In this document: positions 1 to 30,131 of the stretch, in pieces | How positions within the stretch are numbered: the stretch's first letter is position 1 | Layout: each line of letters starts with the position of its first letter | Virus record (IMG/VR): IMGVR_UViG_2923292180_000002 | DNA from: a virus | Taxonomy: Duplodnaviria > Heunggongvirae > Uroviricota > Caudoviricetes | Length of the DNA stretch: 30,131 bases | Strand: one strand, 5' to 3' | Position numbers and translations under genes: made by a program | The notes under the pieces: generated by a model | What the model was told of the DNA's origin: nothing | The model's input: only the letters and a program-made list of their open reading frames with translations | Database searches by the model: none

Positions 1-219
1 TTACATCCACATAATTTGCTGCCCTGACGGCAACGGGTGCGGCCTCACGGCGTGGACTTCTCCCGGCTTCACGATGTATCTCTGTACCGACTCATAAGTG
101 ATGAACGTGGCGCTGCAATTCACGTTCTGGCACTGGTGATAACGCTCTTTTGTCGTGTCAGTGATATAGCGACTTGTACGCGCATGTGCGGCATGCTGGC
201 ATAAAGGACAATGAAACAT
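1..219 (-). CDS. ogr: Late gene transcriptional activator Ogr (zinc finger)
   Basis: ORF 1..282 ends in the recognisable Ogr sequence MFHCPLCQHAAHARTSRYITDTTKERYHQCQNVNCSATF with a C-x2-C...C-x4-C zinc finger. Start placed at the internal ATG (rc of 217..219) to give the 72-aa P2-length product; the ORF track extends to 282. Confidence 0.88.
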   Translation of the reverse strand: MFHCPLCQHAAHARTSRYITDTTKERYHQCQNVNCSATFITYESVQRYIVKPGEVHAVRPHPLPSGQQIMWM

Positions 220-300
220 CGCGAGCACCTCTTCCGGTTTTGTTGATGGTGCCATTTTAGTTAATTTATCCTTATAAAACAAACAGATAAAATAAAAACA

Positions 301-1464
301 TCACTCATCATCTTCTGTTTCGTACTCCACATCAGAAAGCCTGACCTCAAGCTCTAAGGACGTCGTGAAGCCGCTATTATTCAGAAAATGTGTCACCTTA
401 GTGATTGTCCAGTCCTGCTCGTCTATGACGCGCTTAAAGCCTGACACTTTGACCGGCGTTTCCGTATAAATATCTGCCCGACCAGTAGCCAGACTGATGG
501 AGAACTCCGCAACACCCCGTTGCAGCTTATCCCACTTCGCCTGAGCGGCGCGCATGGCCTGCGCTTTCGTGGCATATACCGTGGTCAGGGCAAAAACGTT
601 GTCAGCCTCACCTGCCATGTATTCACCTTCGCGCGCTTCCGGTACTTTTGGCGCTTTCTTCTGCGTGACTGGTTTCGCTTTCGGGTGCTCCAGTGCGCGC
701 AGGTGTTTCTCTTTCTTTTTGCGTTTCAGTTTTACCTTCTGCTTTTGTGGCTTCGGGTCTTTGGTGTGTAACCACTTTGCCGTTACGCCGGTATAGGCTC
801 CACGGTCAGCAATCGCAAAATGATGGCGGTCGCCGTCGCTGCGGGTGATGGTAATCTGCGGGATTTTTTTACCGCTGGCCGTCACCCCCTGCCCCGCTTT
901 GAGAAACAACAGTTTTCCCATTTTTACCGACACCTCACCGCCGTTGCGTTCTGCAAGACGGGTCAGGAATTTCGCATCAGACTCCTGCGACTGGTCGATG
1001 TGCGGGATTTTAATTCCTGCCAGTGACGGCGCGACACTGGCTTCCAGCTTATTACGGGAGGCTATCGCCTCAACAATCGCACCGAGCGTGGTGTCATGCC
1101 ATGAGCCTTCACGGCGGGAATTGAGCGTCCCGCGAAAATCTGCACTCCGGGCGCGGATGGTGACCACATCCGGTGCGCCCCGGTGTTCAACCTCATCAAC
1201 GGTAAATTTCCCTTTGCATACCAGGGCAAAACCTTTCCAGCCGATATACACCGTCAGGACAGCGCCACGAACCGGCAGCCCGACCTGCCCGTCGGCATCG
1301 TTCAGTTCAATATCAAGCTGGTCAGCCTCAAAGCCCCGGTTATCCGTCAGGGTCATGCTCATCAGACGGTCGCTGATATTGCCGGTAATATCCCTGCTGT
1401 CGAGCATCAGCATGTAATCCGGCGTCAGCGTACTGCCTGCATCAAATGTCAGTGCATCCAGCAT
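301..1464 (-). CDS. D: Tail protein D (late control gene D)
   Basis: 387-aa ORF, same length and position (between ogr and U) as P2 gpD; lysine-rich linker KQKVKLKRKKKEK. Confidence 0.88.
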   Translation of the reverse strand: MLDALTFDAGSTLTPDYMLMLDSRDITGNISDRLMSMTLTDNRGFEADQLDIELNDADGQVGLPVRGAVLTVYIGWKGFALVCKGKFTVDEVEHRGAPDVVTIRARSADFRGTLNSRREGSWHDTTLGAIVEAIASRNKLEASVAPSLAGIKIPHIDQSQESDAKFLTRLAERNGGEVSVKMGKLLFLKAGQGVTASGKKIPQITITRSDGDRHHFAIADRGAYTGVTAKWLHTKDPKPQKQKVKLKRKKKEKHLRALEHPKAKPVTQKKAPKVPEAREGEYMAGEADNVFALTTVYATKAQAMRAAQAKWDKLQRGVAEFSISLATGRADIYTETPVKVSGFKRVIDEQDWTITKVTHFLNNSGFTTSLELEVRLSDVEYETEDDE

Positions 1465-1943
1465 TATCCCGCCCCCGTCATACCCGTGAATCTGGTCGCC
1501 ATACTGCCAGCTTTACCGATGAGCGATTCCGCCTGTTTGCCGATATCGCCATAAAGCGCGGCCAGTGATTCATCCACGCGGGTGAGCGACAGCGTAAAAT
1601 CAATTTTCCGGGGTGTGCCGTCTGCAAAGAAAATACTCCCTGTTTCACTCACCCTGCTGATGACATACATGCCGTAAATCATGCCGGTGCCATCCAGCAA
1701 CGGCCACGCCCGACCTTCCTCTGCCATCAGCCTGAGCGTGGTCATCGTCAGCTTTCCGCCGGTCAGCTCGGGATAAAGCACACCGGCAAGCGTGATGTTT
1801 TCCTCGCCAACACCGAGAAACTGAAAGGCATCCCGTTTACCGATACAGGAATTTGACGGCCAGCGATAATCTGATTCACGCTGCATGGTCTGGTGTGGCA
1901 GCGTCTGGCGCATAAAAACAAACATACCTAACGCGAGCATCAT
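1464..1943 (-). CDS. U: Tail protein U
   Basis: 159-aa ORF between T and D; start/stop overlaps D; P2 gpU-like size and synteny. Confidence 0.85.
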   Translation of the reverse strand: MMLALGMFVFMRQTLPHQTMQRESDYRWPSNSCIGKRDAFQFLGVGEENITLAGVLYPELTGGKLTMTTLRLMAEEGRAWPLLDGTGMIYGMYVISRVSETGSIFFADGTPRKIDFTLSLTRVDESLAALYGDIGKQAESLIGKAGSMATRFTGMTGAG

Positions 1944-1957
1944 TTTTCGTCACCTCC

Positions 1958-4405
1958 TTAACCGTCATGCATCATGCTGGCACGGGCGCGCGCACGTTTA
2001 TCCCGCTCGTATTTTTCGAGCGCATCCTGTAACTGGCGGTCAAGCTGTGTCCCCGGCGCAGTACCACCCGTCAGGCTGATGTGATATTCGTTTTTACTCT
2101 GGTCCACATAAGAGCGGCCAGCCGGTGCCGTGACCGGCTGATAAGCCTGATAGCCTGCATAAGAGCTGGTCGCCGGAATATAACCACCGCTGCCATACGT
2201 GGCGGCTTGAGTTCTGGCGGCGGTCTGGTCAAGTGTGTCTGACTCTTTGTTGATAACACCGAGTTTTTCCAGTACCCAGTCAATACCGCTGCGCAGTTTG
2301 TTGAACGCATTAAGCGGCAGCATCAGCGCGTCAGCCAGTGCCTGCCCGAACATGACCCCCGTGTCACGGCAACGGTTCAGGGTATCCTGAGTGGCTTTGA
2401 CCGGGGCAATCAGGTTTTTAAACCACTGCCACGCGGCCTGTAACTTTTCACCCAGCCAGTCAAACACCGGCTTAAGTGGCGTGAACAGTTCCCCCACCGG
2501 CGCAAATGCCACTTTCAGCCCTTCAACCACACCGCCAAAGAATGCGCTGACAGGCTCCCAGTATTTACGGATAAGCAACGCCCCGGCGACAATTGCGGCC
2601 ACCACGACCACAACCGGCCAGCTAATAGCCCCGATGGCGGTCATAACAGCACTGCCAACCGTCGTGAAGACTGCCCCCATTGCGCCTGCTGCCGCGATGA
2701 TGGCATTGATGCCGGTGATAACCGGCCAGGCTACGAGGCCAATGGCACCGATGATGCCAGTAAGCGCCAGCGCGCCACCGGCAATGATGCCGATGGTTGA
2801 CGCCAGTGATTTGTTTTTCTGGATCCAGCCGTCGAGTTTTAACACATACTTTGTGGCCGTCTGCGTGAGCTTACGCAGCGCGCCTTCCTGCTGGTCAAAC
2901 AGGTCAGTCCCCACCGCCTCATAAGCGGACTGAAACTCCTTAAAGTCACCGCCCAGGTTGTCCTGCATGATATTTACCAGCTCGGCGGTCTTCCCGTCCG
3001 AGGCTTTAAACGCAGCGGTCAGTTTGTCCAGCTTTCCGGTTGAGGCGGCAGTCATCAGCACGGCGGCGGCTGAGCTGGCCTCCTCCCCGAAAATGGTTTT
3101 CATGTATTCAGCCTGCTGGGCAGTACCGAGCCGGTTTTTCTCAAAACTGGCCTGCATTTCTTTCAGAATGGTAAATACTGGCCGGGTGTTTCCCTTGCTG
3201 TCTGAGGTTTTCACACCAAGCTCTTTCAGTGCATCCCATGCTTTTCCCGTCGGTGCCTGCAGACGGCTTAACACGGCACGGCTTCCCGTCCCCGCCATTG
3301 AACCGGTAATTTTTGCATCATGCAGCGCCCCGACCATTGCGGCGGTTTCTTCAATGCTGACACCGGCATTTTTTGCCACAGGTGCGGCATAGGTCAGCGC
3401 ATCGCTCATACCGTCAAAATCGGCGGCGGTTTTGTTCATCGTCATGGAGAGAACATCCCCGATATGAGCGACCTTATCGTTTGAAAGCTGAAAGGCGGAT
3501 TTCATCCCCATCAGCAGGGCGGCGTTTTCTTCCATCGTGCGGCGGTTCGCCAGCGCCATATTCAGCGTGACCGGCGTTGCCGCCTGAATGGCATCAACAT
3601 CCCCACCCGCTTTCGCGATGATTATCTGTGCACCGGCCGCATCATCCGCCGAGGCGGCGGTATTGTCACCGAGCTGGCGCGCCTGTTTGCGTAGTGCGGT
3701 CATTTCGGCGGAGTCTTTTGCCACTCCGAGCACGGCCTGCAATTCTGAGTTTTTCTGCGCAAACTCATAACCGGGCATCAGCAACTTAACTCCGGCCATC
3801 GTTCCCGCCGCCGCAATCCCCACACCGGCAGCGCCCACTGAGGCCATATTTCCGGCCAGTTCCTTTCCGGCCTGATAACGCTGTTTTACTGCGTTAAGTT
3901 TTGCCTGTTGTGCACTGACACGCGCCAGTGCGTCACGCTGACGGTTAAGCTGTGCGGTGGTTTCACTGATACGGTTTTTCAGTCCCTGCTCATCATGTGC
4001 AAGATTGCGGGTATTAATTCCCACAGCGGCCAGTTCCCGCTGCTGGCGTTTAACGGAATCCGTCAGGCGGTTATATTTCGCCTGTAAGTCCTCCGCCGCA
4101 CGCTTTGCGGATTCCAGCACTTTCGCCTGAGCACGTGTCGGACGTTCGGTATTTTTAAACTGTGTGGCAAGGGCTTCGGCCTCCTGCCGAGCCTTTTCAA
4201 GTGCATGACCAGTCACGGCAAGCTGTGCACTGGTCTTGCGGAATCCCTCAATACGGGATGCCTGACCGTTCAGCTCGCGCAGTGATTTTTGTGTTTCCCG
4301 GATATCCCCCGACAGCGATTTGCTCGCTGTGCGGATGGATTTAAACGGGCGGGATGCCTGGTCAACAGCCCTGAGCAATACCTGTAATTTTACATTGTTA
4401 CTCAT
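1958..4405 (-). CDS. T: Tail tape measure protein T
   Basis: 815-aa ORF with a coiled-coil N-terminus, Ala/Gly-rich hydrophobic central segments and C-terminal region, typical of a tape measure; located downstream of E/E'. Confidence 0.9.
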   Translation of the reverse strand: MSNNVKLQVLLRAVDQASRPFKSIRTASKSLSGDIRETQKSLRELNGQASRIEGFRKTSAQLAVTGHALEKARQEAEALATQFKNTERPTRAQAKVLESAKRAAEDLQAKYNRLTDSVKRQQRELAAVGINTRNLAHDEQGLKNRISETTAQLNRQRDALARVSAQQAKLNAVKQRYQAGKELAGNMASVGAAGVGIAAAGTMAGVKLLMPGYEFAQKNSELQAVLGVAKDSAEMTALRKQARQLGDNTAASADDAAGAQIIIAKAGGDVDAIQAATPVTLNMALANRRTMEENAALLMGMKSAFQLSNDKVAHIGDVLSMTMNKTAADFDGMSDALTYAAPVAKNAGVSIEETAAMVGALHDAKITGSMAGTGSRAVLSRLQAPTGKAWDALKELGVKTSDSKGNTRPVFTILKEMQASFEKNRLGTAQQAEYMKTIFGEEASSAAAVLMTAASTGKLDKLTAAFKASDGKTAELVNIMQDNLGGDFKEFQSAYEAVGTDLFDQQEGALRKLTQTATKYVLKLDGWIQKNKSLASTIGIIAGGALALTGIIGAIGLVAWPVITGINAIIAAAGAMGAVFTTVGSAVMTAIGAISWPVVVVVAAIVAGALLIRKYWEPVSAFFGGVVEGLKVAFAPVGELFTPLKPVFDWLGEKLQAAWQWFKNLIAPVKATQDTLNRCRDTGVMFGQALADALMLPLNAFNKLRSGIDWVLEKLGVINKESDTLDQTAARTQAATYGSGGYIPATSSYAGYQAYQPVTAPAGRSYVDQSKNEYHISLTGGTAPGTQLDRQLQDALEKYERDKRARARASMMHDG

Positions 4406-4825
4406 TCGTGTTTCCGCTTCGCCGGAGCGCCTTTTCGCGCCATGTGATGAGTTCGGTCAGGCTCATGGGATACAGTTCTGATGGCGGCCAGTGAAATATC
4501 ACTGCCACATCCGCCATCAGGTCATCGACCGACAGATTTTTCGGAAACGTCACTGCACCGAGTTCGGCGACAAAAAACCGACCACCTTACCGGCCAGCGC
4601 CACAAGGTCAGGCAGTTCCAGCGCGGCGACTTCCTGCTCGGTCAGCATCGGTGCCGTCATGCGCGGCAGCACCTTAATCAGTGCATCGACTTCGGAGTTC
4701 GCGACCGCTGCCAGACTGACACCGCGCAGCGTCCCGGCATTGGGTTTCATCAGCGTGACCTGTTCGATAACCTGCTCACCACGTTTGACCGGATTGTCCA
4801 GGGTAATGACATTTTCTTTGTTCAT
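4398..4825 (-). CDS. E+E': Tail assembly chaperone E+E' made by programmed -1 ribosomal frameshift
   Basis: Minus-strand mRNA reads GGT TTT TTG, giving the slippery heptamer T TTT TTG (plus coordinates 4571..4577) inside E. I translated the -1 frame by hand: it stays open (...GFFVAELGAVTFPKNLSVDDLMADVAVIFHWPPSELYPMSLTELITWREKALRRSGNTNE) until TAA at 4398..4400, overlapping the T start. Analogous to lambda G/GT and P2 E/E'. Confidence 0.75.
4550..4825 (-). CDS. E: Tail assembly chaperone E
   Basis: 91-aa ORF ending ...KVVGFLSPNSVQ; directly upstream of T as in P2. Confidence 0.88.
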   Translation of the reverse strand: MNKENVITLDNPVKRGEQVIEQVTLMKPNAGTLRGVSLAAVANSEVDALIKVLPRMTAPMLTEQEVAALELPDLVALAGKVVGFLSPNSVQ

Positions 4826-4881
4826 GGTTTTCTCACTTCTGAATCGGGGTTAACCGGTCAGCCTAGCTGACCGGATGAAAA

Positions 4882-5400
4882 TCACAGGCCGATATTGCGG
4901 CGGTGTTGCTCCAGCCGGTCGACGCCGTTCACCTTCTCAATCATGTTGATGGTGTCAATTTCGACCAGCTCCTTACCGTCCATCGTCAGCCGGAAATAGG
5001 TGCAGACCACGGAGATTTTCGACTCGGTGTCTTCTCCCTGTTTACCCTCGCCGGTGTCGATTTCTTTCTGACGTCCACGCATGACCACTTCAACGGCCAC
5101 CGTTTCGCCGGTATCGTCACGCTGGTAAGAGCCTGCAAAACGAATCGGCACAGCATCCACACCGGTTGCGGCGTAAAGCTCCCAGATAACCGAATCCGGG
5201 AAGCCCCCGAGCGACCACTCCATTGACAGCGCATCGTCATCAAGGCCGAGGTCTACCGGTGCGCTGCCGTTCATCCCCGCACCGCGATAGTTTTCAAGCT
5301 TACGGGTCAGTTTTGGCAGCGTGACGGACTTCGCGACGCCCTGATAGCTGTAGCCGTTCAGAAAGACGTTCATTAACTTGAGTTTGCGCGGCATTGCCAT
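4882..5400 (-). CDS. FII: Tail tube protein FII
   Basis: 172-aa ORF, P2 gpFII size and position after FI. Confidence 0.88.
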   Translation of the reverse strand: MAMPRKLKLMNVFLNGYSYQGVAKSVTLPKLTRKLENYRGAGMNGSAPVDLGLDDDALSMEWSLGGFPDSVIWELYAATGVDAVPIRFAGSYQRDDTGETVAVEVVMRGRQKEIDTGEGKQGEDTESKISVVCTYFRLTMDGKELVEIDTINMIEKVNGVDRLEQHRRNIGL

Positions 5401-5412
5401 CGGTCAGGCTCC

Positions 5413-6603
5413 TTAATTGCTGTTAACCGAGGTGACCAGATTTGCCAGGTATTTATCGGTAATACGCTGGCGCAGGGTCAGGTTTTCAAGAGGAGGCACC
5501 GGTGTATAGTCGTAGTCGATATACAGTTTTCCGGCCTTGAGGGTTTCCGCATCGTTGGATTCTTCGCTGAACCAGCATGAGCCATCCACGATATAGCCGT
5601 TTGTTTTCAGCTCACGGAATTTGGCATTGATGCCGTCAACGATGTCGCGAATCAGCGTTGCGGTGATGGGCTTGTCCACCGCCCACATGTGCGCCTCAGC
5701 TATCGTGTCGGCCAGCACCTGCGCGGTACGGGTGTAGTTTTCAAAGAGGAACAGCGGGTCATCAGAGCAGGTACGGTTACCCCAGAATCGGAAACCGTCG
5801 CGGCGAATCAGCGTAGTGACACCTGACTCGTTAAGCAGGTCAGCATCGGTGCCGGACTCCTGCAAATCCCAGAATACAGATGCGCTGATGCCGGTAACAC
5901 CGTTTACCCCGACGTTGGACAGCGTTTTATGCCAGCCCTGCTCCTGGTCGATTTTAGCGCGCAGACCCAGCGCACGGGCGGTGGCATACGCGGTGGCGGT
6001 GGTACTGGTGACCGTATCCCATGCGAGGAAATCCGGCCAGATGACCATCAGCTCACGCTGGCTGAAATTCTGGCGGTAGGCTTTCACCTCGGAAATGGTC
6101 TTACAGCCCCATGCGCTGATATATCCGAAAGCACGCAGCTTCTGACAGACTGATGCCAGTGCAACAGCCACCTCTTTGGTATCCAGTCCCGGCACGCCGA
6201 GAATACGCGGTTTAACACCGGTTACCGACTCCGCCGCCAGCAGGGCTTTCAGTCCGGTGTACTGACCGTTTTCGTCGGTGGTGCCGATGATATTGGAAAC
6301 GGTCTGCGCGAGTTTCGTTTCCTCGTCGTCGCCGGTGCCGTCTTCCACACGTACGACAACGGTGACCGGTTTTGACTGGTCGGCGATGGCCTGCAACGAT
6401 GCCGCCAGCGTGCCTTTTTTACCGGCCTTTGCAATTGCACTCTGCACATTGGTAATCAGCACCGGTTTATTGAGGGGGAAGGTTTCCGCATCCGCATCGC
6501 TGGCCGTGCAGACCATGCCGACAATGGCAGTGGATACGGTGGAAATGACGCGGGTGCCGTCGTTAATCTCCAGCACCTGCACGCCGTGATGATAGTCACT
6601 CAT
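5413..6603 (-). CDS. FI: Contractile tail sheath protein FI
   Basis: 396-aa ORF, P2 gpFI size; first gene of the FI-FII-E-T-U-D operon. Confidence 0.9.
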   Translation of the reverse strand: MSDYHHGVQVLEINDGTRVISTVSTAIVGMVCTASDADAETFPLNKPVLITNVQSAIAKAGKKGTLAASLQAIADQSKPVTVVVRVEDGTGDDEETKLAQTVSNIIGTTDENGQYTGLKALLAAESVTGVKPRILGVPGLDTKEVAVALASVCQKLRAFGYISAWGCKTISEVKAYRQNFSQRELMVIWPDFLAWDTVTSTTATAYATARALGLRAKIDQEQGWHKTLSNVGVNGVTGISASVFWDLQESGTDADLLNESGVTTLIRRDGFRFWGNRTCSDDPLFLFENYTRTAQVLADTIAEAHMWAVDKPITATLIRDIVDGINAKFRELKTNGYIVDGSCWFSEESNDAETLKAGKLYIDYDYTPVPPLENLTLRQRITDKYLANLVTSVNSN

Positions 6604-6662
6604 CCGTTTAACTCCGTGGTTAATGGGTGAGTGGTATTTTCAGTTGTGCCGGAGATGTCAGG

Positions 6663-6845
6663 CTATTTGTCCCGGTTGGCTAAGGGATGACACAATTTAT
6701 TCTTTGTCGCTGATGAGGGAAATTTTTTATAGAGCGTGGACAGGCCAATATCAAAAATCAGCTCACATCCTGCGCACTCCAGCGCGTTACGCTGCAATTC
6801 CGTATTCTGGTCATTTGTTGACACGCGGACATAGCCAATAAGCAT
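6663..6845 (-). pseudogene. Truncated DNA invertase (Pin/Gin/Hin serine recombinase family), N-terminal remnant only
   Basis: 60-codon ORF begins MLIGYVRVSTNDQNTELQRNALECAGCELIF, the conserved N-terminus of Din-family invertases including the catalytic Ser region (VRVST). After about residue 31 the sequence is unrelated, and only 60 bp separate it from the FI start, so the catalytic and HTH domains are absent. Confidence 0.72.
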
Positions 6846-6902
6846 GATGGATCCCCTGAATAAAAACCGGGGATGATGCCAGTTAGCCGTAATCTCTGCA
6901 TT

Positions 6903-6926
6903 TTCTTAAACGTTGGTTTGGGAGAA
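6903..6926. repeat. Left crossover (gix/hix-like) site of invertible tail fibre segment
   Basis: ttcttaaacgttggtttgggagaa: an imperfect palindrome of the AAACC-NN-GGTTT type, whose core cttctcccaaaccaa recurs in inverted orientation at 8758..8772. Confidence 0.6.
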
Positions 6927-7247
6927 GCGGCAAAACGGAATGTGGGAACAGGGGAAAATCAGATACCTGATATGTCAGCTTATTCATCAGGATCTGGCTG
7001 GCAAAAATTGCCTGATGGTTCAATTGAACAGTGGGGAAGAATTAATTTCCCGAATAACGCCGCGGCGGTATCTACAAATGTGACTTTCACCATTCCTTTT
7101 ACGCAGGAGCCAGACGTAGTGATTGTATATGACGGCGGTTTTGGTGGTGGGAATATGTGGGGCGCAACTAACTGGACGAAAACAGGTTTCGTTGCTCATT
7201 GTAACTATGGCTTTGAAGGTGGAGCCTTCTACGCGAAAGGGCGTTAA
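6903..7247 (+). CDS. Alternative tail fibre C-terminal cassette (H variable part, currently silent orientation)
   Basis: Plus-strand frame reads FLNVGLGEAAKRNVGTGENQIPDMS... to TAA at 7245..7247. It shares the in-frame GLGE junction with H at the crossover site. The ORF-track start at 6873 lies before the crossover site and is probably not a real start. Confidence 0.6.
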   Translation, partial: FLNVGLGEAAKRNVGTGENQIPDMSAYSSGSGWQKLPDGSIEQWGRINFPNNAAAVSTNVTFTIPFTQEPDVVIVYDGGFGGGNMWGATNWTKTGFVAHCNYGFEGGAFYAKGR

Positions 7248-7249
7248 TT

Positions 7250-7690
7250 ATGAAATATTTGTATGTTGATAATCTGGCGTACCCTTATGCCCTCCAGTCT
7301 GTTTACGCTGCAAAAGGCCAATGGCCCGAAGGTAAAGGCGTGGATATAGACGAAGCTATTTTCAGGGAATATTTCCATGATACGCCGCCTGACGGTAAGT
7401 ACAGAATTACCGGAGACGATGGAATGCCAGCATGGGCAGATGTTCCACCGCCAACACGTGAAGAACAAATTGCATCAGCCGAAACTAAAAAGCAGCAATT
7501 GATTAATCAGGCCAACGATTATATGAACAGTAGACAATGGGCTGGTAAAGCGGCTATTGGTCGTCTGAAAGGTGAGGAACTGGCGCAATATAATTTGTGG
7601 CTGGATTATCTGGACGCACTGGAGCTGGTCGATACTTCCAGTGCACCAGATATTGAATGGCCTACTCCTCCGGCAGTTCAGGCCAGATGA
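7250..7690 (+). CDS. Tail fibre assembly protein (alternative chaperone, Tfa family)
   Basis: 146-aa ORF starting 2 nt after the cassette stop. Its C-terminus ...LWLDYLDALELVDTSSAPDIEWPTPP parallels the G C-terminus ...AVLDYIDAVTATDISTAPDVIWPELP. Convergent with G and overlapping its 3' end. Confidence 0.8.
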   Translation: MKYLYVDNLAYPYALQSVYAAKGQWPEGKGVDIDEAIFREYFHDTPPDGKYRITGDDGMPAWADVPPPTREEQIASAETKKQQLINQANDYMNSRQWAGKAAIGRLKGEELAQYNLWLDYLDALELVDTSSAPDIEWPTPPAVQAR

Positions 7691-8264
7691 CATCCGGCGC
7701 GGTGCTGATATCTGTTGCCGTCACCGCGTCAATGTAATCCAGCACAGCGTTAAGCCGGGTTGTTTCTGCCTGCGTCAGTTTCCGCCCGGCCTGTAATTTC
7801 AGTTGAATCAGACTAATGGAAGCCATTGCAGTATCAATCAGTGACTGACGCTGTGCTTCTGCCGCGTCTACTGCGGCGCGATGCTGTGCCTCAGTATCGG
7901 TCACCCATTTCTCACCATCCCATTTATCGTATGGCGTTAATGGGGCGATAGTGGTTGTATTTTCGGGGTAATCACCCGGAGTTGTGATTTCTTTGGTGTC
8001 TCCCGTTTCGGTGTTATAGACGATTTCACCGCGATGGTCTGGCACATATTCCCATGAGTTTAAATCTGCCGAACGGCAGATTGCATAACCAGCCTTATGT
8101 ATACCAGGTTCATCCAGACAGGAATATGCCGGGATACCAACACCAACGGCAAGATATTCATTTGAAGTGGAAATATATTCCCGAGTTTCACCATCATAGC
8201 TATAGACGGTAATATTCCCCGCCTTCGTGGCAATAAGCTCGCTATTTAATACAGCGTTATCCAT
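7662..8264 (-). CDS. G: Tail fibre assembly protein G
   Basis: 200-aa ORF directly downstream of H with a conserved Tfa C-terminal motif. Confidence 0.85.
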   Translation of the reverse strand: MDNAVLNSELIATKAGNITVYSYDGETREYISTSNEYLAVGVGIPAYSCLDEPGIHKAGYAICRSADLNSWEYVPDHRGEIVYNTETGDTKEITTPGDYPENTTTIAPLTPYDKWDGEKWVTDTEAQHRAAVDAAEAQRQSLIDTAMASISLIQLKLQAGRKLTQAETTRLNAVLDYIDAVTATDISTAPDVIWPELPEE

Positions 8265-9598
8265 TATGCAGCTCTCACAATATAATTAAATGACGTATTA
8301 CGTGGTCGTACTGATATCCATGCACTATAAAAACCGTCTTCTGCTGTTCTCTGCGTTCCCGTAATGGAGTTATCAGACGAAGCTGGAACATAGTTACTGC
8401 TGTCGCCAGCTTTAGAATTAGCAGGTATCCCGCTTGTTTGTACTTTATCGGCGGAAGCAAATGCTATCCCCACCTTGACAGAGGTTGTTGTATCAACCCC
8501 GTAATAATCCTGTAACGCTGTACGAATAAAAGTTGCATCCTGACCACTGAGTAGTGATCGTCCACTGTCTACACCGCGTCCATCATCCCAGCCACGAATA
8601 AACTCACCGCGTAAATCAGGCAATTTATTTGTCGGGTAAGCCTTTGCCAGTTCCGGGTATTCTTCAGCAGAAAAAGCTGCACCATTGCATTTCAACCAGC
8701 CTGTCGGTGGTGTAGCTGAAGGCCACGGAACAGGCACACCAACCGGTAATGCTGAACCTTCTCCCAAACCAAGGTATGCGAGAAGACCAGCCACATCCTT
8801 TCCACTCAAATGAGTCAGCGTCTCATCCAGTGGCTGCTTACCTGACAGCGCATTGTTAATGGTGGTACTGAATTTCGGGTCATTGTTAATGGCTGCGGCA
8901 ATTTCTTTCAGTGTGTCCAGCGTGGCTGGCGCACCGTTAATCAGAGCGGTAATAGCGGCCTGAACAAACGCAGTGGTCGCAATCCGCGTGGTGTTATTTC
9001 CTGCGGCAGGCGTCGGCGCTTTTGGTTCTCCGGTAAATGTCGGATTATGTTTCTGCGCATACTGGGTATGAGGATCCTGTGCGGCAATGTGGTTTCTCAT
9101 CTGGTCATCCACATACAGCCTTAATTCCAGGACTTCATCATCCACGTATTTACGGGTCGCCAGTACCACCGACGGGTCGATTTTCAGCGTGATAGCTTCG
9201 GTATTCGTGACAACCAGAATCATGCGGATAGTCTGGGTACGACCACTGCCTTCCTGCAACTGCGGTTTGTACGTTTCCGGGCAGTTCGCCACCGCAATGA
9301 GTACGCCTTCATCATCATAAAGCCCAATCTCACGGATCCAGAATCCGCCCTCGTTCTCAGGGATGATTTGCTCCGCAATAATCTGGCTCTGGTTGTTCGG
9401 GTCAACACTCAGAAGATTCAGCGGCGCGATGCGTTTCTGGTTAATCAGTTTTGTCTGTGCCGGGTCTGGTGTCGGCAAGACACCATTCGCATCACCAACG
9501 GCCATTTGCGTCAGATTCAGCTTACTGCCGAGCATCGTCGCGTTAGCCAGCCGTGCTGCGCCCTGATTAGTCAGAATGGCGTAGTATTTCACTGTCAT
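8264..9598 (-). CDS. H: Tail fibre protein H (constant N-terminus plus currently expressed variable C-terminus with tail-collar-like domain)
   Basis: 444-aa ORF with a P2 gpH-like N-terminus (MTVKYYAILTNQGAARLANA...). The C-terminal part carries a phage tail collar-like motif (PWPSATPPTGWLKCNGAAFSAEEYPELAKAY...LPDLRGEFIRGWD). Confidence 0.88.
   Translation of the reverse strand: MTVKYYAILTNQGAARLANATMLGSKLNLTQMAVGDANGVLPTPDPAQTKLINQKRIAPLNLLSVDPNNQSQIIAEQIIPENEGGFWIREIGLYDDEGVLIAVANCPETYKPQLQEGSGRTQTIRMILVVTNTEAITLKIDPSVVLATRKYVDDEVLELRLYVDDQMRNHIAAQDPHTQYAQKHNPTFTGEPKAPTPAAGNNTTRIATTAFVQAAITALINGAPATLDTLKEIAAAINNDPKFSTTINNALSGKQPLDETLTHLSGKDVAGLLAYLGLGEGSALPVGVPVPWPSATPPTGWLKCNGAAFSAEEYPELAKAYPTNKLPDLRGEFIRGWDDGRGVDSGRSLLSGQDATFIRTALQDYYGVDTTTSVKVGIAFASADKVQTSGIPANSKAGDSSNYVPASSDNSITGTQRTAEDGFYSAWISVRPRNTSFNYIVRAA
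8759..8784. repeat. Right crossover (gix/hix-like) site inside H
   Basis: ttctcccaaaccaaggtatgcgagaa; its first 14 nt are the reverse complement of 6913..6926 (with the preceding c, the shared core is 15 bp, 8758..8772). Lies in the H reading frame at ...LAYLGLGEG... Confidence 0.55.
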
Positions 9599-10206
9599 GC
9601 GTTTACTCTCAGGTTATCAATTAAATGAATGGCCGAGGCCGGGAAATAATCCCCTCCGACAATAATGGCCTCCGGGGTGTAGGGATAAACCGTCAGGGCG
9701 TCACCGTGATAGCATCCCGCACCGGCAAAAATGTTGCCGGTTGTACTTAAACTGATAGCCAGTCCCGTCAGATGGCGGCTTGCCGGTTTTGCATCAGCAA
9801 CTAGGCGCTCCAGCTCCTGATACATTTCTTCGGTAATACCCTGCTCAAGCACGCCAACAACGATACGGAACGTCCCCGGCTCCTCGTTGAGCTGCCACCA
9901 CTCCCTCACCTCAATCAGATAGCCGAGCGGCTCCACCACACGCCGGATTGCGCCTATAGTGCCCTTATGGCAGTGAATGAAATACGCATCGCGGATAACA
10001 GCGCGTTTTGTCGCTTCCGGCCATTTATCATCCCAGCGGTCAACCGAAAATGACCACGCCAGCCACGGCAGCAGATTTGCCGGGCAGGTGTCCGGGTTCC
10101 ACAGCTCACGAATACTGACCGGCGTTTTTTCAATTTCCGCACAGGCTTTTGCGGCGGCAACTTCAAGCAGTGATGAGCCGGTCGGCAGCAGTCGCGAATC
10201 ACTCAT
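9595..10206 (-). CDS. I: Baseplate assembly protein I
   Basis: 203-aa ORF, synteny between J and H; P2 gpI-like N-terminus. The ORF track start may be slightly long. Confidence 0.82.
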   Translation of the reverse strand: MSDSRLLPTGSSLLEVAAAKACAEIEKTPVSIRELWNPDTCPANLLPWLAWSFSVDRWDDKWPEATKRAVIRDAYFIHCHKGTIGAIRRVVEPLGYLIEVREWWQLNEEPGTFRIVVGVLEQGITEEMYQELERLVADAKPASRHLTGLAISLSTTGNIFAGAGCYHGDALTVYPYTPEAIIVGGDYFPASAIHLIDNLRVNA

Positions 10207-11107
10207 CCGAGCCTCCGGTCACGACGCTGTATTCGGTACAGAAAGACGCCTGCGTACTGTTGAGCACGATGTCAGCCAGCGGTGCAGCCAGTTCGACACG
10301 CTGCACACCTTCCACATGCAAAGCGGCATAAATGGCAGACAGACGGATATCGCGCCCCAGCCGGTGCTGTGCCGTGATATACGCTTCCAGTTTTTTCACG
10401 GCGGCAGCGCGGATGGGTTCGCTTTCGGGACCAGGGTAAAGGTAAAGCGTGGCGTTTATCTGGTATTCAACGATGGCGGCAGACTGCACGGTCACGCGGT
10501 CGGCCACCGGCCTGACGTCCTCGCCATTCAGGGCGTTACGCACCACGGCCAGCAGGTCTTCGGATGCGACACCGTTATTTTCACGTGACAGCACAGAGAT
10601 AGTGACGCAGGCCGGAGACGGACTGGTGACAGAAATATCCGCGACACGCCCGTCGGCACTGCGGCCATGATACTGATAGGCACCCACCGACCCGGCGACG
10701 CTTAAACCTTCAAACGCCTGCTGAATACGCAGACGATAATCGGTGTCAGACTCCATCACTGCCGGTGTCGGCGGGATGGTCGAATCATCTGCCGGGGTGA
10801 TAGTCAGGCGCGTGGTGTTGTAATTGGCACCAATCACATCAAGGTCATTACCGGCGGCACAGGCCAGCATCACCGCCCGTGCGGCCTCATTCACACGCTG
10901 ACGCCAGATAAGCTCACGATAAGCATTTTCCTCCAGCAGTTTGACGAGAGGCTCAGATTCCAGCGTCAGGGTACGGGCGACCGCCTCCTGCTGGTCTTCC
11001 GGGTAAAGGGAAATCAGTGTCGCCTTGCGTTCGGCAAGAATGGTTTCAAAGTCCAGCTCCTCGACCACATCCGGTGCGGGTAGCTGGTTCAGGTCGATAA
11101 TCGGCAT
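10199..11107 (-). CDS. J: Baseplate assembly protein J
   Basis: 302-aa ORF, P2 gpJ length and position. Confidence 0.88.
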   Translation of the reverse strand: MPIIDLNQLPAPDVVEELDFETILAERKATLISLYPEDQQEAVARTLTLESEPLVKLLEENAYRELIWRQRVNEAARAVMLACAAGNDLDVIGANYNTTRLTITPADDSTIPPTPAVMESDTDYRLRIQQAFEGLSVAGSVGAYQYHGRSADGRVADISVTSPSPACVTISVLSRENNGVASEDLLAVVRNALNGEDVRPVADRVTVQSAAIVEYQINATLYLYPGPESEPIRAAAVKKLEAYITAQHRLGRDIRLSAIYAALHVEGVQRVELAAPLADIVLNSTQASFCTEYSVVTGGSDE

Positions 11108-11111
11108 GGTT

Positions 11112-11459
11112 TCAACTCACAGGGATGGTTAACGAAAGTGGCTGGCCGGTGTCGTTGTGCTGACCGGTTAACGTGACCGTCATTCGCCCGTCAAAACTGC
11201 GCGCCGTGGTGACGGATGACAGGGTGACGCGGGGTTCCCATTTCAGCACTGCCATGTAACAGGCGACCTTAATCTGCAACTCAAGCGCCGGAGTCTGCGG
11301 CTGGTCAATCATTGACGCCAGCAACGAGCCGTAATCACGACGCATCACCCGTGAGCCGACCGGTGTGCGCAGGATATCGCCGATACTCTGGCTGATATGC
11401 TCAAGGTCAGTGACCGTCAGGCCATCACTGCGATTCATTCCGAGATAACGCGCTGTCAT
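11112..11459 (-). CDS. W: Baseplate assembly protein W (GPW/gp25 family)
   Basis: 115-aa ORF, P2 gpW size and position. Confidence 0.85.
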   Translation of the reverse strand: MTARYLGMNRSDGLTVTDLEHISQSIGDILRTPVGSRVMRRDYGSLLASMIDQPQTPALELQIKVACYMAVLKWEPRVTLSSVTTARSFDGRMTVTLTGQHNDTGQPLSLTIPVS

Positions 11460-12091
11460 AAAGGACTCCCGGTTGTGCCGCCGCTGTCGCCGGGGTGTTT
11501 GTGGGTATGCAGTACCTTACCGTTTGATGAGAGTTCACCGCCGGTGTGTTCAATGTTGCCGCGCATCGTCCCGCCCTTCTGCACTTCCAGCGTGCCGGTA
11601 GTCAGTTTGTTAGTGCAGACCACTTCCGGTGTGTCCAGAGTGACACGGGTTGACGATTTCACCGTGACCACCGGTACCGTGGCAGTAACAGAATCAGAAG
11701 CCGTCACGCTGGCCGTTTTAATTCCGCTTACCGTGAGTGCACTGGTTTCGGGTTCATATTCAATCACCGCCCCGTCAGGGAAACGGATATGCAGGGCATC
11801 CGCCGACGCAGACGGCGCGGGGTTATCGCCGGAATAAATCCCCGGCAGAACGAACGCCGTGTCGAGTTCACCGCCCACGGCCAGAATCAGCACCTGTTCC
11901 CCCACGGAAGGTGCCCACCATGTGCGCGAACGTCCGGCGCGATGGGTCAGCCACTGAAGCCAGTCGGTGCACATGCCGCCGGTCTGCACACGGCAGCGAC
12001 CGGCGTTAAGGTCGGTTTCGACGATAATGCCGGTGCGGATCATGTTGCGCAGTGCGCGCGCGAGTTCCTGAATATTTGCGAGAGTGTTCAT
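11456..12091 (-). CDS. V: Baseplate spike/assembly protein V
   Basis: 211-aa ORF, first gene of the V-W-J-I-H-G block. Confidence 0.85.
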   Translation of the reverse strand: MNTLANIQELARALRNMIRTGIIVETDLNAGRCRVQTGGMCTDWLQWLTHRAGRSRTWWAPSVGEQVLILAVGGELDTAFVLPGIYSGDNPAPSASADALHIRFPDGAVIEYEPETSALTVSGIKTASVTASDSVTATVPVVTVKSSTRVTLDTPEVVCTNKLTTGTLEVQKGGTMRGNIEHTGGELSSNGKVLHTHKHPGDSGGTTGSPL

Positions 12092-12157
12092 AACGGGAAG
12101 GATGCCGCCGGGTCATACCGGCGGCAATGTGACGATGAGGTGTCTGGAATGGCACAA

Positions 12158-12610
12158 CTAACGGTCGAGGTGAGCCAGGATAATCTCTTCAATCATCTGC
12201 ACATCCTCACCGGTAAAGCCGAGCAGAGGACGCGCCGGATAATCAATTTTCTTACCGTCCTTCCGGTTTTCTTCCGACAGACCAAACTGATGCACACTGG
12301 CGATTTTCGGTGACTTTCCGCCGTAAAACTCCATTGATGCCTGTTCAGGGCTGGCGCGGATATGCAAAAAACGACTGGTGATAAGTTTCGCAAACATTTT
12401 TCGCTTAACGCGACCGGTCTTTTTTCTGACGCTCTGCTGCTGGCGTGGCGCGTAGGGTGTGCCGTCCGGGGCTTTCTGTGCCATCACCCGACGCTGCTGA
12501 CTCTGCCGCAGACGTTTCGCCAGTTCGGCACTCAGTCGCCGACGCCCAGACGGTGACAGCGACTCAATCAGTCCGGTCAGCCGGTCTTCAAAACGCTTAA
12601 ACTCATTCAT
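12158..12610 (-). CDS. S: Tail completion protein S
   Basis: 150-aa ORF, P2 gpS size and position. Confidence 0.85.
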   Translation of the reverse strand: MNEFKRFEDRLTGLIESLSPSGRRRLSAELAKRLRQSQQRRVMAQKAPDGTPYAPRQQQSVRKKTGRVKRKMFAKLITSRFLHIRASPEQASMEFYGGKSPKIASVHQFGLSEENRKDGKKIDYPARPLLGFTGEDVQMIEEIILAHLDR

Positions 12611-13070
12611 CCCACTTACTCACCAGTTCGCCATTGATATAAAGCTCCATCGGGCGGGTGACCGGCTCCGGCGGCGGGGGTTCCGGTATATTCTTCACAT
12701 GCAGCGCGCCGCCCACCTCACTGACCAGCGTGCGTTCGGTCAGCATCAGGCTGATACTGATATCAAAGCTGCTGTCATTGTTGATGTCTGCATAAAACGT
12801 GAAGCCTTTTTTCTGGCCTTCGTCGGTGGTCATGATGTCGGGCTGATTTTCCCGCAGCCACGCCAGCACCGGCACGATGAGCAGGTCAAAATCACCGGTA
12901 AAATCGGTCACAATGACATTGAGCGTGTAACGCTTTTCGAATGACAGCGACGTCGCCAGTGTGGAGGCAATACTCCCGTTATCCACGAATATCCGAAGCA
13001 TATCGGGGTTAGTTTTCAGCACCGTGACGGCATCAGTCAGCGCCCTGCGCAGGCTGTCGGGTTTGAGCAT
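12603..13070 (-). CDS. R: Tail completion protein R
   Basis: 155-aa ORF, P2 gpR size and position. Confidence 0.85.
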   Translation of the reverse strand: MLKPDSLRRALTDAVTVLKTNPDMLRIFVDNGSIASTLATSLSFEKRYTLNVIVTDFTGDFDLLIVPVLAWLRENQPDIMTTDEGQKKGFTFYADINNDSSFDISISLMLTERTLVSEVGGALHVKNIPEPPPPEPVTRPMELYINGELVSKWDE

Positions 13071-13323
13071 CGTTTTCGTCCTGACAGTGTTTAATCATTT
13101 TTACCTGGCTGGCACAGCGTGCCAGCGCGTTCTCAAGCTGCCGGATATCGGCACTTAAATCGCCGTTCGTCTGCGGGTCACTGCCCGGCATCGGGCAAAG
13201 ACTCACTTTCGGGCAGGCGTTGTGGACAATCACTGGCGTCGGTGCAGGCGGGGCGCTGGTGCAACCGGCGCACAGCATCAGGCAGGTCAGCGCCATACCA
13301 GCGGCGGAAATCTTCGTTTTCAT
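13033..13323 (-). CDS. lysC: LysC, Rz1-like outer-membrane spanin lipoprotein
   Basis: Internal start MKTKISAAGMALTCLMLCAGC within ORF 13033..13440 gives a signal peptide plus lipobox (LCAGC) and a proline-rich mature part. Embedded in the +1 frame of lysB and extending into R. Confidence 0.75.
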   Translation of the reverse strand: MKTKISAAGMALTCLMLCAGCTSAPPAPTPVIVHNACPKVSLCPMPGSDPQTNGDLSADIRQLENALARCASQVKMIKHCQDENDAQTRQPAQGAD

Positions 13324-13603
13324 TGAGTAATCTCGTGATGGTTTTCTCGCGCTGAGCTTCACGCTTCGCGGCGTTTTCCAGTTCCTGACGCAGTGCCACC
13401 TGCGCCAGCTCGTTTTTGTCTGCCCTGGTGAGCGCAACATGAAGCTGATTTTTCAGCATGGTGATGGTCGCCTGTTGCTCGCTGGCTACGTTGTTTGCCC
13501 TGTCCAGTGAGGTGCGCAGGCTGGCGTTTTTATGCTTCGCCAGAAACAGACCGGTCACCGCCAGCGATAACAACACGACCAGCACAATCATCAGCTTTGA
13601 CAT
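13178..13603 (-). CDS. lysB: LysB, Rz-like inner-membrane spanin
   Basis: 141-aa ORF with an N-terminal TM helix (MSKLMIVLVVLLSLAVTGLFLA) followed by a coiled-coil periplasmic domain. Confidence 0.82.
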   Translation of the reverse strand: MSKLMIVLVVLLSLAVTGLFLAKHKNASLRTSLDRANNVASEQQATITMLKNQLHVALTRADKNELAQVALRQELENAAKREAQREKTITRLLNENEDFRRWYGADLPDAVRRLHQRPACTDASDCPQRLPESESLPDAGQ

Positions 13604-14016
13604 AGTTCCCGCCCCTCAAGACGCTGACGACAGGCTTTACGTATCAGCCGGAAAAACAGCGACGCCACAAGATAAATCAGCGCGGTAAAAATCCACCCGG
13701 CAGCGACCAGCGAGATAAACGTCGCCACCATCACTACCAGAGCCGCCGCCCGTCTGCGCCACGGCACCGGCTGCAAAAACAGCGACGTGACAATCTTCAC
13801 GGCCAGCGATTCCGGCGGCAGCTCCCGCCCGTAGCGTTCCAGTACATACTCCGTGGCATACACGCCGACACCACCGGCAACCACACAGATAACCGTCGCC
13901 ATAATCGCCCAGGCGGCGACAAAATTAACGGCCACGCTCTGCGGGTAAATCAGGGACAGTGCCAGCATCAGCGCCAGCGACACGTTCAGCGTCAGTGAAA
14001 GGGATAATTTCTTCAT
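13591..14016 (-). CDS. lysA: LysA, lysis timing membrane protein
   Basis: 141-aa polytopic membrane protein immediately downstream of K. Confidence 0.8.
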   Translation of the reverse strand: MKKLSLSLTLNVSLALMLALSLIYPQSVAVNFVAAWAIMATVICVVAGGVGVYATEYVLERYGRELPPESLAVKIVTSLFLQPVPWRRRAAALVVMVATFISLVAAGWIFTALIYLVASLFFRLIRKACRQRLEGRELCQS

Positions 14017-14030
14017 GGTGTTTACTCCGT

Positions 14031-14528
14031 TTAAGCCGGTACGCCGCCGGCGGTACGCCAGACGGTGACCAGTTTTTCCAGTGAATGCTCACGCTGACCG
14101 TAACCGGCACCCGGCAGGGACGCCCAGATATTGCGACAGCGTGAAATGGCGCGCTCAATGCGCCCCGCCCGGATGTCATCCAGCGCACCGCGTTCGCGGA
14201 TCAACTGAATGGCGAGTCTGTCCTGTGACAACGGACTGAAATCCGGCAGGGCAAGCTGTTTGCGGTAATGCGGCCAGAACAGGTAAAGCTGCTGATAGCG
14301 ACCGGAGGCCGTGGATTTTTCACCGCGACGGTTAAACACCTTCGCCGGTCGGCCATGTGCGAACGGGTGGTCACTGTAGTCGGTGAAGATTTCCGGCTTC
14401 CCGTCCAGTCCGGTGACTATCACGTCATAGCCCCGGTTTTTCGTCAGCGGATGATTCGCCGTCCCTTCGGACACGGCCAGCATGTCGAGAAAGGCAGCGA
14501 TATTCTGATGCGTATTGATTACCGGCAT
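14031..14528 (-). CDS. K: Endolysin K (phage lysozyme)
   Basis: 165-aa ORF between holin and lysA, P2 gpK size and position. Confidence 0.85.
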   Translation of the reverse strand: MPVINTHQNIAAFLDMLAVSEGTANHPLTKNRGYDVIVTGLDGKPEIFTDYSDHPFAHGRPAKVFNRRGEKSTASGRYQQLYLFWPHYRKQLALPDFSPLSQDRLAIQLIRERGALDDIRAGRIERAISRCRNIWASLPGAGYGQREHSLEKLVTVWRTAGGVPA

Positions 14529-14809
14529 TACGGTTTCCCCCTGCCCTTAAAGCGGCGCTGAATGGCAATCTCAATCACCTGATAACCGGCGATACCCAGC
14601 ATGGAGCCGATGCCGCACACCGCAGGCAGTGACAGGTCAGGAAACTGCACCAGAACAACACCGGCAACCATCGAGACAAAACCACCGAGCAACATGCGCC
14701 CGATAAACAGACGCGGGGTGATGGGTTCACCACCGGCAAGCACCTTGCCGACAACAATCAGCACCCCAATCATGAAAAGCGACAGGACGCTTTTTTCTTC
14801 TGCTGTCAT
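14528..14809 (-). CDS. Y: Holin Y
   Basis: 93-aa ORF with hydrophobic TM segments and a charged C-terminus (RRFKGRGKP). Confidence 0.85.
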   Translation of the reverse strand: MTAEEKSVLSLFMIGVLIVVGKVLAGGEPITPRLFIGRMLLGGFVSMVAGVVLVQFPDLSLPAVCGIGSMLGIAGYQVIEIAIQRRFKGRGKP

Positions 14810-14812
14810 GCG

Positions 14813-15016
14813 TTACTCCCACAGATTGACAGTTTCAGCCACGGGCGCGGTCTGAACGTCGGGCAGTTCGACGGCGGTGCCGTGCGGCAGCACCGCGCCC
14901 AGTTCAGCCAGTCCCGGATTTGCGGCGAGCACGGCTTCGACCACGCCCTCAGTGCGCCCGTAATACCGGACACAGATGGCGTCGAGCGTGTCGCCCTGTA
15001 GCGCAAAGGTCTTCAT
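14813..15016 (-). CDS. X: Tail protein X
   Basis: Internal start MKTFALQGDTLDAICVRYYGRTEGVVEAVLAANPGLAELG... gives the 67-aa P2 gpX-length product. Its ATG overlaps the L stop (ATGA). Confidence 0.85.
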   Translation of the reverse strand: MKTFALQGDTLDAICVRYYGRTEGVVEAVLAANPGLAELGAVLPHGTAVELPDVQTAPVAETVNLWE

Positions 15017-15525
15017 CAGATTTGACTCACGATGCAGCGCGGCTTGTCCTGGATGCGCGCCACTGCCCAGCGCATATCCCGCCACAGCTCATCAATGGTG
15101 CTGTCAATGCTGTCGGCCTTCTTGTCGCCTTTCGCACTGGCATCCACGCCGCGATAACGCTCATAAAGCGATGCGGTCGCCATCGCACACACGGCGCGCT
15201 CGTAGTAAAAAACTTTGATGCTTTCACCGTCGATGTCGTCCGCCGGGACGTCCGCCAGACGCGTAAAACCGGCAGCAATTTTCTGTTCGCGGTACTCGTA
15301 CAGCTCCGCATTCGTCTCCGCCATGCCTGACTTGATGGCCTCACGCAGACGGGCGGGGGCGACGGTCTGCTCAAGGCGCATACGTTCCCGGACGCGCTTC
15401 GGGTCGATATCGGGAAAAAAGAACGTGTTTTTAATCACCGGCTCGTCGCCTGCCGGTTGCGGGATGACCACCGTACCCTCACCGGACACGGGAGCCTCCT
15501 TTCGCGGAATAATCAGCGTCATCAT
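15016..15525 (-). CDS. L: Capsid completion protein L
   Basis: Internal start MMTLIIPRKEAPVSGEG... gives 169 aa (P2 gpL length); the ORF track extends 20 codons further upstream. Confidence 0.85.
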   Translation of the reverse strand: MMTLIIPRKEAPVSGEGTVVIPQPAGDEPVIKNTFFFPDIDPKRVRERMRLEQTVAPARLREAIKSGMAETNAELYEYREQKIAAGFTRLADVPADDIDGESIKVFYYERAVCAMATASLYERYRGVDASAKGDKKADSIDSTIDELWRDMRWAVARIQDKPRCIVSQI

Positions 15526-15624
15526 GACTACCTCTGAAAAGTCGGGCGGTGGACGCCGGTGCAGTGTCAGGTGATTCACCCACACTGACCGGCGTGCCGC
15601 CCTGGCGCGGGGCGCATTCGGTTG

Positions 15625-16368
15625 TTAACTGGCTTTCTTTTTCGGGCGTCCACGTTTTGCCGGTGTCACGCTCCGGGTCTTACGCGTGGCACGGGTGGCC
15701 GCTTTGGGCTGCGGCTCCGGCTTCGGTTTCAGCTCCCGCTCCAGTCGTTCAATCTCTTTTTTGACGCCTGCCTGACAGTCGAGCTGTGTCGCACGTTGCA
15801 GGTGAGCCAGCGCACCGGCGGCATCACCACCGTCACGCAGAAACAGACCGGTGATTTTGTGCAGCTTTGCGCGCACTTCATCAGGCATGTCAGCCGTGGC
15901 GGTCAGTTCAAGGGTCTCCGTCAGCAGGCGGGTATCCACAGACTCACCGGCAGCGTGAGCGCGCATGGCCGCAAGCGCTACCTCCTCGGTGAACATGTAC
16001 GGCGGGGTACGGCGGTGTTTACCCGGCATGGTCAGACCGTACTTCAGGGCATAACGGGCAATCTCCAGCGCACCGGCAATATCGCCGGTATCCAGACGCC
16101 ACAGCATGACCGTCATCAGAATGTCATCCTGTGCACCTTTGCCCTGCTCCAGCACGCCGTTCACCCACGGCAACCAGAACGGCAGCAGTTCGCGTTTTTT
16201 CGCGGCCTTCAGCTCTTTTGAATAAATCGCTTTCAGTGTGCGCTGGTCTGCGGCCAGCTTAACCAGCATCTGCTCATAGACAGTTGCATGTCGCAGCGGG
16301 GCGGCTTCCCGCTGCGCGGTTATCGCTGCCGAGACCCGCATCATGTGGCGCTGTGCGGGACTCGTCAT
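15625..16368 (-). CDS. M: Terminase endonuclease (small) subunit M
   Basis: 247-aa ORF, P2 gpM size and position; basic C-terminal tail. Confidence 0.85.
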   Translation of the reverse strand: MTSPAQRHMMRVSAAITAQREAAPLRHATVYEQMLVKLAADQRTLKAIYSKELKAAKKRELLPFWLPWVNGVLEQGKGAQDDILMTVMLWRLDTGDIAGALEIARYALKYGLTMPGKHRRTPPYMFTEEVALAAMRAHAAGESVDTRLLTETLELTATADMPDEVRAKLHKITGLFLRDGGDAAGALAHLQRATQLDCQAGVKKEIERLERELKPKPEPQPKAATRATRKTRSVTPAKRGRPKKKAS

Positions 16369-16371
16369 CGG

Positions 16372-17445
16372 TTACGCTCCCGGCTCTGCTGTCGCCTTAG
16401 CCGGTGTGGAGAAATCACCGACCTTAATTTTTTCCACCAGACAACCGGCGGCGTAGTCTTCCACCACGTAATCAATGTTCATTGACTCGTAGTTCTCCAC
16501 GCGGTCGAGTTTCGGATTTTCCTCAATCACGCGGCGATGGCTGTCATCCATGTAGTAGATGGACAGGTTTTCCAGCTTCGTGATGAGCATCGCATCCGCC
16601 GGGAAGTACGGGACGCGTACCGCCGGCAGGTTACCGATGCGTTTCTGGCTGATGATGACGTCAGCGGCCAGCATCTCGCTGTTGTCCTGCTCCTTGTTAA
16701 CGATGGGGAAATACTTGTCCGCCAGTAGCTGACGCCCCACAATCACCACAAGGTCAGGGTCTTCCTGATACCACGGCTCAATCAGGTTGTTGGTCGCATC
16801 CATCACCAGTGCATCGAGGCTGGCATAATCACCGCCCTTACCCACGCGGATGACCTCAGAGGTCGTGTGACCTTCCTCGTCAGTAACCTTGCTCATCACG
16901 CGCGCCGGGGCTTCATTGCGGTATTTCTGCAGCCAGCCGACCGCCACATCCTGCAGCATCGGATTGCTGCTGCGGTCAGAGGTTTCGGCACGCTTCACGC
17001 CGTTAAAACCGGCCATGATGAAATCAAGGGACTGGCGTTTGATAATGGCGTTACGGATACGGAGCTGGAAATCCTGATAACGCGCCCACAGGTCCAGCGT
17101 TTTGTAGCGGATATAAAAATCGAAGTTAATCTGGTCGCATTCGTACTTGTTTGACGCCAGCTTCGAGAAGTCCTTCGGCTGACGCTCGGTGCCACCGGCG
17201 GTGTCGGTGGTGCTGGCGATGGAGCCGGTGACACCGATGCCAATTTTTTCCCCTTTCATTTCGCTGACCGGCACAATATTGATGCGGGTCAGAAAGTCAG
17301 AGGACTCCTGCATGGTGTTCATCAGGGTCTGGGTGACCGACGGTTCAACGGTGAACTTTTTCGACACATCACCGGCGTCGATGCCGTTCAGTTCGGCAAC
17401 ACGGGACAGGTAGGCATTAAATTTAAAGCGGGTTTCCTGGCGCAT
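16372..17445 (-). CDS. N: Major capsid protein N
   Basis: 357-aa ORF, P2 gpN size and position. Confidence 0.9.
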   Translation of the reverse strand: MRQETRFKFNAYLSRVAELNGIDAGDVSKKFTVEPSVTQTLMNTMQESSDFLTRINIVPVSEMKGEKIGIGVTGSIASTTDTAGGTERQPKDFSKLASNKYECDQINFDFYIRYKTLDLWARYQDFQLRIRNAIIKRQSLDFIMAGFNGVKRAETSDRSSNPMLQDVAVGWLQKYRNEAPARVMSKVTDEEGHTTSEVIRVGKGGDYASLDALVMDATNNLIEPWYQEDPDLVVIVGRQLLADKYFPIVNKEQDNSEMLAADVIISQKRIGNLPAVRVPYFPADAMLITKLENLSIYYMDDSHRRVIEENPKLDRVENYESMNIDYVVEDYAAGCLVEKIKVGDFSTPAKATAEPGA

Positions 17446-17503
17446 AGTTTTTCCTGAAATTAAGGGTTAATCGTGAAGGTTTTCCCGGACTGACTGACGC
17501 CGG

Positions 17504-18358
17504 TCAGCAGTTCGTCATCAGGGCGTCACCGCCACCACCGGTGGCCTTGCTGCGGCGCTGCTGGGTCAGACTTTCGGTGTGGTCGAGACTGTTTTTCAGG
17601 CGGGTGAATGCCTGGCTGGTTTCATCCGCCCTGTCAGTCACCTCCTGCTTAAGTGCAGAAAAGGCGGTTTCCATCTCAGAGAGGCGCTGCTCAGTGGCGC
17701 TCAGTTTTTCCTGCACATGTTCAGCAACAGCGGTCACCGCTTCATGCACGTCATTCAGACGGGCGTCATCGCTGGCCTGTTTGCGGCCAAAAATGGATTT
17801 CACCTTTTCAGTCAGGGCGGTGAACACGGTTTCAGGCAGGTCTTCAAATTCCAGCTCAACAGGCGTTGCCACTGAAATCAGGTTTTCAGGGCTTAATTTG
17901 AAGCGGTTCAGGGGGTTGTGTTTTGCCGTGCGGCAGAATTCCAGGTATTCCGTGCCGAGGCTTGCCGGGTCATCGGTGACGGCCAGACCCACCAGATAAC
18001 ATTTGCCGGTGTTGGCAAAGTTCGGCTGAATTTCCATTGAGGTGTAGACCTTCTGCGCGGCCTTGTTCATCGCGATAAGGTCATCGGTCGGGGTGATTTT
18101 CGCAAACAGCGCCCATTTGCCTTTCAGCGCCGAATCATCGTCAATCTTTTCGGCCTTCAGTTCGGCCACATCGCCATAACGCTTAAAAATACCGTCAGGC
18201 AGGATGCCGCGCAGATGTTCCAGGTTAATGCGGCAACCATAGACTCGCGGGTCAAAGGTTTCGGCCATTTCCTGAATATCCTGCGCACTGATGACACGCC
18301 CGTCACAGGTGTCACCCTCAACGCCGATACGAAAGAATTTTGAGACTTTTTTTGCCAT
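17504..18358 (-). CDS. O: Capsid scaffolding protein O
   Basis: Internal start MAKKVSKFFRIGVEGDTCDGR gives 284 aa (P2 gpO length); the ORF track start at 18424 is 22 codons upstream. Confidence 0.85.
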   Translation of the reverse strand: MAKKVSKFFRIGVEGDTCDGRVISAQDIQEMAETFDPRVYGCRINLEHLRGILPDGIFKRYGDVAELKAEKIDDDSALKGKWALFAKITPTDDLIAMNKAAQKVYTSMEIQPNFANTGKCYLVGLAVTDDPASLGTEYLEFCRTAKHNPLNRFKLSPENLISVATPVELEFEDLPETVFTALTEKVKSIFGRKQASDDARLNDVHEAVTAVAEHVQEKLSATEQRLSEMETAFSALKQEVTDRADETSQAFTRLKNSLDHTESLTQQRRSKATGGGGDALMTNC

Positions 18359-18531
18359 TGTCAGGAGTCCTGAATAGTGATTAGAGGAGTCACATGTCGG
18401 CATCAGTTTCCCGACGATGCGCATCCTCCGCCATCAGTCCCGGATGGCTTATCACTGACACAACAGCACCTTAGCGAATCGCGGGGCGCGACTCAGTAGC
18501 CTTGCCGTGTATTCATCACGGCGAGGTATTC
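18359..18531. promoter_or_regulatory. Divergent late promoter region (P_O leftward, P_P rightward), expected Ogr-dependent
   Basis: 173-bp gap between the divergent O and P starts. Contains an imperfect dyad GTCGG-N10-CCGAC at 18396..18415. I could not find a clean TGT-N12-ACA element by eye, so exact promoter positions are not assigned. Confidence 0.4.
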
Positions 18532-20304
18532 ATGACCATCACCACAGACACCACTCTTTTACACGACCCGCGTCGTCAGGCGGCGCTGCTGTACTGGCAG
18601 GGATTTTCCGTGCCGCAGATTGCCGCCATGTTGCAGATGAAACGCCCGACGGTGCAGAGCTGGAAACAGCGCGACGGCTGGGACAGCGTTGCCCCCATCA
18701 GCCGTGTCGAAATGAGTCTGGAAGCGCGGCTGACCCAGCTCATCATCAAACCGCAGAAAACCGGCGGTGACTTCAAGGAAATTGACCTGCTCGGACGCCA
18801 GATTGAACGACTGGCACGGGTAAACCGTTACAGTCAGACCGGCAACGAGGCAGACCTTAATCCGAACGTCGCTAACCGCAACAAAGGCGGGCGTCGCAAA
18901 CCGAAAAAGAATTTTTTCAGTGACGAGGCCATCGAAAAGCTGGAGCAGATTTTCTTTGAGCAGTCTTTCGAATATCAGTTGCACTGGTATCGCGCCGGGC
19001 TTGAGCACCGCATCCGCGATATCCTGAAATCCCGCCAGATTGGCGCGACGTTTTATTTTTCCCGCGAGGCGCTGCTGCGTGCCCTGAAAACCGGTCATAA
19101 CCAGATTTTTCTGTCGGCCAGTAAAACGCAGGCGTATGTGTTCCGCGAATACATCATCGCCTTTGCCCGTCTGGTTGACGTTGACCTGACCGGTGACCCG
19201 ATTGTCCTGGGCAATAACGGCGCAAAACTGATTTTTCTCGGCACCAACTCCAACACCGCGCAGAGCCATAACGGCGACCTGTACGTCGACGAGATTTTCT
19301 GGATCCCGAATTTTCAGGTACTGCGTAAGGTGGCATCAGGTATGGCCTCACAGAGTCACCTGCGCTCGACCTATTTCTCCACCCCGTCCACGCTGGCGCA
19401 CGACGCCTACCCGTTCTGGTCAGGTGAACTGTTCAACCGGGGACGCGCCAGCGCCGCCGAACGCGTGGAAATCGACGTCAGTCATAACGCCCTTGCCGGT
19501 GGGCTTCTCTGTGCGGACGGCCAGTGGCGGCAGATTGTCACCATTGAGGACGCCCTGAAAGGTGGCTGCACGCTGTTCGACATTGAGCAGCTCAAACGTG
19601 AAAACAGCGCCGACGATTTTAAAAACCTGTTCATGTGTGAATTTGTTGACGACAAGGCGTCGGTGTTTCCGTTCGAGGAGCTGCAACGCTGCATGGTCGA
19701 CACGCTGGAAGAATGGGAAGACTATGCGCCATTTGCCGCCAATCCGTTCGGCTCCCGCCCGGTATGGATTGGTTACGACCCGTCACACCGTGGCGACAGC
19801 GCCGGATGCGTGGTGCTGGCACCGCCGGTGGTGGCCGGTGGCAAATTCAGAATACTTGAGCGTCACCAGTGGAAAGGCATGGACTTTGCCACCCAGGCGG
19901 AATCCATCTGCAAACTCACCGAAAAATACAACGTCGAATACATCGGTATTGATGCCACCGGCCTCGGTGTCGGCGTGTTCCAGCTCGTGCGCTCGTTCTA
20001 TCCCGCCGCGCGCGATATCCGCTACACACCGGAAATGAAAACCGCAATGGTGCTCAAGGCAAAAGACGTTATCCGCCGTGGCTGTCTGGAATACGACGTC
20101 AGCGCCACCGACATCACCAGCTCGTTTATGGCTATCCGCAAGACCATGACCAGCAGCGGGCGCAGCGCCACCTATGAGGCCAGCCGCAGCGAGGAAGCCA
20201 GCCACGCCGACCTCGCCTGGGCGACCATGCACGCCCTGTTAAATGAGCCACTCACCGCCGGTATCAGCACCCCGCTGACATCCACCATTCTGGAGTTTTA
20301 CTGA
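18532..20304 (+). CDS. P: Terminase ATPase (large) subunit P
   Basis: Start at MTITTDTTLLHDPRRQAALLYWQGFSVPQIAAMLQ gives 590 aa (P2 gpP length); stop overlaps the Q start. Confidence 0.88.
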   Translation: MTITTDTTLLHDPRRQAALLYWQGFSVPQIAAMLQMKRPTVQSWKQRDGWDSVAPISRVEMSLEARLTQLIIKPQKTGGDFKEIDLLGRQIERLARVNRYSQTGNEADLNPNVANRNKGGRRKPKKNFFSDEAIEKLEQIFFEQSFEYQLHWYRAGLEHRIRDILKSRQIGATFYFSREALLRALKTGHNQIFLSASKTQAYVFREYIIAFARLVDVDLTGDPIVLGNNGAKLIFLGTNSNTAQSHNGDLYVDEIFWIPNFQVLRKVASGMASQSHLRSTYFSTPSTLAHDAYPFWSGELFNRGRASAAERVEIDVSHNALAGGLLCADGQWRQIVTIEDALKGGCTLFDIEQLKRENSADDFKNLFMCEFVDDKASVFPFEELQRCMVDTLEEWEDYAPFAANPFGSRPVWIGYDPSHRGDSAGCVVLAPPVVAGGKFRILERHQWKGMDFATQAESICKLTEKYNVEYIGIDATGLGVGVFQLVRSFYPAARDIRYTPEMKTAMVLKAKDVIRRGCLEYDVSATDITSSFMAIRKTMTSSGRSATYEASRSEEASHADLAWATMHALLNEPLTAGISTPLTSTILEFY

Positions 20305-21338
20305 TGAGCAAGAAAAAAGGGAAAACACCGCAACCTGCGGCAAAAAAAATGACCGCCAGCGCCCCGAAAATGGAGGCATTCACCTTTGGTGAGCCGGTGC
20401 CGGTACTCGACCGCCGTGACATTCTGGATTACGTCGAATGCATCAGTAACGGCAGATGGTATGAGCCACCGGTCAGCTTTACCGGTCTGGCAAAAAGCCT
20501 GCGTGCTGCCGTGCATCACAGCTCCCCGATTTACGTCAAACGCAATATTCTGGCCTCGACATTTATCCCGCATCCGTGGCTTTCCCAGCAGGATTTCAGC
20601 CGCTTTGTGCTGGATTTTCTGGTGTTCGGCAATGCGTTTCTGGAAAAGCGTTACAGCACCACCGGCAAGGTCATCAGACTGGAAACCTCACCGGCAAAAT
20701 ATACCCGCCGTGGCGTGGAGGAGGATGTTTACTGGTGGGTGCCTTCCTTCAACGAGCCGACAGCCTTCGCACCTGGCTCCGTGTTTCATCTGCTGGAGCC
20801 GGATATTAATCAGGAGCTGTACGGCCTGCCGGAATATCTCAGCGCCCTTAACTCTGCCTGGCTGAATGAGTCAGCCACGCTGTTCCGCCGCAAGTATTAC
20901 GAAAACGGCGCTCATGCCGGATACATCATGTACGTTACCGATGCCGTGCAGGATCGCAACGATATCGAAATGCTTCGCGAAAACATGGTGAAGTCGAAAG
21001 GCCGCAACAACTTTAAAAACCTGTTTCTCTATGCCCCGCAGGGGAAAGCCGACGGCATTAAAATTATCCCGCTCAGTGAAGTGGCGACGAAGGACGATTT
21101 TTTTAATATCAAAAAAGCCAGCGCCGCTGACCTGCTGGACGCACACCGCATCCCCTTTCAGTTGATGGGCGGCAAGCCGGAGAACGTCGGGTCACTGGGA
21201 GATATTGAGAAAGTGGCAAAGGTCTTTGTCCGCAATGAACTTATCCCGTTACAGGACAGGATTCGGGAAATAAACGGCTGGCTCGGTCAGGAGGTCATCC
21301 GCTTTAAAAACTACTCACTGGACACTGACAACGGCTGA
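20304..21338 (+). CDS. Q: Portal vertex protein Q
   Basis: 344-aa ORF, P2 gpQ size, immediately upstream of cos. Confidence 0.9.
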   Translation: MSKKKGKTPQPAAKKMTASAPKMEAFTFGEPVPVLDRRDILDYVECISNGRWYEPPVSFTGLAKSLRAAVHHSSPIYVKRNILASTFIPHPWLSQQDFSRFVLDFLVFGNAFLEKRYSTTGKVIRLETSPAKYTRRGVEEDVYWWVPSFNEPTAFAPGSVFHLLEPDINQELYGLPEYLSALNSAWLNESATLFRRKYYENGAHAGYIMYVTDAVQDRNDIEMLRENMVKSKGRNNFKNLFLYAPQGKADGIKIIPLSEVATKDDFFNIKKASAADLLDAHRIPFQLMGGKPENVGSLGDIEKVAKVFVRNELIPLQDRIREINGWLGQEVIRFKNYSLDTDNG

Positions 21339-21342
21339 ACAT

Positions 21343-21365
21343 CGCCGCCTGCGGGCGGCTTTTTT
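21343..21365 (+). terminator. Rho-independent terminator downstream of Q
   Basis: cgccgcc-tgcg-ggcggc stem-loop followed by a run of six T, starting 5 nt after the Q stop. Confidence 0.7.
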
Positions 21366-21507
21366 ACACCCCGCCATCACGCCCTCACACGCTCACCACC
21401 GCACAAAACAGCCCGCAGACACACCAACGCCCCGGCGAACAATCTAAACGCCATCACGACGCGCTCAGACGCTGAAAAAATAAAATCAGCACCACCGCCA
21501 GCGCGCA

Positions 21508-21526
21508 GTGCTTTCCCCGCCTCGCC
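21508..21526. other. cos: cos site (19-nt cohesive end sequence)
   Basis: gtgctttccccgcctcgcc is the exact reverse complement of GGCGAGGCGGGGAAAGCAC, the P2 cohesive end as I remember it, at the expected position next to Q. Confidence 0.8.
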
Positions 21527-21682
21527 CGCCCGCTTAATGGGGCGGTTTTAATGCGGGTGCATAACCACTTCTTACCCACATCAATTCTGGTCAAGCCAAG
21601 CAGTACAGCTTATGATTTCAAGATGCAAACTCATGCAGCAATGTTAAATTCTGCATCCATCGGTTTGAAAATGTGATCCGTT

Positions 21683-22837
21683 TTACGAATTCAAACTCAA
21701 CTCTGTTTGACTCTTTTGAACATTAATAGTTTTACCAGTAAGGACATCCAAAACCCCTGCAGCAACAGCCTGCGCCAATTTACAAGGCACAGCATTCCCT
21801 ATCTGACGCCAAATTGACGAATTTTTCCCCACAAAGACATAATTACTCGGGAATGTTTGAATCAAAAGAGCCTCATCTATCGTTAGTCGACGTAAACGAC
21901 TAGGTACATCGTGCATATCTTTTGGCTCACCACCATTCATTAGATGATTATGATAAGTCTCAACATAACTTGTTGAGCCATCATAAAGGTGTTCTTCATC
22001 AATAATTGGTGTCCTATTCCCCCCCATAGAAGCAGCTATAGTTGAAGCATACCCATTCGGGTTAATTGGTCTTCCCTGCCCGTTAAACATCATTCCCGCG
22101 TAAGGTGACTTCCGTAATACTGGCTTAGCAGCATTTGTAATCCTTGCATTACAGACTCTTGAATTGTTTGGATTACCCGCTCGCCCTAAAGGCCGAATAA
22201 TCTCACCAACTGTTGGCGAAAGATATTGGTATTTTTTTATCGCCGCCTCAACTCGTTTCACATCATTTTCGGAACGAAACCCTATAAAAAACATACGTTC
22301 CCTATTCTGAGGAACGCCAAAATCTTTAGAATTCAGCACCAGCAAGGCTGAACGATAGCCTGACTTTTCAGCCATCTTAAACAGTTCACACCTAACTGGT
22401 TCAAATTTGGACAACTGTGCTAAAGCCTTAACATTCTCCATAACAAAGCATTCTGGTTGAATTATATCCACCGCCCGCATGAATGACATAACCAGCTTAC
22501 TACGTGGATCATGAGCGTCCATTTTCCCTGCCACAGAAAATCCTTGGCATGGAGGCCCACCAAAAACACAACCTATATTTTTCAGCCCAGACAATTCACT
22601 TAGCATCTCATCAATATCACCACAAAAAACAGGTGATTCATGATTAAGCTTAAATGTATCACATGCATCCTTATCTATATCATTGGCCCAAACTGTTCGG
22701 AACCCGGCATTAGAGAAACCGACATCCATCCCTCCTGCCCCAGTAAATAAGCTCACAGCTGAAATTTTGTTCACTTCTTTAGCACCAATTATTCGATTTT
22801 GGAATAAAACCAATGATAGGTAAGGATCGACACACAA
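21683..22837 (-). CDS. DNA (cytosine-5)-methyltransferase
   Basis: 384-aa ORF with C5-MTase motifs in order: FTGAGGMDVGF (I), GGPPCQGFS (IV, catalytic PC), ENV (VI), QNRERMFFIG (VIII), a variable target-recognition region, and GNAVP (X). The annotated start is a TTG; an in-frame GTG 15 codons downstream is an alternative. Region is AT-rich compared with the phage backbone. Confidence 0.85.
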   Translation of the reverse strand: MCVDPYLSLVLFQNRIIGAKEVNKISAVSLFTGAGGMDVGFSNAGFRTVWANDIDKDACDTFKLNHESPVFCGDIDEMLSELSGLKNIGCVFGGPPCQGFSVAGKMDAHDPRSKLVMSFMRAVDIIQPECFVMENVKALAQLSKFEPVRCELFKMAEKSGYRSALLVLNSKDFGVPQNRERMFFIGFRSENDVKRVEAAIKKYQYLSPTVGEIIRPLGRAGNPNNSRVCNARITNAAKPVLRKSPYAGMMFNGQGRPINPNGYASTIAASMGGNRTPIIDEEHLYDGSTSYVETYHNHLMNGGEPKDMHDVPSRLRRLTIDEALLIQTFPSNYVFVGKNSSIWRQIGNAVPCKLAQAVAAGVLDVLTGKTINVQKSQTELSLNS

Positions 22838-22857
22838 TCAATCACCTTCTAAACCAC

Positions 22858-23127
22858 ATGGCAAAACGACAACCAACTATACATGATCATAGATACAGGT
22901 GCCTAGTCCAGCTTCTCACCAAACTACGCAAAGAAGCTTCTCTTTCGCAGTCAGAATTGGCCATTTTTCTAGGATTATCACAATCAGATATATCTAAAAT
23001 CGAAAGCTTTGAAAGGCGATTAGATGCTTTAGAACTATTTGAATTATTAGAGGTGGTTGCAAGCCGATTAGGTCTACCAATGGATATCTTACTAAAGGAC
23101 ACCTATGAAAGTATTAGTAAATCATGA
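22858..23127 (+). CDS. HTH (XRE-family) regulator, putative R-M controller (C) protein
   Basis: Helix-turn-helix LSQSELAIFLGLSQSDISKIE. Divergent from the methyltransferase and overlapping the start of the downstream nuclease-like gene by 23 nt, the classic C-R arrangement. Start could instead be the upstream ATG at 22813. Confidence 0.6.
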   Translation: MAKRQPTIHDHRYRCLVQLLTKLRKEASLSQSELAIFLGLSQSDISKIESFERRLDALELFELLEVVASRLGLPMDILLKDTYESISKS

Positions 23128-24160
23128 GCAAGCCTATAATGTAATTATAAATGCAATCAACGATGCAAAAAAATTAACTGATTACAAAACAAATAATCAA
23201 TGGGTCTCCATTCAAAATGTAATTTTAGGCACCCACCTTACATACAGATATATACTTATTACTGGTTTACTTGCAAAAGCAACAGACCCTAGAGTAAACC
23301 CTCTGGCTTTACAAGCTAATGCCCCCGTAGACGGAGCCTATGATGCAAGAAGTTTATGTCATTCGGTAATAGTAGGCAAAGTAGAAGGCCCATTTTTAGA
23401 GGGTAAGTTAGGCGCATCAAATGAGCCATTTCTAAATAAACCAGCTCGTTACATGCTCCACTCCTCTGATAACCCTGTGCGCAGAGGAAATGATAAGGTT
23501 TTACAACAACTTTCAATTGATATATTACATGCAGCAACAACCCAAACCTTAGCTTATGAAATGCTTGTTATTGCATTATATTTTACCCTACAGCGAACCA
23601 ATAGAGTTATAACGCCGAACTCAATTAATTTTGATTTCCATAAGATTATTTATAATATTATATCTCATCCTTGTGATGGAGAAACATGCGCGATTGCTGC
23701 CGCAATTTCGTTACATTTATTAGGTGAACAAAGAGGATGGATAATAAAAGCACATCCCGTCAATCAGGCCGGTAGCTCCTCAAAAGAGATACTGGACATA
23801 GATGTATATCATGATGATATAGTTTTCCTTTCTATAGAAGTGAAAGACAAACCATTCAATTATCAAGATGTTAATCACGCCGTTTCAAAAGCATCTGCAT
23901 CCGGGATTTCAAAAGTTATCTTCCTTAAAGGGCCAAGAGCAACAAACTTAGATATTGATGAGTCTCTTGCGATTGAGAACGCTGCGACAAAAGGTGTTTC
24001 ACTAAGCTTTAGTGACGTCATGACATTCACAACAACATGTTATGCGTTATCGCCACTATTAAGTAATGACAGAATAATAGATTTCATAAATAACACTTTA
24101 AAAGACATCAGAGCTAAAGATAGCACTATAGAATACATACAATCCATATTTAAAAATTAA
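23105..24160 (+). CDS. Putative restriction endonuclease / PD-(D/E)xK-like nuclease (uncharacterised family)
   Basis: 351-aa ORF, strongly AT-rich, with a candidate PD-(D/E)xK motif in ILDIDVYHDDIVFLSIEVKDK (D...E-V-K). Linked to the C-like gene and the divergent C5-MTase. No family recognised by eye. Confidence 0.5.
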   Translation: MKVLVNHEQAYNVIINAINDAKKLTDYKTNNQWVSIQNVILGTHLTYRYILITGLLAKATDPRVNPLALQANAPVDGAYDARSLCHSVIVGKVEGPFLEGKLGASNEPFLNKPARYMLHSSDNPVRRGNDKVLQQLSIDILHAATTQTLAYEMLVIALYFTLQRTNRVITPNSINFDFHKIIYNIISHPCDGETCAIAAAISLHLLGEQRGWIIKAHPVNQAGSSSKEILDIDVYHDDIVFLSIEVKDKPFNYQDVNHAVSKASASGISKVIFLKGPRATNLDIDESLAIENAATKGVSLSFSDVMTFTTTCYALSPLLSNDRIIDFINNTLKDIRAKDSTIEYIQSIFKN

Positions 24161-24167
24161 TACTCCC

Positions 24168-24202
24168 GGGACAATATAGTTCACAACTACGTTGTCCCTT
24201 TT
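24168..24202 (+). terminator. Possible terminator after the nuclease-like gene
   Basis: gggacaa...ttgtccc stem (loop of about 16 nt) followed by TTTT, just after the stop at 24160. The long loop makes this weaker than the Q terminator. Confidence 0.35.
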
Positions 24203-24253
24203 AAAACAGTCAAGCAATTGCATTATATTAATTATTTACTTTTTATCACAATC

Positions 24254-26566
24254 TCATAATTCATACGCTCTCCAATCACATATAACAGGATAACTGAAGC
24301 TTCTCCCGTCGTAATTTACAGTTGCCCCACGCGCCAGCGCCTCAAGCTCCCATCGCTGCGGCCTGATACCGTTCTGAGCAAGGTCAACGCGGATACGGGT
24401 AATTTGCATTCGTTCCGACCGGGTCAGTCTGGCCGATGGCGCTATTTCATGCGGTTTTAACGGGCTTCCGCTTCTTTGCTGACGGTTTGGTGTTCTCAGG
24501 TCGTGTTTTAATGCGCCCCTGAGCGCCCTCACGACCTCCTGGTCATTCCATTCGATAACACCGTCATCAACCAGATTAAGCACTGCGGCGGCGTGCTCAG
24601 AAGGTGTGGGAGCCGGTAACGAAGCATCACTACCGGTGAGCTTTCCACAGTTATTGACAGGACTCCGAGGCGCGGCGATGCCGCTTTTTAAAGTCAAAGG
24701 CTGAACGACCGGAACTTTCGGCACAATGCGCCAGTCCGTCGTTCTGGTGATATGAATATGACGCGCGCCGAGATGCGGCGCGTAAATGCCGACCACTCTC
24801 TCGACCTCTTCCTCGTACTCGTTAACGTCATCCGACGGGCTACGGGCGACCCTGACAGTCTGACAATCGCGCGGGACATTTGCCCCACCCTGCGCGCTGA
24901 TATACAGCGCAAAATCGCCACTGTCTGCGGCAGCGCGTGCAGCCTCGACGCGTTCGTCAAACTCATCAGCAATGCTGACGCCGCGAGGCAATTTGCGTAG
25001 TTCACGGTAAGCCCCCATTGTCGGCAGGCCAACCGTTTTAAATTGCGGAATGCGCCACGTTGACGCCCATGCGGTAACAGCCGCGGCAGTGTCTTTCAGC
25101 GGCCTGCCGGTATCGTTATCGAGCTGACCATCCAGTGCATAGCCGTCGATGTTTTTTGAAATGTATTTCGCGATATATCCCGCAGCACCGCCCCGGTTAA
25201 GGTGTTTTGCCTGAAAACGGTTTCGCGCAGCTCCTCTTTCGTCTCCATCCTCTTTGAGCGCGTAGCGACGCATGATTTCGATAATCTGGTTACGCTGGCG
25301 TGGATTACAAAAAAGCATCATATGCCAGTGCGGCGTTCCGTCGTGGTGTGGCTCGACGACACGCAAACCGTAGACCTGTAAATCATTATCCTTGAATGCC
25401 GTGCGCATCAGGCTCCAGATGCGGCAGAGATAACGCTGCGCATCCTTTGGATTAAATGCCTCATCGTTCCAGCCGTGATTAAGCTGAACGGTTTTACTTT
25501 CGCCTTTTCTGACCTGACGTGTCGGGTGATACTTTGACGGCGCGGTCAGCGTGATAAACATCCCCACATCACCCTCTGCGGCGGCGTAACGCTCAATACC
25601 GGCAATGGTGTTCATCAGCTCCATCCGGCGAATTTCAGGATTAGAAATACTGCCCATCACCTTACTGATAAGGTCGATACGCTCGCCGGTTTCCCTGTTT
25701 TCAAGGTCACACGATTTAAGAAATTCCAGATTTGCCTGGCGGCGCGCACGCACATCACGAATGGCGTGTTTACTGGCATAAGGAGAACGGTCTTTATTGA
25801 CCTCCCCGACAGCTATCAGTAACGCTTCATGCCAGCGCATACGCTGGCCTTTAAGCTGATGAGTCCACCACTCATCGTTAAACAGACGGGCAATGGCAGA
25901 ATATGCCTGCCTCGTGGTCATCTGCCCTTTACGGTATTTTTTCCAGTAGAGAGGGGAAATATTGAAAGCACGTGCAGCGCCAGCAACATGACCATACAGG
26001 TGAGCCTGCGCCTCATCCGTAAACAGTGATTCTTTTTCGCCATGCGCATCCACCCAGGCATCGCAGAGTTCCTCATACATCATGAAAAGCTGCGATGAGA
26101 TACGGGCGGCAAACTTTTTCAGCTCCTTGTCATTCATTCCTGGCAGGCGCGCATAGTGGTCACGCTCTGCCAGAAACAGCAACGACGCGTCGGTGTTCAT
26201 TTCATGGCGCTGATTCACACGCTCAATACGCGGCCATAAACGACGCTGAAAAGTGGATGTGAGGAAATAAAACCCGTGTACCGGACTTTTATTGCGCCGG
26301 ATGTAGTCATAGCGTGAAGTAAACAGCGAGCGCAAAAAGTAAGGCAGGCGGTTAATCGTGGATAAAACACCTTGCACCTGACGCATCTCGTCACGTGTAA
26401 GAGGTCTTTCTCGCCCGACGGCCTCGCGTGGCGCGTTCCATGCATAAGCACCGGTAAACGTCTCACCGGTGCCTGCGGCAAATGCTGACGGAGGGACAAA
26501 ACGCCCGGAGGCTTTAACGGCCATATGAGCCAAAAGCCTCTGAACAACGCTTGCTGAGTTGCTCAA
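24254..26566 (-). CDS. A: Replication initiation protein A (rolling-circle replication endonuclease)
   Basis: 770-aa ORF in the P2 gene A position at the end of the early operon, with a two-tyrosine motif region GYIAKYISKNIDGYALDG. The real start may be the internal ATG at 26524 (MAVKAS...). Confidence 0.85.
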   Translation of the reverse strand: MSNSASVVQRLLAHMAVKASGRFVPPSAFAAGTGETFTGAYAWNAPREAVGRERPLTRDEMRQVQGVLSTINRLPYFLRSLFTSRYDYIRRNKSPVHGFYFLTSTFQRRLWPRIERVNQRHEMNTDASLLFLAERDHYARLPGMNDKELKKFAARISSQLFMMYEELCDAWVDAHGEKESLFTDEAQAHLYGHVAGAARAFNISPLYWKKYRKGQMTTRQAYSAIARLFNDEWWTHQLKGQRMRWHEALLIAVGEVNKDRSPYASKHAIRDVRARRQANLEFLKSCDLENRETGERIDLISKVMGSISNPEIRRMELMNTIAGIERYAAAEGDVGMFITLTAPSKYHPTRQVRKGESKTVQLNHGWNDEAFNPKDAQRYLCRIWSLMRTAFKDNDLQVYGLRVVEPHHDGTPHWHMMLFCNPRQRNQIIEIMRRYALKEDGDERGAARNRFQAKHLNRGGAAGYIAKYISKNIDGYALDGQLDNDTGRPLKDTAAAVTAWASTWRIPQFKTVGLPTMGAYRELRKLPRGVSIADEFDERVEAARAAADSGDFALYISAQGGANVPRDCQTVRVARSPSDDVNEYEEEVERVVGIYAPHLGARHIHITRTTDWRIVPKVPVVQPLTLKSGIAAPRSPVNNCGKLTGSDASLPAPTPSEHAAAVLNLVDDGVIEWNDQEVVRALRGALKHDLRTPNRQQRSGSPLKPHEIAPSARLTRSERMQITRIRVDLAQNGIRPQRWELEALARGATVNYDGRSFSYPVICDWRAYEL

Positions 26567-26789
26567 CCTGCGCGTTTAAATCAGCAAAAGACTTTGCGCT
26601 TCCGGTCAGAATATCGTGATGCATCAGGCCGGAAACGAGCTGGCTTAATTTCGGGTAATAACCAACCACCGACAGCCATTCCTGACCGGCGTTTTTACCG
26701 CTTTCCGCTCTCTTTTTCTCGTGGAGAATAAACTGAAAGCTGTCACTGGTAACGACATAACGTTCGCCAATTTCAATACGAATACTCAT
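26514..26789 (-). CDS. Early-operon hypothetical protein (P2 orf83-like position)
   Basis: 91-aa ORF translationally coupled between the TraR-like gene and A. Confidence 0.6.
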   Translation of the reverse strand: MSIRIEIGERYVVTSDSFQFILHEKKRAESGKNAGQEWLSVVGYYPKLSQLVSGLMHHDILTGSAKSFADLNAQVEQLSKRCSEAFGSYGR

Positions 26790-27010
26790 GCCGTTCTCCG
26801 GTAATGTTTGTTTTTTGCTTCAAAGACTGACTGACAGGAAACACAACGCGTGGCTGACGGATAAGCCGCACGACGGGCAGCAGGTATTGGCGCATCACAC
26901 TCTTCGCAAACCAGCGAAGAAACACCGCAATGTTTTACCCTTGCCGCGTTAATCTGGCGCTCCAGTAATTCAGCCTGTTGTTCCTGAATAAAATCTACGT
27001 TGTCCGGCAT
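26786..27010 (-). CDS. TraR/DksA-family C4 zinc-finger protein (P2 orf82-like)
   Basis: 74-aa ORF with CEECDAPIPAARRAAYPSATRCVSCQ (C-x2-C...C-x2-C). Confidence 0.75.
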   Translation of the reverse strand: MPDNVDFIQEQQAELLERQINAARVKHCGVSSLVCEECDAPIPAARRAAYPSATRCVSCQSVFEAKNKHYRRTA

Positions 27011-27012
27011 TA

Positions 27013-27315
27013 TCAGCTCCTTTTATCGTTAAGTTTCTTGGATACATCAGCGCAATAACTGGCGAGTTCTGTCGTTAATTTTGTCAGTTCATCCACTGAG
27101 GAAATTTGCTTGTGGAACACAGCGCGTTTAACAAGTAAATTGACCACATCAGACAGGAGGTTTAATTCATTCTGATAAATCGCGATAACAGATTCAGTTA
27201 TGTCGCGTTTTTCTTTATCAAGACAAAGTTGAATAAGAGATAAATCACCATTTTCCATAACGGCGATTTTTAAGGCGTTATTCAGTAATACAACTGAATG
27301 AGAACAGGACATCAA
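27013..27315 (-). CDS. Early-operon hypothetical protein (P2 orf81-like position)
   Basis: 100-aa ORF, AT-rich, in the early operon between B and A. Confidence 0.55.
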
Positions 27316-27536
27316 AGCACCTCCCCGCGAGACAATCCGATATTGTGAAATTTTTCCGACTCCTGACTGAGCAGCTCGACTATCTCCACGCGGGATAACT
27401 CCGCCTTTGTGATGTGGCGAATCATGGCGTCAAGATGAGAAGAAAAGCGCGTCGCAGCGTCGGCCTGTGCTTCGGTTCTGGCCTGTTGCAGCAGTAATGC
27501 GTATTTACCGCACTGATTTTCAGAAACTGTATGCAT
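27312..27536 (-). CDS. Early-operon hypothetical protein (P2 orf80-like position)
   Basis: 74-aa ORF immediately downstream of B, overlapping the next ORF start. Confidence 0.55.
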
Positions 27537-27599
27537 GACTTTCTCCAGGCAAAAAGAAGCCCCGCACGATTAAGTGCGTTAAAAACTCTGGTTAATTAC

Positions 27600-28100
27600 T
27601 TAATGCAGATATTGCTCTGGTTTTACCGACGTCAGAATTGTCGGTGCATACTCAAACAGACTGAATAATTCACGTAATGCACGGAATAAAGCATCACGCC
27701 AGTAACATGATTCTTCATTAATTCGCCAGTATGGCTGGTTAAATTCTTTTTCTGTCAGTCGTGCGTGCATAAATAAAGTGCGACGCTGACTGACTGTTAA
27801 AAAACTAATATATGCATACTCACTTGCGCCAACCTGACGGCGTTTTGAGAATGCCCCGCGCAATTCATCAATTGCACATACCAGTCGTTCACGTTCGACG
27901 TCGTTCATTTCTTCAAAACGCATCGTTGCGTGACGCTGTTTTAACTGAGCATGGAAGCAAACCGTTAACCGTTCGCGCTCCATCATCTGATTATAATAAT
28001 CACATGTATCCTGCCAGCGAGGAACGGCAAGATGCTTACCAATTATCCGGCGCATAGCTGCTGGCTGTTTTTCAACGAGATTGAGCGTCATCACTGTCAT
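27600..28100 (-). CDS. B: Replication protein B (helicase-loader-like)
   Basis: 166-aa ORF, P2 gpB length and position in the early operon. Confidence 0.8.
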   Translation of the reverse strand: MTVMTLNLVEKQPAAMRRIIGKHLAVPRWQDTCDYYNQMMERERLTVCFHAQLKQRHATMRFEEMNDVERERLVCAIDELRGAFSKRRQVGASEYAYISFLTVSQRRTLFMHARLTEKEFNQPYWRINEESCYWRDALFRALRELFSLFEYAPTILTSVKPEQYLH

Positions 28101-28357
28101 TTCCAGACCCTCCGGCTTTTCAGAAAGGTCAGAGCCTTTTTTACCGGACTCTGTTTTTTGGTGCGGATAATGATTCCCTTACGCCCCTTACCGTGGGTGA
28201 TGGTGAAGTCAATCGCCCTGGGGCTTTCGTTACGCAATAACTGAGCAATACAACGAGGCTCGTTCATCCTTTCCACCTTAAGCCGCACGGCCATGTCTTG
28301 ATTTGCTGTAACTAATGCGATTTTTCCAGTCATGCCATTCTGTCGGAGCTTCATCAA
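28097..28357 (-). CDS. Early-operon hypothetical protein (P2 orf78-like)
   Basis: 86-codon ORF. The internal start at 28333 (MTGKIALV...) would give 78 aa; either start overlaps the cox-like gene end. Confidence 0.5.
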   Translation of the reverse strand: MMKLRQNGMTGKIALVTANQDMAVRLKVERMNEPRCIAQLLRNESPRAIDFTITHGKGRKGIIIRTKKQSPVKKALTFLKSRRVWK

Positions 28358-28649
28358 CTAGCTGGGCTGCGTACTTGTCCCACTCACGGCGATTAATCCA
28401 TAATTCAGCTTTCCCTCTTGGTTTTAATGGGTCTGTCATGTAGAAGGCTGGCAGCTTTCCTGCTTTAGCCATTTCAGCCACCGCGCGTGGTGTCTTACCG
28501 ATGTAAAGAGCAAAACCTTCTTTCGACAGCAAATCAGATGGGCGCTCTGAAATCTGAATGCTTTTACGTTTGGCTTCATTTTCGAAACTTGCCTCATCGC
28601 TAGTTGGACAAGAAATTTCTACATTTGTCGTCACTTTGCTATCCTCCAT
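28278..28649 (-). CDS. cox: Cox-like excisionase / early-promoter-proximal regulator
   Basis: First gene of the early operon, divergent from C. HTH-like segment FALYIGKTPRAVAEMAKAGKLPAFYMTDP resembles P2 Cox (FAKLIGKSTGAVRRMIDKGKLPVIDMTDP, from memory). 123 codons is longer than the 91-aa P2 Cox, so the start is uncertain. Confidence 0.65.
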   Translation of the reverse strand: MEDSKVTTNVEISCPTSDEASFENEAKRKSIQISERPSDLLSKEGFALYIGKTPRAVAEMAKAGKLPAFYMTDPLKPRGKAELWINRREWDKYAAQLVDEAPTEWHDWKNRISYSKSRHGRAA

Positions 28650-28742
28650 AAGATTTGCGATTCACCAACTGGAGCCATCTAGAGCCTTTTTGAGCGAATC
28701 ACAAATTGCCAAGTAACAATATAATTGGAGATTAGCAAAATT
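28650..28742. promoter_or_regulatory. Immunity switch region (expected face-to-face Pe/Pc promoters and C operators)
   Basis: 93-bp gap between divergent cox-like and C genes. Near-repeat gcgattcac (28657..28665) and gcgaatcac (28694..28702), 37 bp apart, are candidate operator half-sites. Confidence 0.4.
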
Positions 28743-29042
28743 ATGTCAAGTGAACAAAGTGAGAAACTAAAGCTCATCCGTGAATCCGAACGCCTTAAAA
28801 CTAAGGAACTTGCTGAATTAATTGGAATTAATTACTACACATATCATGGATATGAATCAGGAAAATCAAAAATGCCTATGGAAGCAGGTATGAAGCTGTT
28901 TAAACATCCACGCTTTCGCAAGTATCGTGACTGGTTCATGTTTGATGAAACAGATCCAGCAGCTGGACAAATAGCCCCGGCTCTCGCACACATTGGGCAA
29001 GACTCAACAACCTTGCACCACTCAGACCAGAAGACTGGCTGA
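28743..29042 (+). CDS. C: Immunity repressor C
   Basis: Start at MSSEQSEKLKLIRESERLKTKELAELIG; C-terminus ...AGQIAPALAHIGQDSTTLHHSDQKTG closely matches the P2 C C-terminus as I recall it. 99 aa. The ORF track start at 28725 is 6 codons upstream. Confidence 0.8.
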   Translation: MSSEQSEKLKLIRESERLKTKELAELIGINYYTYHGYESGKSKMPMEAGMKLFKHPRFRKYRDWFMFDETDPAAGQIAPALAHIGQDSTTLHHSDQKTG

Positions 29043-29135
29043 CGATTTATTCAGCATATGTGTGTAGTAAATGTACGAAAGAAAATTGCATTAATTTTCA
29101 AGTAGTAGAAGTAAACAGCGTCATCGGAGGGCTTT

Positions 29136-30131
29136 ATGTCTATTAAAAAGCTCGATGATGGTCGTTATGAAGTGGACGTCAGACCGCAGGGTGCAGATGG
29201 AAAACGTATCAGGCGGAAATTTAAAACTAAAGGTGAAGCTCAAGCATTCGAACGTCATGTACTGGTTAACTACCACAACAAAGAGTGGTTGGAGAAACCA
29301 GCCGACCGCCGAACTCTTACAGAGTTGTTAGGCAGATGGTGGATATATCACGGAAAATCACATGAGCGTGGAGATATTGAACGGGGGCGTTTAACGACAA
29401 TAATCGCCAAATTTGCAGAAATGGGAGTGTCCAGAGCTGACCAGCTAACAAAGAAAACGATAACTGATTATCGCGTTGTAATGATGAACGATGGTCTGAA
29501 ACCAGCCAGCGTAAATCGACATCTGGCAATAATGAGCGGGATGTTCACCAAGTTAATTGACGCCGGTGAATACCACTCTCACAACCCGTTCCGTGAGATT
29601 AAACGGTTACGTGAAGCTGTTACGGAAATGGCTTTTTTGTCCAGTGAAGAGATTACGCGGCTGTTATCCATGCTTGATGGTGATGAATTAAATGCAACTC
29701 TGGTCTGCCTTTCTACTGGTGGACGCTGGAGTGAAGTGTCTAATTTAAAAGCTGAACACATCATTAACCAGATGGTTACGTTTATGAAAACTAAAAACGG
29801 AAAACGCAGGACAATTCCCGTTTCGCAGGACCTGATTAAACGGATCAAGACCAAAAATTCAGGCAGGCTTTTTAATGCCAGTTACTACAAAGTGCGTAAC
29901 GCTCTCAGGGAAGTAAAACCCGATTTACCTGACGGACAAGCAGTACATGTTTTGAGGCATACATTTGCCACACATTTTATAATGAATGGAGGTAACATAA
30001 TCACATTGCAGCGCATCCTGGGTCATTCTAACATTCAGCAAACTATGACCTACGCACACTTTGCACCGGATTTCTTACAAGATGCTGTGACTCTTAACCC
30101 GGTGTCAGGAATGTCCATAATGCGTCCATAA
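29136..30131 (+). CDS. int: Tyrosine integrase
   Basis: 331-aa ORF with the catalytic region ...VLRHTFATHF...LGHSNIQQTMTYAHF (R-H-R-Y type); downstream of C as in P2. Stop codon is the last 3 nt of the window. Confidence 0.9.
   Translation: MSIKKLDDGRYEVDVRPQGADGKRIRRKFKTKGEAQAFERHVLVNYHNKEWLEKPADRRTLTELLGRWWIYHGKSHERGDIERGRLTTIIAKFAEMGVSRADQLTKKTITDYRVVMMNDGLKPASVNRHLAIMSGMFTKLIDAGEYHSHNPFREIKRLREAVTEMAFLSSEEITRLLSMLDGDELNATLVCLSTGGRWSEVSNLKAEHIINQMVTFMKTKNGKRRTIPVSQDLIKRIKTKNSGRLFNASYYKVRNALREVKPDLPDGQAVHVLRHTFATHFIMNGGNIITLQRILGHSNIQQTMTYAHFAPDFLQDAVTLNPVSGMSIMRP

Follow-up and report, generated by a model that had tools for sequence, protein, structure and literature searches.

The P2-like prophage described here carries a tail-fibre switch that has lost its own recombinase, and comparison with related Escherichia coli prophages indicates that switches bearing the same loss have gone on inverting. 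We consider it probable that a repeat-mediated, in-frame deletion converted a PinE-like invertase gene into a pseudogene, that the cis-acting elements of the system were kept, and that the orphan segment now inverts only with the help of a Din invertase acting in trans. A 411-bp deletion between two in-frame 12-bp direct repeats, likely produced by slippage or short-homology recombination, removed residues 32-168 of the invertase and left both crossover sites, the stretch equivalent to the Fis enhancer and the FI late promoter in place. The switch would then turn only in cells in which another prophage or a plasmid provides a compatible Din-family invertase, and the segment would be frozen in a host devoid of any such enzyme.

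The prophage and its invertible segment

The window, i.e., the whole 30,131-nt stretch of DNA that was analysed, corresponds to a complete P2-like (Peduovirus) prophage, with ogr (1-282) at one end, the integrase gene (29136-30131) at the other and host DNA absent. It exhibits the gene order ogr-D-U-T-E/E'-FII-FI ... H-I-J-W-V, together with replication gene A, the integrase gene and a pF promoter, as expected for this group. Genes D (301-1464), U (1464-1943), T (1958-4405), E/E' (4398-4825), FII (4882-5400) and FI (5413-6603) all lie on the minus strand, FI being the tail sheath gene and the first gene of the F operon. Between FI and the tail-fibre gene H, we find a short ORF of 60 codons (6663-6845, minus strand), hereafter called the stub and located upstream of FI, and a segment with a 27-nt inverted repeat at its ends (6901-6927 and 8758-8784). 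In its present form, H (8264-9598, minus strand; 444 aa) joins a constant N-terminal part to a collar-domain C-terminus that is encoded within the segment. The switch region of the window had no match at 99% identity or more among complete E. coli genomes. The prophage also harbours a type II restriction-modification cargo module (21683-24160). A C5 cytosine methylase is encoded on its minus strand (21683-22837), and the plus strand holds a small controller-like HTH ORF (22813-23127) and a restriction endonuclease of the SacI family (23105-24160).

The segment is delimited by two 26-bp crossover sites in inverted orientation. The invertase-proximal site, TTCTCCCAAACC AA CGTTTAAGAAAA (6901-6926, minus strand), is identical at 25 of 26 bases to the site adjoining pinE in the e14 element, and the distal one, TTCTCCCAAACC AA GGTATGCGAGAA (8759-8784, plus strand), is located within H. 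Their inner half-sites are perfect inverted repeats of each other and the core AA/TT is common to both. The 1858 bp between the two site cores (6914-8771) have coding content on both strands: a silent alternative tail-fibre C-terminus with a gp53-like C domain, unjoined to H in the present orientation (6914-7247, plus strand), the tail-fibre assembly chaperone paired with it (7250-7690, plus strand; Caudo_TAP, 3.7e-32), the chaperone paired with the expressed C-terminus (7662-8264, minus strand; Caudo_TAP, 4.5e-32), and the C-terminal part of H. The 3' ends of the two convergent assembly genes share 29 bp (7662-7690), and an 18-nt inverted repeat near this overlap (7600-7617 / 7726-7743) probably reflects the homologous C-terminal coding ends of the two genes.

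An invertase gene with an internal deletion

The stub starts with an ATG and was characterized from the ORF list and by Pfam, phmmer and DNA alignment. The first-pass annotation had described it as a Pin/Gin/Hin-type N-terminus of about 31 residues followed by unrelated sequence and a stop some 60 bp from the start of FI. The first and last of these statements agree with our data: residues 1-37 match residues 1-37 of Gin (phmmer against PDB 4m6f, E = 3.3e-18), Pfam Resolvase scores 27.6 bits (cut-off 23.3), although only over profile positions 2-42 of 145, and 59 nt separate the stop from the start codon of FI at 6603. The supposedly unrelated sequence turned out to be the 3' end of the gene itself. 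A second, C-terminal phmmer match links stub residues 26-45 to Gin residues 163-182, and the end of the Hin DNA-binding domain (1hcr) is matched by stub residues 27-51 only, so that homology to Din invertases is found at both ends of the ORF. Colinearity with an intact allele points in the same direction, as the DNA alignment with the 197-aa allele of strain LR9-2 contains a single gap of exactly 411 bp, or 137 codons. The native N-terminus, with the nucleophile Ser9, accounts for codons 1-31 of the stub, and the native C-terminal residues 169-197 for codons 32-60. From the junction through the stop codon and across the 59-nt spacer to FI, the sequence is native and identical to the intact gene, and outside the gap the window and the intact allele differ by three single bases. 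By homology, then, the stub is the remnant of a PinE-like (Pin/Gin/Hin-type) serine DNA invertase. Relatives in RefSeq are annotated as a partial 'recombinase family protein' pseudogene; our alignments correct the reading of the locus from a truncation followed by foreign DNA to an in-frame internal deletion. That the rest of the invertase might be encoded in another frame, which the first-pass annotation had raised against its own proposal, can be rejected, since an ORF of that kind is absent and the alignment has one plain gap.

With residues 32-168, the protein has lost most of the catalytic domain, the oligomerization helix (helix E) and, from the DNA-binding domain, the first two helices. 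The resolvase domain is thus reduced to its first 31 residues with Ser9, and just the last helix of the helix-turn-helix is left (Pfam HTH_7, 14.2 bits, under the cut-off of 23.8, at profile positions 30-44 of 45). Judged from these missing parts, the product would be incapable of DNA recombination, in line with the earlier view that the invertase is dead, and the segment of the window has no functional resident invertase beside it.

The junction coincides with the lone retained copy of a 12-bp direct repeat, GCTGATTTTTGA (6751-6762, minus strand), as established by alignment with intact and stub alleles. Intact alleles carry this repeat at coding nt 84-95 and again at 495-506, and the two copies bound the 411-bp gap. 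The junction had previously been placed at about 6752, which is correct, the retained copy being the interval of ambiguity. Since both copies are read in the same frame (within ELIFE and ALIFD) and lie 411 bp apart, the deletion is in frame. Such an arrangement is likely the signature of slippage or of a deletion through short homology. Both perfect copies are present in 12 of the 20 intact alleles that we sampled, and the same junction was found in the three stub alleles aligned (that of the window and two others). Most related E. coli prophages match the region as two pieces that span about 411 bp more than the query, and a few match it as one piece. An assembly artefact is ruled out by the identical junction in 24 complete genomes. 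A different partial invertase was noticed in E. coli BL21 (862198-862335), the match being limited to nt 1-138 of the 411-bp core query, at 92% identity; decayed Din invertases are therefore not peculiar to the stub allele.

Elements retained at both ends of the gene

The first-pass annotation had suggested that the remaining 5' portion might still carry a Fis-dependent recombinational enhancer. The hin enhancer measures 65 bp and is located about 100 bp from hixL; its two Fis sites are separated by 47 bp and have the motifs ATTTA and TAATG between them (PMC3798978). We aligned five sequences in all, among them the window, genuine hin (from Salmonella enterica subsp. diarizonae, adjoining fljB), Mu gin and K-12 pinE. 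All five are colinear between the crossover site and about coding nt 95, the coding region being without indels, and in real hin the two motifs fall at the D-L-Q-R-N codons. The corresponding region of the window (6760-6825, minus strand) can be delimited from this alignment and from the geometry of hin (PMC3798978). It contains two G...C-bounded 15-mers that are candidate Fis cores, GTGTCAACAAATGAC (6810-6824, minus strand; 14 of 15 positions as in gin) and GCGCAGGATGTGAGC (6761-6775, minus strand; 13 of 15), 49 bp apart compared with the 47 bp published for hin (PMC3798978), in registers that were assigned from geometry and alignment and may be off by 1-2 bp. In the register that we assigned, the centre of the proximal candidate core is 96.5 bp from that of the crossover site. 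Because one copy of the repeat has been kept, native sequence extends 10 bp past the distal candidate core. The enhancer-equivalent stretch, i.e., the first 86 or so nt of the coding sequence, thus appears to be entirely retained, in agreement with the earlier suggestion. By analogy with hin and gin, Fis may be expected to bind this region, and inversion of the segment may depend on it.

At the other end of the gene, the deletion approaches the promoter of the F operon. In the annotated P2 record, the transcription start of this operon is located 24-26 nt, and the activator-binding site 69-97 nt, upstream of FI. Alignment of the window with P2 across the promoter stretch is free of gaps, and the annotated positions can therefore be transferred: the start is predicted at 6627-6629 (minus strand) and the site bound by the activator Ogr at 6672-6700 (minus strand), with half-sites TTGTG and TTAGCCAACCGG identical to those of P2. 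These positions contradict the proposal that the junction marks the beginning of the FI late promoter region. The junction lies at least 51 bp further upstream than the activator site, the stretch between the two is invertase coding sequence, and the predicted activator site itself falls inside the last codons of the invertase ORF. As the intact ORF also reaches this site, the 3' end of the gene and the promoter of the tail operon overlap. The intact P2-like ORF (197 aa) is longer than PinE by 13 codons at its 3' end, which reach into the pF activator-binding site (6663-6700 in the window). The deletion would appear to spare an essential element at either end of the gene, the enhancer equivalent on the 5' side and the activator site of the FI promoter on the 3' side.

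One might suppose that the 60-aa product has a function of its own, acting for instance as a small regulator or dominant-negative peptide, and has been retained for that reason. The ORF is indeed in frame, its start, ribosome-binding context and stop are kept, and exactly the same protein occurs on 434 contigs, all from E. coli wherever the organism is named. However, a deletion between two in-frame repeats spaced by 411 bp is bound to be in frame, and what remains of the protein is one beta-strand/loop with Ser9 and one helix whose HTH_7 score is below threshold. Retention of the ORF is more simply attributed to the enhancer at its 5' end and the FI promoter at its 3' end, and we regard a function of the peptide as extremely unlikely.

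Inversion of the segment after the deletion

The clearest evidence that the segments of stub-bearing prophages still invert comes from the AR_0137/Y5-type lineage, which we compared in 18 complete genomes and one further genome. All 17 complete genomes that are at least 99.8% identical over 2468 bp (covering the site core, the stub, FI and FII) carry the deletion, and the nearest intact alleles are 98.8% identical; the deletion therefore predates this lineage. The flanks of the segment are at least 99.8% identical among its members (100% in most), and the 1195-bp segment itself is 100% identical with the exception of TL-14, which has a 3-bp indel. Despite this near identity, the segment is found in both orientations, one in 12 genomes (encoding an H of 431 aa) and the other in 7 (an H of 370 aa). 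Both orientations occur in both tape-measure sub-lineages, which implies at least two independent inversions. The same phenomenon was observed with other cassettes: the 1858-bp segment of the window is present, 100% identical and inverted, in another stub-bearing locus (L005), and the stub-bearing loci L003 and L010 form a further flipped pair. L006 and L007, also a flipped pair, carry the 1195-bp cassette.

The position of the exchange could be determined with precision in the 1195-bp cassette (L006/L007 lineage; e.g. L007:8738-9932), which is shorter and has a single gene for tail-fibre assembly. Two of the 12 positions differ between its inner half-sites, TTCTCCCAAACC and TTCTCCAAATCC. With a change of orientation, they swap ends exactly and the outer half-sites stay where they are, which confines the exchange point to 4-5 bp around the central dinucleotide. 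Serine invertases cut at the central dinucleotide. With just 4-6 bp of uninterrupted identity between the arms at the exchange point, homologous recombination is implausible. The simplest reading of these genomic comparisons is that stub-bearing segments undergo site-specific inversion by an invertase supplied in trans.

These data bear directly on the earlier opinion that the switch is 'probably locked'. In its strict form, this explanation holds that the deletion froze the segment, each prophage keeping the orientation that it had when its invertase died. The resident invertase is certainly non-functional, no difference in orientation was detected within clonal sets (SRY149/157/206, TL-14/800 and AF43/AF51), and one strain of the minority orientation, Y5, lacks e14. 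A frozen segment is nevertheless hard to reconcile with the presence of both orientations where the deletion is fixed, in flanks and segments that are essentially identical and with half-sites exchanged exactly, or with the flipped pairs of two other segment types. We thus consider locking improbable and favour the alternative, also raised in the first-pass annotation, that the segment could be flipped in trans, which the site-exact exchange in a lineage having only the stub supports. The uniformity of clonal sets may be compatible with such inversion if flipping is infrequent or if consensus assemblies hide minority forms.

Possible sources of the invertase

Potential donors of an invertase are common in the host species. 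Of 5426 complete E. coli genomes, 4558 contain blastn homologues of the deleted core, at a median of 2 places each. PinE would be a natural candidate, as its crossover site is near-identical to the proximal site of the window. However, e14 is absent from icd in E. coli Y5 (NZ_CP013483.1, 3122000-3255000 walked), a stub-bearing strain of the minority orientation, which excludes PinE for that strain. Either another invertase flipped the segment in Y5 or the flip predates this host. Y5 also carries, adjoining potB, a lambdoid prophage with iss and fragments of tail-fibre assembly genes.

Relation to known inversion systems

Invertible tail-fibre segments served by Din invertases are textbook examples, with the G segment and Gin of Mu, the C segment and Cin of P1, and the P segment and Pin of e14. 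Action in trans is classical, with complementation among hin, gin, cin and pin, and the phenomenon has been known since the 1980s. The system that most resembles that of the window is the P segment of e14 with PinE in E. coli K-12, in which the invertase gene likewise adjoins a segment with alternative tail-fibre C-termini and chaperones. The intact P2-like allele and PinE share 86% protein identity, the proximal sites 25 of 26 bases, and the 5' coding regions are colinear. Unlike PinE, the invertase of the window lacks residues 32-168, and its ORF, placed between G and FI in a P2-like prophage, extends into the pF promoter. The two inverted 26-bp sites of the window are also found in Mu G/Gin and in the H segment/Hin system of Salmonella. 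There, the enhancer falls within the first 90 or so nt of the invertase gene, at a distance of about 100 bp from the proximal site (PMC3798978), and homology predicts an equivalent in the window. Unlike these two systems, the window is devoid of a resident enzyme, and a role for Fis would be predicted from the same homology.

Inversion by an enzyme from another element has experimental precedents. PinQ of the Qin prophage inverts the P segment of e14 (PMC12529663), and Fin of Fels-2 acts on the H segment of Salmonella (Kutsukake 2006, as cited in PMC4272514). In these cases, as in the complementation among hin, gin, cin and pin, the invertase comes from another element in the same cell, as we propose here. 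These cases were established experimentally, mostly with laboratory mutants, whereas inversion of the kind represented by the window is deduced from natural genomes in which the invertase was naturally deleted. P2-like prophages of EPEC E2348/69 have Din-type invertible tail-fibre loci that vary within cultures, and the passages of the study consulted mention no invertase defect (PMC4272514), unlike the deleted invertase of the window.

What is new in our work is a specific, widespread and naturally deleted allele, together with population evidence for continued inversion of the cassettes; the mechanism was already known, and the addition to this long-known phenomenon is conceptually modest. 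It nonetheless provides natural, population-level evidence that a phage host-range switch works after the loss of its own recombinase. The switch would outlast its recombinase by virtue of the interchangeability of Din invertases and of their frequent occurrence in E. coli. One practical consequence is that a partial recombinase adjoining a tail-fibre cassette should not be read as the sign of a fixed tail-fibre type: isolates that share a prophage may differ in orientation, and hence in the host range predicted for an induced phage or tailocin-like particle.

Spread and origin of the stub allele

We searched for the deletion with a 40-nt probe spanning the junction, each side of which is too short to seed on intact alleles. 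It was found in 24 of 5426 complete E. coli genomes. Stub-bearing prophages occupy at least three chromosomal neighbourhoods (fieF-pfkA, a U32 peptidase/ParDE locus and pflB-focA), carry at least six different invertible cassettes, and have the stub allele on backbones that are about 2% apart.

This diversity raises the question of whether the deletion occurred once or several times. The 12-bp repeat could yield the same 411-bp deletion repeatedly from intact parents that were themselves flipping, in which case no inversion in trans would be needed. The event is indeed repeat-mediated, most of the intact alleles sampled hold both copies, and several deletions would account for the divergent backbones and the multiple segment types. 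Nevertheless, within about 150 bp of the junction, one haplotype is common to all 13 distinct stub haplotypes, and just 4 of the 20 intact alleles have it; this favours a single origin of the deletion followed by recombination onto other backbones. Recurrence would moreover require at least two identical deletions in the AR_0137/Y5-type lineage, one per orientation, where every one of the 17 members is deleted and no intact allele comes nearer than 98.8%, and likewise in the two other flipped segment types. We therefore judge recurrent deletion to be very unlikely as a substitute for inversion in trans.

Taking inversion in trans and a single origin together, one can speculate further that the stub is more than debris and represents the minimal tolerated form of the gene, the 5' 95 or so nt with the enhancer and the 3' 40 or so nt with the activator site being obligatory. 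A one-time deletion would then have spread by recombination to at least six tail-fibre cassettes and at least three chromosomal sites, and would persist as an 'invertase-free' host-range switch that borrows the invertases of co-resident prophages. This extended proposal is tentative and, in our opinion, rather doubtful as a whole; if true, it would mean that host-range variation in the phage is coupled to the mobile elements of its host.

Among 50,697 phage records searched, the junction was absent from isolated phages, and one prophage-type contig of IMG/VR carries it. In one stub-bearing locus, L041 (NZ_OZ501671.1, 4487698-4494737), an ISEc12 element (IS21 family) occupies the position taken in the other lineage members by FII and the tail genes downstream of it, and this copy of the prophage is therefore defective.

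Follow-up and report, generated by a model that had tools for sequence, protein, structure and literature searches.

Results

Two tail-fiber cassettes in a P2-like prophage

The window, that is, the whole 30,131-nucleotide stretch of DNA analyzed here, contains a P2-like (Peduovirus-type) tail-fiber module with the order J - I - H - chaperone ... sheath FI - tube FII, as is evident from the protein domains of this module (Tail_P2_I, 1.1e-55; Phage_tail_fib, 2.7e-62; Caudo_TAP, 4.5e-32; sheath domains and a GPD hub), and the same gene order was found at related loci. Gene H on the minus strand (8264..9598) encodes, in its currently expressed form, a tail fiber of 444 amino acids with a PF12571 domain at residues 1-150 (2.7e-62) and a Collar domain (PF07484) at residues 287-334 (4e-15). 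Its constant part (8773-9598) lies outside and its variable, Collar-type part (8264-8772) inside an invertible segment of 1,860 bp, which extends from central dinucleotide to central dinucleotide of two crossover sites (6913..8772). Residues 276-444 of H are 58% identical to StfE of the Escherichia coli prophage e14, and the stop codon of H overlaps by one base with the start codon of the gene for the tail-fiber assembly chaperone of the expressed cassette (7662..8264, minus strand), a TfaE-like protein of 200 amino acids (PF02413, 4.5e-32) that shares 89% identity with e14 TfaE. The remainder of the segment is occupied on the plus strand by a silent alternative tail-fiber C-terminus of the Gp53-like type (6913..7247; PF21882 at residues 307-375 of the predicted fusion, 2.7e-7), which lacks its own N-terminal part, and by the silent chaperone gene of this alternative cassette (7250..7690), coding for 146 amino acids (PF02413, 3.7e-32), the last 78 of which are 73% identical to e14 TfaP. 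The open reading frame of 124 codons starting at 6873 is an artefact of ORF calling. Both chaperones belong to the Caudo_TAP family (PF02413, about 4e-32), and their genes are convergent with 3' ends overlapping by 29 bp. The ORFs and Pfam domains thus bear out two proposals of a preliminary description of this DNA, namely that two cassettes, each with a fiber C-terminus and its own chaperone, are arranged head-to-head, and that the expressed fiber tip is tail-collar-like while the silent one is unrelated to it. Since the Collar-type and Gp53-like tips carry unrelated Pfam domains, they presumably confer two receptor specificities. Searches against Rfam at the gathering threshold gave no match in the window, and promoter-like and terminator-like sites in 6400-9800 were not more frequent than in shuffled sequences.

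When the segment 6913..8772 was inverted in silico, both crossover sites and both reading frames were preserved. The residues G-L-G-E are encoded in frame at both junctions, and the present H and the flipped form, H', have exactly 280 N-terminal residues in common, as anticipated by the preliminary description, which had placed the fusion point after about 280 residues. The predicted H' protein comprises 386 amino acids and reads AAKRNVGTGENQ...GGAFYAKGR past residue 280, in agreement with the preliminary description.

Crossover sites

The left, invertase-proximal and pix-like crossover site (6901..6926) has the structure TTTTCTTAAACG-TT-GGTTTGGGAGAA with its central dinucleotide at 6913-6914, and the right site (8759..8784), which is located within gene H, the structure TTCTCCCAAACC-AA-GGTATGCGAGAA with its central dinucleotide at 8771-8772. 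Each is therefore a 26-bp site built as 12 + 2 + 12, and the two have identical inner half-sites and the same central dinucleotide in inverted orientation; within a site, the symmetry of the half-sites as judged by eye is 8/12 on the left and 10/12 on the right around the TT/AA center. In a repeat search, the arms 6901-6927 and 8758-8784 formed the top inverted repeat of the region (27 nt, 81% complementary). The exact 14-mer TTCTCCCAAACCAA occurs in only two copies in the window, at 6913-6926 on the minus and 8759-8772 on the plus strand, while shuffled sequence gave a mean of 0.20 matches with up to 2 mismatches and two such matches in 1 of 100 shuffles. Moreover, when the whole window was scored against an idealized 26-bp site, only 6901-6926 and 8759-8784 reached at least 17/26 matches. 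The inverted repeats described earlier at the junctions are hence confirmed, except that the left site is two bases longer than the 6903-6926 originally assigned to it. A third crossover site, which would permit multiple inversions as in p15B and one EPEC prophage, was not found in the window.

Both sites resemble experimentally defined sites of the Din family. The left site matches the pin-proximal e14 site of E. coli K-12 at 25/26 positions and includes the published e14 inverted repeat TTGGTTTGGGAGAAG (PMC12529663), and the right site has 23/26 positions in common with the distal e14 site and 21/26 with P1 cixR, whereas both sites agree with Mu gix at only 17-18/26 positions. The presence of the e14 P-segment repeat and the close match to the e14 sites indicate that the system is of the Pin/e14 type within the Din family. 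The 26-bp sequence of the right site was found in identical form at the H-side breakpoint of every related locus examined.

An internally deleted invertase gene and a retained enhancer-homologous stretch

Beside the segment lies the remnant of a Pin-type serine invertase gene (6663..6845, minus strand), which the preliminary description had left undescribed. Alignment to the intact genes of two related loci (L002 and L003) showed that this remnant of 60 codons arose by an in-frame internal deletion of 411 bp in a gene of 197 codons, so that residues 29-165 of 197 are missing. The remnant retains roughly the first 30 residues with the GYVRVST motif but lacks the remainder of the catalytic domain and the greater part of the helix-turn-helix; accordingly, only a Resolvase match of 33 residues was obtained, whereas intact homologues gave full Resolvase and HTH_7 matches. 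The identical allele is annotated in RefSeq as an incomplete recombinase pseudogene. As delimited by pairwise protein alignment and a repeat search, the deletion junction (6751..6764, minus strand) coincides with the single remaining copy of a 14-bp direct repeat, GAGCTGATTTTTGA, which intact genes carry twice, at gene nt 82-95 and 493-506. Homologous loci possess intact invertase genes of 188-197 amino acids, and the intact alleles share 85% identity with PinE, 78% with Cin and 78% with Gin. In contrast, no functional serine invertase of about 185-200 amino acids with a resolvase domain and a C-terminal HTH adjoins the segment in the window, nor is another invertase gene visible in its 30 kb. 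To judge from its sequence, the window's copy is thus without a functional cis invertase, its own gene having been destroyed by the deletion. Consequently, this copy would be unable to flip alone, and an invertase acting in trans, which had previously been envisaged merely as a test, becomes a requirement.

The deletion left wholly intact the stretch upstream of it (6756..6827, minus strand; gene nt 19-90) that is homologous to the recombinational enhancer, for which the feature annotated in the P1 record (cin nt 19-90) served as reference. This stretch matches P1 at 57/72 and e14 pinE at 60/72 positions. It contains two G...C 15-mers of Fis-core outline (6810-6824 and 6761-6775), and the 15-mer at gene nt 71-85 is identical to that of P1. 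The center of the 15-mer nearer to the left site is about 96 bp away from the center of this site, which fits the distance of about 100 bp between the 65-bp Hin enhancer and hixL (PMC3798978). From this homology and spacing we infer that 6756..6827 could function as an enhancer.

Both orientations occur in related prophages

The alternative orientation, which had been predicted for this segment, exists in nature. In a public contig (L009) a stretch of 1,863 bp corresponding to 6910-8772, i.e., the segment and parts of both sites, is flipped at 99.95% identity, and the H protein called in this contig is 100% identical to the predicted fusion of 386 amino acids. L009 carries the same deleted invertase as the window, from which it diverges by 1.8% on the sheath side and by no more than 0.3% on the H side and in the segment. 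Over 6400-9700, complete E. coli genomes gave at best a mosaic match of 93-96% identity, and the closest locus found (L008) showed 98.6% identity. Similarly, the assembly of a single strain, E. coli O25b:H4, contains in both orientations a related prophage whose 26-bp sites are identical to those of the window: between the chromosome and a separate 29.5-kb record the flanks are identical save two gaps in the lower-quality record, and a segment of 1,863 bp is inverted with breakpoints within the two 26-bp sites; the invertase of this prophage is intact. In a further pair of loci (L010 and L011) the inner half-sites, which differ from each other, have exchanged places while the outer half-sites have not moved, a comparison that places the exchange point at the central dinucleotide. 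These observations, together with those on 11 identical genomes described below, come from other records than the window's own DNA.

The 411-bp deletion allele was present in 24 of 5,426 complete E. coli genomes. The deleted alleles represent essentially one haplotype (323 nt with 0-6 differences) and share silent changes at two positions of the remaining 5' part, gene nt 18 and 42, which are absent from the six intact invertase genes compared, pointing to a single origin of the deletion. A sister prophage with this deletion was found in 11 genomes, 7 with one orientation and 4 with the other, which showed 100% identity across 6,460 bp after in-silico re-flipping of the segment. Since these genomes differ in orientation alone, flipping appears to go on in the absence of a cis invertase, and the invertases acting on prophages with the deleted allele are presumably provided in trans. 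However, near-clonal genomes with the deleted allele did not differ in orientation within their set (three SRY isolates; 1000C-3, DETEC-S560 and ES11), suggesting that flipping without the cis gene may be infrequent.

Discussion

The features of this locus are best explained, with a probability of roughly 0.88, by a Din-family (Hin/Gin/Cin/Pin) inversion switch of the e14 P-segment type, which resides in the tail-fiber module of a complete-looking P2-like prophage and for which the enzyme would have to be supplied by others. The N-terminal 280 residues of H, which are constant and encoded outside the segment, would attach the fiber to the baseplate, while the segment would provide two mirror-image cassettes, each with a receptor-binding C-terminus and, behind it, a Tfa folding chaperone of its own. 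A serine invertase would cut both 26-bp sites at the central AA/TT and exchange the strands, thereby joining the constant part of H to either C-terminus and resulting in a Collar-type fiber of 444 amino acids, the present state, or a Gp53-like fiber of 386 amino acids. In the window's copy, in which both sites, the enhancer-homologous stretch and both cassettes are intact, flipping would be possible through a related invertase from another prophage in the same cell.

The most serious competing explanation, which we regard as possible but doubtful, is that this copy is a frozen relic that has been locked in the Collar orientation since the deletion and carries the silent cassette as decaying dead weight. 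The non-functional cis invertase, the uniform orientation among near-clonal genomes with the deleted allele and the lack of a visible invertase gene elsewhere in the 30-kb window would agree with such a relic. However, the silent cassette shows no decay, with the fusion protein being 100% identical to the product of an expressed H gene elsewhere, and both sites and the enhancer-homologous stretch have remained intact. Moreover, the sister prophage with the same deletion occurs in both orientations without a single substitution in 6,460 bp, and P-type segments are known to flip in trans (PMC12529663; PMC4134206). It is considerably less probable that the two orientations predate the deletion, either because independent deletions recurred at the 14-bp repeats or because the deleted allele was moved by homologous recombination. 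Although an event flanked by 14-bp direct repeats is of a type able to recur, and although P2-like prophages are mosaic, as illustrated by the uneven divergence between the window and L009, the single, nearly invariant 323-nt haplotype with its common silent changes indicates a single origin of the deletion. In addition, the identity of the 11 genomes over 6,460 bp in all but orientation excludes separate histories and imported flanks, and the inner half-sites have been exchanged precisely at the central dinucleotide, as is characteristic of a serine invertase.

On the preferred reading, the segment presumably determines the host range of the virion. That it instead benefits the bacterial host through a chimeric tail-fiber fragment blocking the adsorption of other phages, as is reported for the e14 P segment with StfE2 against T2, seems improbable, even more so than the previous alternative. 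Such a role is suggested by the close homology of the cassette to e14 StfE/TfaE and by the finding that inversion of the e14 P segment driven by PinQ protects against T2 (PMC12529663), but H is full length in the window and has the baseplate-binding N-terminal domain (PF12571, 2.7e-62), and the prophage appears complete, with integrase, replication, terminase, portal, baseplate, sheath, tube and tape measure genes, which makes virion host range the simpler function. Finally, an inverted repeat arising by chance, or an inversion due to general (RecA) recombination in place of a site-specific enzyme, which might be considered because the exact repeat measures just 14-15 nt and 1 of 100 shuffles also gave two matches with up to 2 mismatches, was rejected as having next to no probability, since the repeat is identical to e14 sites in experimental use, both copies lie in frame at the border of constant and variable fiber parts in a 12-2-12 site organization, natural inversions break at the central dinucleotide, and 11 genomes are identical but for orientation.

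Earlier publications have described tail-fiber inversion in prophages of E. coli, among them a case with a truncated invertase for which action in trans was inferred, and the principle, proposed for prophage Phi4 of EC958 and shown for PinQ on e14, will not surprise the specialist. Segments that exchange the tip of the tail fiber by inversion are a well-known kind, and what sets apart the present copy in a P2-like E. coli prophage is the loss of its own invertase, which makes it dependent on one from elsewhere. The in-frame 411-bp deletion allele, with its retained enhancer-homologous stretch and its occurrence in 24 complete genomes, was not found in the literature searched. On balance, it seems probable that this allele represents an "orphan switch" of single origin, in which the enzyme was lost while both sites and the putative enhancer were precisely spared, and which spread through P2-like prophages with several cassette sets and still flips by means of the invertases of co-resident prophages. 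If this is true, host-range switching of these phages depends on the other mobile elements of the lysogen. The 11 genomes in which orientation is the sole difference over 6.46 kb provide a clean natural example of an invertible host-range cassette outliving its own invertase, and it becomes testable whether host-range switching of these P2-like phages is under the control of invertases from co-resident prophages. For annotation, our analysis implies that two annotated features, the 124-codon "gp53-like domain-containing protein" ORF and the "incomplete recombinase", belong to a single switch. The segment may also cause breaks or duplications in assemblies of such strains.

Comparison with known inversion systems

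The preliminary description had likened the locus to the Mu G segment. This holds for the logic that the window has in common with Mu G/Gin and P1 C/Cin, in which the order Sc | Sv-U / U'-S'v is combined with 26-bp sites at the border of constant and variable parts and with an invertase gene just outside the segment; the P1 annotation puts the enhancer in the first 90 nt of this gene. However, the fiber encoded in the window is of the P2 H type (PF12571) and not of the S type of Mu and P1, the central dinucleotide is AA/TT compared to GA/TC in Mu gix, and the invertase gene is directed away from its site, while P1 cin is directed towards it. With neither gix sites with a GA/TC center nor Mu S/U-type genes, the segment is Mu-G-like in logic but not in sequence, and is no Mu G segment in the strict sense.

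The closest relative is instead the e14 P segment with PinE (stfP/tfaP, tfaE/stfE and pinE of K-12), which has the same layout of a constant fiber part, two convergent cassettes and the 5' end of the invertase gene beside one site, the same AA central dinucleotide, and a similar size (published as 1,797 bp vs. 1,860 bp in the window). In contrast to the window with its full-length H, e14 is a defective lambdoid remnant with fragmentary fiber genes; furthermore, the silent Gp53-like C-terminus of the window gave no BLASTP match to e14 StfP, and its invertase is internally deleted, unlike that of e14. The P segment of e14 is also flipped in trans by PinQ of prophage Qin (PMC12529663). Likewise, prophages Phi1, Phi2 and Phi4 of the ST131 strain EC958 have 26-bp crossover sites and alternative-orientation contigs, although the sequence of these sites is unlike that in the window, and for Phi4, which has a truncated invertase, both orientations were observed in PacBio reads and ascribed to trans action (PMC4134206). 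Coexisting orientations of tail-fiber segments were also demonstrated by sequencing and PCR in P2-like prophages of EPEC E2348/69 (PMC4272514). Deposited Peduovirus genomes, for example pro483, the P2-like phage of O157:H43 T22 and MET_P1_103_31, are annotated with the same set of genes as the window, i.e., a tail fiber, two tail-fiber assembly proteins, a DNA invertase and the tail sheath.

Prophage setting and crossover sites

A P2-like prophage of the E. coli type makes up the window. On its minus strand are gene D for the hub (301-1464), the genes for the tape measure (1958-4405), the tube (4882-5400) and the sheath (5413-6603), tail fibre gene H (8264-9598), genes I and J of the baseplate (9595-11107) and replication gene A (24254-26566). 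The terminase (18502-20304) and portal (20304-21338) genes are on the plus strand. An integrase gene reaches the window's end. The cargo between the portal gene and gene A (21683-24160) resembles a type II restriction-modification system, consisting of a minus-strand C5-cytosine methyltransferase gene (21683-22837; PF00145, 1.3e-66) and, on the plus strand, a small ORF resembling an HTH controller (22813-23127; weak PADLOC matches) and a SacI-family endonuclease gene (23105-24160; PF09566, 1.9e-76; PADLOC REase_II, 2e-252).

The invertible segment is located between H and the sheath gene. The top inverted repeat of the region 6500-9700 has its arms at 6901-6927 and 8758-8784 (27 nt, 81% complementary), and the 14-mer TTCTCCCAAACCAA occurs in two exact copies in the window, one per strand, compared with a mean of 0.20 matches (at most two mismatches) expected in shuffled sequence. 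These results bear out the inverted crossover sites proposed at both junctions in the preliminary description, whose coordinates hold except that the left site starts at 6901 instead of 6903. Both sites have a 12-2-12 form, TTTTCTTAAACG-TT-GGTTTGGGAGAA on the left (6901-6926) and TTCTCCCAAACC-AA-GGTATGCGAGAA on the right (8759-8784), and their inner halves are identical. A scan of the 30 kb for positions that agree with an idealised 26-bp site at 17/26 or better found none besides these two. A terminator-like hairpin with a T-run lies at 6865-6884 (minus strand), between the left site and the start codon of an invertase remnant; terminator-like sites were no commoner than in shuffled sequence, and this hairpin is a pattern match only.

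Alternative tail fibre tips

In silico inversion of 6913-8772 left both sites intact and yielded a protein of 386 aa in which H residues 1-280 continue into AAKRNVGTGENQ...GGAFYAKGR, with G-L-G-E encoded at both junctions, as had been anticipated for an in-frame fusion of the constant part of H to the alternative C-terminus. Pfam likewise corroborated the proposal of two unrelated tips, each with its own chaperone: a Collar domain was found in the expressed C-terminus and Gp53-like_C in the silent one, each followed by a Caudo_TAP chaperone whose start codon overlaps, or sits close behind, the fibre stop codon. The domains of the two tips are unrelated, which makes two receptor specificities likely. 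At their 3' ends the convergent chaperone genes share 29 bp (7662-7690), and an 18-nt inverted repeat (83% complementary) is present at 7600-7617 and 7726-7743, where both genes encode a conserved LDY(L/I)DA.

In the mechanism that we propose, transcription of H would start outside the segment, and the cassette facing H would provide the receptor-binding tip and the matching chaperone. A Pin-family invertase, together with Fis on an enhancer, would pair the two sites and carry out the exchange at AA/TT; for the window's copy, the enzyme would have to come from elsewhere in the cell.

A deleted invertase gene with a retained enhancer-homologous stretch

The ORF at 6663-6845 (minus strand) opens with MLIGYVRVSTNDQNTELQRNALECAGCELIF, the start of a Pin-family invertase, and passes straight to DIGLSTLYKKFP..., where the helix-turn-helix ends. 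Relative to the intact 197-codon genes of two related loci (L002 and L003), residues 29-165 are absent owing to an in-frame deletion of 411 bp between 14-bp direct repeats (gene nt 82-95 and 493-506), and all that Pfam detected of the resolvase domain was a fragment of 33 residues, compared with full Resolvase and HTH_7 domains in intact relatives. The window's own invertase is dead, and no recombinase besides the integrase was found in the window.

In the P1 record the enhancer of Cin-mediated inversion is annotated at cin nt 19-90. When the opening 105 nt of the remnant were aligned with those of cin, gin, pinE and three intact relatives, the whole enhancer-homologous stretch proved to be kept in the remnant (window 6756-6827), where it agrees with P1 at 57/72 and with pinE at 60/72 positions and is the same as P1 in the 15-mer at nt 71-85. 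There are two G...C 15-mers, the nearer of which is centred about 96 bp from the left-site centre; the Hin enhancer spans 65 bp, with a Fis site at either end, about 100 bp from hixL (PMC3798978). We infer from this homology that a working enhancer has probably been retained despite the deletion.

Natural inversion and spread of the deleted allele

Inversion at such segments was observed in nature. In E. coli O25b:H4, where the invertase is intact, a prophage is on record twice, in the chromosome and as a separate entry of 29.5 kb labelled 'extrachromosomal'. The flanks are identical except for two gaps in the lower-quality record, and what differs is the orientation of a 1,863-bp segment that ends, on both sides, within the same two 26-bp sequences as those of the window. 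The EC958 genome paper (PMC4134206) explains extra contigs of this kind as the minority orientation assembled from PacBio data. Over the 9.1 kb compared, the 29.5-kb O25b:H4 record NZ_CP015088.1 repeats the prophage of the chromosome, except that the segment is flipped and a few frameshifts are present, and is probably such an alternative-orientation contig, as in EC958, rather than a separate replicon. In locus L009 the window's segment is present at 99.95% identity but flipped, and the H gene product is exactly the predicted 386-aa fusion. A second flipped pair (L010 and L011), from a sister prophage, has inner half-sites that differ (GGATTTGGAGAA and GGTTTGGGAGAA); since these inner halves are swapped between the two loci while the outer halves are unmoved, the crossover fell on the central dinucleotide, in keeping with what a serine invertase would do.

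Two further records deserve mention. In KE137028.1 (GCA_000408365.1; 3069-3918 of the locus), a prophage with the deleted invertase and an H-side flank 99.96% identical to the window, a run of N extends from directly after the H-side 26-bp site to directly before the invertase-side site, so that the break in the assembly coincides with the invertible segment; the cause may be a sequenced culture of mixed orientation, or simply a repeat problem. The E. coli HKUOPY1 chromosome record (NZ_CP019961.1, 1-2110) begins within a tail-fibre segment, and both sites found there (237 and 2085) carry the H-side outer half GGTATGCGAGAA, which may be due to inversion between two prophages or to an assembly artefact.

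The exact 60-aa remnant is recorded in 988 blocks of a public assembly index, and both orientations are present among the nine remnant loci listed. Between the site and the sheath gene, 17 deletion-bearing sequences have only 0-6 differences in 323 nt, even where the prophage backbones diverge by several per cent, and two silent changes in what is left of the 5' part (gene nt 18 and 42) are common to all deleted alleles, whereas none of six intact invertase genes has them. This near-invariance and these shared changes support a single origin of the deleted allele.

A 60-mer spanning the deletion junction matched 24 of 5,426 complete E. coli genomes, and 20 of the 24 regions were taken for comparison. 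The sister prophage with a single-chaperone segment was found in 14 of these 20 and, with AR_0137 (seen as L011), in 15 of the 24. Once the segment is re-flipped in silico, eleven of these sister prophages, whose genomes come from several countries and hosts, show 100% identity across 6,460 bp; they are divided 7 to 4 in orientation. Since they are identical apart from orientation, the inversion is more recent than any point mutation. It took place in a prophage without its own invertase, and its simplest cause is an invertase acting in trans. One precedent is classical: Gin, Cin, Pin and Hin cross-complement one another. Trans action has further precedents in PinQ on e14 (PMC12529663) and in the truncated Phi4 invertase of EC958 (PMC4134206). 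Within near-clonal isolate sets orientation was uniform, and the flipping rate with the deleted allele may be low.

In the sister prophage (L010/L011, L019-L035) the segment is only about 1.2 kb long with one chaperone gene, which is reversed in the 'short-H' orientation (370-aa H), leaving a fibre tip without a co-oriented chaperone. In one genome (NZ_OZ501671.1, 4629-6460 of the locus) an ISEc12 element (IS21 family) has inserted directly after the sheath gene and so disrupts that copy of the prophage.

Comparison with known inversion systems

Alignment to known sites, suggested as a check in the preliminary description, related the window's sites most closely to e14. In the region taken from E. 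coli K-12, the e14 sites are TTCTCCCAAACC AA CGTTTATGAAAA and TTCTCCCAAACC AA GGTTTTCGAGAG, with which the window's sites agree at 25/26 and 23/26 positions, compared with 21/26 for cixR of P1 and only 17-18/26 for the gix sites of Mu, whose centre is GA/TC. The repeat of the e14 P segment, which PinE and PinQ each invert, was published in 2025 as TTGGTTTGGGAGAAGG / CCTTCTCCCAAACCAA (PMC12529663), and its core is the same as that of the window. Moreover, the window's expressed chaperone shares 89% identity with TfaE, the variable region of its H 58% with StfE, and the C-terminal half of its silent chaperone 73% with TfaP. Thus the earlier comparison with the Mu G segment holds for how the element works but not for its descent, which makes it a P segment housed in a P2-type tail module.

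In Mu, P1, e14 and p15B, tail-fibre inversion by Din invertases is textbook knowledge. Such inversion has been demonstrated by sequencing and PCR in P2-like prophages of EPEC (PMC4272514) and shown in prophages of ST131, among them one whose invertase is truncated and for which action in trans was inferred (PMC4134206), and systematic inversion screens found enrichment of 'phage tail protein I' and 'tail fiber assembly protein' beside inversion targets (PMC9881135). The same gene set is annotated in deposited phage genomes. Our analysis confirms the inversion observation and supports its interpretation, refined to a Pin/e14-type switch with its cis invertase deleted. To this already known type of switch it makes a modest addition, namely a deletion allele that spares the predicted enhancer, and a natural experiment in 11 genomes.

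Follow-up and report, generated by a model that had tools for sequence, protein, structure and literature searches.

The locus studied here raises the question of how a restriction-modification (R-M) cassette in a phage genome may time its nuclease relative to its methyltransferase, and which element between the genes would act as the switch. The window, i.e. the whole stretch of 30,131 nucleotides that was analysed (IMG/VR record IMGVR_UViG_2923292180_000002, Caudoviricetes), holds three such genes recognised by Pfam. These are a C5 cytosine methyltransferase gene (M; 21683–22774, minus strand; 363 aa; DNA_methylase, PF00145, E 1.3e-66), a controller gene with an XRE-type helix-turn-helix (HTH) domain (C; 22858–23127, plus strand; 89 aa; HTH_3, E 1.8e-6) and a SacI-family restriction endonuclease gene (R; 23105–24160, plus strand; 351 aa; RE_SacI, PF09566, E 1.9e-76). 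The R product matches the RE_SacI profile with 258 bits (cut-off 19.3) over profile positions 4–276 of 276. The triad, with M on the minus strand, C and R on the plus strand and a 23-nt C/R overlap, is kept in Citrobacter, Enterobacter, Yersinia and metagenomic loci, and C, operator and M occur in the same arrangement in very distant bacteria. The original prediction of a C-controlled type II R-M operon, in which M diverges from C and R while these two overlap and share one direction, is supported by the Pfam assignments, the conserved triad and the operator described below.

The three genes lie in a low-GC cassette (21555–24287; GC 38% versus 52–58% in the flanks) which appears to have been acquired horizontally. 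The BLAST match to P2 (AF063097) stops at window position 21554 (P2 33547) and restarts at 24288 (P2 30270), the cassette taking the place of the 3' end of orf91, tin and old, between cos/Q and gene A in P2 synteny. Most of the window is 97% identical to P2 and the prophage looks largely complete across it; the cassette evidently fills the old/tin ‘moron’ slot in a prophage of the P2 type. Among 5426 complete E. coli genomes, 19 carry it at ≥99% identity, that of strain NCTC9088 being one, and a search for it in deposited phage genomes gave no match.

Translated mechanically, the open reading frames give a 384-aa methyltransferase from TTG 22837 on the minus strand and, on the plus strand, a C protein of 104 aa from ATG 22813 or of 89 aa from ATG 22858. 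The divergent starts had been thought to overlap; read literally, with M from TTG 22837 and C from ATG 22813, this layout gives a 25-nt head-to-head overlap that would itself be the regulatory device. Both starts exist, many database entries carry a 384-aa M and a 104-aa C, and PGAP uses TTG 22837. The homologues argue otherwise. M is called at 361–366 aa in six homologous loci, from a start equivalent to GTG 22774 (ATG in some), and C is called at 89–100 aa; its conservation begins with MAKR at ATG 22858, neither the 15-residue extension from ATG 22813 nor the N-terminal extension of M being conserved as protein. Indels among the homologues over 22830–22857 are not multiples of three, so that this stretch is non-coding. 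GTG 22774 is preceded, at a distance of 8 nt, by an SD-like GGTG (AGGTG in most homologues), and the 363-aa product of this start is exactly the deposited UniRef entry Q83VT0, filed under Peduovirus P2. PGAP itself pairs its 384-aa M with C at ATG 22858, in which case the two genes do not overlap. With starts at GTG 22774 and ATG 22858 the divergent genes are 83 bp apart, separated by a control region at 22775–22857. An overlap of coding sequences as the regulatory device is highly improbable, and TTG 22837 and ATG 22813 are, judging from the homologues, annotation artefacts. RNA structure in the 5'UTR of M was not significant against shuffles (z within −0.9 to +0.9), a predicted 5-bp pairing of anti-SD (UACCU) and SD (AGGUG) being weak. 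Public annotation of the cassette is inconsistent, with lengths of 348, 363, 384 or 397 aa for M and of 69–104 aa for C.

Residues 6–89 of C are 100% identical to chain A of PDB 2EF8, a solved HTH dimer structure for which a paper gives the description of a putative E. coli transcription factor bearing an HTH domain. C shows marginal sequence similarity to C.BclI and C.AhdI (E 0.015–0.046). Like a controller protein, C is a small XRE-type HTH protein encoded upstream of R and in the same orientation, with a palindromic operator upstream of its own gene. The expected overlap of its stop codon with the start of R was borne out: TGA 23125–23127 lies inside R, 20 nt downstream of ATG 23105. The resulting 23-nt overlap is kept in three relatives (L036, L038, L039) and is longer where C bears a C-terminal extension. 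Translational coupling of R to C, which had been suggested together with this overlap, was not upheld. R has an SD of its own (AAGGA, 23095–23099, 5 nt ahead of ATG 23105), and RNA structure at the C/R junction was neither significant nor conserved (z = +1.0; consensus −2.15 kcal/mol), which lends no support to obligatory coupling from C to R.

The locus is almost certainly the control region of EcoT38I, a C-regulated type IIP R-M cassette, as far as its sequence can tell. EcoT38I reportedly comes from a defective P2 prophage of E. coli TH38, where it is said to lie between the P2 genes A and Q with C inside a 330-nt M–R region; its C protein reportedly activates R and represses M. This system was reportedly cloned and assayed, and its C protein apparently crystallised, years ago; its recognition site is GRGCYC (BanII-like), as against GAGCTC of the SacI type. 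By the protein entries and the published features no difference from EcoT38I is detectable; the prophage looks largely complete across the window, as against the reportedly defective prophages of TH38. The likeness covers the layout (M and R head-to-head, C between them and partly overlapping R), the gap of exactly 330 nt between 22774 and 23105, the A/Q insertion, the P2-taxon entry for M, the 2EF8 entry for C, and rare codons. A published rare-codon table for EcoT38I gives GGG at M codons 12 and 15, which is found here only if M starts at GTG 22774, and AUA at R codon 15, which is found only with R read from ATG 23105. GRGCYC is absent from the whole window and from wild-type P2, and because wild-type P2 also lacks it the absence is uninformative on the specificity of the cassette. 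Methylation-sensitive promoter control through GRGCYC was considered and discarded, as the window has no such site.

The original prediction had seen no palindromic C-box by eye. A dedicated inverted-repeat scan of 22700–22960 revealed one within the intergenic region, the perfect 6-7-6 palindrome TTATTC GATTTTG GAATAA at 22789–22807 (core TATnC-N7-GnATA at 22790–22806), which exceeds in length every other perfect inverted repeat of that interval; a generic repeat finder with a 6-nt seed had overlooked it. Within the palindrome, ATTCGATTTTGGAAT (22791–22805) is invariant across seven enterobacterial loci. The core was found again upstream of distant C homologues, where its two halves vary symmetrically (TATGC..GCATA and TATCC..GGATA, for example), and it is enriched about 200-fold upstream of C homologues (Fisher p = 8e-15). 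Scored with a position weight matrix (PWM) of the family operator, the 17-bp core reaches 24.9 and the next best site in the whole window 9.3. Its invariance, symmetric covariation, enrichment and unique PWM match mark 22789–22807 as the predicted operator of C. Sorokin et al. include C.EcoT38I in their list of C proteins for which an upstream site is predicted. No second operator was found within 22700–22960 (best other PWM score −4.1), and none that would repress could be recognised in the enterobacterial loci. Three relatives (L003, L005, L018) have a weaker second operator 15 bp downstream of the main box; since the same centre-to-centre spacing has been reported for C.PvuII, the main box would correspond to OL, the distal operator.

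A weak C/R promoter is predicted at 22799–22827 on the plus strand, with a −35 hexamer TTGGAA (22799–22804) within the operator's right half, a 17-nt spacer and a −10 hexamer AAGGAT (22822–22827). The −10 is poor, and the promoter scan did not call this site; the assignment draws on conservation. All seven enterobacterial loci keep A2, A5 and T6 of the −10 unchanged, a −35-like TTGG(A/C)A lies within the operator, and in most of the distant loci an nAnnAT hexamer follows at a fixed offset (operator end +16 to +22), as in TTGGAA-18-AACTAT (L041) and TTGGCA-18-AACGAT (L042). The predicted +1 at about 22834–22836 would give a 23-nt leader without a Shine-Dalgarno sequence. Leaderless C mRNAs are frequent, though not the rule throughout, among controller proteins. 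Seven divergent loci have their start codon 28–30 nt beyond the operator, where the +1 is predicted, which suggests leaderless mRNAs; the operator-to-C-start gap of 51 nt found here implies the leader of about 23 nt.

Promoter candidates for M lie to the right of the operator on the minus strand. The best of them is a sigma70-like site, TAGGCA-18-TATAGT, at 22876–22905 (+1 about 22869), which falls within codons 7–16 of C and is the only promoter-like site common to all seven enterobacterial loci. The match, read from 22905 to 22876, coincides exactly with a block of C in which synonymous sites are frozen: a single codon is used for 9 of the 10 invariant residues, as against 6 of the 35 in the remainder of C (Fisher p = 4.8e-5). 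The peptide TIHDH of this block is written with different codons in L041, as is the near-identical TIHDD of L042. The spacer of the candidate promoter is frozen as well, which a plain promoter does not explain; it contains the palindrome ATGATCAT with a GATC, in the context TATAC-ATGATCAT-AGATA; GATC sites stand at 22825 and 22885. This palindrome was also considered as a C-box and rejected, its half-sites being TATAC/TATCT and its spacer 8 nt rather than 7 nt. A second minus-strand site, TTGATT-17-TATCAT at 22813–22841, would place its +1 (about 22806) at the right edge of the operator; its equivalents are confined to L002 and L035, and in L038 the box-proximal site is a different one. In five loci (L008, L010, L012, L041, L042) the start codon of M is 1–6 nt from the operator, so that transcription of M must start in the operator or cross it, and here, with the best candidate inside C codons 7–16, M transcription would have to cross it. 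There is a precedent in the PvuII system, in which two leftward pvuIIM promoters oppose pvuIICR. Any overlap at this locus would more likely be one between transcription units, with the M promoter inside C.

According to the reading we favour, with a probability of roughly three in four, C would regulate the timing of expression through a single operator between the non-overlapping M (22774 to 21683) and C (22858–23127) genes, with R at 23105–24160. After entry into a naive cell, M would be transcribed leftward from one or more promoters to the right of the operator, the site in C codons 7–16 being the best candidate. The weak C/R promoter (+1 about 22835) would meanwhile yield a trickle of C/R mRNA lacking a Shine-Dalgarno sequence, and readthrough of RNA polymerase from the M promoter may suppress C/R further. 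Once accumulated, the C dimer would bind the operator, centred at about −37 and lying over the −35, in the geometry of a distal activating operator elsewhere. Bound C would raise transcription of C/R, in a positive feedback by which R is switched on late, and would also block transcription of M, which starts at or passes the operator. R would be translated from the same mRNA, from its own SD and its ATG within the 3' end of C.

The same geometry, with the operator covering the whole −35 hexamer and centred at about −37 rather than −41.5, could equally repress the C/R promoter. C would then be chiefly a repressor or roadblock, bound over its own −35 and in the way of M transcription, without positive feedback, and R would be expressed from a constitutive promoter inside C. 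The enterobacterial loci, with no recognisable second operator, are compatible with this, and non-canonical C systems exist: a roadblock is described for Kpn2I and C-independent expression of R for Csp231I. We nevertheless consider it rather unlikely that C acts in this way. The operator stands where relatives with the 15-bp double operator have their distal box, and a −10 that is weak yet conserved (nAnnAT) is typical of C promoters which depend on an activator. The promoter that R would need is not seen either, as the scan accepts no plus-strand site within C ahead of R. Moreover, C.EcoT38I is said to be a positive regulator of R. As to the frozen block, it might be an RNA element, or a cluster of rare codons that slows translation of C and so delays R. 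Codons 8–16 do contain four conserved codons that are rare in E. coli (ATA, AGA, AGG, CTA), and near-start clusters of this kind tune R-M expression in another system. However, non-rare two-fold codons (CAT, GAT, CAT, TAC, TGC) are frozen as well, neither the block nor the C leader together with it folds better than shuffles (z −0.9 to +0.9), and the borders of the block are the −35 and −10 of the one promoter-like site present in all seven loci. An RNA element or codon cluster is therefore quite unlikely.

Returning to the M promoter inside C, a more specific proposal can be put forward tentatively, and we hold it to be possible rather than probable. Positions 22876–22905 would be dual-coding, carrying the main M promoter, whose antisense transcription would run across the C start codon, the promoter of C/R and the operator, and the frozen spacer palindrome would be a second site, for Dam/SeqA or another protein. 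Convergent promoters would then form a toggle, in which transcriptional interference and a roadblock by C time M versus R, in place of the two-operator switch that this lineage has apparently lost.

The circuit resembles those of C.PvuII, C.AhdI and C.Esp1396I in having a small XRE-type HTH dimer whose gene directly precedes R and is co-transcribed with it, a divergent M, an operator covering the −35 of a weak promoter that depends on an activator, and opposing M promoters, as far as these features are predicted here. Of the leaderless mRNA and 15-bp double operators which those circuits also have, the former is predicted and the latter are found in relatives of this locus; here, one recognisable operator and a predicted 23-nt leader stand against the leaderless, double-operator C.PvuII type. 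The operator itself (TATTC-N7-GAATA) is unrelated to that type and has neither GACT..AGTC boxes nor a GTG spacer. No GACTNNNAGTC with at most one mismatch, as in the C.PvuII-like class (Sorokin motifs 1–6, 35-bp double box), was found in 22700–22960, where only the single 17–19-bp palindrome is present. Motif 8, that of C.EcoO109I and C.Csp231I, is CTAAG-N5-CTTAG and has no match with up to two mismatches in the same interval. These two are also enterobacterial C proteins with a single-palindrome operator instead of the PvuII double box; they have a long C-terminal extension, unlike C here. C.EcoO109I is carried on a P4/P2-type prophage. As for the nuclease, M-C-R cassettes with a SacI-family (PF09566) R also occur in Thalassospira, in Legionellales and Bryobacteraceae metagenome-assembled genomes (MAGs), and in L041.

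The importance of the locus is modest, as C-controlled R-M systems are textbook material and this one is a known and ordinary example; what is refined are its starts, operator and promoter geometry. Comparative evidence settles the starts of an inconsistently annotated cassette, and the predicted operator gives the 2EF8 structure a candidate DNA target. The motif TATnC-N7-GnATA, together with the 28–30-nt spacing in compact relatives, applies to a clade of C proteins that spans the Proteobacteria and reaches MAGs of Acidobacteriota and Planctomycetota. Within it, the enterobacterial lineage may have swapped the second operator for a leader and an intragenic antisense promoter for M.

The window is a P2-type prophage with 95–98% nucleotide identity to phage P2 across most of its length (matching blocks 1–6683, 9776–12091, 12156–21554 and 24288–28267). 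P2 homology ends at 21554, just beyond cos, and restarts at 24288 within gene A. The insert between them (21555–24287, 2733 bp) takes the place of the 3' end of P2 orf91, tin and old, and its GC content is 38% against 52–58% in the flanks. It encodes a C5 cytosine methyltransferase (M, minus strand; PF00145, E = 1.3e-66), an HTH_3 protein (C, plus strand; E = 1.8e-6) and a SacI-family restriction endonuclease (R, plus strand; PF09566, E = 1.9e-76). Three other regions without a nucleotide match to P2 are typical mosaic variation of P2-like prophages: 6684–9775, the tail-fibre/fun(Z) region with different ORFs (444, 200, 146 and 124 aa), 12092–12155, where only ~64 bp are left at the position of orf30, and 28268–30131, the cox/C-repressor/integrase end. 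The cassette occurs at no less than 99% identity in 19 of 5426 complete E. coli genomes, chromosomal every time, and was absent from all deposited phage genomes. An Enterobacter ludwigii cassette (L035) is flanked by a PIN-domain gene and a sorbitol PTS operon, and in Yersinia aldovae (L036/L037) it adjoins ogr/D/U of a P2-like remnant. Since these cassettes are outside an intact P2 context, the cassette moves independently of the A–Q slot.

This R-M system has been published before. EcoT38I reportedly has the specificity GRGCYC and is located in a P2 prophage, with genes A and Q on either side; its M and R genes are said to lie head-to-head, 330 nt apart, with a C gene within the gap that partially overlaps R and whose product is said to activate R and repress M. 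With starts at GTG 22774 for M and ATG 23105 for R, the gap in the window is exactly 330 nt, and only with these starts does the window reproduce exactly the published rare-codon table of EcoT38I (R codon 15, AUA; M codons 12 and 15, GGG). The 363-aa M is identical in sequence to UniRef Q83VT0, filed under 'Peduovirus P2', and residues 6–89 of the C protein show 100% identity to PDB 2EF8 chain A, which one paper presents as a putative transcription factor from E. coli whose HTH domain superposes on controller proteins. No source was found that attaches the name EcoT38I to Q83VT0 or 2EF8. Sorokin et al. include C.EcoT38I in their list of C proteins from REBASE for which an upstream site is predicted. 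Judged from these ties, it is near-certain that the cassette is the EcoT38I system.

The original prediction named the right kind of system; its argument from overlapping divergent M and C starts was wrong. The ORF starts it quoted are present as mechanical ORFs, and PGAP too currently takes TTG 22837 for M, a choice contradicted by comparison with six homologous M(−)/C(+)/R(+) loci (an Enterobacteriaceae MAG, Citrobacter, Enterobacter, Yersinia aldovae and two metagenomic contigs). In those of the loci with gene calls, M has 361–366 aa. Its start (ATG or GTG) aligns at the nucleotide level to 22774, downstream of AGGTG, a conserved motif that reads GGTG in the window. In the alignment of C homologues, conservation begins only at MAKR (ATG 22858), the 15-residue extension from ATG 22813 being unrelated between them, and the stretch equivalent to 22830–22857 has many indels that are not multiples of three. 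The true starts are therefore 22774 for M and 22858 for C, and the coding regions are separated by 83 bp of non-coding DNA. Public annotations disagree on both starts (M, 348, 363, 384 or 397 aa; C, 69, 73, 89 or 104 aa).

No obvious C-box had been seen by eye, yet this intergenic region contains a clear one. The operator, at 22789–22807, is a perfect 6-7-6 palindrome, TTATTC-GATTTTG-GAATAA, and the longest perfect inverted repeat within 22700–22960. It encloses ATTCGATTTTGGAAT (22791–22805), invariant in the intergenic alignment; the Yersinia operator carries a symmetric change of the outer pair (ATATTC..GAATAT). The core TATnC-N7-GnATA was found again upstream of C homologues of only 40–58% identity, from Thalassospira, Legionellales, Robiginitomaculum, Bryobacteraceae, Thiotrichaceae, other Gammaproteobacteria and Planctomycetota MAGs, and its variable positions change symmetrically (e.g. 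TATGC..GCATA, TATCC..GGATA). Exact cores occupy 9 of 2052 upstream positions in 18 distant loci versus 2 of 115,558 background positions, a ~200-fold enrichment (Fisher p = 8e-15), and a profile built from the operator sites gives 24.9 at 22790, with no other position in the window exceeding 9.3. The sequence bears no relation to either the PvuII-type double box or the EcoO109I/Csp231I motif CTAAG-N5-CTTAG. Many distant loci keep the neighbourhood, with a divergent C5 methyltransferase and, downstream of C, a SacI-family nuclease (L003, L005, L008, L041) or an unassigned ORF (L007, L010); C and its operator thus make up a module that is old and portable. One C homologue, in a distant gammaproteobacterial MAG (L012, 4016–4804), is a 262-aa ORF with an N-terminal HTH followed by ~170 residues without a Pfam match; the operator is the same, and a C5 methyltransferase gene lies divergently beside it. 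Either a fusion of C or a frameshift might account for this ORF.

Spacings around the operator are conserved as well. The C start codon lies 28–30 nt past it in seven highly divergent loci (L004, L005, L007, L008, L012, L041, L042), where its right half reads as a −35-like TTGG(A/C)A and a −10-like nAnnAT follows 16–22 nt past it (L041, TTGGAA-18-AACTAT-6-GTG; L042, TTGGCA-18-AACGAT-6-GTG). These arrangements look typical of leaderless C mRNAs, a common feature of the C-protein family. The enterobacterial group has the same operator-promoter unit with a variable gap of 51–65 nt to the ATG. In the window the predicted plus-strand C/R promoter comprises −35 TTGGAA (22799–22804), a 17-nt spacer and −10 AAGGAT (22822–22827), whose A2, A5 and T6 are invariant in all seven enterobacterial loci. 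Given this unit and the gap, transcription is predicted to start near 22834–22836, leaving a 23-nt leader without a Shine-Dalgarno sequence and placing the operator at about −45 to −29. A second, weaker copy occurs 15 bp downstream in L003, L005 and L018, the centre-to-centre spacing reported for C.PvuII, so that the strong box corresponds to the distal, activating operator; the profile scan detected no second copy in the window or its close relatives.

To the immediate right of the operator, 22813–22827 (ATGATAGGTAAGGAT; minus strand, TTACCTAT) has the conserved positions A..G..AGG..A..AT. In the M 5'UTR, a weak 5-bp pairing of UACCU with the M Shine-Dalgarno AGGUG is possible across the operator hairpin, and the element may serve as an anti-SD, belong to a promoter or represent a degenerate second operator. 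GATC is rare in the prophage (16 versus ~120 expected), and two copies fall in the control region, one at 22825 overlapping the predicted −10 (AAGGATC) and not conserved in homologues, the other at 22885. An influence of Dam methylation through them is possible.

M start codons lie only 1–6 nt from the operator in L008, L010, L012, L041 and L042; therefore, M transcription initiates within the operator or crosses it, which fits C as a negative regulator of M. A promoter scan of the window returned no plus-strand candidates and two on the minus strand, TTGATT-17-TATCAT (22841..22813) and TAGGCA-18-TATAGT (22905..22876), the latter alone present in all seven enterobacterial loci. It coincides exactly with C codons 7–16, where 9 of 10 invariant residues are each encoded by a single codon throughout the seven sequences, against 6 of 35 elsewhere in C (Fisher p = 4.8e-5). 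L041 encodes the peptide TIHDH of this block with different codons, and L042 has TIHDD with near-identical ones. As RNA folding gave no support for structure, the frozen synonymous sites and exact promoter match lead us to read the block as a probable M promoter embedded in C. A precedent is PvuII, which has two leftward pvuIIM promoters opposing pvuIICR. Transcription from the candidate would pass in antisense through the C start codon, the C/R promoter and the operator. Its spacer is also frozen, holding the invariant palindrome ATGATCAT with GATC 22885, which a plain promoter does not explain.

The predicted overlap of the C stop with the nuclease start is real and kept in homologous loci (23 nt; TGA 23125–23127, ATG 23105). 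The translational coupling proposed from it is not demonstrated: R has its own AAGGA 5 nt before the ATG, and folding gave neither significant nor conserved RNA structure at the junction. The two genes are very likely co-transcribed. The main alternative, C as a repressor or roadblock with R driven separately, as in Kpn2I or Csp231I, is unlikely, the strong box corresponding to an activating operator. We favour instead a switch in which M would be made first, from one or more promoters right of the operator, while the C/R promoter would be weak and its mRNA poorly translated; read-through from the M promoter may suppress it further. Accumulated C dimer would then bind 22789–22807 and stimulate the C/R promoter, giving positive feedback and late R, and the bound dimer would hinder M transcription. 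The described system is refined by the true starts, a comparatively defined operator, the distinction of leadered from leaderless C mRNAs, and a candidate M promoter within C.

GRGCYC, which we take to be the EcoT38I/BanII site, has no occurrence in the 30,131-bp window (26 ± 5.5 expected from shuffles, ~13 from a Markov estimate) and none in the 33,593 bp of wild-type P2 (AF063097), which lacks the cassette. Other GC-rich palindromes are also depleted (GGCGCC, 0 versus 15 expected; GCCGGC, 2 versus 28). The window and wild-type P2 share this site avoidance, which is thus a property of the P2 lineage and would let P2 carry this R-M system safely.
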